A stretch of 56,312 nt of DNA from Macrostomum lignano (taxonomy: Eukaryota). A program made the position numbers and the translations under genes. Positions 1 to 56,312 of the stretch are shown here, one piece after another (positions within the stretch are counted from its first letter, which is position 1; each line of letters starts with the position of its first letter). The stretch covers positions 1 through 56,312 of the forward strand of contig NIVC01004183.1 in assembly GCA_002269645.1 (NCBI GenBank), given 5' to 3'. The notes under the pieces were generated by a model, which was not told the origin of the DNA, did no database searches, and worked only from the letters and a program-made list of their open reading frames with translations.

Positions 1-415
1 CTCTTAATCTCATTCCATCATTTCCCTGAATCTCATTCCTTCATTTCTCTTAATCTCATTCCTTCATTTCCCTGAATCTCATTCCTTCATTTCCCTTAAT
101 CTCATTCCTTCATTTCCCTTAATCTCATTCGTTCATCTCCCTTAATCTCATTCCATCATTTCCCCGAATCTCATTCTTTTCCCTGAATCTCATTCCTTTC
201 CCCCTAAATCTCATTCCTTTTTTCCTGAATCTCAATCCTTAACTTTCCTGAATCTCAATCCTTCATTTCCCCGAATCTCATTCCTTTTTCCTGAATCTCA
301 ATCCTTAACTTTCCTGAATCTTATTCCTTTATTTCCCTGAATCTCATTCCTTAATGCTTAACTTTCCTGAATCTCATTCCCTGACTTCCCTGCAATCCCA
401 TATCTCATTCCCTGC
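1..415. repeat. Minisatellite, 22-24 bp unit (CTGAATCTCATTCCTTCATTTCCC-like), degenerate
   Basis: Directly visible tandem units running off the window start; abuts a minus-strand splice donor at 422. Confidence 0.9.
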
Positions 416-422
416 TACTCAC

Positions 423-585
423 AGGACAAAGGCTCGAACGGCTGCAGGAAGTCTTCATCATAAGCCAGATCCTGGGCCGTAGATTCGGCCATCTCGTGCG
501 GATAACTAACAGAGCGAGGCAGGGCTCCGCTGCTCACCGCCGGGTAGGCGCTCTCGCACAGCTGCACAAGCGTGGGAGATAAGCG
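423..585 (-). CDS. Candidate internal exon of an unidentified gene (RLSPTLVQLCESAYPAVSSGALPRSVSYPHEMAESTAQDLAYDEDFLQPFEPLS)
   Basis: GC-rich island between AT-rich DNA and a repeat; open frame; strong donor T|GTGAGT at 422; only a weak AAG acceptor at 586-588. No family recognised. Confidence 0.45.
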
Positions 586-1002
586 CTTTATATCATTTGG
601 TTTCGCATAATTAATTCAAGTTAAACAAATTAGACTAACTAGATCGGTTAAATGAAATTGCAATGAAAATTTAAGCACAGCTCTTTTAGAGATTTTAAAT
701 AATATCATTAAGCATGACTAATTAAAGTTAAATCAGTCAAATAATCGCTGAGTTCAATTCACAAAACGTTATTTATAAAGTGTGGTTAAACACTCACTTC
801 GTAAACTGATAACTTACTTTGAAAGCTTTAAGGTAACTTAAATTTACTAATTAAATCAGGACAGACTCTAAAATAAAGATAATACCAAAACAAGTCAATG
901 CAATCGTATAGTTCAGGGGTCGGCAAACTCCGGCCCGAAAAGCCTATCTATCTAGCCTTGGTCTCTGAAACTTTACAATAGCAATCCGGTCCGCTCAAGG
1001 CT

Positions 1003-1745
1003 TGTGTCTTCAGCTCTTTCTCTCTTCTCTCCTCTCTCCACTCTTCTCTACCTCTCCTCTCTCCCCTCTTCTCTACCTCTCCTCTCTCCCTCTTCTCTAC
1101 CTCTCCTCTCTCCCCTCTCTCTACCTCTCCTCTCTCCACTCTTCTCTACCTCTCCTCTCTCCACTCTTCTCTACCTCTCCTCTACCTCTCCTCTCTCCCC
1201 TCTTCTCTACCTCTCCTCTCTCCCCTCTTCTCTACCTCTCCTCTCTCCACTCTTCTCTACCTCTCCCTCTCCCCTCTCTCCACTCTTCTCTACCTCTCCC
1301 TCTCCCCTCTCTCCACTCTTCTCTACCTCTCCTCTCTCCACTCTTCTCTACCTCTCCTCTCTCCACTCTTCTCTACCTCTCCTCTTCTCTACCTCTCCTC
1401 TCTCCACTCTTCTCTACCTCTCCTCTCTCCACTCTTCTCTACCTCTCGTCTCTCCACTACCTCTCTCTCTCCACTCTTCTCTACCTTTCCTCTCTCCCTC
1501 TTCTCTACCTCTCCTCTCTCCACTCTTCTCTACCTCTCCTCTCTCCACTCTTCTCTACCTCTCCTGTCTCCACTCTTCTCTACCTCTCGTCTCTCCACTC
1601 TTCTCTCCCTCTTCTCTACCTTTTTTCTCCTCCTTCTCTACCTCTCCTCTCTCCTCTCTCTCGTCTTATCTTATCTTATCTCTTCTCTCATCCCATCTCT
1701 CGCCTCGCCTTGCCTCTCCTTTCTCACTCTATTCCCTTTTTTCCA
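1003..1745. repeat. Polypyrimidine (CT-rich) low-complexity array, ~23-bp unit CTCTCCACTCTTCTCTACCTCTC
   Basis: Almost pure C/T on the plus strand; the overlapping Leu/Ser/Pro ORFs are artefacts. Confidence 0.92.
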
Positions 1746-1861
1746 CTCCCAGCTGGTCCAAGGTATAGAGATAAACAAACAATAGAAAATTTATTCAATA
1801 AACAATGACCTGCACTAAATCTATGATTCGAATGGCAACATTTGCCAATAGCAACTCACCC

Positions 1862-4800
1862 GTCCAATCAGCAGCATATTTTTATCCATTGTGCATTGAT
1901 TTTGTTAGAAAGACAGCCAGTAGCTACTCAACCATTGCAACTCATGAAAAAATTAACAAGTCAAAAATTAACTGTAATTTGTTTATTTTGTAATTGTTTT
2001 ATTTTGTATGAGTCAATTAAAGAATTCTTTACTAAAAATTAGGCCAAAAAACTAATAATTGTAGTTATCATATTAGTATACGGAATTTATTGTTATTATC
2101 CCTACTGATTTCATCTTACCAAGAGTCTTATCAACCAGTTTGTATTAGAGTAATATACTTCCTTAGTCACAGTTTAAAAAACTAAATGATTTGGTTGCCT
2201 TAGTTCTAAATCACTAAATATAATTAGAAATATATAAGATCTAAGCTAAGATTCATTCTGCTTGTAGCACCTGCCTTTATCATATATAATATATTGTGCC
2301 TCTTCCCCTAAAGTATGGGGTATTAAGTGTTAGGTCTAGCCTACAATGTTATGAAATGAGTGCTAGAAGGATCAAAGTTATTTTTAGACTTTTATGGTTT
2401 ATGGATATTTGAGCCAACTTAAAAATAAGAATACATACAAATATGCAAATATATAAAAGTTAGGCTTAACATAATTATACTCAGTTTCTTTTTTACTTAT
2501 TGAGTAATTACTTAATAAGTTTTTATATAGTTATAACTTGAACATTTCTTATTTAAGTATTTTTAACATGTTTACCTGCTTCTTTTTAATGCCTAAAATA
2601 GAAGTTAGAATCAAATGCACTAAATAATAAAATAACCTAGTTTATTTAATGTTTTATAACAATTTACTTTAGCCAATTAAAGTAGCTTTCATTTTGTTAA
2701 ACCAATATATTTGTTCTTTAATTTTAGTCTTTAGCTTAATTGAAATTTAGTAAGCTTTACACAAAGACCATTCAAAGCAATGTATAAAGAATGTTCAGTA
2801 AAAAAAGTAATAAAGTCTTTATGATTATAGTTTAATAATAAAAATATAAATGCAATAATCCAAATATATACAAAAACATATAAATTAGCTTTTATTTGTA
2901 TTTTTACCTATGGGCTTATTAGGACTTCTTAATATACATTCATGCTTTATAAGTATATCAATCATAAAAATAAAAAATATTTACATTTTCATAGTTTGGA
3001 ATAGTCAGTAAGTACCCTGGAAAAAATGATTACATTTTTAATGTATACCAATATATGCCAAATATAGGCCCCTATTATCTTATACAAAGCTTCAAATCAT
3101 CAATTTTGTAATAGTACTAATGATTTTGATATTTCATTTCAATTAAAAAAGTTCAAAACAATAAACAATAAACACTGTTGGACACCTGTCTATTAATAAG
3201 CATCAATCCATTATTAAGTGTTAATTTTAAGTATTTCAAGCATTAAGATTTCTTATTAATGTTAATAGACTACCATTAAGATTTTTTTGCACTAAGGGAT
3301 TAATGAATTTGCAATAATAATTTTGTGAGTTAATGACACATTCATTGTTAACATTAATGACAGTGTCAATGACCAAAGATACAAAGAACAAGAATATATG
3401 TCTGATAAGTGAAAACATTACAAATTAACAGATTAATACTTATTAATAATTATCAGTTAACTTTCAATTAACTTAACAAAATTAAGAGTTAATAAGTTAA
3501 GATTCTTTTGTTTTTACATTAAATGCTTTTGCCATTAATGGAAAATAAGATTTTCATTAATAGTTCCCAACACTGACAATAATTATATTTGTATACAGTT
3601 TTGATAATCTTCTCGAATCCTTCACTAAACTATTTTTTCAATGTTTTTTTATATTTTTTCCACTTGAAAAGCTGATTTTAGCATGTTTGGATATCTTCTA
3701 AGCTATTAAAACAGTAAAATTAAGAACTTTGTTTTTTGCAATTTTTCTAATTCTAGCAATACTTAATGATTCCTAGCAATTCATAGTTTTGAAGTTTCTT
3801 ATTTTAGATTGGTACAAAAGTGCAAGAAACAATAAAACAATTTATCAGAAACAATGAAACAATAAGTGTCAAGACTCTTGTCAAAACTCAAATAATGGGC
3901 AATCCAATATATTATGTGGCCAAAAACATTGATGGGATAATGTGCTAATTCTTAAGAAGTCAATAGGTTGCTAGCCATTTGCTGGGTGTCCCATGTCAGC
4001 CTAGCCAACTTTGCCACCATTGACATGTTTCTTTCCTTAGTCAGCTTGATAGTAATATGTAGCGAGTTTGGATTTACAGTAAATGATAGTTCTGCAAGGT
4101 AGCCTACTAGCATGGTGATGATCAACTTAATGGTTAATAGTCTTAATAAGAACCTAGTAGCAAGAACATAAGTCTAAATGTATTTCTCCTCTCTCTAACT
4201 CATCCCTTTGGGCTTTGGACCATAGACACTCCCAAGCATTAATGCTATATTAGACAATGTGATTGCCACATTTTTGCACTAATCTAAAAGCACAAAAACT
4301 TTAAAACTTCTAATTGTTTAAGAATTATTAGGAATTGTAAAAATGAAAAGTGCTAAAAACAAAGTTATTAATTTTACATTGAAAAAATAGTTCAATGTTC
4401 AATTTGAAAAGAATGCAATAGTTTTATATAAAATATAAACAATATAAAACAAAAACAAAATTTGAGCATTTTTGTTAAAATTTCTAATCCTTAGGCAATA
4501 TAATTCTTTTTTATTTAAAATTTGATATATAAAGTTTAGAGATTTGTCTTAGGCTAGTTTTTAAGTAAGTCATAATAAAACTAACTTGTATTTTCATTTA
4601 AAAATAACTCACTTTTTCATGTTTTCTATATTTTGAGCATAAAATTTATTTATAGGGGGCCTATCAATATACAAATTACAATTATTATAAACTAAAGGTT
4701 AAAATAATTATAAATATTTCAATTGCCACTATGCAAAGCTAAATTAAAAAATAATAATAAACACATTTTAAACAATAACTATATAGTCTAGATTTAGGGT

Positions 4801-5152
4801 GGCACCCTGCCATTAAGTTTCATTTTTTTTATTTTTGTTATATAAATAAATTAATCAAAAGCAAAACACATTAAGCCAAGTAATCTATGCACTAGTATAC
4901 CCCATTAAAACATTTCTGGATCTACCTACAACACAACTATGCTTGATTGTGGTTTGTAAACTATCTAGTACAGGAAGCTTTTAGCTATGCCTCACTCACT
5001 CACATCACACTGACTGGTTTGCTGATAGTGATACTCTATTCTGGTCTTTCAAGCCAAGGTCAAGAAGTAGAAAGGTACATTTTTGAAGTCACTGATTAAA
5101 TATGCAGGCCTAGGCTAGGTCTATACATCTATTGAAACTTAAAATTCCCTTT
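1862..5152. other. AT-rich, extremely CpG-depleted block (probable ancient mutated repeat/transposon relic)
   Basis: Only about three CpG seen by eye (2081, 3614, 4063) in ~3.3 kb; no decodable ORF. Confidence 0.55.
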
Positions 5153-5543
5153 CGCCGAAAATTCCTTCGCCGAAATGGGCTGCACTCATTCTAATATGCA
5201 CAGCAAATAAATAAATGCATAGCATAGTTAGTATGTATATTTAGTATATTTAGAAATGCCTTCTCAATGACAGTAAATGACAGTCTCAATCTCAACGCCT
5301 CGAATTCGTCTTAGCATAGCATCTTAGCATTTGTGGTGATTTTATCCATAGGCCTGCCTACCTACTTGTTTCGAGCAATAGTTTTTATTTCCAACTTTGA
5401 TGTGAAAGTTAAATTGTTAAACAAACGAACAGACGGTTAAAACAAAACCACATACAAAGCTGATGCTTTTATTAACTTCATATTTCTTTCATGTTTAAAA
5501 CTGCGCGTACTAAATATATGTTTGTAAATATCATCAACAAATA

Positions 5544-5898
5544 AGGGGGGGCCGTAGCCCAGCGGTAGCGCAGCTGCTCTGGTGTGCCAGCGACCCAGGC
5601 TCGATTCCAAGTGCAGTCACATTATTTTGGGGCTGAATTGGAATCTCGGCTTGGCTCTGCTCGTGCAATTAACGGCCTTGAGAGCCAACCCCCAAGGCGC
5701 AGTGAAGTGTACATGCCTAACGATAATATAAAGTTAGGGCCGCTTTACACTCCTGTGTGAGTGTGTGCCTGCGTACGTATCCGCGCGCTTGTATGCCTGC
5801 TCAGCTTGTATGCCGCAGTAATGCCTCTCGCCGGTTGTGTGCCTATGTCGCTTAAAGTGCGCCAGGGTGCACACAACCCCCTGCCTCTAATAAAAAAA
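5544..5898 (+). mobile_element. tRNA-derived SINE, full length, with 14-bp TSD
   Basis: A-box-like GTAGCCCAGCGGTAG and B-box-like GGCTCGATTCC head, A-rich tail, and flanking direct repeat ATCATCAACAAATA at 5530-5543 and 5899-5912. Confidence 0.85.
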
Positions 5899-6284
5899 AT
5901 CATCAACAAATAGCCACAATATATGAAGAGATCAAAGTATGCAAGCCCTTTCTTAGATATATTTGTCTTTGCCAGGAAGACCACGGAACACTGTATGAAC
6001 AGTATTAAGAAAAGCTTTATGAGTCAAAACTAATGGTAACCAGTTCAGATAACCATGCAGATCCAAGCGATGTCTAAGAAGACGGAAAGTTTTTACTTTC
6101 ACACCGATACATGTATGTAAAATATACATTCATGTAGTAGTTTCATTGTGTTTGCAACGTAAAATGATGAAAATGAGCTAGTCAGTAACTGCGCATAAGA
6201 ATAAAAAATGAAACTATCAATAGCGTTATGGGCTGGCTCATTTGCTTACCATCTAGAGCCACTCATCGATTATCATTTCACAAA

Positions 6285-9257
6285 TCAATTGTCTTTCTGG
6301 ACCTTATTTTTGGACTGATCGCGACTTTCATACCACAATGAGATTTGTACGCTGCAGTAGGATAGGGTTAATGTCAAAAAAAGATGCCACCAGGGTCCTG
6401 CAATGTGTTTATTAAGTTTATAGTTTCGATTAGGTAGGCTATTTTCATCTGTAAAGAAAGGCTTATTGCAATATACATGCACATGGATGTACGAAATGTA
6501 GCCTTACTATAAAAAAGAAGCGGTTTGAAGATTTCAACAACGAGCCACAAAGCGTCCAGAGTATTCATGAGAAAAACAAAGATGAAACAAGACGTGAGGA
6601 TCAGATTGCAGCCAATAATGTACGCAACCAAGCGCTGGTGGTTTTTTGGACTCAGGATCAGGCTCTGAAATATTTAAAGGTACGAGTGTTTCCCTAATCA
6701 TTACAGAATTAAGCATGCTCTCACAATGGACTTAAGTCCAGTCCTGAACTAGCCCAGAATCAAATCATTTCGAGTTCATTCTGTATCATCATTATGGGGT
6801 CAATCACTCGGAGCTCACTCTGGGTCAGTCACTCGGAGCTCACTCTGGGTCACTCACTCGGAGCTCACTCTGGGTCAGTCACTCGGAGCTCACTCTAGAT
6901 CAGTCACTCGGAGCTCACTCTGGGTCAGTCACTCAGAGTTCACTCTGGGTCAGTCACTCAGAGCTCACTCTGGGGTCAGTCACTCGGAGCTCACTCTAGA
7001 TCAGTCACTCGGAGCTCACTCTGGGTCAGTCACTCTGATCCCCAGACTCACCAGCCACGTCTTCAACTTCCTCTCATAGAAAGCGCAGGCCAGGGTCTCC
7101 AGAAGCAGCTGCAGGGCGTTCAGCGCAGCCCAGATGCGGACGCTGGTTGAGTCGCCGTGGTAGATGGAGACAAAGGCGAAGCTGGCAGCCACAGCAGCTA
7201 CCTGTCTCACAATGCCGTGCCGACTGCCTCCCATGGGGATGTAGATGTGGCTGTACATGAAGGAGGCCAGCCCCCTGTCGAACACGCGCCACATCTGCCT
7301 GTAAGTATAGACCCGGCTGATGCAGTCGGGCCAGTGCGGCAGCTCGACTCCGTCAATGCTGGACACGAGACCCGGCCAGCCGTACAGCTGCACGTAGACC
7401 AGCATGAAGTTCTGGCCATGCAGGTACATTGAGAACACGAGCCGCTTGTAGGGCACGGACTCGTAAGACCGAATGCTCTCCAGAAACGCTCCAACAGGTA
7501 GGAAATGATGCAGCACCTGAAGCAGCAGCATCCACACCAACAGGCGAGTCGCTCGCCACGCCAGCAGTAGCAGCAGGTTCGGCTTCCACACCAGCCTGTC
7601 GGGTCTCTCAGCCTCCCGACAGAAGTCAGCAAAGGTGAGGATCGGGCCGGAAAAGTGCCAGGGCAGGTAAAATCCGTAAGCCAGAGCTCGGGGAAGGTGC
7701 AGTCTAAGGAACTGGAGCAGGCTCAGCTGCTGTGCCTCATCTGCAGGTTGGCGTCTCTGGTCCCGCAGCATTTGGTTGAGGCTGAGTCCAGCGGAGATGC
7801 AGCGGCAGTACAGGTAGCCAGAGATTGGGTAGAACAGGTGAGAGTAATCACCTTCGAGATCCAGGACTTGAAAGAGCGCGCTGCTGTAATCCGAGTTTTG
7901 CAGCATCATTGCCGACAGAATGAACAGCCAGACACCAAACTGGGAGAAATATCCCATGCAAACAGCACCGCAGTGCAACACCAGAAAGTACATCGTTGCT
8001 TTGTAACCAAGAATAGCCGTTGTCACAGCCAAGGTGAAACTCGTAGTAGCCAGGTAGTGCACCTGATGAGGAATAGGGAACTTGGCAGGTTCTCAGCTGC
8101 TCTTGCAGGATATGGCATTTCGATTGAGCACTCTGTCACTGTCACTCCTCTCCTGACTGATCACTCTGTCTCTGTCACTGCTCTCCTGACTGATCACTCT
8201 GTCACTGTCACTCCTATCCTAACTGATCACTCTGTTACGGTCTCTCCTATCTTGTCATTAGAAATCGATTCCGCCATCATTAAATATTGACTTACCCATC
8301 TCGGAGCCAAACGAATCGTGACCTGACTGACCAACAAGAAGCCGACGCTAGCAAAGATTAAGAATTTGTAGCCGTCTTTCAGATCCGATTCCAACGAAAA
8401 GGAGCGCTCCTGCGGATTAAGATTGGGCCACCGGCGAGGCTGAACGAGCTAATAACATTTTATTGCCTGCGGTGTATCTATGCGAGACAAAGACTACATC
8501 TAAGCAACTCCTTTAAACACATTGAACTTGTAGTTTTTTCAGAGATAGTTACCATGCAGAGACTACAACACTAAAGATCAAGTTAAGAAATTAATCCATT
8601 CTCTCGGATCCTTCTTACCATCCACTTGGATAGCCAGCCATTCGTTAGCGTCATAGGGTGCAACTCTGCAAGCGAATGCGAAACAATTAAAGAATTATAC
8701 TGTTCTATAATGATAGCGTACGAGCTAGATAGAAAGGTTTTACGAGCGACATATGATTGATAGAGTTCTGATAAGGAATAACGAAGTACACTGTTACTAA
8801 TAGAAGTAATAGAAGTACACTACTATTGGCAAGCAGTCCGGCCCACTTCGCTGATCCCTGAGCACTCACACGGATACGTGCGCAGGCACACGCTCATACA
8901 GGGTGTACAGCAGCACAGACTTTCTCTTGGACGGAAGTCACACGACAAGATTCTCGAACGATATTTATACCTGGCCAACATGTACCTATACACCTGATTG
9001 CCACCAGAGTGAATTTATCATATCGAACCTTTCTTTGGCGACCTGCCAATGTTTAGATAGAAGTCGCCAGCCGCGTAGCCGAATGCGGCAGCGAACACGG
9101 AGGCGTACAGCAGGGTTTCCCGAGGCCCAGCGCTGGGGGGAACGGAAGTTGACACCGAGGCGGCGGCTGAGCGTTTGATCGGTTCGGCTTCCTTGCCTTG
9201 AAGGTCTCCGCTTGTCTGCACCGAGTTTGCAGTTGACGAAGTGGAAGCCATCGTCAT
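6285..9257 (-). CDS. hhat: Hedgehog acyltransferase-like MBOAT protein, copy A (~556 aa, 6 exons)
   Basis: Exons 9257-9029, 8665-8619, 8409-8296, 8062-7052, 6664-6508, 6397-6285; all GT-AG with consistent phases and no stops (1671 nt). HHAT motifs present: YGFYLPWHFSGPILTF, WRVFDRGL (Asp), YIPMGGS, FVSIYHG (catalytic His), WAALN, C-terminal PWW. Confidence 0.9.
6797..7036. repeat. Minisatellite, 25-bp unit CACTCGGAGCTCACTCTGGGTCAGT, in HHAT-A intron 4
   Basis: About 9 visible tandem copies beginning ~15 nt from the minus-strand donor at 7051. Confidence 0.9.
8825..8935 (-). mobile_element. Fragment of the SINE family seen at 5544 and 11865
   Basis: Reverse complement contains GCTGCTGTACACCCTGTATGAGCGTGTGCCTGCGCACGTATCC, matching the central domain of those copies. 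Confidence 0.6.
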
Positions 9258-9909
9258 GGATGTTCGATCTTATCTGGTAGGACAAGGCTGAACGTTCTTT
9301 TAAGCTAAGCTTTTCTTCTCTGACTTAAGTAAAACATGCTGTTTGTTTTGCAGCCTTGCAGGGGTTGAACAGAGCACTGTAGATTTTGAAAAGTACAAGT
9401 TCGACCATAGACATTCATGCGAGTGTACCGCATTGGTGAAGAAGGAATAAAATGGACGTGTAATATGGAGATGGAAAACAAAAGCTGCCACTTCAATAAG
9501 ATAAGATAAGATAATAATATTGATATAATTAGATAGTCGTTTAACGGAGAAGATTTTAATGAAAAATTAAAAATCAGTTTCATGAAGAAAATTTGATGTC
9601 TGCAAAGATTGTAGTCATTTTTGTGATATGTCAGAGATAAAGTTTGGGGGGGGGGGTTGCGTACGCACATTCAAGCTATCATGATTTATCCACATAAACT
9701 GACAATTAATCGTATCATTTCCATTCTTCTCTGTGTAATTTGCGTTTGGTGTGGCCCCCAATTGGGCCGTTTTACTTTGTGCTTGTTGTGTGCGTATTTA
9801 GAACGGTTCGTACAGTATAATAGGTTCACGATCGATAATTTAGGCCTCTAAATTATACTTCTCTAAACTAAAGGCCTCTAAACTAAACTAAACTTCGTGC
9901 GTGGCGCAA

Positions 9910-10355
9910 GAGAAGAGAAGAGTAAAAAGAGAAGAGAGGAGAGATGATAGAAAAGAGAGTAGACATGAGAGAGGGGAGATTAGAGATGACAGGTGGAAGA
10001 GAAGAGAGGAGTGAGGCGGGAATGAAGAGGGAGAGAGAAGAGAAGAAGAAAGAGAATAGAGTAGAGTAGAGGGAAGAAACGAGAGAGCAGGAGAGAGGTG
10101 AGGAGATGGGAGAGAGGAGGGATAAAAGAGTACAGATCGAGGAAATAGAGGAGAAAGAGGAGAGAGGAGAGAATATAGACGAAAGAGAAGAGAGAAGAAA
10201 TAGAAGAGAGAGAGGGAGAGAGACGAGAGATGAAAGATCAGAGAGATGAGAGAGGTAAGAGAGTAGAGAGAGGAGAAAGTAGTGAGGAGAAAGAATAGGA
10301 TAAAGATGAGAGCGCAGAGAGGAGAGATGAGAGATGAGAGACTAGAGATGAGAGA
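9910..10355. repeat. Polypurine (GA-rich) low-complexity tract
   Basis: Directly visible GA-rich sequence. Confidence 0.9.
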
Positions 10356-10767
10356 GCAGACAGGAGAGGCTGGGTCTGGAGTCTGGATAATGGCAGCAGT
10401 CAGTTTCTGCAAACAGGGAAAGCAAGATATGGTGTTTGAAAGGTTTTGTAGAGGATTTGGAGACGATTTGGAAGATGAGATTCAAGACATGGGATTTCCG
10501 CTGATGGATTACAGGGAATGGAATTCTGGCGATGGGATTGCTTCCCCTTTCTCCTCCGGAGGAGGAATTCCACTCGTTTAGTAATAGCGTCAGCGGCCTG
10601 CAGCTAAAGAGGGCTGCAAAGTCAAAGGACAATTCAATGCAGCACAGCGCTTCAAACGATTATATTAATTGCAGTTTGCTTCAAATTTGCTCAACACAGC
10701 AGTTCAAACTCTAAAAAATATGCAATACACAGACCGAAACACAACTATCCAGATGATGTCTGTTGCT

Positions 10768-10860
10768 TTGGGCAGAGCAGCTCCTCGGCGGTAAACGCGT
10801 CCGACTCTCAAACCACGATCCCGGGTTCGATTCCCGGCAGCCACATTCATTTAGGGCTTG
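10768..10860 (+). mobile_element. tRNA-like SINE head
   Basis: B-box GGGTTCGATTCCC and degenerate A-box; head-body junction GCAGCCACATT resembles GCAGTCACATT of the 5544 SINE. Confidence 0.6.
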
Positions 10861-10992
10861 TGCACGAATATTGGCCAGGTGGGCTTCGATCCCTTCTTGT
10901 TCTCTTTTCTTGAATATTGTCGCTGTTTTCCTTGGAGGTCTGTTGTCAAATTAACAAACCAAATCCATTCACCCCATCACAACCTGCACACG

Positions 10993-11192
10993 CAGTTGAG
11001 GATCTCTACCCTGATGAGAGACAGAGGCCCTCCGAGGCTGAGGTAGAGGGTGCGATTCGAGACCTACTGAAGCACGCTTCAGAGAGAGAAGCCGCCGAGG
11101 TGAAGCGCCGCCGAACAGTAGGACCTCCGGCTGGGCACCAACAGCCAGATGCGGCTCGGCATCAGCAGGCAACGGCGTCGAAGAATAATTAA
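10993..11192 (+). CDS. Candidate terminal exon resembling the C-terminal end of DUF4806/BEN-like domains
   Basis: Acceptor CGCAG| then ..EDLYPDERQRPSEAEVEGAIRDLLKHASERE..KRRR..stop; EVE..I..LLKHA.ER recalls DUF4806 ends. Recalled similarity only; upstream exons not found. Confidence 0.3.
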
Positions 11193-11864
11193 TTCCAGTA
11201 GCGACGATGATTAGAAGACTGACAGATTTTAAAAACCATGCTTTTGCTTCGTTTCTCGCTAGTTTTTACATGTATTTCTGCTTAGTAACGACTTGTTGGG
11301 CGACAGGTTTAAATTTTACTGTAGCTGTAGTGTATTTCGAGTAAGTTTAGTAACTATTTCAATAACTTTTAATCTGCGTTTTATTCTTATTTCCGATCAT
11401 TAAAAATTTTGCTATTTTCCTTTCCTGGTAATAAGTACGTTTGCTCGTAAACATTTATACTCAGTATACTGTATATACCGTAAAATATTTTCTGTTGGCC
11501 AGAAGTGGTTAACCTTTGCAGCAAATAATTGAAATAAAAATAAATAAGTAAATTTCAGCAACCAACCCTAAACACCGTACTAGGGTAGAAAATATTTCTA
11601 GACATCAATTTCCCGAGTCATTTTCTAATTGGACCTATAAATCCTGAATGCAAATGTGCGGTATTGTATAGAAACAAAAAAGTTTCATTTTCTACTAATA
11701 GTAGAATAGAAGACAAATTTCCCAGTACTAAAATAGTCCCGCGTCAGTAGCAAACGGACGTCATTTCGACTATAAAACTTTGTACATAATGCGTACCAGA
11801 GGACTCTGATTTCAGGACGTCATTCGGACCATTTTTTGACACCGGGGATCATGCGATTCACAGC

Positions 11865-12120
11865 CATGAGTGCTAAACCCCAAGGCGCAGAGAGTGTACA
11901 TGATTGACGATCAGGAAAGTCAGGGCTGCTGTACACCCTGTGTGAGCGTGTGTGTGAGTGCGTGCCTGCGTACAGTATTGGTGCGCTTGTCTGTGCTCAG
12001 GACTCAGCGAATGAGCAGGATTGCCGTCAGCACTGGCTGTGGGACCATGTTGCCGAGGGCATTGCGCCAGGTCGCCCCACAGCTCTTCTGCCATTGTTAT
12101 CATTATTTATTTATATTTAC
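11865..12120 (+). mobile_element. 5'-truncated SINE-like element sharing a central domain with the 5544 SINE
   Basis: CCCCAAGGCGCAG..GTGTACATG..AAAGTCAGGGCTGCTGTACACCCTGTGTGAG..TGCCTGCGTAC aligns to 5690-5780; the 3' end differs and ends in an AT-rich tail. Confidence 0.65.
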
Positions 12121-12543
12121 CCTTCACTCAGCTTATATATAAAAGAGAACGGATGACTCAAATTCACTAAAGTTTAATTGGGAGAGCTGTTTGTATGTCG
12201 ATCAGATTTTTATTCAATATATTGTTAGACTTCAGTGACTATATATATTCATTAATGTTTGCTTATGCTGCAGTCTATCCATGAGACGCATTAAGTTAAG
12301 TTCAGATTAGAACTCATACAGTAAGCTTCAGGATTATTTATTCAAATCAAAGCAGGAAAAGCACTTGGGGAAATTACAGTCACATTGCTAATCCGGATAA
12401 TCAACATATTGGTTCAGGTTGATGGGGAATAGTAGTTAACTAAGTAAATAAAATATTAATCAATATTTAGCAGTCATGTCTCATACGGATCTGTGAATGA
12501 ATTATTGATATATGAATTTGAATATGTTTCCAGGTGTTTCAGA

Positions 12544-15500
12544 TCAATTAATTTTCTGACAGACCTTGTTGACTTTCTTTCTCTTAGCCTCGACGCACTC
12601 TTCGTATCGGAGAGACAGTTGGACAGTGAAATAGGTCAATAATAGGCCCACAAACAGATGCCACCAAGGTCCTACAATGCAGTGGATCGTTGATGTAGTT
12701 GTAGATCTAATATGTTCTAGATCGCGGATCCCTTTACTCTCTAGATAGCGGCCCATGGACAGCTGAAGTAGAAGGCGGCTACACTCAAACATTTGGTCCC
12801 GATTTTTCTACGCCAATCCCTTCATTTGGAGCCAAATAGCTCCCGTTATCTCAAAAATCGACCACCAATTAGAATTTGGGGATCTCTATGGGGAGAAATG
12901 GGGATTTCATGTGATCGGAAGCCTTCCGAAACGTCTCGAAACGTCGAGTTATCCCTCCACTTCGTCGAGGTAGAAATCATCTGTCTATAATGTGTCTCCA
13001 TCAAGGCGAGGTAACACAATGAGAGCTTGGGTAGGAGGATAACAGACACATTGTTAAAAGATAACTATCGCTACAATTCTTCATACAAACAAAGAGCGTT
13101 TATCGTGGTCATCCCGTCATTTAAACATTTGAAGCTCCAAATTAAAGGATTGACATAGAGGAACCGTGACCCAATGCTTCAGGCTCCATTCTAGAGCTTT
13201 TGGTTCACATGAATCATAATTTATCCCATTTCTCCCCATAGAGATCCCCAAATGCTAAAGTGGTCGGTTTTAGGCACAACGGGAGCTACTTGGCTCCAAA
13301 TAAAGGGATTGGCGTAGACGTAGAGAAACCGGAGTAGGAATGTTTCGGGCTCCATTTTGACTCTAAGTTCACATTCCCTTTCTCATGAGAAAGCGTAGTG
13401 CTGAATTTGTGTCATGGACATGTGCTCGAGAAAATTCAGCTCATTTCTAAGAAAATCGAATTTTCAGCATCCTTCTACTTACAGTTGTCCATGTGGCGAC
13501 TATTCTCTTTTAATGCTTGTGTGACAATGAGCCGCTGCCACAGGACAACACTCGTCCATAGAAAACACAGCCAATCAAGTTGATTTTACAATGTTTCAAA
13601 TCAGGTATTACGGTTGGTTACTGCGCTTGGTGCTGACTTTTTTAATGGGATTATCCACTTGATTGGCTCGTATAAGCATTTCTAGCGCACCAATTTCACC
13701 GGGGTGGCAAAATTAGGTTTGTTGCGCAGCCTTGAGTTCGAGCTTCTACACCCGGAAAAGTTGGAATTGCAACTCACTGTAAAGCAGTAGAGGCTTGAAA
13801 ATTTCGACTATAAACAGCAGCGCAGATACGTCGCCAATTAGGAAGACAAAAATGAAGCAGGATGTCACGGCCAGATTGAAGCCGATAATGTAGGCCACCA
13901 GGCGCTGGTGGTTGGCGGGACTAACGCGGCGACTCTGAAATCGGTTAGTTTCATTTTATAATAATAATATTGCAACGATTCAAAGGTCGTAGCAACTGAA
14001 TGCTGACCAATTCGAGCTATAAATTGTGTTTTGTCTCAAGCCTCAGGTTTCACTAACTGAATTTGTTTCATCAAACGATTTGCCAGCCAGATGCACCTAA
14101 CGATAAGCTGTGTAAATCCCAAGTTCGGACGTTTAATTGAGCTGTCTTGGGGATGCTTGCTAGTTGAGGAATGCTTGCTATCTGGGGATGCTTGCTACCA
14201 GTATCTGCGGGATACTTGCTATCTGGGGTTGCTGACTCTTGGATGGGGGGTGCTTGCTATCTGGGGGATGCTTGCTGTCTCGGGGATGCCTGCTATTTGG
14301 GGGGCTTGCTATCTGGGAGGTGCTTGCTATCTGCGGGATGCTTGCTATCTGGGGGATGCTTGCTAGATCGGAACCCAACCATTCAATGGATGGAGCCATC
14401 CTAGCGGCGGGCATTATCACTGAAGACTTAATCGCTCGTGCGTTCAGAACCTTCAAGCCCTTCAAATCTCCTGGACCTGATGGTATCTACCCTGTTCTTC
14501 TTCGTGAAGCAGCCAAGATACCCTCGTTCTTGAGACTTACCCGCAATCTCATGCGGGATTCTATCCAGCTGGGATACGTTCCCAAGTGCTGGACCGAAGC
14601 TCGGGTAGTCTTCATTCCTAAACCTGGGAAGGGTGACTACCAGAGCGTCAAGGCCTTTAGGCCAATTAGCTTAACGTCAGCAATGCTTAAGCTGACTGAG
14701 AGGCTTATTCTCTGGCGGCTGCTTTCTTGCGAGCTGACAGCAATGCCTCTCAGCAATAATCAGCACTCCTTCCGTACCGGGAGGTCGACTGACAGCGCCC
14801 TGCATGCGATAGTCGAGAAGATTGAACGGGCAGTACTGGGTGACGGTTACGCCCTGGCTCTTTTTCTCGACATTGTTGGCGCCTTCGACAACGTTATCTT
14901 TGAAGCGTTTCAGAGGGCCCTTCAAAATCGCAAAGCTCACGCTACCCTCATGCGGTGGATCATGTACATGATCTCCAACCGTACGGTCACTGCCCAACTT
15001 CTTGGGCAAACTGCCTCCGCCACAGTCTGTAAGGGTGGACCCCAAGGCGGAGTCCTCACCCCGACGCTCTGGAACCTGGTCATGGACGCTCTTCTGGGTC
15101 CCGTGATCCCGTCTTCAAAGTCGGGTGTGCTGACGACGTCACTGCCATTGTGGCGGGACCGTCCCCCAGCACGCTCAGGGATCTGATGCAGAGCTTTATC
15201 TGCAAAGCAGAATCCTGGGCCAATGACAACGGTCTGGAACTCTCTGAGCCCAAAACAGTTGCCATTATGTTCACCAGCAGAATACGCTGGAACATACGTC
15301 CTCTGCAGCTTTACGGCAGAGATATTGCCTTCGCGCACCAGACTAGATGTCTCGGGGTCATACTTGACCACCGGCTCAATTGGTCCTTCCACGTGAAAGC
15401 AAAAGCCAAGCGTGTCTCAGCCATCCTGGCCCAGCTCCGACGAGCACTTGGCACTTCTTGGGGTCTTTCCCCAAAGCGGCTTTGGTGGATCTACACTTCC

Positions 15501-18500
15501 GTAGTTAGACCTGCCATTACGTACGCCTCGGTTGTCTGGGTTAGCGCTACCCAGGTCAAAATCCATGCAGATTTGCTCAACACGATCCAGGGCAGAGCGT
15601 GTAGGCTTATCTGCAAAGCCACCAGGTCCAGGCCCTTTGCCGGCATGGGGGCCTTTCTTAATCTACCGCCTCTCGACCTCTTCGTCAGGGGTGAGGCGGC
15701 TAGAACGACGCGGCGTTTACTTGATGCCGGCGTCAAATTCCTTTACATGAGGGCACCTGCTAAGCGGAACCTCGTCCCGCATAGTGACCTGTGCCTCAAC
15801 ATTCTCAACGAGTGTCAGGCCAATCGCGTCTTCACCGATGGCATTGCCTCAACGCTCAACCTGAGACAACGCTGCTCCGTAGCTATCGACTCGCGCGATA
15901 CCATCAATGACCACTGGAACCCTGGTGAGCTTCACTGCTACACCGACGGTTCTAAGCAGTCAGCCAACACCGGTTTTGGTGTTGGAATTTTCCTGAACGG
16001 GAGGGTTATCGCAACCCACGCTCAGTACACTGGGGTCAACTCCAGTGTCTTCCAAAATGAAGTTCTTGCCATCAGCTCCTGCATCGCAGAGCTCCTCGCC
16101 ACTGGCGTTACCGGTAAGAACATCCTTTTCCATTCGGACAGCCAAGCTGCCTTGCACGCCATCAGTGGCTGTAGTACCAATTCTGCTACAGTCCTCGACT
16201 GTATCAAACTCCTCAACATGTTGGGCTCCACCAACAAAATCACCCTTAAGTGGGTTCCGGGGCATGTGGGGATCCGAGGAAATGAGTTAGCTGACGCCCT
16301 TGCGGAAGTTGGCGCCTCCGGCTCCTCTCTCGGTCCCTGCCCTTGTCCCTGCCCTTGTCCCGATTCCCGGCTGTGTCTTCGACTCGCGCATCAAAACGTG
16401 GATCAGGACCCAGCACCGCTCGGTTTGGGCGAACTGCACCACCTGCAGGCAATCCAGAGGCGCTGTCCCTGAGCCCTCTCACCAGCTCCGGAAGCTCCTC
16501 TTGCGCCTCTCGCGCGGAGACATCCGGGCTGCCACCATGACCCTCTCAGGTCATGGGTGCTTCTCTATGTTGTGACTGACAATGCTTGCGCAATACTGAC
16601 CACTGACAATTAACTATTGACCTTATTGAATGCGTGGGCGTATACTGTACTCAGACTAGAATGTGTAGGTTATTGCGTATCGATTTGGCAATGCAACGTG
16701 CAAGTAGGAGTTTCATCTCTATAAATATATCGTGAGCGAGATGTGTATCTCTGAACTCAAAAGCTTCAATCAAAGAAACTCTCTGTGTTAATTAGGACAC
16801 AACAAATGGCGACGAGCGGACTCCCGTACCCAGCGGAGTTTCAACCAGTACCAGGCGAACCTCCTGTGCCATGGGCAAGGTGGATCAAGTCATTTGAGAA
16901 CTTCCTGGTAGCTGGAGCTCTCGAAGAGGCATCAGAGAGTCGGAAAAAGGCGATCCTCCTGCATCTGCTTGGTGAGGAAGGACGCCGCCGAGCTGCAAAC
17001 GTCGATGCAAGCAAGTCGCTTCAGGAGACCAAAAAGGCACTGAAGGCGATTTTCAGCTCATCGAGAAGCGTCATAGCAGAGCGCTTCGCCTTTCGGCAGC
17101 GAGCCCAGCACGACGGCGAGAGCATCGGAGACTACGTGATGGCCCTGAGAGAACTGGCAACAAACTGCAACTTTGGCACCTTTCACGACGAAATGATTCG
17201 TGGAGCTCGGATTCAAAATCTTCCAAGGTGACAACAGAGTGATGAGCATCAGCGAGACTACGATCGAGTGCGACTTCCCCGGAATCTTCGACGGTCTGGG
17301 CCGGTCCAAGAGCTTCATTCACCGGACAAAGATCGACGCCTCGGTCAAGCCAGTGTCTCAGCCAATGCGGAAGCTGCCGATCGGCCTGAAGGACGAAGTG
17401 ACGTCAGAGATCAGCCGGATGGAGCAACAGGGCATCATTGAGAAGGTCGACGCGTCCGAGTGGGTTAGCAACGTTGTCGTGACGCGCTAGAAGGAGTCCA
17501 ACAAAGTTCGTCTCTGCGTGGATCTGCGGCAGGTCAACAAGGCGGTGATCGCGGACCGCTATCCGGTACCGTCAATCGAGGACCTATTAGCCAGCATCAA
17601 CGGCTCGAAGTGCTTCAGCAAGCTGGACCTGCGTCAAGGCTACCAGCAGATTCCGCTGCATCCAGACTCTCGAGGACTGACGTGCTTCATCACCGATGCC
17701 GGCCTGTACCAGTTCACCGTGGTGCCATTCGGGCTATCCAGCTCCGGAGCTGCCTTCCAGCGAGCCCTGCAGACGGTGCTTCGAGGAGCTCCTGGCGCCA
17801 TCAACATCGTGGACGACATCCTGGTGCACGGCAAGGACGAGACTGAGCACGACAAGAACCTCCGAGAAGTCCTAGGGCGGATTCATCGCGAAGGCTTCAC
17901 ACTCAATCGAGAGAAGTGCAAATTCTGACAGGCGAGCGTGGATTTCTTCGGATTGGTCATCTCTGCAGACGGCCTCAAACCGACCAAGTCCAACGTCGAC
18001 GCAATTCTAAGAATTCCTGAGCCATCAACGGTCGCGCAAATTCAATCGTTTCTCGGGGCAGTGAACTTTTTGCACAAGTTCATACCGCATTACTCAGCAA
18101 TTGCCGAGCCTCTGAGACAACTGCTCAAAAAGGACGCGGACTGGCACTGGGGTGAGCGAGAACGTACAGCCTTCCGTACACTCAAGTCAGCCGTAACCAG
18201 CAGCCCAGTGTTAGCTCATTTTGACTGCCAAGCTGAGACGTACGTCACCTGCGATGCAAGTCTAGACGGACTGGGGGCAGTGCTCAGCCAAGTACAAAAC
18301 GGAAAAGAGGTGCCAATCGCGTTCGCATCGAGAGCACTCAGCCCAGCGGAAAAGCGATACTCAGCAGGAGAGCGAGAAGCCCTAGCCTGTGTATGGAGCA
18401 TCGAACGCTGGCACTACTATCTATACGGCAGACGAGTAACGCTGCGCACCGACCACAAGGCCCTGACAACTCTGCTCGACTCGAAAGGCATGGGGCACAG

Positions 18501-21500
18501 GCCTCTTCGCATTCATCGATGGGTCGAGAGACTTCGCGGCTACGACGTCCGGTTTGAGCACATCCCTGGCGCTGACAACAAGTGCGCGGACATGCTGTCC
18601 AGATGGGCCACGACGGAGCGCGTTCCAGCCGAGGAGACCGATGAGGAGGGCTACGTCTACGCAGTCGTCGACTCGAAGACAACGCTGACGGCAGACGCAC
18701 TGGCAACAGCGACCAAGGAGGACGAAGTGCTGCAGGCGGTTTTGCGGTACATCTCGGGCGGCTGGCCAACGAAGGTGGACAGCTCTCTAAAGCCGTACTT
18801 CAACGTCCGCGAAGAGCTGTTCTGCTGGAACAACGGTCAGTGCCTCGGCCGTGGTGAACGCGCGATCATCCCGACGAGCCTGCGACTTCAAGTCATCGAG
18901 GAGGCCCACGAAGGGCATCCGGGCGTCGTTCGGTCAAAGCAGCGGTGCCGCGACACGGTCTGGTTTCCTGGAATTGACCGGCAGGTGGAGGACTATGTCA
19001 AGAACTGCACGGCCTGCACTCTGGCGGAGAAGTCCGGCAAGCCTCAACAGACGATCGTGACACCAATCGAGTGGCCAGATGGACCGTGGGACAAGGTTGA
19101 GATCGACATCTTCGGCGAGGTCGCCGCGGCTCCTCGACACCAGCGGTTTCTACTGGTGATCCACGACCTGTACAACAAGTGGCCGGAGATTGCAGCCATG
19201 GAAACCGTCACCTCTGCCAACATCATCAAGACGCTTCGGAAGCTATTCGGCCGGTGGGGAGTCCCGAAGATGCTGATCAGCGACAACGGACCCCAGTTCG
19301 TCAGCGACGAGTTCGAAGAGTTCCTGCGAGCCGAGGGCATCAAGCACAGCCGAGTGAGCCGGTACTACCCGCAAGGCAACGGCGGAGTCGAGCGATTCAA
19401 CCGGAGTCTGAAGGAGGGCCTGGCAGCGAACCTGAGGGCGGGAGCGAAGTTCGAGGACGCCATCGACCTGGTGCTCAAGACCTACAGGACCAGCCAGCAC
19501 GCTCTCACCGGGCTGACTCCAGCCGAGCTGATGATCGGGCGCAAGCTGCGGTCCGGACTGCAGCTGCTCAGGCCAACTCCAGTGCAACAGCGGGACGACA
19601 GCGATCTGCGCGACGCTATCACTGAGAGGCAAGCCAAGAACGCCGACTACACCAACAAGCGAAGGCGGGCTCGTGACTCTATGCTCCAGGCCGGAGACTG
19701 GGTCTGGCGACAGACGCCGCACCGAGCGCACAAGCTGGCGACCCGACTGAAGGAACCGCTAAAGATCGCCTCCCGAGCAGGGCGCAACACCTTCGTGCTG
19801 TCCGACGGTACAAAGTGGCAAGCGAGTCGGCTGGTTAAGTGCAACAGCCCACCGGCTGACAACGGCGCGGCCGACCAAGAGGACGACTGGTTCGATTTGC
19901 CGCTGCCGCCGGCTCCGCCCCCACGGACGGGCGAGCCGCCACCTCCACCTGAACTTCGAAGGTCAACTCGAGCTCGACGGCAACCGGCGCGTTATCCTCT
20001 TCCGGAAGGGGGGAGAATGTTGTGACTGACAATGCTTGCGCAATACTGACCACTGACAATTAACTATTGACCTTATTGAATGCGTGGGCGTATACTGTAC
20101 TCAGACTAGAATGTGTAGGTGATTGCGCATCGATTTGGCAATGCAACGTGCAAGTAGGAGTTTCATCTCTATAAATATATCGTGAGCGAGATGTGTATCT
20201 CTGAACTCAAAAGCTTCAATCAAAGAAACTCTCTGTGTTAATTAGGACACAACACTCTAGGCACCAGTACCTGCAGGGCAATGCCACCAACGCCATCTGC
20301 AGTTTCTGTAACTCAGGTGACGAAACCGCTGAGCATTTTGTCAGCATCTGTCCCGCCTTTACGCGAGCCAGACTCACTTACCTCGGGCCACACACATCTA
20401 TTACTGAAGCGTGCAAACCCGAAAACTTTAACCAGCTCATGCGCTACCTCCGGGCCACCCGCATGGCTGAACTCTCCTTTCCAGAGAGCACCATAGCTGC
20501 TGGCGACACTGGGGGACCTCCCTGGGCGGCGCCAACACTTCGTCCATAGCGACGCGTCGGCCGTTCAGGGATTAGCGGAATGGGCGTTCGCGCCTTCCCG
20601 CTGTGTCCCCCCGGGACAGCCCTGCAGCTAAGTCAAGTAAGTCAAGGGGGATGCTTGCTATCTGCGGGATGCTTGCTATCTGGGGGATGCTTGCTATCTG
20701 CGGGATGCTTGCTATCTGGGGGATGCTTGCTATCTGCGGGATGCTTGCTATCTGGGGGATGCTTGCTATCTGCGGGATGCTTGCTATCTGGGGGATGCTT
20801 GCTATCTGGGGGATGCTTGCTATCTGCGGGATGCTTGCTATCTGGGGGTGCTTACTATCTGGGGGATGCTTGCTATCTGGGGGATGCTTGCTATCTGGGG
20901 GATGCTTGCTATCTGGGGGTGCTTACTATCTGGGGGATGCTTGCTATCTGGGGGTGCTTGCTATCTGGGGGTGCTTACTATCTGGGGGATGCTTGCTATC
21001 TGGGGGTGCTTGCTATCTGGGGGATGCTTGCTATCTGGGGTTGCTGACTCTTGGAGGGGATGCTTGCTATCTGGGGGATGCTTGCTATCTGGGGTTGCTG
21101 ACTCTTGGAGGGGATGCTTGCTATCTGGGGGATGCTTGCTATCTGGGGTTGCTGACTCTTGGATGGGGGCTGCTTGCTATCTGAGGGATGCTTGCTGTCT
21201 CGGGGATGCCTGCTATTTGGGGATGCTTGCTATCTGGGGGATGCTTGCTATCTGGGGGATGCTTGCTATCTGCGGGATGCTTGCTATCTCGGGGATGCTT
21301 GCTATCTAGGGGATGCTTGCTATCTGCGGGATGCTTGCTATCTGGGGGATGCTTGCTGTCTTGGGGATGTTTTCTATTTAGGTGGAATGCCTGCTATCTT
21401 TGTGAAAGCTTTATTTTGTTGTGTTTTGGTTAATTCTATAAAAAAAGAAATTCATAGCAAGCGTATTTGTCCGTGACAGTTTTACTTGAATGAATAAGGT

Positions 21501-24379
21501 GATTATAAAATTGAAGAAGGAATTGGTTTTTTAAGAAAATTTGCTATTTTAATTGTTTTCCTTGAATTATTTTTTCCTTGCTTATTGGGCGCCCCAAAGC
21601 CCTAGATTGCTAGTTTAATATATTTTCATACGGAATTTCGGTCGTCTGGTTTATGAGGAAATAAATCTCGGGCCACCAGAATAAGTTGAAAATTTCCATT
21701 TCCCACTGAGGGGTTTGGAAGGGCCCGTTTTCGGGCTCTTCCCACCGAGCTGTCTGTGAACCTGCTGTCTCATTGAGTGCAAGTACAAGAACTGCCCATC
21801 AGACAGGGTTCACCTAGTGGCCTTTCCGGCGAGACAGCCTGTTAGTTAGTCTTCAATGGTTAGTTATTAATAGCTAAGAGTAATTTATACTCTTGCATAC
21901 AAGTATAAAGACGAGGGAGCTAGCTATGCCTTAGTTAAGCCTGAGTATTTAGATTGAGTAAACATGCAAAACTTTGATTTGCAGTTTACAAAACAAATCC
22001 CTCTTTTGCTAAGCGCAGTGTCTGTGTAAAAGCTTAAGGATGTCGCTCACGCACAAGCCCCACCGAGAATGGTCAGGTTAGCAACCCGCTACTTTCGTCA
22101 TTCAAGAGCCAAACCTGTTGACGAATTTTGCTTTATTTAATAAGAAAAGCGGGGCTATCCTGATATACATAACATGGAAACAATTGCCACCTCACCAGCC
22201 AAGCCTTCAGCTTCCATTCGTACAGCCTGCAGGCCGCAATCTCCAGCAGTAAATGAACCGCGTTCAGCGCAGCCCAGATGCGGACGCTGGTTGAGTCGCC
22301 GTGGTAGATGGAGACAAAGGCGAAGCTGGCAGCCACAGCAGCTACCTGTCTCACAATGCCGTGCCGACTGCCTCCCATGGGGATGTAGATGTGGCTGTAC
22401 ATGAAGGAGGCCAGCCCCCTGTCGAACACGCGCCACATCTGCCTGTAAGTATAGACCCGGCTGATGCAGTCGGGCCAGTGCGGCAGCTCGACTCCGTCAA
22501 TGCTGGACACGAGACCCGGCCAGCCGTACAGCTGCACGTAGACCAGCATGAAGCTCTGGCCATGCAGGTACATTGAAAACACGAGCCGCTTGTAGGGCAC
22601 GGACTCGTAAGACCGAATGCTCTCCAGAAATGCTCCAACAGGTAGGAAATGATGCAGCACCTGAAGCAGCAGCATCCACACCAACAGGCGAGTCGCTCGC
22701 CACGCCAGCAGCAGCAGCAGGTTCGGCTTCCACACCAGCCTGTCGGGTCTCTCAGCCTCCCGACAGAAGTCAGCAAAGGTGAGGATCGGGCCGGAAAAGT
22801 GCCAGGGCAGGTAAAATCCGTAAGCCAAAGCTCGGGGAAGGTGCAGTCTAAGGAACTGGAGCAGGCTCAGCTGCTGTGCCTCATCTGCAGGTTGGCGTCT
22901 CTGGTCCCGCAGCATTTGGTTGAGGCTGAGTCCAGCGGAGATGCAGCGGCAGTACAGGTAGCCAGAGATTGGGTAGAACAGAGATTCCATGTAGCCTTTT
23001 TGACTGAGAGTGCCAGTGTCAAGAATGTCAATCCAGTGATTTGAATTCTGCAGCATCAGAGCTGCCAGTCCCAGCGCCCAAACGGCGGCCCAAGAAAAAT
23101 AAGCCAGGACGATCTCACCGCAGAACAGCAGCAGCAGGTACAGCGATTTTCTGGCGCCAATCACCAGGACTGTCGCAGCGAATGTACACCCAGCGGTTGA
23201 TAGGTAGTGAACCTGAATTCATATTTTGAGACCGTCAATATGAGAGATGAGCAGATTAGGTTATAGAGGACTACGAGAACAACAGGAGCGTTTACGATAT
23301 TTTTGCATTGTGTGGTGGACATCCAAAAACAGGGTGTAGAGCACTTGACTACGGAGTGTTGGACACTTGAGAACAGGTTTGAGGACACTTGAGAATAGGT
23401 TTGAGGACACTTGAGAACAAGTTAGAGGACACTTGAGAACAGGTTTGAGGACACTTGAGAACAGGTTTGAGGACACTTGAGAATAGGTTTGAGGACACTT
23501 GAGAACAGGTTAGAGAACACTTGAGAACAGGATAAAGGGCACTTGTGAACAGTGCAACAGCTGTACAGTCTCATTAAAAATGCTAATTAGCTCACCCATC
23601 TCGGCGCTAATCGAAGAGTCAACTGACTGACCAGCAGAAATCCGAGACAAGCGAGCAAGTAATATTTATAACCGGCCATCATTTCCGACTCCAACGGTAT
23701 CGACAGAGATTCCTGTCAATTCCAAAGTGTATATAATTGTAAGTGTCTTGGTTTATGAATATATTACAATTACTATGAAGATTTTGATTTAACAGTTGCA
23801 TTCAAACTTTTGGCATAGCAATATATTTTGCCTCACCTGCCAATCGGCAAGCCATCCAGCGGTGAGCTGCTCCGCTGGCAGAACTGCAATGAAAAGAGAA
23901 TCGCATATGTATAAATAGTTAATGCGTCACACCTCGAACTCAAACATTCATGGCTCAAATGTGAAATATGAGATTGGTCATTTTTGGTGTTTAAAATGGC
24001 GTTCATTGGAATCGAAATGTCACTCATTAGATTCGATATGGCACCTTTATATCCTATTAATCCCATACACATTTTTTATTTATAATGCTTCATCAAGCGA
24101 AAGGAAGTCAACCAATTAATTACCTAGATTTGGCTGCGACCCAATGGCCTCATAGAAGTCGTAGGCTCCGTAGATAAACGCCGCCGCAAAGAGGACGGCG
24201 TACGCCAGCGTCTCCAAACGACTGGCGCACCGCGGAACCGCCACCGACTGGCATCCTTCGTCAACTTCCTCGAAATGTTTAACCGAAGCCTTAACTGGCC
24301 ACAGAGCTGGGGAGAGCCGATTGGTGGACTTTAATCTCAACTTCTTTTGAACTTCAACTTTACTGTTGTTGCTGAACAT
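12544..24379 (-). CDS. hhat: Hedgehog acyltransferase-like MBOAT protein, copy B (~573 aa, 6 exons)
   Basis: Exons 24379-24124, 23883-23837, 23712-23596, 23212-22196, 13934-13778, 12671-12544; same exon phases and near-identical sizes to copy A (47, ~115, ~1014, 157 nt); open frame of 1722 nt; catalytic Asp and His motifs intact. Confidence 0.9.
12786..13346. mobile_element. Non-autonomous TIR/foldback element in HHAT-B intron 5
   Basis: About 120-bp imperfect inverted repeats: CTACGCCAATCCCT..TTTGGAGCCAA.TAGCTCCCGTT..TTTGGGGATCTCTATGGGGAGAAATGGG (12808-12903) versus its reverse complement at 13224-13318. No TSD found. Confidence 0.7.
14146..14365. repeat. Minisatellite, 17-bp unit GGGGATGCTTGCTATCT (left part, split by LINE insertion)
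   Basis: Same unit resumes at 20646. Confidence 0.9.
14366..20645 (+). mobile_element. 5'-truncated non-LTR retrotransposon with RT, RNase H and CCHC finger (LOA/I-group-like), interrupted by a Gypsy element
   Basis: RT motifs SPGPDG, FRPISL, FLDIVGAFD, PQGGVL; YADD is changed to CADD (15126-15137) after a frameshift near 15100. RNase H: YTDGS, EVLAI, SDSQAA, KWVPGH..GNELAD. SGH..RHQ..C..C..ET.EH....C reassembles across the Gypsy insertion. 15-bp TSD GGGGGATGCTTGCTA at 14351-14365 and 20646-20660 (ambiguous within the repeat). Confidence 0.92.
16568..20254 (+). mobile_element. Ty3/Gypsy LTR retrotransposon (Mag-like), defective
   Basis: 237-bp LTRs at 16568-16804 and 20018-20254 with 2 mismatches; TGTTGTG..CACAACA termini; 5-bp TSD CTCTA; PBS TGGCGACGAG (tRNA-Ser-like) overlapping the gag ATG; PPT GAAGGGGGGAGAA. 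Domain order gag-RT-RNaseH-integrase (HHCC, D-D-E). Stops at 17488 and 17926, and a gag/protease deletion near 17199. Confidence 0.97.
20646..21400. repeat. Minisatellite, 17-bp unit GGGGATGCTTGCTATCT (right part)
   Basis: About 40 copies; contains variant blocks (GTTGCTGACTCTTGGA) also present left of the LINE. Confidence 0.92.
23355..23545. repeat. Minisatellite, 22-bp unit TTGAGGACACTTGAGAACAGGT, in HHAT-B intron 3
   Basis: About 8 visible copies. Confidence 0.9.
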
Positions 24380-25239
24380 TCTCTAGTCCTATATAGTATT
24401 TAGTCTGTTTCAACCGAATATAAGAACTTGCATAGCTCGTAGCCTGAGTAATTCGAGCTGCAGACTTATTTAATAGATTAATTCATTCCGAATCGAACAG
24501 TATTTGTCTATGGCAGATTGTCTCTATAGAAATTTCATCGGATTTCATTTACGAGCGCTCGTAATTCACTTTATAATTACTGTAATGCGTAGTTTTGCAG
24601 ACTATAAGGAATTTAGACAGGGAAACTTGTTTAAGCTTTGAATAGTGATTAGTGTAGTTTATAGTTTTTGACAGGTTTAAAATACTTGAATATCTCCTCC
24701 GTTTGTTAAACAACCCCTACTCTCGATGGTGCAGCATGCAGAAACGTGAACACTTTTGATCATCAATTATATCTTCGTGTCAATTTTGTGCGTGTTCCGT
24801 TGTTACCGGTACGCTAGGATTCTGCGGAACTCCTGTCTGTCGACCGATGACTGAAGTGCTTTACTGTGCGTGTGCATGTGCATGTTATGTGTATCTCTAG
24901 CCCATGCCCGTTGATTGATTTGCGCTCGATTTTGGGGAGCCCGGTGGCGTCCGCCATCGGTTGAACCAACCCCGACGCCAAAAGGTCCGTCTGGATGACG
25001 CGTGCGTGGGACGTGGGTGACTCTGCTGCGGAGATCCCGCTAAGCCTGCCATTATCGAGACGATCGCTGCACGTAAGGCCTCCCTGACGTGCAGCTTCGA
25101 CGAAGAAAGGCGGGCGCTCACTCTCGCCTGCGACTGGCTTCGCACAAAAAATTATTTCAAGCTGTTGCAATATTTTCTCTACTAACGCGTGACTGATTTC
25201 TTTTTTAAGTCAGTCGTTCTCTGAAGCGCCCACAGACCC

Positions 25240-26303
25240 AGCACTAGGGTCTGAAGCCATCCGGTTGCAGTGGGTCTCAGCCCACGGTAAGCCTGGTCGG
25301 CAACGAGTTGGCAGACGAGGCAGCCGTAGACCCATTGAGTTCCTCAGCTGCCAGTCCAGGCAATCATGGACCTCTACAGCTCGTCCAAGGCTGTTGTCCA
25401 GACTGACCACGGCCCTACATTTGAATTTGCCACCACCTGGGGGTCCGGCAAGAGGACACCTTATCCCCATTTTTATTTGTCTTCCTGATCGACTACTTCA
25501 TGGGGTTGGCTCTGCGCGATGAAGACGGCTTCCGCTTTCCCTGTGTCAAGCTGACCTGCCTCGCCTAAGCCAATGACCTGGCGCTGATCTGCTGCAGCCC
25601 CAAAGCTGCGCAGAGGGCGGTGAGTCGGCTGACTGATGAGGGAAGACGCATGTGGCTCCAAATCAACTACGGCAAGACAGAGGACAACATACCGGACGGT
25701 AACACCATCGCCCAGTGCAACTAGTTCAAGTATCTGGGCATCCTGGTCACTGACCCGGATGCCATTGTCAACAACCGTAAGCAGCAGGCTTGGCGGGCCT
25801 CCCAATTTTTCCGCTCCATCTTCACTTGCCGGCTCGCCACCGACAGCCTAAAGGTCGCCCTATTCCGCTGGGCAGTTGAAACGGTGCTGACCTACGGGCT
25901 GACGGCTGTTCCCATGACGGCCACTTGTGAGACGAGCTTGGAGGCCTGCCATCGCCATCTCGTGCACAACGCCCTGGAAGTGCCTGAGCAACGCCGAGCT
26001 GGCGGGCCGGACCAGAGTGCCGCCCTTTTGGCCGCACTCTGCAGAGGTGACGCCAGATGTTGATCGGCCACTGCGTGCGTGCCCATGCACGGAACGCCGG
26101 GCCCCCGCTGGCCGACCAGCTGCTCAGCCGGCCCTGTGGGAGACTCTGCCGCGCGGCCAGGCCCGCTGCACCACTCTGTCTGACACTTTGCTCTCTGACT
26201 TGCAGGCTCTGTGCCTGACCCCTCAGTCTGCAGCTACGCTGAACTCCTCTGTTTTCCACCAACAGGTGCTTCGCTGACCCCCCTGTGCCTGTTTAATAAT
26301 AAT
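25240..26303 (+). mobile_element. Decayed RTE-like non-LTR retrotransposon with an RNase H fragment upstream of RT
   Basis: Pieced across frameshifts: LQWVSAH..GNELADEAA; AIMDLY..GVRQ.DTLSPFLF; (Y)ANDLAL; INYGKTE; FKYLG; LFRWAVETVLTYG; LIGHCVRA. TAATAATAA tail near 26295. Confidence 0.75.
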
Positions 26304-26399
26304 GAAAAATTCTGGACTGGATATTAGTTCTTGTTGTAGCCTTGGGATGCACAATGGTGGTGCCAAGTACCTAGGAAACTCAGTATATTATTTGCAGCG

Positions 26400-26790
26400 A
26401 CACAACAACAACAAAATACGCGGTCAACGTCACAGGGCGCGCCTCAGGGCCAGGTCGCGAACGAAAGCCATGCCGCCGACCGAATCCGGGGCGCCGGCGT
26501 CAGCCAGCAGGCAGTCGACGAAACGCCGAGTGCGGGCCTGCCCCCGCCGGTAGGGTGCCTGCAGCGTCAGCAGCAGCACCTCCTGCACCGGCTGTGGGCA
26601 GTACGACTCGGCGTGGATGATGTGGCCTGCCAACTGAAGTCGCCGACAGCGCGACAGGTCGCTTGGCCGAGGTAGACGAACTGCTGACAACGCGGAAGCT
26701 CCGTCACCTGTCCATCAGCGTCTCGGCACAAAATTGCAGCCTCGATGTCATCTGACACACAGAGCACGATCCATGGCTCGAACATGACTT
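26400..26790 (-). mobile_element. 3' fragment of a second RTE-like element (internally deleted)
   Basis: LPRCQQFVYLG and RRRLQLAGHI..LLLTLQAPYRRGQARTRRFVDCLLADAG are typical RTE C-terminal motifs; (TTG)n tail at ~26401-26412. Confidence 0.7.
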
Positions 26791-27793
26791 GCCACATTAG
26801 TACAATTATATCGTTTTATTTTAATTATTTAGTAACTTACACTCGTTTAAATAACTTATAACTAATAACTTCTTAAATAACTTTAGTAACATCATTAACA
26901 ATGGTTAATATTTCATCTCTTTTATTTGAGGATTTCTATCAAATTTATTTAAAAAGTATGAATTATATGACTGCTAAATTATGAATTAAAATCGTCCTTG
27001 GATTTGGCTTAACTGTTTAAACTGTTGAGACGTAACCACGGAGAGGGAGGAATATCTCAGCCAGTTTCGTTTAATTTTAATTAGTTTTGCATAGAAATTT
27101 GCAGAGAAATATGTACAAAATTAGTGCTTAATATAGATTTTCAATACATAGTGTAATTATTTAAGTAGTAAAATTACAGCCAGAAAGGCACTGAAAAATT
27201 TACAACAGTTACTTTCTTAAAAAAGTTTTCGATTTTTAAAATTTAATTTTATCATATAGTTAAAAGTCTAGCTTAGCAAAAATACAATGACAAAATGGAA
27301 GCTTTTTGCTTGGAAGGGAAGCCTATCCTAAATTCAAATGATTTTCACCATTTTGAAAGGCTAAAAATCTCTATAACTCGAATATACGCTCGTACTATAG
27401 TAGTACGCTCGTAAATTAAACTAAAATTTAGAGTCTTCGTTAATGAAGTCATAATTGACACACCGGACCATATATATCAAATGAATTCTCAAAGGGAAGG
27501 CTCATTCACACAGCCATCAAATAACTAAGGAAAAATTTCGTCATGTGATTTTATGGATTAAAGATTAAAGATAATTCTGTCTAAACCCTGCATGCTATCC
27601 TACGTTAATTAAGCTTATTTTTGTGTTCTGTTAACAGTCGCCGAAATTCACGTGTGCAATACAAAAATTCACTGGGCGTATTGAATTGATTGAAGCCATT
27701 CATTACGTATAGATGTTCGATGAGAAGAAACCACAGGAGGAAAATTGACAATCCACAGAGTGTTTTTGCAAGTGAGCAAACTGCGGCAGAAGG

Positions 27794-29754
27794 TCACTTT
27801 TGCATGTCCGACACGTTGCCGTACACATTATCTGGTGCATTAGCGGTGCGAACCAACGCACTAAGCTGGTTGAGGTTTTCGTAGTCTGTAGACGACTGCC
27901 TGACTACGCCTTTGCCGCTATTCTGCGGCCGGAACTGGCGCGGCGCGATGCTCGGCGGCGCGTCGAATGCGCCGCTATCGACGCTCTCCCTGGCTACCGC
28001 CGCCCCGGGCGCAGTTGTCGTCATCATTTTCTTTTTTAGACTGGCAGCATCAATACGCCCGTAGAGGCCGTCGTCCTCTTGACTGCCAGCGTTTCGAAAA
28101 TCTCCGTAGGTGTCATCTCCGGTTGTGTTCAGCAGTTCTCCATAGGTGTCATCGCGGCTTGAGCTCAGCAGATTGCCGTAGGTCTCGTCAGCTGATTGAT
28201 TTCCCCCAACAACTCCGTAGGTCTCGTCAGCTGATTGATTTCCCCAACAACTCCGTAGGTCTCGTCAGCTAAATCAGCTAAAGCCGAACTGTTGTAGATT
28301 TCAAAGTCGACAGCCGAGTCAACAACAGGCTGGTGGCGGCCATCTGGACTGCCAGAGCGACGCCGGTTAGTGTTGGCGTTGACTTCACCGCCCAAGGTCG
28401 AGGAATTGGCAGAAGCGGAGCTACAGGCGGTACCGGTGATGGAATGGCATGTGGCATCCCTAGGGGTTGTGCGTTTTGAGCGTCTGGCATGCCGCAAGCG
28501 GAGCTTAATTGGCGCACCTGGAAAGCGTCGGTTGAACGCTTGGTGATGTAAACTGTGAAATCTGCAGAAAGATACAAACCAAAGAGCATATTTTTCTAAG
28601 CACCTTCTTGAGAAGGTGCTCTTTGGTTTGAGAATCTTCTCAAAAAGACGCAAGAATAAATGCACAAAAAACTGAGCAGAGCAGCCTCACCCAATCCAGC
28701 ATCTGCCTGGCATCCTCAGCCAACAAGTAGACCCGACCGCGGTGCTCGCCGAACATCGCCTCGAAGCTGAAGAACGGCAGCTGATCGCAGATGAGAACTC
28801 GACGCCTAGGGTCGGCATCCATCAACTGGCAATCCTCGCAGAGATGCTTCCTGCTCAGCGTCGCCAGCAGTTCATCCGGTGGCACGGACATCTTGCGCAG
28901 GTCCGTCACAGTGTTCAAATCGATGCAGCCTTTCGGTCGCTTGTTGCGATCGTTTTTGGAATAGCAGATCAGATGGAACCGGTTGGTGTCCTGGGTGGTC
29001 TGGCCGCGGACCAGCGATAGCTCAAAGAACTGTCGCTTCCAGTGCTGTGTCGCGGAGAAGGTGCAACAATTAGATGATGCATCAGAAAAAAGTGCCTGAA
29101 AAGATATTTGAGTCCTTTGGACGCCACTTCGTCCAGAGCCTTCAGGACACAACTACTTCCACAGGGTCTTTCAGAAGCCACAACTTATTCCACGTTGTTT
29201 TTCAGAGGACACAACTACTTCCACGGGGTCTTTCAGAGGACACAACTACTTCTACGGGGTCTTTCAGAGGCCACTACTACTTTCGCGGGGTCTTTCAGAG
29301 GACATAAATACTTCCACGGGGGTCTTTCAGAGGCCACAACTACTCCCACAAGGTCTTTCAGAGGACACAACTACTTCCACGGGGTCTTTCAGAGGATACA
29401 ACTACTTGTAGCTATGTTAAAATGCGTTTCACAGCAAAAGCCGGTCATGATGAAAAAAATCTACCACTGTAATTTTGAATGCTCTACAGCGACGTTACTC
29501 ACCCGCCTTGAAAAAGTCACAGTCCCGGGTTCTCGACCGGGGAACTCAATGGGCGACATCACCAGCCAGCTGCTGTAGCGGGTCTCGGCGTCTTGTCTGT
29601 CTGTCAGGTGCAAATTCTCGTCGCTGAAAGAGGGGCAAAATGGGTTTTATTATATTGAAAATTCTGTGCAAAAGCTACGATTTTAATTTTTCAAACGAGT
29701 AATCATTTTTACTTACCTTCCCTGAGGCCAGATGCATCGTTGCAGAAAGCTCAT
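27794..29754 (-). CDS. GAB/DOS-like PH-domain docking protein with tyrosine-rich tail (one 1-bp frameshift in the sequence as given)
   Basis: Exons 29754-29717, 29623-29503, 29044-28691, 28517-28389, 28329-27794. The PH domain (YSSWLVMSP..HWKRQFF..YSKND..RPKGCIDLN..VYLLAED..MLDW|VRQLSSACG) parallels the GAB1 PH domain. The last exon is in frame only if G4 at 28242-28245 is G5, as in its sister repeat. The 59-nt intron 28388-28330 is inferred. Confidence 0.7.
29130..29405. repeat. Minisatellite, ~31-bp unit CGGGGTCTTTCAGAGGACACAACTACTTCCA, in a GAB-like intron
   Basis: About 9 visible copies. Confidence 0.88.
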
Positions 29755-30125
29755 ACCTGTTGCTCTTAGTTGTATTCGTCCACTGAAAACCTGTTGCGAT
29801 AAATGCGAAATATATAGGAAATTCAGAAATTCACCTGAAAGACCTGGCGCAGGTTGAAAGCTGCTAACTATACAGTCTATAAATTAGCGATGGTGCCAAG
29901 TTTATAAAACTATTGGATCTGATAAAACTGATTAAATGTGTCAGCTGGCTCTGCACAGCCTTGTATATCTCTCAGTCCTCTCTTGATATAGGCTATGTAG
30001 CTTTTATTGGAATGCTTTCAGCAAATGACCAGGCTTAAATTTCTGTAGCTACAAGGAAATTCGGTGCAGTATATACGCTTTCCTTTCCAGACTTTTATGC
30101 TGGTAGAATTCATACAGATACTAAC

Positions 30126-30171
30126 CAAGGACTTCTAGACTAAACTAGACTAGTTAGTCTAGAAGTCCTTG
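30126..30171. mobile_element. 46-bp palindromic micro-MITE with 8-bp TSD (hAT-like)
   Basis: CAAGGACTTCTAGACTAA..TTAGTCTAGAAGTCCTTG is a perfect 18-bp inverted repeat, flanked by ATACTAAC at 30118-30125 and 30172-30179. Confidence 0.75.
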
Positions 30172-30974
30172 ATACTAACACGGGCGTCTATTAAACAGTT
30201 ACTCTATTGGTTCTTAATGTATTTCTGAAAACCCAAGCAACCGTTCCGAAATCTACAGGTGCATATAGCTACACGTACATCTACAACTAGAAATCCATGC
30301 TTAACGACACGAGTTTTCTATTCAAAGATTCAAAATTAAGAACTCCATACGCTGGTTGTCCATGAGCTCCGCGTACCCATTTTAAAAGTGATTTATAATT
30401 ATAGGCTTTAATGCCTACCCAAATTAGCTATTGGGTTTGTATTGTAATGCTTCGACATCTGTGTTTATTAGGCATGACTAACAGCCTCATACATGCATCC
30501 ACATGTACAGTCTGGACACGCGGGTAAATACACCAGTAATCGATGCCCTCGCGATAGCCATTGGGGCCGGAAATGTGAAATTCGTCGCTGCAAAGACTGA
30601 AAATTAACTTTTCCAGGATTTACTTGTACGAGCTTATCGAATGCGAACGAACTGTTTACTGCCTTAAGAGGATGAACCTCGAGCAATGAAAACGTGATTC
30701 ATCAGGAAAACTCTTCCGATTTCGAATTAGGTGGATAGGCAAAAGTGACGCGCAAGTCATGTGGCTGGTTGGTAGACTTCCGTTTAAAAATTACTTTTAA
30801 TTTCAATAAAATAGCTCGTAATAATCTGTATCGAACCGAACTCATTGCACCCTTGATTTTTAAATTATTTAAAGATGAATTCTGCCTGGATCTAATTAGA
30901 CTAACTCTATGCTTCGTTTAAGGCAATTTTTACTGTATTTATAAGATTTACTTTTATGATTGCCCCCCTATTTT

Positions 30975-31470
30975 ACAGTTGACACACCTGTCTAAGAGTT
31001 GACACACCTGTCTAACAGTGACACACCTGTCTAACAGTGACACACCTCTCTAACAGTTCACACACCTGTCTAACAGTTGACACACCTGTCTAAACAGTTC
31101 ACACACCTGTTTAACAAGCGACGTCACACCTGTTTAACAAGCGACGTCACACCTGTTTAACAAGCGACGTCACACCTGTTTAACAAGCGACGTCACACCT
31201 GTTTAACAAGCGACGTCACACCTGTTTAACAAGCGACGTCACACCTGTATAAAAGGTGACACACCTGGATAAAAGGTGACACACCTGTCTAACAAGCGAC
31301 GTCACATCTGTCTAACAGGTGATGCATCTGTCTAACAAGCGATGTCACATCTGTCTAGCAGGTAGCACACCTGTCTAACAAGCGACGTCCCATCTGTCTA
31401 ACAGGTGATGCATCTGTCTAACAAGTGACGTCACATCTGTCTAACAGGTGATGCATCTGTCTAATAGGTG
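30975..31470. repeat. Compound minisatellite (18-23 bp units with a CACACCTGT core)
   Basis: Units such as GACACACCTGTCTAACAGT and AACAAGCGACGTCACACCTGTTT are visible. Confidence 0.88.
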
Positions 31471-31924
31471 AGACATGTGGCACATAACTAGAGCTACGAG
31501 CGTATTTTCTCTTATTTTCTTTTCAATTTCGCCTAATTTTTTTCCTAATAGATGATTTCAGTCATACTACTAATTGCCATATTACTTTTCAATGCTGAAT
31601 ATAAATACAATCGCTTAGGTCTAATTACAGAGCTGAGCTCTAATAAAAATTTGCTTGAAGCATTCGGTTCTACAAAAGTTAATTAAGAATTTTAATTATA
31701 ATCTCGCACCACAGCCATAGTGGGATCAATGTGGCACAGAACTTTACAGATATGGAATCTAGCTGACATAATTTACAGTCATTTTCTCATAGAAATTTGG
31801 AACTCGATCTTCGTTGTATTACTGCCACAATTTTCCAGCGCCAATGCCACATCGCTGAGGCGACATCGATGCCACATCGATTTGTAAGTGATAGACAAGA
31901 TTAAAACAAAAAGTTTTGTAAACA

Positions 31925-33415
31925 AAGACTGTCTCTCTTTAGTCTGACACTTGACTGTCTCTCTTATGTCTGACACTTGACTGTCGCTCTTATGTCTGAC
32001 ACTTGACTGTCTCTCTTATGTCTGACACTTGACTGTCTCTCTTATGTCTGACACTTGACTGTCGCTCTTATGTCTGACACTTGACTGTCTCTCTTATGTC
32101 TGACACTTGACTGTCGCTCTTATGTCTGACACTTGACTGTCTCTCTTATGTCTGACACTTGACTGTCGCTCTTATGTCTGACACTTGACTGTCTCTCTTA
32201 TGTCTGACACTTGACTGTCGCTCTTATGTCTGACACTTGACTGTCTCTCTTATGTCTGACACTTGACTGTCGCTCTTTTGTCTGACACTTGACTGTCTCT
32301 CTTTAGTCTGACACTTGACTGTCTCTCTTTTGTCTGACACTTGACTGTCTCTCTTTAGTCTGACACTTGACTGTCTCTCTTTTGTCTGACACTTGACTGT
32401 CTCTCTTTAGTCTGACACTTGACTGTCTCTCTTTTGTCTGACACTTGACTGTCTCTCTTTTGTCTGACACTTGACTGTCTCTCTTTTGTCTGACACTTGA
32501 CTGTCTCTCTTATGTCTGACACTTGACTGTCGCTCTTATGTCTGACACTTGACTGTCTCTCTTATGTCTGACACTTGACTGTCTCTCTTATGTCTGACAC
32601 TTGACTGTCGCTCTTATGTCTGACACTTGACTGTCGCTCTTATGTCTGACACTTGACCCTCTCTCTTAGGTATGACACTTGACTGTCTCTCTTATGTCTG
32701 ACACTTGACTGTCGCTCTTATGTCTGACACTTGACTGTCTCTCTTATGTCTGACACTTGACTGTCTCTCTTATGTCTGACACTTGACTGTCGCTCTTATG
32801 TCTGACACTTGACTGTCGCTCTTATGTCTGACACTTGACCCTCTCTCTTAGGTATGACACTTGACTGTCTCTCTTATGTCTGACACTTGACTGTCTCTCT
32901 TATGTCTGACACTTGACTGTCTCTCTTATGTCTGACACTTGACTGTCTCTCTTATGTCTGACACTTGACTGTCTCTCTTTTGTCTGACACTTGACTGTCT
33001 CTCTTTAGTCTGACACTTGACTGTCTCTCTTTTGTCTGACACTTGACTATCTCTCTTATGTCTGACACTTGACTGTCTCTCTTTTGTCTGACACTTGACT
33101 GTCGCTCTTATGTCTGACACTTGACTGTCGCTCTTATGTCTGACACTTGACTGTCTCTCTTATGTCTGACACTTGACTGTCTCTCTTTTGTCTGACACTT
33201 GACCCTCTCTCTTAGGTATGACACTTGACTGTCGCTTTTATGTCTGACACTTGACTGTCTCTCTTATGTCTGACACTTGACTGTCGCTCTTATGTCTGAC
33301 ACTTGACTGTCGCTCTTATGTCTGACACTTGACTGTCTCTCTTTTGTCTGACACTTGACCCTCTCTCTTAGGTATGACACTTGACTGTCTAAAGTCTGAC
33401 ACTTGACTGTCTCAT
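31925..33415. repeat. Minisatellite, 26-bp unit TCTGACACTTGACTGTCTCTCTTATG
   Basis: About 57 copies with patterned variants. Confidence 0.95.
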
Positions 33416-34064
33416 CTGACATCCGCCACCTCCTTTGCCTGAGACTTCTCTGCTCCTAAACCTACTTGCATTTATAACTAATGCGCTACATCATTCACTA
33501 CTCACTAGTAGTATATTTAGAAGCGTATTTGCGACTCGTTTCTTTTTAAAAATGATTCTAAAAAGCGATGTTTAGACCAGCCCAGGCATATTAAAATTTA
33601 AACTGAAAAAGTCAGAAAATTTTGATTTGGTTCATTTTTTGCTCTCGGCTGCTGTCGTGCCGGCGTTGCTTTTTTTAAGTGGATTAAACAAAACCACTTG
33701 AGACCCCGCTAGCTTAAAGTGATTAGTAAAAAAAAAGAGCAGCGAGAGAGAGAGAGAGGAGAAAGGGGGGATCAGCTGATGGCACCCGCTTACCGTCACA
33801 AATTCTCTGGGTTATTTTGGTTGGCATTCACAGGTCTAACAGATTGTAAGCCAAGGTAATTTTTTCTATTGTTCAATCATTGCAACCCCCTGTTTGGAGC
33901 TGCCAACAAAAAGTGATCATTAAATTTTGCAATCATTCGCAATTAGTTGCTTATTATTTCTGGTTTTTGTTGCATCGGTGTTTCGCTTAGCTACCAAATA
34001 TTAGCGCGTTTGTTGCATTGTTATCTATGAAATTCGGCTGCGGGCAACTATTTCATTGGGTGGA

Positions 34065-35175
34065 ATGCCATTTCCCTAATCTTGGTCCTTTGGTGGGACG
34101 CCATTTCCCTTAATTTTGGTCCTTTGGTGGGACGCCATTTTCCTTTAATCTTGGTCCTTTGGTGGGACGCCATTTCCATTAATCTTGGTCCTTTAGTGGT
34201 TGGAACGCCATTTCCATTAATCTTGGTCCTTTAGTGGGTGGGACGCCATTTCCCTTAATCTTGGTCCTTTAGTGGGTGGGACGCCATTTCCCTTAATCTT
34301 GGTCCTTTAGTGGGACGCCATTTCTATTAATCTTGGTCCTTTGGTGGGACGCCATTTTCCTTTAATCTTGGTCCTTTAGTGGGTGGGACGCCATTTCCCT
34401 TAATCTTGGTCCTTTAGTGGGTGGGACGCCATTTCCCTTAATCTTGGTCCTTTAGTGGGACGCCATTTCTATTAATCTTGGTCCTTTGGTGGGAAGCCAA
34501 AAAAGGGAAATGGACCCTTTAATTTTGTTCCTTTGGTGGGACGCCATTTTCCTTTAATCTTGGTCCTTTAGTGGGTGGGACGCCATTTCCCTTAATCTTG
34601 GTCCTTTAGTGGGACGCCATTTCTATTAATCTTGGTCCTTTGGTGGGAAGCCAAAAAAGGGAAATGGACCCTTTAATTTTGTTCCTTTGGTGGGACGCCA
34701 TTTTCCTTTAATCTTGGTCCTTTAGTGGGTGGGACGCCATTTCCCTTAATCTTGGTCCTTTAGTGGTTGGAACGCCATTTTCCTTAATCTTGGTCCTTTA
34801 GTAGTTGAAACGCCATTTCCCTTAATCTTGGTCCTTTAGTGGATGGGACGCCATTTCCCTTAATCTTGGTCCTTTAGTGGGTGGGACGCCATTTCCCTTA
34901 ATCTTGGTCCTTTAGTGGGTGGGACGCCATTTCCCTTAATCTTGGTCCTTTAGTGGGACGCCATTTCTATTAATCTTGGTCCTTTGGTGGGACGCCATTT
35001 TCCTTTAATCTTGGTCCTTTAGTGGGTGGGACGCCATTTCCCTTTAATCTTGGTCCTTTGGTGAGACGCCATTTCCCTTAATCTTGGTCCTTTAGTGGGT
35101 GGGACGCCATTTCCCTTAATCTTGGTCCTTTAGTAGTTGGAACGCCATTTCCCTTAATCTTGGCCCTTTGGTGGA
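34065..35175. repeat. Minisatellite, 34-38 bp unit CCATTTCCCTTAATCTTGGTCCTTTAGTGGGTGGGACG
   Basis: About 30 copies with higher-order duplicated blocks. Confidence 0.95.
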
Positions 35176-35753
35176 ACGCCAGAACGGTGGCAGTGGCACC
35201 AGCTGCTCCGGTCCTGCACCAGTCTGGGCGCCATGGGGACAGACTAAATGAAGTTCTGCAGCAGCTGCCGAGCCTCAGGTAGAAGACCCGGAGAGTGCGT
35301 GACCAAGACGTTGCCACAATTCCTTGTAGAGATCTGTCCCCGGTAGAAAAACAAATCATCAGGCGATTTCTTTGTCGACAAAGAAAATTTCAGGAAGTTT
35401 TATTTCACTGGGTTAGACTTTATTTAGCAAATAGAAAAAGCAAACTCCTCACTGCAACTAAGGAATTTCAAGCAGGGCGCGAAACACTTCGTTGCTTACA
35501 GACTCGTGTTCAATTTCATTTAAAATGCTTTAAGCTGATTGGTTTAATTGAATTGAAATTGTAATTAGTTTAATAAAATTAATTCATTTTCTCGAACAAC
35601 TCAGTCTGTGGTTCTGTGCGCTTTGTTCTGTGCAGTTAAGTTCAGTCAGGTTGAGATCCAATTGAGATACGCAGGCGCGTCGTCTCATTTCTGGTGCTAC
35701 TAGGAACAATTCAATCAATTCAATCACGCAGCGAAAAACGAGGGAGGCAGGTC

Positions 35754-35775
35754 TCACGTGACAAAAGTGACGTCA
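35754..35775. promoter_or_regulatory. Adjacent perfect E-box (TCACGTGA) and CRE (TGACGTCA) palindromes
   Basis: Both 8-mers are present 6 bp apart in non-repetitive, CpG-containing DNA; function is inferred. Confidence 0.35.
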
Positions 35776-35862
35776 TGTAGCGTGATCGAAGGAGCTTTGA
35801 CCTGATTCAATACAAGGACAGCACGATGGGATTGAAACGGAGAATATAGACTGCGAAGTGCA

Positions 35863-36132
35863 GTGATATCAGCGCCCTCGATGCTCAATAAATTGGCGCC
35901 AAAGCTCAAATATCAGCGCCCTCGATGCTCAATAAATTGGCGCCAAAACTCAGATATCAGCGCCCTCGATGCTCAATAAATTGGCGCCAAAACTCAGATA
36001 TCAGCGCCCTCGATGCTCATTAATTAGGCGCCAAACTCAGATATCAGCGCCCTCGATGCTCATTAATTTGGCGCCAAACTCAGATATCAGCGCCCTCGAT
36101 GCTCATTAATTAGGCGCCAAACTCAGATATCA
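35863..36132. repeat. Minisatellite, 43-44 bp unit GATATCAGCGCCCTCGATGCTCAATAAATTGGCGCCAAAACTCA
   Basis: About 6 copies. Confidence 0.9.
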
Positions 36133-39084
36133 GTGTATTTAGACTCGCACTGAGCTGTTGTAAAAAAAGCACTCGTCCAACTTTGAGTTTGCCCGACACG
36201 GTCGCACATCTCATTTGCCCAGCAATTTTTTATGCCTCAAAGCATCTCCCAATCGAAACTAATTCGCCTAATTCCTGCACAAAGCTGGCTTAAAGCTCTT
36301 TAGTCTTTCGGTCACCGATTGCCAACTCAAAGGCCAGGAAGCACTCAGCTCAAATAATTTTGACACTGACATGGAGAGTAAAGTAAGATATGAGGATTGG
36401 CTCTCTGTCTCACCTTCTAGCGGACACCTTTTCTCCTTTTTTCCTTTTTTGCAGGTATTTTTCTACGGATATCCCACAGCCCAAGCGGAGTCCATTAGCT
36501 AAATTCAATTAGACAAAAGCTTTTTTTGGCTTTAAATCATTGTGCGTTGTTTTCTCTTTTTCTCTTTTTGCGAGTTTCACATGGTCGGAGCAGCAAAAAA
36601 TGATTCACAATAGCGTCATTAAACAGTTCAGTTAAACAAAAAAATTCCGGCTTCGAAAGTTTCTAAATCTGCTTGACAGGGCGTGTCATCAGCCGCTGCT
36701 AGTGAGGCTTCTTGAGGCTAAAATTACATAATGGGAGAACTGGGGAATTCCTACCGTGGACTGCGCGAGGGACTGACGACTGTTTTCTCCACTGACACGC
36801 TCGTCAGAGCCTCCCACACAGAGAGAGCTTTCACCTTTCAAGGCGCGAAGCGTCATCTTTGTCATCCCGAATGGGGAGGGGGTTGTGAGGAGGCTGTAAC
36901 CGCGATAACCAAACCTTGCACCGCACCCGATGAGGCTCCAGCATCCTGAACGTCCGGCCCAAATCCACAGCCATCTATGCCTGAACATTGAGGTTTCCTC
37001 AATACTGCTCGCCGCTGTGCATGGATGGGACGGCAGCGGCCATCTTTAATGGCGGACAAGCATTTCCTGGACAGTTGATAGAGAGCCACCCCCCCCCCAG
37101 CATCCGCAATGCTGGCGGATAGGAAGTTATGGCAGCTTCATCAATATGGAGTCTTGTTCCTCGGAGCTCGCCTTTGCTGAGCTGACCCATCCGAGGCCGG
37201 CTCCATCTGCCCGCCTTCCTGAGCAGGAAATAGACAGAGAGAGACACAGACTGCAAAAGCAGCCTATTTAGTCCAGGTGAACCGGCCACACCCGGTGCAT
37301 GGCCGGCGTTTTATATTCCCCACGCATTTCCCCTCCTGACGAGATCTCCCTCCATCTGGGCAATTATCATTAATTGCTGCCGGCCAAACTCGCTGCGCTT
37401 TCGATTGCGTTTGCGTAACCCGCAACAACAGTAAACAATGAAGACTTCCTGACTACAGGCCCGACTCTGTTGGAGACCGGCTTGGCAACCAAAGCAGACT
37501 GTTCTGGAAATTCGACAGAATAACTTTAAATCAGTATATTGAAGTTGAACTCATCCACGGGCCTCCCTAGCCTTCTGCTGCTCTGTTTGCCTAAGACAAA
37601 TCTCCCAAATTGCGCTGCTGGGCCCTTCAAAAAATCAGTCTTAAAACTTCTCTATACTACTCGAATATTCAAGCCAGGAAAACTTCGTTGGATGTCGTGT
37701 CGCAGCATCCTTCGGTCAACAATCAAACTTCCTGTCGGAGTAGAGACAGAAGGGTTGGGGGGGGGGCTCGAAGCGCAAGCCGGAAGAAGCGAGTTCCCTT
37801 CTCGTTTCGGCTTGCGCACTTCATGTTTATAGATGCGGCTGTATAGTCTTATTATTTTAGAAGGGCCCGACGGCCTTGTTTTGTTTGAGCTGGCGAGGGC
37901 GGGCCAGCTGAGTAGACGCGGACCGGACACGCGCGGCAGGACAGCTCCTGGAGCTCCTCTTGAGCTGCTGCATGGGCCGACGGCTTGCCATCGCACCGAA
38001 CGAATCGAACAGAAAACAAGAGAGGAGGGGAGAGGAGAGACAGGGGAAAGCAAAGGAAGAAAAAGTCAAACAGACTGGAGAGTTTGTCGACTCTTGGGGT
38101 CGTTGGAAAAGCTCCAGTCTGAGTCTCTTACCTTGCTGGAGTGCCGGATTTATTTCACAGGATTCCCTGGAAACACGAAGTTTTGGAGCCTACATGTATT
38201 TTATTCTGAATCAACTTTCTTAAATGATGGACAATGTGGATGGATTGGCATGTGTCAGGGGGCAGAGCAGCTTGACTGTGCTCAGAAGTCAGAATTGCCG
38301 TCAGCGCTGGCTGTGGAACCATGTCGCCGAAAGCGTTGCGCAACCCTCCTGTGATGATTAAGCGTATTATTAAGACTATCAATTGTCTATGGATGCACAA
38401 GAGTTGGATCGCATTGACAATTTACTAGTGAATTTTCAGACATTATTCTACAGTAGAATTACAGTTTTATTAACTGTTTACGCTCTTACAATGGCACAAA
38501 AGATTATACTAAGAAATTTCGCGAATCAACGTAATATATATGCCTATAGATATGCTGTGAAGATTGAATATTAAACTTCCTCTCAGTTTTTCGACTCCCG
38601 AGTCAGAGGGGGGTTTTGCCCCACCCCTACTGCACCCATGCAGGCTTATCCTGCAGATGGTCTGTAGACACACCATAGAGCTAACCCCCATCATTCGATC
38701 CCCAACCCTGCCCCCAGCGCGATCAAACCAGAAGATCTGTCACCCGCTTCCCTTCCGGTTGCAGACTCTGAGCTCAAAGCAAGCAGGAGCAGCGGGGGGA
38801 GGGGTTCGGGAGCAGTTTCATCGGCAACCTCCCCCCCCCCCCCTATACCCCCTCCTGATCCGAAACTCCAGGTATCATCAGATATCAGGACTCCGGCTTG
38901 CACCGGGGACAGCTATACAGCCTTATAGCTGACTCCATATTTTTCCTTGAAATGCCTAACTCGAATTTTACCGAGGCATAGCTGTGTGTGCACAGAGCTA
39001 GCGGGTCTGCAGTCAGTTCATCGCACGGTTGATGCCGATGCGTTTTTAACCTTTATGTGGTCTGCTATGTGATAGCACCGCTCC

Positions 39085-39935
39085 CTCCGCCAGCCTCTCT
39101 ATCTCCCCCTCTTTCCCCCTCTCTCCATCTCCCTCTCTCTCTCTCCCTCATCCTCTATCTACCCTTCTCTATCTCCCTCACCCTCTATCTACCCCTCTCT
39201 ATCTCCCTCATCCTCTATCTACCCTTCTCTATCTCCCTCATCCTCTATCTACCCCTCTCTATCTCCCTCATCCTCTATCTACCCCTCTCTATCTCCCTCA
39301 TTCTCTATCTACCCCTCTCTATCTCCCTCTCTCTATCTCCCTCATCCTCTATCTACCCCTCTCTATCTCCCTCTCTCTATCTCCCTCTCTCTATCTCCCT
39401 CCCTCTCTCTTTATCTCCCTCTCTCTATCTCCCTCCCTCTCTCTATCTCCCTCATCCTCTATCTACCCCTCTCTATCTCCCTCTCTCTATCTCCCTCTCT
39501 CTATCTCCCTCCCTCTCTCTTTATCTCCCTCTCTCTATCTCCCTCCCTCTCTCTATCTCCCTCATCCTCTCTCCCTCTCTCAATCTCCTTCATCCTCTAT
39601 CTCCTCTCTCTCTTTATCTCCCTCTCTCTCTCTATCTACCCCTCTCTATCTCCCTCATCCTCTATCTCCCTCATCCTCTTTCTCCCTCTCTCTATCTCCC
39701 TCTCTCTATCTCCCTCTCTCTATCTCCCTCTCTCTACCTCCATCTCTCTATCTCCCTCATCCTTTATCTCCCTCTCTCTATCTCCCTCATCCTCTATCTC
39801 CTCTCTCCATCTCCCTCTCTCTCTATATCCCTTCCTTCACTCCCCTCTCTATATCTCTCTTTCATTCAATCCCCCTTTCCATCTCCCTCTCCATCTCTTT
39901 CTCTTTCTCTCTCTATTTCTCTATTTCTCTATTTA
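39085..39935. repeat. Polypyrimidine CT(A)T-rich low-complexity array upstream of Islet
   Basis: Units such as CTCTCTATCTCCCTCATCCTCTATCTACCC are visible. Confidence 0.92.
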
Positions 39936-40913
39936 ATTAGACCGAAATTTCACAACGCCGAAAATTCTGCATGTTCCTTGTTATGCGCTCGTATCAAGTT
40001 TCTACTTCCATGCTAATATTGATCAATCTGCATGGACGCTTAACTTTATGCCAATCGACTCAGCATCATTTTTGGTGGGCGCTTCGATTTTATACATCTT
40101 ATCTCATGACCTCTCCTCTCTTTCTTTCACTCTCAGTCTGTCTATCGCTCATTTTTATGTGTCTACCGTCAGCATGAAGTTGTCTTCTGCACTACAGCAA
40201 AACTGCAGCTGACTTAAATAACTAATACAGAACCTGGATCAAGTGCGGGCCACTTAGGATTTGGGATTAAAACAGTGTAGGTCAAGATTGGGAGAAAATA
40301 GCTCTGGAAAAGAAATGTAACAAAGTGTATGCCATAACAAAAAGAGAGGAAAGACCACCCGCAGAGCAGAGCTTAATTGAGGAAGGGACTATCACAGGTT
40401 TTACTTTAAACTGGACACCAGTCAGTCCAATTGTGGCTTTCATTCATTTCAAGACACTGCCAATCATATTCAACCAATGTTTCTACGAGCTACTTTCGTC
40501 TATGGTCAAAACACCATAGGCATTGAAGCTTAAGACACAGACAGAGCAGTTAAATTCGGACAAAGTTACTCTGATGAAGGAACAAAAAATACCAGCACGG
40601 CTTTGGTCATAGACAATCGTCTAAAAAGTGGGTTGAATCTGTCTTAAATTGAATGCTTGACTTCTTAAAAAAATGAGCCAACTGAGCCTGGGATCATACC
40701 ATTTTAATCCTTAGTGGGAGAAGCAAGCTATTGAACTTGAAGACTTATATTGCAGTGTAACACTGCCACATTGAGTATATTATTCATGCATCTAACCTGA
40801 TTGAAATCAAGCTATTGCAGCAGTTCAAGTGTTTAAGAGGCAAGCGACTTATAGTTCGCAGAGGCCTTCTCCTTAGGCCCTTCCATTGGTGGAGCACTGG
40901 CGGGCCTTAGCAG

Positions 40914-40952
40914 CCAATCAGAAACGAGCTGGAGCATCAGCCCGTTTATAAC
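40914..40952 (+). promoter_or_regulatory. CCAAT box and TATA-like element of the Islet promoter
   Basis: CCAAT at 40914-40918 and TTTATAA at 40945-40951, ~80-115 bp upstream of the ATG at 41031. Confidence 0.4.
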
Positions 40953-41030
40953 TAGCGAGCTCGTGTGCGGCGGGGGTTAATCTTCTGCATAAATGGTCGC
41001 ATTCGTATTGTAGCCAGACTTGCTGCAGTC

Positions 41031-44000
41031 ATGACTATGGGAACAATGGACTTATCTGAAGACAATAGAGACTATGACAATAATTCCAGTTGCCACTGGT
41101 GGATGCAGCAGCAGCATCAGCAGCAGCAGAGACCGCCAGTTTGCACTGGCTGCGGCAGCGACATCACGGACCCGTACATCCTTCGGGTGCAGCCGGATCT
41201 GGAGTGGCACATCGGCTGTTTGAAATGCACCGAGTGCTCTACTGAGCTGAACCAGTTCAGGACCTGCTTTTTGCGCGATGGCAAACCCTATTGCAGAGAG
41301 GACTATGCCAGGTAATATGGGTATGATCATTGAATAGTCATATGGTATTATGAGCATGATCATTGAATAGTCATCTGGTATTATGAGCATGATCATTGAA
41401 ATAGTCATATGGTATTATGAGCATGATCATTGAATAGTCATATGGTATTATGAGCATGATCATTGAATAGTCATGGTAATATGAGCATGATCATTGAATA
41501 GTCATCTGGTATTATGAGCATGATCATTGAATAGTCATCTGGTATTATGAGCATGATCATTGAAATAGTCATATGGTATTATGAGCATGATCATTGAATA
41601 GTCATATGGTATTATGAGCATGATCATTGAATAGTCATGGTAATATGAGCATGATCATTGAATAGTCATCTGGTATTATGAGCATGATCATTGAATAGTC
41701 ATCTGGTATTATGAGCATGATCATTGAATAGTCATCTGGTATTATGAGCATGATCATTGAATAGTCATCTGGTATTATGAGCATGATCATTGAATAGTCA
41801 TCTGGTATTATGAGCATGATCATTGAATAGTCATATGGTATTATGAGCATGGTCATTGAATAGTCATATGGTATTATGAGCATGATCATTGAATAGTCAT
41901 CTGGTATTATGAGCATGATCATTGAAATAGTCATATGGTATTATGAGCATGATCATTGAATAGTCATATGGTATTATGAGCATGATCATTGAATAGTCAT
42001 GGTAATATGAGCATGATCATTGAATAGTCATCTGGTATTATGAGCATGATCATTGAATAGTCATCTGGTATTATGAGCATGATCATTGAATAGTCATCTG
42101 GTATTATGAGCATGATCATTGAATAGTCATCTGGTATTATGAGCATGATCATTGAATAGTCATATGGTATTATGAGCATGATCATTGAATAGTCATATGG
42201 TATTATGAGCATGGTCATTGAATAGTCATATGGTATTATGAGCATGATCATTGAATAGTCATCTGGTATTATGAGCATGATCATTGAATACTCATCTGGT
42301 ATTATGAGCATGATCATTGAATACTCATCTGGTATTATGAGCATGATCATTGAATAGTCATATGGTATTATGAGCATGGTCATTGAATAGTCATATGGTA
42401 TTATGAGCATGATCAATTAATACTCATCTGGTATTATGAGCATGATCATTGAATAGTCATCTGGTATTATGAGCATGATCATTGAATAGTCATATGGTAT
42501 TATGAGCATGATCATTGAATAGTCATCTGATATTATGAGCATGATCATTGAATAGTCATCTGATATTATGAGCATGATCATTGAATAGTCATATGGTATT
42601 ATGAGCATGATCAATTAATACTCATCTGGTATTATGAGCATGATCATTGAATAGTCATCTGGTATTGTGAGCATGATCATTGAATAGTCATCTGGTATTA
42701 TGAGCATGATCATTGAATAGTCATCTGATATTATGAGCATGATCATTGAATAGTCATCTGGTATTATGAGCATGATCATTGAATAGTCATATGGTATTAT
42801 GAGCATGATCATTGAATAGTCATCTGATATTATGAGCATGATCATTGAATAGTCATCTGATATTATGAGCATGATCATTGAATAGTCATATGGTATTATG
42901 AGCATGATCAATTAATACTCATCTGGTATTATGAGCATGATCATTGAATAGTCATCTGGTATTGTGAGCATGATCATTGAATAGTCATCTGGTATTATGA
43001 GCATGATCATTGAATAGTCATCTGATATTATGAGCATGATCATTGAATAGTCATCTGGTATTATGAGCATGATCATTGAATAGTCATCTGGTATTATGTG
43101 CATGATCATTGAATAGTCATCTGGTATTATGAGCATGATCATTGAATAGTCATCTGGTATTATGAGCATGATCATTGAATAGTCATCTGATATTATGAGC
43201 ATGATCATTGAATAGTCATATGGTATTATGAGCATGATCATTGATAGTCATATGGTATTATGAGCATGATCAATTAATACTCATGTGGTATTATGAGCAT
43301 GATCAATAAGTAGTCATCGGGTATTAGCATGAGCATATAGTCTGAGCTTAGCCATCTTATAGTTTAGAAACTTTTCACGCCTTCAGCCCACGCATCCCCC
43401 AGGCCCCGATGCCGTGAGGCAAACAAAATGGACACTCGCTTTCTCCTCTAAAATTGCCAAACGATGGAGCAAAAGCATCTTGGAGACCCAGCTGCAGCAT
43501 GCAACTGTACTCAGAAATACCGGAGGTGACCCTACACAGTCTGGGCCATTGAAAAACGCTTCCGCCTTCCTGGGGGGCATGCGGCATACAAACGAGAGAA
43601 CATGCACGAGCTTACAGACCGGCTCATCTGCCTGCCTCCCTTACCTCATGCGCTGCGCCAAACTCCTTATAGGAAAGGGGGAAGTCTTAAGTGGATAAGG
43701 GCCTCTGCCCTCTGCTACGTAGACCTGGACTCGCCAGTCATGGACCACCAAGTCCATGTAGATTGTGGATATCTCTATTCAAATGAACGCGTATCTCACA
43801 ACGCAGAACGATAAATACCCTATCGAATGTCCGTTTACTTTTATCCCATCCTTCACCGTCTCCCTGCTGTCTCACTAAAAATTCTCTCAGTACGAGCTAA
43901 TTGGGAAAAATTTAGAGACGATTTTTTTATCGTCTTTCCTCCGCATCATCTCCGACCTCTCCGATGCATCATCTCCGACCTCTCCTCCGCATCATCTCCG

Positions 44001-47000
44001 ACCTCTCCGATGCATCATCTCCGCCCTCTCCTCTGCATCATCTCCGCCCTCTCCTCTGCATCATCTCCGCCCTCTCCTCTGCATCATCTCCGCCCTCTCC
44101 TCTGCATCATCTCCGCCCTCTCCTCTGCATCATCTCCGCCCTCTCCTCTGCATCATCTCCATTCCCTTTGCCTACCCTCTCCCCCTCACTCAAACCGCTC
44201 GCCTCGCTCTCACCTCTCCAGGCTGTTCGGCAGCCGGTGCGCCAAGTGCAGCGTCGCCCTGGTCAAGTCCGAGCCGGTGATGCGCGCCCAGTCCCGGCTC
44301 TATCACGTGACCTGCTTCCGCTGCCAGGCCTGCGCGAGGCAGCTGGTTCCAGGCGAAGAATTCGGCGTTAGACGCGACGACGGCGGCATCTACTGTCGGG
44401 CCGACTTTGACGCGCTGCTCACTGGAGATTTCGTCGACGCGTCGTCGACAACGCAGAGGTCGCCGCAACAGCAGCCGCCGTCGCACATTGTCGGCGTTGG
44501 CAGCCCGGGCGACAGCATTGGCAGCAGCGGGGTGAACCAGCTGCACCCGGGTATGGAGTGTGAGCAATTGGCTCCGCTGGGCTTGTGACAGTACAGATGA
44601 AGAATGTACAGTTGCTAGCTTCAGGTTGACAGTTTCAGGCTAGCTTCAGGTTGACAGTTTCAGGCTAGCTTCAGGTTGACAGTTTCAGGCTAGCTTTAGG
44701 TTGACAGTTTCAGGCTAGCTTCAGGTTGACAGTTTCAGGCTAGCTTCAGGTTGACAGTTTCAGGCTAGCTTCAGGTTGACAGTTTCAGGCTAGCTTCAGG
44801 TTTTAGTTTCAGGTTAGCTTCAGGTTGCTAGTTTCAGGCTAGCTTCAGGTTGATAGCTTCAGGTTGATAGCTTCAGGTTGATAGCTTCAGGTTGATAGCT
44901 TCAGGTTGATAGCTTCAGGTTGATAGCTTCAGGTTGATAGCTTCAGGTTGATAGCTTCAGGTTGATAGCTTCAGGTTGATAGCTTCAGGTTGATAGCTTC
45001 AGGTTGATAGCTTCAGGTTGATAGCTTCAGGTTGATAGCTTCAGGTTGATAGCTTCAGGTTGATAGCTTCAGGTTGATAGCTTCAGGTTGATAGCTTCAG
45101 GTTGATAGCTTCAGGTTGATAGCTTCAGGTTGATAGCTTCAGGTTGATAGCTTCAGGTTGATAGCTTCAGGTTGATAGCTTCAGGTTGATAGCTTCAGGT
45201 TGATAGCAGACAGCAGATTGACAACAAAATGATGGTTTCAATTTGACAGCTTCATCTATCAATAGGTGAAAATTGAATTTTATTGACCTGAAACTGTCAG
45301 CCAACATCAAGTAGGCCCTGCAGATGCAATTTGAGGGTAAACTGCCAAAACAGAAGGTTCTCATCGCTTCCCATCAATTTGATAAGAGAAGTGTTTGATA
45401 ATTGCATCAGCATGAAGAGCCTCTTATGGGCAGATAATTTGTGAAGTCCCGGGTTTATATCTGGCATCTGCCGAGAGCCACTCGCGTCGAGATTATCCCC
45501 CCCCACCACGCCAATCTAAATCCCAATATTTTATATCCCCAACTTGACTTTATAAAACTTTCCAATTTCATTTTTGGCTAGAGCACGGCCGTCACTTTGA
45601 AATCGCGGTTTAGTCACGATCCTGAGGAGGTCTGGACTGAGATTCAGCGCTGGCTTTTGCAGTTCAAACAGGATTGCGATAGCGAATAGTCGGCGCTAGG
45701 ATTCCTATTTCAATTTGACTGCAAAAGCTCGATGGTCTCAATCATAGAATATTGGCATATGGGGTGCATTGAGACTTCTGAGCTTGTGTCTGTGGCTTGT
45801 GCTAAACTTGTGTCTGTGGCTTGTGCTAAACTTGTCTCTGACTTGTGCTAAGCTTGTGTCTGTGACTTGTGCTAAACTTGTGTCTGTGGCTTGTGCTAAG
45901 CTTGTGTCTGTGACTTGTGCTAAACTTGTGTCTGTGGCTTGTGCTAAACTTGTCTGTGACTTGTGCTAAGCTTGTGTCTGTGACTTGTGCTAAACTTGTG
46001 TCTGTGGCTTGTGCTAAACTTGTCTGTGACTTGTGCTAAGCTTGTGTCTGTGACTTGTGCTAAACTTGTCTGTGACTTGTGCTAAGCTTGTGTCTGTGAC
46101 TTGTGCTAAGCTTGTGTCTGTGACTTGTGCTAAACTTGTGTCTGTGGCTTGTGCTAAACTTGTCTGTGACTTGTGCTAAGCTTGTGTCTGTGACTTGTGC
46201 TAAGCTTGTGTCTGTGACTTGTGCTAAGCTTGTGTCTGTGACTTGTGCTAAACTTGTGTCTGTGGCTTGTGCTAAGCTTGTGTCTGTGACTTGTGCTAAA
46301 CTTGTCTGTGACTTGTGCTAAGCTTGTGTCTGTGACTTGTGCTAAGCTTGTGTCTGTGACTTGTGCTAAACTTGTGTCTGTGGCTTGTGCTAAGCTTGTG
46401 TCTGTGACTTGTGCTAAGCTTGTGTCTGTGGCTGTGTCGAGATTGTGTCTGCAGATTTGTCAAGATTGTGTCTGCAGATTTGCCGAGATTGTGTCTGCAG
46501 ATATGCCGAGATTGTGTCTGCAGATTTGTCAAGATTGTGTCTGCAGATTTGCCGAGATTGTGTCTGCAGATTTGCCGAGATTGTGCCTGCAGATTTGCCT
46601 AGATTGTGTCTGCAGATTTGCCGAGATTGTCTGCAGATTTGCCTAGATTGTGTCTGCAGATTTGCCGAGATTGTGTCTGCAGATTTGCCGAGATTGTGCC
46701 TGCAGATTTGCCTAGATTGTGTCTGCAGATTTGTCAAGATTGTGTCTGCAGATTTGCCGAGATTGTGTCTGCAGATTTGTCAAGATTGTGTCTGCAGATT
46801 TGTCAAGATTGTGTCTGCAGATTTGTCAAGATTGTGTCTGCAGATTTGTCAAGATTGTGTCTGCAGATTTGCCGAGATTGTGTCTGCAGATTTGTCAAGA
46901 TTGTGTCTGCAGATTTGCCGAGATTGTGCCTGCAGATTTGCCGAGATTGTGTCTGCAGATTTGCCGAGATTGTGTCTGCAGATTTGTCAAGATTGTGTCT

Positions 47001-50000
47001 GCAGATTTGCCGAGATTGTGCCTGCAGATTTGCCTAGATTGTGTCTGCAGATTTGCCGAGATTGTGTCTGCAGATTTGCCGAGATTGTGTCTGCAGATTT
47101 GTCAAGATTGTGTCTCCAGCTATGTCAAGATTGTGTCTCCAGCTATGTCAAGATTGTGTCTGCAGATTTGCCTAGATTGTGTCCGCAGATTGTGTTAAAG
47201 AAACCTTAATCTCAGTGAAATTTCTGAAAATTCTCAGTTGTGCTGCCGAGCGCATTCAGGTGGTTCAGCTACCTCCAATGTCCAGTTGATAAAGCAGGCC
47301 ATTGTCATGCCTACATGAACATTTGGCCTTTACTGCCTGACTGACAAGTGGGATCTGGGAAAGCAGTGTGGGGATGGACCGGGCAGGTTATCCTCTGCAC
47401 CGTCGTTTCGCCCGGCTTGAAAAAGGCGGACTTCCCGGGGTGATTAATGGGCTTCTTTGTAGCAGGGGGCCAGGCAGTCGGGACCCCCATTCGTGCCCTA
47501 GCAAGAGCCCCACCCCAAGGGCCTGACAGGACCACCCACCCACCCCACAGTCTAAAGGATCAGACGACATACAGAAAAGCAAGACTAGACGTTTAGTCGT
47601 GCGTGCCTGTTTGTGTGTGTGTGTGTTCTTTCTTTAATACTTTTAGGCATCCACTTTCTGCTGGGGAGACGGGGGATGGAGGAGACTCCTCGTCTGCTGG
47701 CGGGACTTGGTGGCGGCGGCCGTGGCGGCGTCTGCTGCTCCAACTGCTGCCTTCTCTTGCTGTGCTGCTGTTGCTGCTTCTGTGCCAGCCCACCAGCGAG
47801 GGATTAAGGTGGACAGGCCAAGACAAGCCAAGACAAGACAAGACAGGACAGGACGCGATCTCGGAGGCCTCGTATTGGCGGGCGGACAATGATTTTTCTA
47901 TTCGAAATTCCCTCAGACCGGTAGCTGGGCGCCATTTCCTTTCGGGCTTAATACATATTGTTGGCGAACAAGACGGCAAATGATGCAAGATGCTCCTGAT
48001 TTGGGGAAACGTACGACTCGCTCCCTTAACCTGATAAACAGGCAACGACGAGGATTCAGCGAGTCAGTCAACGGCGTCGGAGCCTGCTGTGTCCAACGGT
48101 GTCGGCAGTGGAACCGGCGCTTCAAGTGGCGCCGCCGCAGGCGGAGGGAAGCGCGGAAAAACCGTCTGTGGCGGCGGCGGCGGCGGCGGCAAGGACAGCA
48201 GCAAAGCGACCCGAGTCCGGACGGTGCTGAACGAGAAGCAGCTGCACACGCTGCGCACCTGCTACGCGGCCAATCCTCGGCCGGACGCGCTGATGAAGGA
48301 GCAGCTGGTGGAGATGACCGGCCTGAGCCCGCGAGTCATCAGGGTCTGGTTTCAGAACAAGCGGTGCAAGGACAAGAAGAAACAGCTGCTCATGAAACAG
48401 ATGGAGCACCAGCAGCAGAAGGTGAGGATGTCTATCAGAAGGTAATCTTTTTTGTTCATTATTTATAAGACAGATTAGCAAATCCATTCTATTCCTGCAT
48501 CCGTGATGTTGGCTAGATTAGCAATCCATTCTATTCCTGCATCCGTGATGTTGGCTAGATTAGCAATCCATTCCATTCCTGCATCCGTGATGTTGGCTAG
48601 ATTAGCAATCCATTCTATTCCTGCATCCGTGATGTTAGCTAGATTAGCAATCCATTCTATTCCTGCATCCGTGATGTTGGCTAGATTAGCAATCCATTCC
48701 ATTCCTGCATCCGTGATGTTGGCTAGATTAGCAATCCATTCTATTCCTGCATCCGTGATGTTGGCTAGATTAGCAATCCATTCTATTCCTGCATCCGTGA
48801 TGTTGGCTAGATTAGCAATCCATTCTATTCCTGCATCCGTGATGTTGGCTAGATTAGCAATCCATTCTATTCCTGCATCCGTGATGTTGGCTAGATTAGC
48901 AATCCATTCTATTCCTGCATCCGTGATGTTGGCTAGATTAGCAATCCATTCTATTCATTCATTCCTTTCTAATGGCGGGAAACTCTCCTCTGAGAACAAC
49001 TTAATAGAAATGAGACGTCAATAGCAAAACCAAATAGCAGTTAAAAATTGATTTACGTACTGGCAGACAGACAGAGTGACAAGCAGTGTGCAGGTCGGCT
49101 TAGGTGCAGTGAAATTGTCCACCCCGAGGTTGCCGAACCAGAAGCAGCAGAAATCCACAGTGCAGCTCCACGCCCCCCTGAGGATGAGATCTCAGCTGCG
49201 TAAACACCTGGCCGACTGAAATAGCTGAATAATGGGATTCTATGCCGTGTTCCCAGCCAGCTTGTTTGAGTCCACCCACTAGCCCGAGGGGGGGGGGTCG
49301 CAGCAGATCCCAGAAACCGCAGCAGCCGGGCTGATTTGAGGGGGGGGGCGACGGCGGAAGGAGGCGTTTGGCAAGGCCTGACCAAACAAGACCCCTGGCA
49401 GTGCCGGAAGAGACCAAGAGACGCGGTCGCTAATCTTTTCTAGTTACGCTCGCCCAAGCCCTCACTATTATTGCCCCCCCCCGAATTTTGACTCCACCAC
49501 CAACAATTGCGCAGCGACCGGCTAGTGCACCTGCTTTCAGTGTGCGGGAGTGCAGCCTGAGTCTCTCACCGGGAGTTGAGCAGATCCTGAGTCTCTTACC
49601 GGGGAGCTGAGCAGGTCCTGAGTCCCTCACATGCAGTTGAGCAGGTCCTGAGTCCCTCACCCGCAGTTGAGCAGATCCTGAGTCTCTTACCGGGGAGCTG
49701 AGCAGGTCCTGAGTCCCTCACATGCAGTTGAGCAGGTCCTGAGTCCCTCACCCGCAGTTGAGCAGGTCCTGAGTCCCTCACCTGCAGTTGAGCAGATCCT
49801 GAGTTCCTCATCTGAAGTTGAGCAGGTCCTGAGTCCCTCACATGCAGTTGAGCAGGTCCTGAGTCCCTCACCTGCAGTTGAGCAGATCCTGAGTTCCTCA
49901 TCTGAAGTTGAGCAGATCCTGAGTCCCTCACCTGAATTTGAGCAGATCCTGAGTTCCTCACCCGCAGTTGAGTAGGTCCTGAGTCCCTCACATGCAGTTG

Positions 50001-51019
50001 AGCAGATCCTGAGTTCCTCATCTGAAGTTGAGCAGGTCCTGAGTCCCTCACATGCAGTTGAGCAGGTCCTGAGTCCCTCACCTGCAGTTGAGCAGATCCT
50101 GAGTTCCTCATCTGAAGTTGAGCAGATCCTGAGTCCCTCACCTGAATTTGAGCAGATCCCGAGTTCCTCACCCGCAGTTGAGTAGGTCCTGAGTCCCTCA
50201 CCTGCAGTTGAGCAGATCCTGAGTTCCTCATCTGAAGTTGAGCAGGTCCTGAGTCCCTCACATGCAGTTGAGCAGGTCCTGAGTCCCTCACCTGCAGTTG
50301 AGCAGATCCTGAGTTCCTCATCTGAAGTTGAGCAGATCCTGAGTCCCTCACCTGAATTTGAGCAGATCCTGAGTTCCTCACCCGCAGTTGAGTAGGTCCT
50401 GAGTCCCTCACCGGGAGCTGAGCAGGTCCTGAGTCCCTCACATGCAGTTGAGCAGATCCTGAGTCTCTTACCTGCAGTTGAGCAGATCCTGAGGCCTTCA
50501 TCTGAATTCGGGCAGATCCTGAGTCCTTAACCGGGAACTGAGAAGATTTAACATGATAGCGTCATATTTAACTGCAATAAACAAAATGCATGGAAAGCTT
50601 GTCTTACCTCTCCCCAGCGCACTCTGAACGGCATACCAATGATTGCGTCATCGCCTGTCAGACACGATCCGAGACAGCACCTTGGCGGCCAGCATCATCT
50701 GCAGCATCCTAGCCATCTTCATCATTCTCAGCAACAGCATCAGCAGCAGCAGCAGGATGCTCAGTCGGCCTATTCAGCCGCTGCCGCAGCCGCCGCGGCC
50801 GCTGCTGCCGCCGCTGCAGCCTCGGCGCCTTGGTGCCACGTTGTGGAGACTGCGACTCTGGCTCACAGCGAGGCCGACAGCTCACAGCAGCAGCCGCTGT
50901 TCCAGCAGCTCGTTGGCGCCTACCAGAGCCTGTTCGCCGCCGACTCGGCAGAGCTCGCAAATACGCCTGTGATGCCGACGCAGACTATGAGAGGAGCAGG
51001 AACTCGGAGAGGACGATGA
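41031..51019 (+). CDS. isl1: Islet-class LIM-homeodomain transcription factor
   Basis: Exons 41031-41311 (LIM1), 44222-44550 (LIM2), 48042-48421 (homeodomain), 50618-51019; phases 2/1/0 are consistent. The homeodomain [57 protein letters not shown] matches Isl1 as recalled; Islet-specific G.PM.A.SP.RHD and PW..FQQLV motifs are present. The exact C-terminus is uncertain. Confidence 0.96.
41312..43310. repeat. Minisatellite, 33-bp unit GGTATTATGAGCATGATCATTGAATAGTCATCT, filling Islet intron 1
   Basis: About 60 copies; the first unit starts at the splice donor. Confidence 0.96.
43940..44160. repeat. Minisatellite, 23-bp unit CATCATCTCCGCCCTCTCCTCTG, upstream of the Islet exon 2 acceptor
   Basis: About 9 copies. 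Confidence 0.9.
44630..45205. repeat. Compound minisatellite: 25-bp TAGCTTCAGGTTGACAGTTTCAGGC followed by 14-bp TAGCTTCAGGTTGA
   Basis: About 8 copies of the 25-mer, then ~25 copies of the 14-mer. Confidence 0.95.
45780..47190. repeat. Two abutting minisatellites: 24-bp CTTGTGTCTGTGACTTGTGCTAAG (to ~46430) and 23-bp GATTGTGTCTGCAGATTTGCCGA
   Basis: Visible arrays sharing a TTGTGTCTG core. Confidence 0.95.
47647..47808 (+). other. Candidate 162-nt cassette exon in Islet intron 2 with an in-frame stop
   Basis: Strong acceptor TTCTTTCTTTAATACTTTTAG|G and donor AAG|GTGGAC; phase 1-1; TAA at 47805-47807 in the Islet frame. Confidence 0.4.
48472..48955. repeat. Minisatellite, 42-bp unit GATTAGCAATCCATTCTATTCCTGCATCCGTGATGTTGGCTA, in Islet intron 3
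   Basis: About 11.5 near-identical copies. Confidence 0.95.
49557..50540 (+). repeat. Minisatellite family X, 30-bp unit CTGAGTCCCTCACCTGCAGTTGAGCAGGTC, in Islet intron 3
   Basis: About 33 copies; the same family occurs at 52257 (inverted) and 53675. Confidence 0.95.
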
Positions 51020-51412
51020 AGCCGATCGCGAGGAGGCTGGACTGCGTGAAGCCAACGAAGAATCGGGTGCGTCTCTGCCCGAGCCGGAGCCGGAGGTTCG
51101 CCGAGATGACGGGTTGACCTTCGCCGCAGCTTCCCGATGACCCGTTGCTATGGCCTGTGGACATTTTTGAATGAGCATATGCAATGCGAGTAAAGTCACA
51201 TGCGAGGTGGCAGCTGGTGGCCGGATCTTTATAACTGTAAAGTTTAGCTCTAATTATTCTTATAGTAAATATGTATACTACTTATGAATTTTATTAGCAG
51301 TAGCAACTCGCGGACAACCAAAGCAGAAGGACGCAACACCCGAAACATTACCATCGATTCATCGCTTTTGAAATACAATTTTTTCTATTTTCAGCGCAAT
51401 AACTTTCTCAGC

Positions 51413-51606
51413 GCAGGGTGAGATACTCATTGCAGGGTGAGATACTCATTGCAGGGTGAGATACTCAGTGCAGGGTGAGATACTCAGTGCAGGGTGAGAT
51501 GCTCAGTGCAGGGTGAGATGCTCAGTGCAGGGTGAGATGCTCAGTGCAGGGTGAGATACTCAGTGCAGGGTGAGATGCTCAGTGCAGGGTGAGATGCTCA
51601 GTGCAG
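51413..51606. repeat. Minisatellite, 19-bp unit CAGGGTGAGATGCTCAGTG
   Basis: About 10 copies, each with a donor-like G|GTGAG. Confidence 0.92.
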
Positions 51607-52084
51607 GCACCCTTATACTTTCGCTGTCCACGGCAGTACTGCCAGGGTGTTATCCTTTAAGCCGTTGCTTTTCCTAAGAAACAGTTCATCCTGCTCCACT
51701 CATTTCTCATAACATTGCCTCTGTGCGTTGTAAATTTTTGTTAGACTGTGCACTATAAGGTGTTTTTTGAATTCTTTGAAAGAGAATGGACGCACCGTTT
51801 TTTTTCTGTTTGAGATGAAGCACCTCCAGCCCGCATGTTATCGGAGTTGAGCGTCTAAATAAAAATTGTTATTTATTAAATATATTCCGTTTTGAAATCG
51901 ACAATGCTTATAAAATTAACTGCCTCCGTTGTTGTCAGAAAAGTTTGTATCAGTTTTGTTCTATTACTTTTAAAAATTCAGAGTCATTTTAATGCTTCAC
52001 ATTTTTGAAAACATAGACTGCCCTAGTTCAACCAGTAGTCACAAAGGTATCTATAGACACAGCAACTTTCTTTTTGTCAACTCT

Positions 52085-52250
52085 TCCGTCTGACACCTCT
52101 CGTTCTGACACCTCCCGTTCTGACACCTCCCATACTGACACCTTCCATTCTGACACCTCCCATTTTGACACCTCCCATTCTGACACCTCCCTTTTGACAC
52201 CACAGTTTTTGACACTTTCCTTTCTGACACTCCAGTGACACCTCATTCCA
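52085..52250. repeat. Minisatellite, 15-bp unit TCTGACACCTCCCAT
   Basis: About 10 degenerate copies. Confidence 0.8.
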
Positions 52251-52256
52251 CTACTC

Positions 52257-52862
52257 CTGCTCAACTCCGGATGAGGGACTCAGGACCTTCTCAACTCCAG
52301 ATGAGGGACTTAGGACCTTCTCAACTCCGGATGAGGGACTCAGGACCTTCTCAACTCCGGATGAGGGACTCAGGACCTTCTCAACTCCGGATGAGGGACT
52401 CAGGACCTTCTCAACTCCGGATGAGGGACTCAGGACCTTCTCAACTCCGGATGAGGGACTTAGGACCTTCTCAACTCCGGATGAGGGACTTAGGACCTTC
52501 TCAACTCCAGATGAGGGACTTAGGACCTTCTCAACTCCAGATGCGGGACTCAGGATCTGCTCAACTGCAGATGAGCGACTCAGGACCTTCTCAACTGCAG
52601 ATGAGCGACTCAGGACCTCAACTGCAGGTGAGAGACTCAGGATCTGCTCAACTGCAGATGAGCGACTCAGGACCTTCTCAACTCCAGATGCGGGACTCAG
52701 GACCTGCTCAACTGCAGGTGAGAGACTCAGGATCTGCTCAACTGCAGATGAGCGACTCAGGACCTGCTCAACTGCAGGTGAGAGACTCAGGATCTGCTCA
52801 ACTGCAGATGAGCGACTCAGGACCTGCTCAACTGCAGGTGAGAGACTCAGGATCTGCTCAAC
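52257..52862 (-). repeat. Minisatellite family X, inverted copy (GATGAGGGACTCAGGACCTTCTCAACTCCG)
   Basis: Reverse complement of the 49557 unit; about 20 copies. Confidence 0.93.
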
Positions 52863-53356
52863 CCACGCCTTTGGGAGATTTTATAAAAATTGAAAAGAAC
52901 TGTAGAATATTTCCACCCAGACAGCCGAAAAAATGCCGAAACTTATAAGAAATACGGTAACATTCTCCACCTGTCCGGCCAACTTTGATTGCACTTTTAT
53001 GCTCTGTGTATAAACTCTGACTCTCTCTCCCCCCCAGACGTTTATGAGTTGTCTATGGTAAAAAGTTTTACGACATGAATACATAATACATATCCGAATA
53101 TGAATACATAATGAATACATACATGAATACATATCCGAATTAATAAGCAGCTGGCAGAGTGTGAGCGACAGCTATACATGTAAATGTCTATGGCATTTCC
53201 TAGGTAAGCTCAAACTTCTAACGGTCAAGTTCTTTCCTACGTCCATGGTTTGAAGACGCTTTAGGCTAACAACAGTCGCAGTGAAAGGATCAGCTGGGGC
53301 ACGTCAGGCCAGCTATATAGTATAAATATTTATACACCAAATAGAGCATAAAGCCA

Positions 53357-54813
53357 ATGTCGCAGGAAAAGACGCCTCGCCGAGCCCGGCTGCAGAGGAA
53401 CCGCTTAGCCGATCCAAAGTCGTTGAACACGGAGAATGGCAACGCGGACAAGGCCGAACAGACCAGAGTTCTGACCAAGCCTGGCTGCCTGCCGTTTCCC
53501 TACCGCAGCCTGCAGCCGTCTCAGCCAACGGATACCACCGACTTTCGAGTGCACTATTGGTTCTACGTCTATCTGTACAGCTCCGAGGTAGACCGTCTGA
53601 TGGCGCCGTTCATGGACTTGGACAAGCGGTTCGCTACCGATAGGCGACTTCTGGTCATCATGAACAAATCAGGGGTGAGCAGGTCCTGAGTCCTGAGTCC
53701 CTCACCTGGATGGAGTTGAGCAGGTCCTGAGTCCCTCACCTGGAGTTGAGCAGGTCCTGAGTCCGTCACCTGGAGTTGAGCAGGTCCTGAGTCCCTCACC
53801 TGGAGTTGAGCCGGAACATCTTATAATCATAAAAAGATCCTTAACTGTTCGTATTACGAGAAGTGTATTCTGTACTAATCCTTGAAATTAATAGTTATAC
53901 AGATTCAAACTCGCGATTAACCTAGAAAATGATTGCCAGGGGTCACCGAGGAGCGGATGTGACTGCTTGCCTCTTCGTTGGCCTGGATTTTACTGCCCCC
54001 TTTGACTTGCTAGATAATAATAATACGCTCGTAATTGACTACACAGGCCCCAATTTCGCTAGATGTGCAACCGACAGCTCAGCCGCAGCTATTGCGCGGT
54101 GAATCTGAAGGCTGCGTACGGCTGTTCAGTCCAAGGACTGGGGGGTCGCCACACACAGCCTCAATTACCCCAGCTAATGCTGGCACCCATTTACAGCTGG
54201 TTGAACCGAAGCAATGCAGAGTTAAATGTCTTGCTCAAGGACACATATTGTTCCAGTAGGATCGGGAATCGAACCCCCGACGTGAGGCTACATCCCCATC
54301 TAGGCTACAACTTGCTAGCTAACTATCCAGCACGCTGTCCAGCAGCAATCGGTTGAAGCTCATTTCATCTACCAGCCTGAAGCGTCAAAAATCATTTCTT
54401 ACTACTTCTAAGTAGTGTACCCAACAGTTTCTTTTACCGTTTTAATGTCCGAAATGGAACATCGATCCTTTTCGATGGAGCAAGTATAGGATTTATCAAA
54501 ATTCGGATACTCGTATCTTATTCACGGAGAGTAACCACAATCTCTGCACAATCTGCCCGCGCACAATACGCAGGCGCGCATCAGCCTGGGCAGCCTGGAG
54601 CTGTACAAGTCATTGCCCAGGCGTGTGGTCATCGTGCGGGCCGCCAGCTGGGACAGAATCGTGCGAGCCGTCCTCGAGATGGAGGACCTGCTGCCGGACT
54701 TCATGCGCTACGCGTGCCACCCGGTGCTCATGGACAACTCCACCCTGCAGTTCAACTGCACCAACTTCCTGCAGACAGCCGGCATTGTGCGGATTACTCA
54801 GCCGCTGACTTGA
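53357..54813 (+). CDS. Unknown protein (~185 aa; at least two exons)
   Basis: Exons 53357-53674 (donor GG|GTGAGC) and ~54576-54813 (acceptor CGCAG|), phase 0-0, with strong GC3 codon bias: ..FRVHYWFYVYLYSSEVDRLMAPFMDLDKRF..NKSG|ARISLGSLELYKSLPRRVVIVRAASWDRIVRAVLEMEDLLPDFMRYACHP..QPLT*. The N-terminus is uncertain. Confidence 0.6.
53675..53812 (+). repeat. Minisatellite family X, short copy starting at a splice donor
   Basis: About 4.5 units of GTTGAGCAGGTCCTGAGTCCCTCACCTGGA. Confidence 0.88.
54014..54309 (-). mobile_element. CORE-like tRNA-derived SINE with 9-bp TSD
   Basis: The minus strand reads GGGGATGTAGCCT..GGGTTCGATTCCC..TGTGTCCTTGAGCAAGACATTTAAC..CAGCTGTAAATGGG (CORE-like) with a (TAT)n tail; ACTTGCTAG flanks it at 54005-54013 and 54310-54318. 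Confidence 0.8.
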
Positions 54814-55614
54814 GCACGGTTGCCTACTGAGTAACTAATTAAACCCATGGCGACCAGAAAAACCGGATGACCAGTTAATTTCATTTTTCTATTTTTTTTC
54901 AAGCCAAATGCGGTTCAAGCATTTTTTGCTGATTTATTTCAACCACAAAAATGCTCATTTTTTCATCCCATCAAAAAGTTGAAGTTCATTAAAATAAATT
55001 GAAGCCGTCTAACGCTTAAGAATGTCGTTTCGTTTCAAACTTTTGACGTGTCAGAAGTCGTTTTGATCCTTTGTTCTCGAGTTTTGCAATTATATAATTG
55101 TATATTTATATTAATTATTCGTAAATGAAAGAATAAAATCACTTTGGGAAAATTTATCGAAATAAAATATTGCACAGGAATCTTATCTATGATGGAATAA
55201 GCAAAGTGATAAATTACAATACTACAGCTAGTTCGGGCTGCCAGGCTTAATAACAACATTTCTTAAACAGATACATCGCCAAAAAGTCCTTGAAAAAGTG
55301 CATCTGCATGAGAATGATAGAAACTAATAAAAGATCAACCTTAAAGCTTGGACAGCTTTGAGAAAGAGACGTGCAATCAAGACTAAATCAAGACTTCCTA
55401 ATGAGATCGCACGAGTAGCTTATCGGTCTGTCTTTTGTGACAGAATCTGCAGGTTGGTGCATGGCTTTCTCTCTCTCAGATTGACGACGGTCTGACACTC
55501 GCGAAAAGCCAAGCCAAGCCTAGGGGATCTAGCCCTCATTAACCTGGCAGTGCACCCACCCCTGTATTCCTCAGTAGTGGCTGTTAATACATTTTTGGGC
55601 ATAGCAGAACTCCG

Positions 55615-55910
55615 TCAGGCTATGACAGTTTTGTCCTGCGTCCACACCGTGCAGCCGGCGCAGTAATAGGTGCTCACCAGCAGCGACAGGCCGGCGGCCA
55701 CCGCCACAGCCGGCCAGATGATGCAGTGAGTCGCCTGCCGCCTGGAGAAGATGCGGTGCAGCAGCACTGGGTCGGGCCGCCGGGCTTCGAAGCCGGCTGG
55801 TAGTGGCAAGGGAAGCTGCGGCTCTTGCGCAGGGTCCTGATAAATCTGGTTGTCATGGCGACGTTCTCGGCCGCCTGCGACAGGCAGGGAGCGGTGCCGC
55901 ACTGATTGAT
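55615..55910 (-). CDS. Terminal exon of a BK-channel beta subunit (KCNMB)/TipE-like protein, with a 1-bp frameshift
   Basis: Acceptor CCCCTGTCAG|; INQCGTAPCLSQAAEN..SFPCHYQP/FEARRPDPVLLHRIFSRRQATHCIIWPAVAVAAGLSLLV.. parallels KCNMB4 (QCSYIPPC..FTCYF..RPDDVLLHRTHD..LLHCFLWP). The frame switches near 55793. Confidence 0.7.
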
Positions 55911-56211
55911 CTGACAGGGGAATGAGACGACAGAAGTCAGGGAACACGCGCGCCGAAGAGAATCCGAATTTCAGGAAAAAACTTCAGTGTGTGTCAGAGA
56001 TTGGTCACTTGGCTTGACATTTGTTACCACCTGGTCTCTAAACTGTAGGTAGGTAAACTTGTGAATCGATAAATTATTATATTACTAGTAGTAAACATAA
56101 TTATTGTTATGTCCGCTGGAGGGCTGCGCACACAACCATCGCTGACGGCAATTCTGCCCATTCCGCTGACTCGCTGACGAAGTATTAGTGTTACGATAAA
56201 ATCCTTACAAA

Positions 56212-56312
56212 TGGGGTTGTAGCCTAGTGTTAGAGCGTCGGACTCGCGAATGAAAGGTCGGGGTTCGATTCTCGATCCACTCGCCAAAATTTGTGTCCTT
56301 GAGAAATACATG
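56212..56312 (+). mobile_element. 5' end of a CORE-like tRNA-derived SINE (same family as 54014)
   Basis: GGGGTTGTAGCCTAGTG..GGGTTCGATTCTCGATCC..TTGTGTCCTTGAG; truncated by the window end. Confidence 0.75.

Follow-up and report, generated by a model that had tools for sequence, protein, structure and literature searches.

A near-identical exon 4 tract in two old tandem HHAT-type genes of Macrostomum lignano, attributed to interlocus gene conversion

Why would two neighboring genes that diverged long ago share 722 bp that are nearly identical, synonymous sites included? The question is raised by a 56,312-bp stretch of the Macrostomum lignano genome (contig NIVC01004183.1; assembly GCA_002269645.1, Mlig_3_7), the whole of which we refer to as the window. 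An earlier note on this DNA had interpreted the shared patch as recent ectopic conversion between two HHAT paralogs, possibly recurrent or selected. Having examined the genes, the patch, and the same locus on other contigs, we regard the tract as genuine interlocus gene conversion between old tandem HHAT-type paralogs, with a probability of roughly 0.9.

Two neighboring HHAT-type genes

The window is eukaryotic sequence that is dense in minisatellites. Genes A and B are MBOAT neighbors that lie head to tail on the minus strand and follow an identical plan of six exons (Table 1). We derived exact GT-AG exons for both genes, translated the spliced models, and compared the products with deposited proteins. 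Residue for residue, the spliced translation of A equals P0004 and that of B equals P0002. In the window haplotype, gene B has an enlarged intron 4 of 8.2 kb, and a retroelement insertion has increased the offset between A and B from about 8.6 to 8.7 kb to 15.1 kb. The insertion plays no part in the conversion itself.

Table 1. Coordinates of the two genes, the homogenized tract, and associated features in the window
Feature	Positions	Strand	Details
Gene A (Mlig013745), 556 aa	6285..9257	-	Exons 9257-9029, 8665-8619, 8409-8296, 8062-7052, 6664-6508, 6397-6285
Gene B (Mlig018939g4), 573 aa	12544..24379	-	Exons 24379-24124, 23883-23837, 23712-23596, 23212-22196, 13934-13778, 12671-12544
Homogenized tract, gene A	7116..7837	-	Exon 4, codons 206-446
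Homogenized tract, gene B	22260..22981	-	Exon 4, codons 218-458; 717/722 identical to A tract
Private 5' part of A exon 4	7838..8062	-	B counterpart 22982-23212; random-level identity beside the edge
Private 3' part of A exon 4	7052..7115	-	68% identity with B 22196-22259; dS about 2
Retroelement insertion, intron 4 of gene B	14365..20646	+	Specific to the window haplotype

The earlier note had named both genes HHAT paralogs, and three lines of evidence agree with that assignment. First, the exon 4 products of A and B scored 84.8 and 84.7 bits, respectively, against the Pfam MBOAT family (PF03062; gathering cutoff, 27), with an E value of 9e-24 for gene A. Second, human HHAT (7Q1U, 7MHY, and 7URF) was the sole sequence match in the PDB (E = 7e-30 for B), with a sequence identity of about 24 to 30%. 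Third, an AlphaFold2 model of B that was built from a 55-sequence alignment (pLDDT, 87.7; pTM, 0.88) matched HHAT over its full length in Foldseek (TMt, 0.89 to 0.92; root mean square deviation [rmsd], 2.7 Å), and its scores against DltB, PORCN, MBOAT7, and LPCAT3 were 0.65 or less (TM). The model contains about 12 long helices, including the HHAT-specific N- and C-terminal helices. The nearest relatives by sequence were other M. lignano paralogs (34 to 41%), followed by lophotrochozoan proteins that were automatically named "HHAT-like" (about 30%). Judged by predicted fold and by residues, the A and B proteins are thus of HHAT type; Hedgehog acylation is a putative function.

The same alignments locate the active site. 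When B was aligned to 7Q1U with phmmer, D404 (in FD) fell on D339 and H444 (in YHG) fell on H379. Likewise, PDCIS was placed on PRCVS, which pairs C389 of B with the heme cysteine C324, and MWRVFD was placed on MWRYFD, which pairs W400 with Trp335. The roles of heme C324 and gatekeeper Trp335 have been described for human HHAT (PMC8693861), and an Asp/His dyad (D339/H379) distinguishes HHAT from other MBOATs, which carry His/His or Asn/His (bioRxiv 10.64898/2026.08.27.744591). Across the 55-sequence family alignment, D404 is invariant, and H444, C389, and W400 are each conserved at 90% or more. Equivalents of the catalytic Asp and His, the heme Cys, and the gatekeeper Trp all lie inside the tract, so that the claim that it covers the MBOAT active site stands. 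In the model of B, the tract spans helices 214 to 458, corresponding by extrapolation from the alignment to approximately residues 154 to 393 of human HHAT. The modules that remain private to each paralog are helical and comprise about 217 aa at the N terminus (residues 1 to 217 of B) and about 115 aa at the C terminus (residues 459 to 573).

A sharply bounded tract inside exon 4

Direct comparison of the two tracts at an offset of 15144 revealed mismatches at 5 of 722 positions (7410, 7433, 7487, 7568, and 7684 in A), corresponding to 99.3% identity. Four of these differences are synonymous. The fifth, an Asn/Ser replacement at 7410, is private to the B copy of the window contig. In 100-bp windows at the same offset, identity was 93 to 100% within the tract and 13 to 36%, which is the random level, elsewhere. 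Although the blastn match runs on to 7047-7837 and 22191-22981, the additional 69 bp (7047-7115) are just 68% identical. In the window contig, the tract is in frame, colinear, and without indels, and both spliced open reading frames are intact.

Both edges of the tract are intra-exonic, because exon 4 continues for another 225 nt in A and 231 nt in B on the 5' side and for 64 nt on the 3' side. At the 5' edge (in gene orientation), which lies in a variable loop, identity falls to the random level within one codon; A and B also differ by a 6-bp indel located 31 to 37 nt upstream of this edge. At the 3' edge, identity falls to 68%, 64 nt short of the end of the exon. The exact edges, inspected for microhomology, repeats, and indels, contained none of these. 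Outside the tract, amino acid identity between A and B was 48% in exons 1 to 3, 37% in the 5' part of exon 4, 62% in the 3' part of exon 4, and 64% in exons 5 and 6. The description in the earlier note therefore holds in each respect: five differing sites (four synonymous, one Asn/Ser), abrupt edges within exon 4, and roughly half of the residues differing beyond them.

Divergence at synonymous sites gives the same picture. Using the Nei-Gojobori method, we obtained a dS of 0.029 for the tract compared with 2.3 for exons 1 to 3, 1.5 for the 5' part of exon 4, and 2.0 for its 3' part, while exons 5 and 6 were saturated. The corresponding dN was 0.002 in the tract versus 0.26 to 0.57 elsewhere. 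Taking the nucleotide identity of the best-conserved flank (64%) as the expectation, the probability of at least 717 identical sites out of 722 was 1e-131; with 80% assumed instead, it was 2e-61. Chance is excluded as the origin of the tract identity. A drop in dS of about 50- to 100-fold, bounded by sharp edges within one exon, is accounted for only by ectopic conversion, as had been suggested.

We infer a process in which a break that falls within one copy's core would be repaired from the other copy, located 8.6 to 15 kb away on the chromosome itself or on the sister chromatid. The exchange would be non-reciprocal homologous repair, limited to the 722-bp exon 4 segment of the catalytic core. 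Heteroduplex would stop at the flanks because these contain no identical run of more than 12 nt, the longest shared by A and B outside the tract, and the edges would therefore be fixed and self-reinforcing. Each new event would keep the core identical and hence still convertible. The outcome would be two intact enzymes with one common catalytic module and private N- and C-terminal helical modules. In the family as a whole, conservation in the tract region is about double that in the private modules (30% versus 15 to 18% identity to distant homologs), and it is in this conserved part that homology would persist longest. The scheme does not account for a first event between copies that had already diverged, except if divergence of the core was never permitted.

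Repeated conversion and its alternatives

The genome of M. lignano DV1 contains three subgenomes (S, L1, and L2) with 1.9 to 2.4% SNP divergence (PMC10733133), and we compared the window with three further contigs, NIVC01002729.1 (C97), NIVC01003352.1 (C70), and NIVC01002730.1 (C48). The last has the haplotype of the window and stops at the retroelement insertion. On C97 and C70, both A and B are present, with flank variants of their own and with offsets of 8,688 and 8,610 bp, respectively. In both, the first and last alignment columns of the tract are identical to those of the window.

Variation within the tract was assessed among seven sequences, the contigs all representing the subgenomes of one individual line of this species. 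Substitutions were found at 16 sites, along with a single 1-bp deletion, which lies in a run of four Cs in the B copy of C70 and truncates the B annotation on NIVC01003352.1 to 254 aa. We rejected pseudogenization of B on this contig, since loss of 1 bp in CCCC is typical of long-read consensus error. Among the 16 substitution sites, 11 are singletons, and the 5 shared sites all cut across the split between A and B. Specifically, columns 995 and 1412 are found in C97 only, and there in both paralogs; columns 876 and 1127 (window positions 7684 and 7433) are common to window A and C97 B; and column 992 is common to window A and C70 A. Several pairs of shared sites fail the four-gamete test. Pairwise distances range from 0 to 12 without A/B structure, whereas the flanks of the two paralogs are about 56% different and, across the three homeologous contigs, split cleanly into A and B, although these contigs are mosaic and polished with short reads.

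From these patterns we infer that conversion has probably been recurrent rather than single. The most likely history, as read from the sequences, would be repeated, patchy conversion that went on at about the time the three M. lignano subgenomes diverged or later. The earlier suggestion of possible recurrence gains support from the variants that both paralogs of one contig have in common. No single simple event explains the C97-shared variants, however, given that the A and B copies of C97 differ at 4 sites lying between columns 995 and 1412.

The strongest alternative, which we consider unlikely but well short of negligible, is a single conversion shortly before the three subgenomes diverged, with the shared variants arising from polishing or assembly errors or from CTG slippage. 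The distances would fit such a history: A and B differ within a contig at 5 to 6 sites (0.7 to 0.8%), within the same order of magnitude as the divergence of the tract between subgenomes (about 1%) and as the genome-wide figure given above. Columns 992 and 995 do sit in a (CTG)n run, a triplet repeat. The potential for error is also documented. The contigs were assembled with Canu and polished with Pilon on short genomic and RNA-seq reads (PMC5730564), which can map to several copies; in-tract SNP assignments are possibly wrong, because reads in at least six near-identical copies lack unique placement. Furthermore, 36% of the assembly length has been reported as chimeric (PMC10733133), and the three contigs also form block mosaics of one another beyond the tract, so that their subgenome incongruence is no peculiarity of the tract. 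Columns 876 and 1127, with their swapped pattern, are especially suspect as an assembly or polishing error. Polishing and chimeric assembly thus weaken the SNP-level argument for repeated conversion.

Against a single event, none of the 16 variable sites is a fixed difference between A and B. Column 1412 lies in no repeat and is private to one contig, yet it is present in both paralogs of that contig; long reads across 8.7 kb would be expected to assign it to the right copy, and polishing with short reads would hardly have introduced it into exactly those two copies. In addition, GC3 was 0.77 in the tract compared with 0.625 in the remaining coding sequence (Fisher's P = 3e-4), as expected for GC-biased conversion over many events, which suggests that exchange was spread over time. 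Repeated conversion accordingly remains our preferred reading of the variation.

Recurrence could in principle be accompanied by selection that holds the core identical, in a form of modular concerted evolution in which one catalytic and heme module co-evolves in two enzymes. We consider this improbable. If it were true, Macrostomum species would be expected to have retained both tract and edges over the long term. By analogy with human HHAT, in which the terminal helices form the palmitoyl-tail pocket, cap the acyl chain at C16 (PMC8693861), and also contribute to substrate approach, A and B may then differ in acyl-chain or protein-substrate specificity through their private terminal helices.

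It is very improbable that the identity is an assembly or consensus artifact, that is, that the real A and B cores differ and were merged when read correction collapsed them or by polishing. In favor of an artifact, the neopolyploid genome is rich in repeats and its assembly is redundant; Canu correction followed by Pilon can blend near-identical copies; all assemblies rest on one PacBio data set; and the 1-bp deletion in C70 shows that consensus errors remain. However, for blending to occur, the copies must start out about 96% identical or better, and a segment with that property would already amount to a conversion tract; PacBio reads also far exceed 722 bp. In three contigs that were assembled separately, and that have their own flank haplotypes and differing spacing between A and B, private flanks enclose the tract, and proteins predicted from the older ML2 assembly carry the same A-type and B-type mosaics. 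Across the tract edges, identity drops from 100% to the random level in the space of a codon, and it is not credible that the same sharp-edged patch was made three times between flanks with about 56% mismatches. We therefore rejected assembly collapse, as the mosaic recurs in the homeologous contigs, where flanks and spacing differ.

Slightly less probable still is that a third, unsampled paralog converted both A and B. M. lignano does encode further HHAT-like paralogs (P0013, P0014, and P0016), and 4 substitutions clustered within 90 bp and private to the A copy of C70 possibly came from another donor. On the other side, the next closest M. lignano proteins are just 34 to 41% identical, and no other protein carrying the tract was present in a search of 5.8 billion proteins or in an exhaustive HMMER search. 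For homologs from sister species or populations, a word-indexed protein search gave M. lignano clusters only, and exhaustive HMMER gave nothing above 41%. The lone non-flatworm member of these clusters, P0011 (43 aa), proved to be unrelated.

The least probable explanation, which we give almost no weight, involves no exchange at all but extreme purifying selection on nucleotides, for example through an overlapping functional element: no other part of the protein family is as conserved as the tract, but synonymous sites in the tract are homogenized (dS of 0.03 versus >1.5), the constraint on it is ordinary given 53% protein identity to the next M. lignano paralog and about 30% to other animals, the opposite strand carries only short open reading frames, and a selective gradient would not produce edges so sharp.

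Implications and comparison with known systems

Interlocus gene conversion between A and B has practical consequences. Any RNA interference (RNAi) trigger, in situ probe, CRISPR guide, quantitative PCR (qPCR) amplicon, or short-read mapping within codons 206 to 446 of A or 218 to 458 of B hits both genes in all subgenomes. Paralog-specific reagents need the private exons (1 to 3, 5, and 6) or the initial 225 nt of exon 4. With exon 4 included, phylogenies or dS dating of the A/B duplicate will mislead. The locus is a very clean natural case of conversion freezing one module of a duplicated enzyme while the remainder diverges, and the pair amounts to a ready-made chimera experiment for MBOAT specificity. 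A literature search combining Macrostomum with HHAT and Macrostomum with gene conversion returned no earlier description of the locus.

Among proteins, human HHAT offers the closest comparison. The A and B proteins share with it the full-length fold, the Asp/His dyad, the heme Cys, the Trp, and about 12 long helices. In contrast to human HHAT, the M. lignano proteins are encoded by two tandem copies alongside further paralogs, and a disordered N-terminal extension of about 45 aa is present. GUP1 and plant GHL1, which form another branch of the GUP1/HHAT clade, have the same fold, but their active-site pair is His/His rather than the Asp/His of the M. lignano proteins (bioRxiv 10.64898/2026.08.27.744591).

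As an evolutionary event, the case is a fresh and unusually clean example of a classical process. Interlocus conversion is known from the globin, RHD/RHCE, and CYP21 genes, among others. That tandem duplicates convert one another in part is textbook knowledge (reviewed in PMC3966223). In Caenorhabditis elegans, tracts of 12 to 2958 bp are found in examples such as fog-2/ftr-1, hsp16, and col-12/col-13, and long tracts may build from many short events if unopposed (PMC3966223). Mosaic divergence has also been modeled for tandem HMA4 copies (bioRxiv 10.1101/2025.10.29.685298). The M. lignano pair resembles known conversion between tandem paralogs in that the genes are neighbors in the same orientation a few kilobases apart and share a near-identical patch that includes synonymous sites. 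The patch is confined to an exon, its GC3 is elevated, and its 722 bp fall within the C. elegans range. Unlike in known conversion, however, the M. lignano paralogs are very old (flank dS is saturated, and amino acid identity is 37 to 64%) and the patch is long and 99.3% identical. Furthermore, it comprises the whole catalytic core, and its edges are identical in three neopolyploid subgenomes.

Block mosaicism and variation in gene A exon 4

When compared across window positions 25500-5500, the window and its two homeologous contigs, C97 (NIVC01002729.1) and C70 (NIVC01003352.1, also L003), were block mosaics of one another. C70 matched C97 over 25500-23925, matched the window over 23924-22694, and matched C97 once more from ~13756 to 7844 (window coordinates). 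A 3-kb block (11777-8579), which comprises the intergenic region and exons 1 and 2 of gene A, was almost identical in all three, while adjoining blocks differed by 3 to 14%. This pattern reflects either homeologous exchange in a neopolyploid or chimeric assembly.

Within exon 4 of gene A, the private 5' part (8184-7844) differed by 5 to 8% between subgenomes, compared with only ~1% for the adjacent 722-bp tract shared with gene B. The private part included four clustered amino acid changes (VTTAILGYKAT versus VTAAILGYRTA). Two gene A models from the older ML2 assembly, P0003 and P0012, leave out 153 residues inside exon 4, passing from ...SSALF to QNFML..., with the omission beginning 40 nt upstream of the tract's 5' edge. 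The skip could represent an exitron-like isoform or a prediction artifact.

Anomalies in the C70 copies

On C70, the gene A copy carried four private substitutions clustered in a 90-bp segment inside the tract (L003 ~11480-11580; window equivalents 7654, 7582, 7577, and 7566). All four were transversions and all were nonsynonymous (F>I, P>T, N>K, and L>Q). The cluster may consist of polishing errors, mark a decaying redundant copy, or be a patch from another donor. The gene B copy on the same contig was one C short in a CCCC run at L003 ~2870 (window 22837), and the resulting frameshift accounts for the shortened 254-amino-acid annotation PAA51815.1. We most readily attribute the missing C to an error in the long-read consensus and disfavor pseudogene status for this copy.

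Repeats around the paralogues

Gene B harbors an insertion within an 18-bp minisatellite, of which an array (20646-21399) and a remnant (14141-14365) flank the inserted DNA. The insertion is young, because it is missing from both C97 and C70. Its Ty3/gypsy-type element encodes PNMA-like gag, RVT_1, RT_RNaseH, and integrase domains between two 238-bp LTRs (16567-16804 and 20017-20254) that are 99.2% identical.

Both genes also have a minisatellite near exon 4, and these two arrays could be candidate local hot spots for breakage or recombination. Minisatellites occupy much of window 25000-56312, where we counted ~30 arrays with periods of 14 to 44 bp and lengths of up to 2 kb.

Repeat features of the window and their positions
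Feature	Window position	Location or relation
Haplotype-specific insertion, 6.3 kb	14365-20646	Gene B, intron 4
LINE-like RT and RNase H ORFs	14239-16472	Part of the intron 4 insertion
Ty3/gypsy-type LTR retrotransposon	16567-20254	Part of the intron 4 insertion
25-bp minisatellite array	6797-7035	Starts 17 bp downstream of gene A exon 4
22-bp minisatellite array	23361-23552	Intron 3 of gene B
30-bp minisatellite arrays	49556-50547 and 52256-52862	Mutually inverted
Further fragment of the 30-bp arrays	53690-53811	

Other HHAT-like paralogues

Additional HHAT-like paralogues (proteins P0013, P0014, and P0016) are encoded at other M. lignano loci. P0013 resembles two tandem copies joined into a single gene model. 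It has long identical peptide stretches in common with P0014 around the catalytic Asp, and the pair may be a second case of partial homogenization.

Follow-up and report, generated by a model that had tools for sequence, protein, structure and literature searches.

Members of the Gab/DOS/SOC-1 docking-protein family (Gab1-3, Drosophila Daughter of sevenless and C. elegans SOC-1) are built from an N-terminal PH domain, a Pro-rich stretch and a Tyr-rich disordered tail, and all of them have an atypical Grb2/Drk C-SH3 site (PxxxR, full form PxxxRxxKP) in the Pro-rich region (PMC2747914). Proteins of the IRS/Chico, Dok and FRS2 groups likewise place a disordered multi-Tyr tail behind a membrane-targeting module. 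FRS2 combines YxN sites for Grb2 with an SHP2 site pair. Analogous arrays of near-identical short Tyr motifs are seen in the EPIYA region of H. pylori CagA, the repeats of Chlamydia Tarp and the YxxP domain of p130Cas; these arise when short DNA units are duplicated in tandem or recombine, and the number of SH2-docking sites can thereby change stepwise. ITAMs (YxxL/I-x6-8-YxxL/I), which engage the tandem SH2 domains of Syk, ZAP-70 or Shark, normally lie in the tails of transmembrane receptors, and flatworms possess a Syk kinase, namely SmTK4 of Schistosoma (PMC2820527).

The gene Mlig028745 of the flatworm Macrostomum lignano invites comparison with each of these systems. We propose, with a probability of roughly 0.6, that it encodes a short and divergent docking protein of the Gab/DOS/SOC-1 lineage with a tandem-built acidic Tyr array, that the break in its reading frame is artefactual, and that its tail would serve in docking. 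The protein varies, in a lineage-specific way, on an adaptor family that is already known; at 412 aa it is shorter than the other Gabs (600-850 aa), and comparable in length to the divergent SOC-1 (PMC2747914).

Locus, gene model and reading frame

The window analysed is the entire 56,312-nucleotide contig NIVC01004183.1 of the M. lignano DV1 assembly Mlig_3_7, which was assembled from PacBio reads with Canu and polished with Pilon. Mlig028745 has three homeologous copies (g1, g2 and g3), of which g3 lies on this contig (Table 1). Annotation of the M. lignano genome is based on RNA-seq and de novo transcripts (PMC5730564), and the g1 and g2 gene models splice the PH exons to the last exon and read through the array, which bears out the first-pass annotation in treating the array region as part of the PH-domain transcript. 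Mlig028745 is a real, transcribed gene, and the Tyr-motif region (27794-28329) is the 3' part of its last exon. An alternative exon-3 acceptor, 'tttcag|GCACTT' (+17 residues), was ruled out, since the annotated proteins use 'acacag|CACTGG'. A protein search recovered M. lignano proteins at 96%, 84% and 55% identity. A literature search by gene id found no mention of Mlig028745, and look-ups of P0001 and P0005 led to NCBI genome contigs only.

Table 1. Positions of the Mlig028745g3 features in the window, in order of transcription
Feature	Position	Strand	Basis
Exon 1, ATG, MSFLQRCIWPQG	29717..29754	-	Splice mapping; translation = P0004/P0001
Exon 2, start of PH domain (SSWLVMSPIEF...FSRR)	29503..29623	-	tttcag/gtgagt splice sites; aligns with Gab beta1 strand 'GWLxKSPPEK'
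Intron 2 tandem array, 31 bp x 8.5	29144..29407	.	Tandem Repeats Finder
Exon 3, remainder of Gab-type PH domain and ~40-residue insertion (residues 103-142)	28691..29044	-	acacag/gtgagg splice sites
Last exon with the 'WVRQLSSACGMPD' motif that follows the PH domain, a Pro-rich linker, the array of Tyr motifs and a conserved C-terminal block	27794..28517	-	ttccag acceptor
G-run of 3 (4 in g1 and g2), first frameshift	28392..28394	-	Copy comparison
U0 DFEIYNSSALADL, first tail Tyr	28270..28308	-	Motif-level likeness to other units only
U1 (28232-28269, 38 nt here) and U2 (28193-28231, 39 nt), ADETYGVVGGNQS x2, newest duplicate	28193..28269	-	Tandem Repeats Finder, 98%
G-run of 4 (5 in g1 and g2), inside U1; frameshift noted by the first-pass annotation	28242..28245	-	Copy comparison
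Older units U3 ADETYGNLLSSS, U4 RDDTYGELLNTT, U5 GDDTYGDFRNAGSQE, U6 DDGLYGRIDAASL	28037..28192	-	Tandem Repeats Finder, period 36, 77-82%
DYENL (YxN + YxxL)	27872..27886	-	Invariant in both paralogues
NVYGNV (YxN + YxxV)	27812..27829	-	Paralogue B: QVYGCV, Tyr kept, Asn not
TGA stop of last exon	27794-27796	-	End of last exon

The deposited g3 product (PAA48306.1, P0004; annotated gene start 29754) has 250 aa. Its end is the stop at 28278, which closes the frame entered from the true acceptor at 28517, since the run of three upstream is one G short. The first-pass annotation had proposed that a single restored G, that of the run in U1, rescues the frame; in this contig two are needed, the first of them outside the interval it described, and the open reading frame that it had used (28165-28665) differs from the frame delivered by splicing. 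With both Gs restored, g3 encodes a protein identical to PAA51814.1 (P0001), the intact 412-aa product of a sister contig.

The two missing Gs, both of which are present in g1 and g2, could mark g3 as a true young pseudogene, a redundant homeologue that suffered two slippage deletions after the recent genome multiplication and is left coding for the PH domain only, followed by 37 residues out of frame. Redundant homeologues often decay, both deletions fall in slippage-prone runs, the deposited annotation is itself the truncated product, and g3, whose flanks have diverged from those of g2 by about 3%, is a locus of its own; yet over 2.1 kb g3 differs from g2 by these two frameshifting indels and 0 substitutions. 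Furthermore, the g2 contig has its own equivalent 1-bp C-run deletion, which breaks an exon of the neighbouring MBOAT gene that is intact in g1 and in the g3 window. All three events are G/C homopolymer deletions, the residual error typical of PacBio CLR consensus, and Pilon is presumably weakest where reads map to several identical copies. The models from the ML2 assembly (P0002 and P0006) likewise get around this exon by way of unusual frames and pseudo-introns. Thus, even though DV1 carries three homeologous subgenomes (PMC10733133), we regard a pseudogene as unlikely. The g3 frameshifts are most likely residual PacBio homopolymer errors at a place where near-identical copies defeated short-read polishing, as the deletion in the neighbouring gene on the g2 contig suggests. 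In Mlig_3_7, single-base homopolymer deletions would then cut short the proteins annotated for near-identical homeologues, here to 250 instead of 412 aa. The proteins P0003 and P0007 (YDDPRH vs YGRID) were considered as a further indel-error pair; their DNA shows substitutions and a 3-bp indel, and the pair is therefore uninformative on the error rate.

A divergent Gab-type PH domain

An exhaustive profile search of 1.84 billion protein representatives gave, outside Macrostomum, PH-domain matches solely to two mollusc Gabs (P0011 and P0013), and the relatives of P0011 go under the names GRB2-associated-binding protein, DOS or daughter of sevenless. The other two weak matches in that search, to a KH protein from a nematode in which (QDTYGAVHPTANA)n occurs (P0010) and to a ctenophore repeat protein (P0012), involved the repetitive tail only and were discarded. 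Comparison with 18 Gab/DOS proteins using hhalign aligned residues 25-184 at 98.2% probability (E 3e-14), and detected no homology between the tail and the Gab tails. BLASTP showed 32% identity over 170 aa, including a WVRxLxxxCGM motif that matches the post-PH WV..LC..CG[LM] motif of the family. The residues invariant in the Gab PH core are kept in the M. lignano proteins (W55, F60, L62, Y81, R157, M168, W171 and V172). The Pfam PH model reached 23.7 bits, just short of the 25.1 bits of its gathering score, and a phmmer search of P0001 against the PDB sequences gave no match.

The domain differs from the Gab PH domains in its 40-residue insertion and at two basic positions, which are replaced in both M. 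lignano paralogues: a beta1 Lys, present in 16 of the 18 Gabs (the others being one gap and one misalignment), is M35, and a beta2 Arg, present in 18/18, is Q58. We take these residues ('WLxK' and 'WKRR') from the Gab1 PH literature to be the phosphoinositide-binding ones, and given their replacement, membrane recruitment of this protein may differ from that of Gab.

A two-sequence alignment gave an AF2 model with a pLDDT of 30, which was discarded; addition of the 18 Gab sequences made the prediction usable for the PH core only, and it shows a PH-like fold in which the insertion of about 40 residues is disordered. The best Foldseek matches are the PH domains of TAPP1, ARAP3, kindlin and Akt, with PTB domains at rank 32 and below. 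This ranking bears on the possibility that an IRS-type PTB domain forms the N-terminal module, in which case the protein would be Dok/FRS2/IRS-like rather than Gab-like. Such a domain is suggested by the UniRef/UniProt name of P0002, which is itself a frame-shifted ML2 gene model, and by an 'FSFEA' stretch, which we take to resemble FxFE(A/S)GRR, a motif that IRS-type PTB domains carry; the pairing of YxN and SHP2 sites in FRS2 would also suit it. However, P0001-P0003 lack any Pfam IRS/PTB match, even at E<=10, and both the exhaustive search and hhalign point to Gab PH domains alone, making a PTB domain hardly credible. The PH domain is specifically Gab-like, which sets the protein apart from IRS/Chico, Dok and FRS2.

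The first-pass annotation had called the protein a GAB/DOS-like adaptor, and at the level of the PH domain this designation stands. It does not extend to the canonical docking motifs: a motif scan of the M. lignano protein found neither PxxxRxxKP nor PxxRxxKP, and neither YxxM (p85) nor YxxP (Crk/PLCgamma); YxN (Grb2) occurs three times, and seven YGxPhi motifs stand in place of the other two. A single PxxxR (P364-R368) comes without the KP, and in paralogue B, the older paralogue of the gene, it is not conserved. The mollusc Gab P0011, in contrast, has two atypical Grb2 C-SH3 sites. A short PVPPVAPLLPIPRP stretch is also present in the M. lignano protein.

The tyrosine array and its repeat units

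All nine Tyr motifs listed by the first-pass annotation are encoded on the minus strand of 27794-28329: EIYNSS, ETYGVV (twice), ETYGNL, DTYGEL, DTYGDF, GLYGRI, DYENL and NVYGNV. A motif scan of the tail finds YG at seven of these tyrosines, YxxPhi at eight and YxN, the Grb2-SH2 consensus, at three, the last again as first proposed. Seven of the tail tyrosines lie in [DE][DET]xYGx(L/V/F/I) units with a period of 12-13 residues. This lineage-specific [DE]xYGxPhi tandem array dominates the tail, unlike the tails of Gabs.

Tandem Repeats Finder reports 2.5 copies of period 38 at 28176-28270 (98% matches, score 183) and 2.3 copies of period 36 at 28100-28183 (77-82%). The two newest units had been described as a near-exact 39-bp tandem duplicate, and this is confirmed in all three homeologous copies: they match at 39/39 positions in g2, g1 has one substitution (S->L), and in g3 U1 has GGGG where U2 has GGGGG. 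U3 has its first 17 nt in common with both. The description of the older units as decayed copies fits U3-U5, whose mutual DNA identity is about 60-65%; for the EIYNSS and GLYGRI units (about 40-45%) the likeness is at the motif level only. As judged from these repeats, the array arose as DNA units of 36-39 bp were duplicated in tandem, the last step being a perfect 39-bp event.

Paralogue B has two units where Mlig028745 (paralogue A) has seven; U4 and U6 are matched by sequence in B. Hence, of the claim that the array is expanding, the duplication of the newest pair holds; for the older steps, the two units of paralogue B fit gain or loss alike. Among the three homeologous copies no real copy-number polymorphism of units was found. 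The shorter ML2-derived P0002 (387 aa) and P0006 (390 aa) were considered as such polymorphism and rejected, because their missing segments are bounded by GT...AG or change the frame and look like a gene predictor stepping over assembly frameshifts. Between the paralogues (dS 0.34) omega is 0.5 in the C-terminal tail and 0.71 in the linker/array region; this fast evolution also fits weak constraint.

The array might accordingly be read as a neutrally drifting, slippage-prone, low-complexity disordered tail in which SH2 matches are incidental and signalling resides in the PH domain and C-terminal block. The omega of the linker/array region would agree with this, but none of the duplications has disrupted the frame or the [DE]xYG core; similarly, paralogue B manages with only two units, yet all tyrosines alignable between the paralogues are conserved, with Y297, Y324, Y384 and Y404 invariant. 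YxN and YxxPhi are short and frequent by chance, but their context is strongly non-random relative to composition: YG (7), YxxPhi (8) and an acidic residue at -3..-1 of Tyr each have p<1e-4 in 1e5 shuffles, also with one of the two identical units removed, where the units, being related by descent, do not count as independent. Substrates of tyrosine kinases typically have acidic residues upstream of Tyr. Tandem repeats constitute 15% of the M. lignano genome (PMC5730564) and fill this locus, while the tails of the Gab/DOS/SOC-1 family serve as phosphotyrosine platforms (PMC2747914). On this evidence we consider neutral drift of the array somewhat unlikely. The intron 2 array shows the variation in copy number that the units do not: it is longer by about 210+25 bp in g1, and the same intron of paralogue B holds the same repeat family, with lengths varying by 154-524 bp.

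Candidate docking functions

The 412-aa protein has the following layout: a Gab-type PH domain, the 'WVR.L...CGM' motif, a short Pro-rich linker and a disordered acidic tail. We propose that 1) tyrosine kinases phosphorylate the acidic Tyr sites of the tail; 2) the phosphorylated tail would then offer SH2 proteins a multivalent platform on which to dock; 3) a Grb2/Drk-type SH2 domain could bind the three YxN sites; and 4) tandem-SH2 proteins could engage adjacent YxxPhi motifs in pairs, as well as the DYENL...VYG.V pair conserved at the C-terminus. Phosphorylation and the binding of Grb2 and SHP2/CSW are thus predictions at the level of motifs. DYENL and VYG(N/C)V stand 20 residues apart, with both tyrosines conserved in both paralogues, and in this terminal pair of YxxPhi tyrosines the protein may resemble the Gab/DOS/SOC-1 family, although their sequences differ from the SHP2/CSW-binding pair (BTAM) of the Gab consensus ('YLDL' and 'Y.EIDF').

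The eight YxxPhi motifs might alternatively act unphosphorylated, as sorting signals for clathrin-adaptor mu subunits, in which case the protein would be an endocytic or trafficking adaptor. Eight of the nine tail tyrosines fit this pattern and the PH-like membrane module has lost the conserved basic residues of Gab; but YxxPhi sorting signals normally belong to the cytosolic tails of membrane proteins rather than to soluble adaptors, acidic flanks and YxN motifs fit a kinase/SH2 logic better, and the homology is to Gab. A sorting function therefore appears very improbable.

The spacing of the units also recalls ITAMs. Neighbouring units have a Y-to-Y spacing of 12-13 residues, and a scan found one strict ITAM match, Y285-Y297 (YGNLLSSSRDDTYGEL, acidic at -3), and three relaxed ones. 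In contrast to ITAMs, the M. lignano protein is without a transmembrane segment, and the strict pair is not conserved in paralogue B, where the spacer has 9 residues. It is conceivable, if quite unlikely and speculative, that Macrostomum swapped the Gab repertoire (Grb2-SH3 site, YxxM, YxxP and PIP3-binding PH domain) for a lineage-specific acidic YGxPhi array mimicking ITAM/BTAM spacing, such that a soluble, Gab-derived scaffold brings together several tandem-SH2 enzymes of the Syk or SHP2/Csw type, with its valency tuned stepwise by 36-39-bp duplication, from two units in B to seven in A, the newest of them still a perfect duplicate. If so, the repeat logic of CagA and Tarp would have an endogenous equivalent in a eukaryote. 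In these two bacterial effectors, both copy-number polymorphism and phosphorylation are proven, whereas among the three M. lignano copies no such polymorphism was found, and neither these effectors nor p130Cas have any sequence relationship with the M. lignano array.

Should the array indeed work as a phosphotyrosine platform, the gene family would offer a compact natural series on the evolution of docking-site number in signalling scaffolds, given that one genome holds paralogues with two and seven units in three homeologous copies each. M. lignano is amenable to RNAi and transgenesis, which makes the effect of extra sites on signal output addressable, and Mlig028745 would be the first described flatworm protein of the Gab lineage, and an unusually reduced one. 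Minor likenesses to Gabs are the YxN motif 'YENL', shared with the mollusc Gabs, and 'FDAPPS', a weak local match that is a possible remnant of the Gab 'YDxPP' motif.

Gene copies and reading frame

Searching with the conceptual protein recovered three clusters of Macrostomum lignano proteins, which are 96%, 84% and 55% identical to it. The window is the complete 56,312-bp contig NIVC01004183.1 of assembly GCA_002269645.1 (Mlig_3_7, inbred line DV1), and its minus strand carries the annotated gene BOX15_Mlig028745g3 (PAA48306.1, 250 aa, P0004) at 28278-29754. Two sister loci, g2 (L001) and g1 (L003), encode the 412-aa proteins P0001 and P0005, respectively. Mlig_3_7 is a Canu assembly of PacBio reads, with Pilon polishing based on Illumina and RNA-seq reads; RNA-seq/StringTie and a de novo transcriptome supplied its gene models, and an Mlig name prefix is common to transcripts at least 95% identical (PMC5730564). 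Given that DV1 has three homeologous subgenomes (PMC10733133), Mlig028745 and its paralogue each occur in three copies. Existing annotation calls Mlig028745 hypothetical or a PH-domain protein and nothing more, and a paper search by gene found nothing.

The first-pass annotation had proposed that a single restored G opens the last exon into an array of tyrosine motifs. The deletion it had seen, in the G-run at 28242-28245 (4 Gs in g3, 5 in g1 and g2), is indeed present, but one G is not enough: the frame entering at the true acceptor, 28517, meets a stop at 28278, before reaching the array, and a second G is needed in the run at 28392-28394 (3 Gs in g3, 4 in g1 and g2), upstream of the region then described. 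It is this second run, and not the G4/G5 site, that cuts the deposited protein to 250 aa. With both Gs put back, the g3 product is identical to P0001, the intact g2 protein.

Across window 27700-29800, introns included, the two G deletions are the only differences between g3 and g2; g1 differs by ~25 substitutions and has both Gs. As its flanks are ~3% different from those of g2, g3 is a separate locus. A C-run on the g2 contig in turn lacks 1 bp, at the equivalent of window 22837 (L001 about 12988-13132); this deletion breaks a neighbouring MBOAT/HHAT-like exon that is intact in the window and g1; the annotated MBOAT product there begins only downstream of the break. Thus, three single-base G/C homopolymer deletions lie on different contigs in otherwise identical stretches, each truncating an annotated protein. 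Scattered homopolymer deletions are the usual mark of leftover long-read consensus error in regions that multi-mapping reads keep from being polished, and this match favors the view that the g3 frameshifts are probably an assembly artefact; a true young pseudogene at this separate locus is the rather improbable alternative.

Features of the contig by position
Feature	Position	Strand	Remark
Mlig028745g3 exon 1	29754-29717	minus	canonical splice sites
Mlig028745g3 exon 2	29623-29503	minus	canonical splice sites
Mlig028745g3 exon 3	29044-28691	minus	canonical splice sites
Mlig028745g3 last exon	28517-27794	minus	canonical splice sites
31-bp tandem array	29144-29407		intron 2
MBOAT exon copy	7047-7837	minus	ORF 7016-8062
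MBOAT exon copy	22191-22981	minus	ORF 22133-23164
Retroelement	14239-16472	plus	between MBOAT copies
Retroelement	16785-20025	plus	between MBOAT copies
LIM-homeobox gene exon	40965-41315	plus	
LIM-homeobox gene exon	about 44190-44590	plus	
LIM-homeobox gene exon	48089-48445	plus	
Dense tandem arrays	20646-21399, 31927-33413, 34057-35174, 39057-40016, 41300-43330		
Dense tandem arrays (continued)	46290-47210, 48500-49030, 49596-50501, 52235-52948		

Affinity of the PH domain

The Pfam PH match of the M. lignano protein is near threshold (23.7 vs 25.1 bits), and Pfam returned no PTB domain in it; an IRS-type PTB adaptor is a highly improbable reading. Run exhaustively against 1.84 billion representative proteins, an HMMER profile gave, besides the M. 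lignano paralogue, four weak matches only: two align to the repetitive tail alone and two match the PH domain, namely P0013 (E 1e-4) and the mollusc Gab P0011 (E 7e-7), whose relatives carry the names GRB2-associated-binding protein 1/2/3-like, DOS or daughter of sevenless. In BLASTP, M. lignano residues 21-188 align with the whole P0011 Gab PH domain at 32% identity, including WVRQLSSACGMPD against WVRNLCSVCGMKPD. Furthermore, when the M. lignano family was compared with 18 Gab/DOS proteins in hhalign, the match reached 98.2% probability (E 3e-14) and covered residues 25-184 only. AF2, with the 18 Gab sequences in the alignment, predicted a PH-type β-sandwich with a C-terminal helix (core pLDDT 70-83), for which the best Foldseek matches were the PH domains of TAPP1, ARAP3, kindlin-3 and Akt1.

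A column comparison reveals that W55, F60, L62, Y81, R157, M168, W171 and V172, all Gab-invariant, are retained in the M. lignano proteins. The β1 lysine (16/16 properly aligned Gabs) and the β2 arginine (18/18 Gabs), positions that presumably have a part in phosphoinositide binding in Gab1, are replaced by Met35 and Gln58. Between β4 and β5/6 the AF2 model places a disordered insertion of ~40 residues (103-142; window about 28790-28910; MSVPPDELLATLSRKHLCEDCQLMDADPRRR...), with two conserved cysteines and a predicted short helix, which is conserved between the two paralogues and occurs in none of the Gabs compared.

The tyrosine-rich tail and its history

Gab proteins are marked by an N-terminal Gab-type PH domain, proline-rich SH3 sites including the atypical PxxxR, and multiple SH2-docking tyrosines (PMC2747914). 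The Gab-like label given earlier suits the PH domain but does not extend to the canonical motif set: a motif scan of the M. lignano protein found no PxxxRxxKP, YxxM or YxxP, all of which the mollusc Gab P0011 possesses. Profile comparison of the tail with the 18 Gab/DOS proteins (hhalign) gave no homology, its sole Gab traces being a common 'YENL' and a weak local resemblance between 'SGAFDAPPS' and Gab 'SGLYDVPPS'.

The array itself is real and had been incompletely read: all nine tyrosine motifs first listed are present in the minus-strand translation. Seven of the tyrosines are followed by glycine, eight fit YxxPhi and three fit YxN; acidic residues stand at -1 to -3 of almost every one, and the spacing within one pair, YGNLLSSSRDDTYGEL, is that of a strict ITAM. 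This context is far from composition expectation (p<1e-4), with the reservation that the units share descent. The PH domain has an omega of 0.39, compared with 0.71 in the linker/array and 0.50 in the C-terminal tail. A functionless drifting repeat is a possible but doubtful reading, and use of the YxxPhi motifs as non-phospho sorting signals is very unlikely. The best-supported interpretation is that Mlig028745 encodes a short, divergent Gab-lineage docking protein with a tail remodelled on tandem copies of an acidic YGxPhi motif. Most likely the tail would act as a phosphotyrosine platform; motif logic suggests the Grb2/Drk SH2 domain as a candidate partner at the YxN sites, and Csw/SHP2 or Syk, the latter being present in flatworms (PMC2820527), as candidate tandem-SH2 partners of paired sites. 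The product is a new, lineage-specific form within a known adaptor family, with a function that we infer.

Tandem Repeats Finder reports 28176-28270 (period 38, 2.5 copies, 98% matches) and 28100-28183 (period 36, 2.3 copies, 77-82%). Among the array units (U0-U6, 36-39 bp with one tyrosine motif each), the newest were correctly described as a near-exact 39-bp duplicate, U1 and U2 agreeing at 39/39 nt in g2. U3 shares its first 17 nt with them, U3-U5 are pairwise ~60-65% identical, and U0 and U6 resemble other units only around the Tyr codon. Since the duplicate occurs in g1, g2 and g3, with one substitution in g1, it predates the homeologue split and is not an assembly artefact. Paralogue B (Mlig030690/Mlig011291; ~71% amino-acid identity to A, dS 0.34) has counterparts of U4 (DDEPYGEL) and U6 (GVYGRI) only, plus conserved DYENL and VYGCV. 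The low U3-U5 identity relative to A-B identity is compatible with both a five-unit gain in A and a loss in B. Of the claimed expansion, the last duplication is proven, but earlier growth is not. Coding-unit number gave no reliable sign of polymorphism among the gene copies and M. lignano proteins compared. Shorter ML2-derived proteins were rejected as unit-number variants as they look like prediction artefacts.

A and B, which differ at dS 0.34, have the 31-bp repeat family in the same intron (L002 and L005 introns). Within each paralogue the gene copies differ in repeat number, and between homeologues the array length varies by hundreds of bp. The intronic array is thus old and unstable in size, and tandem-repeat turnover is active at this locus, as had been supposed. 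A T-Y-G core and 13-residue period also occur in P0010, an Angiostrongylus costaricensis KH-domain protein (VDM54160.1) with ~30 tandem units 'QDTYGAVHPTANA'; this nematode protein is unrelated, and the match is driven by the repeat only.

Other features of the contig

Two copies of a 793-bp MBOAT (PF03062) exon, 15 kb apart and 96.6% identical, lie in ORFs with differing N- and C-terminal ends and may represent either a tandem pair of genes or alternative exons. Of the two retroelements between them, one is a LINE-like reverse transcriptase/RNase H ORF pair and the other a Gypsy-type gag-pol that is split among four frames and has Pfam matches to RT_RNaseH, Integrase_H2C2 and rve. An Islet/Tailup-type LIM-homeobox gene has two LIM-domain exons and one homeodomain exon, with long introns full of tandem arrays. 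Owing to its dense arrays, with periods of 18-44 bp and as many as 57 copies, the contig shows long spurious ORFs in both orientations; such density is in line with the published figure of 15% tandem/simple repeats in the M. lignano genome.
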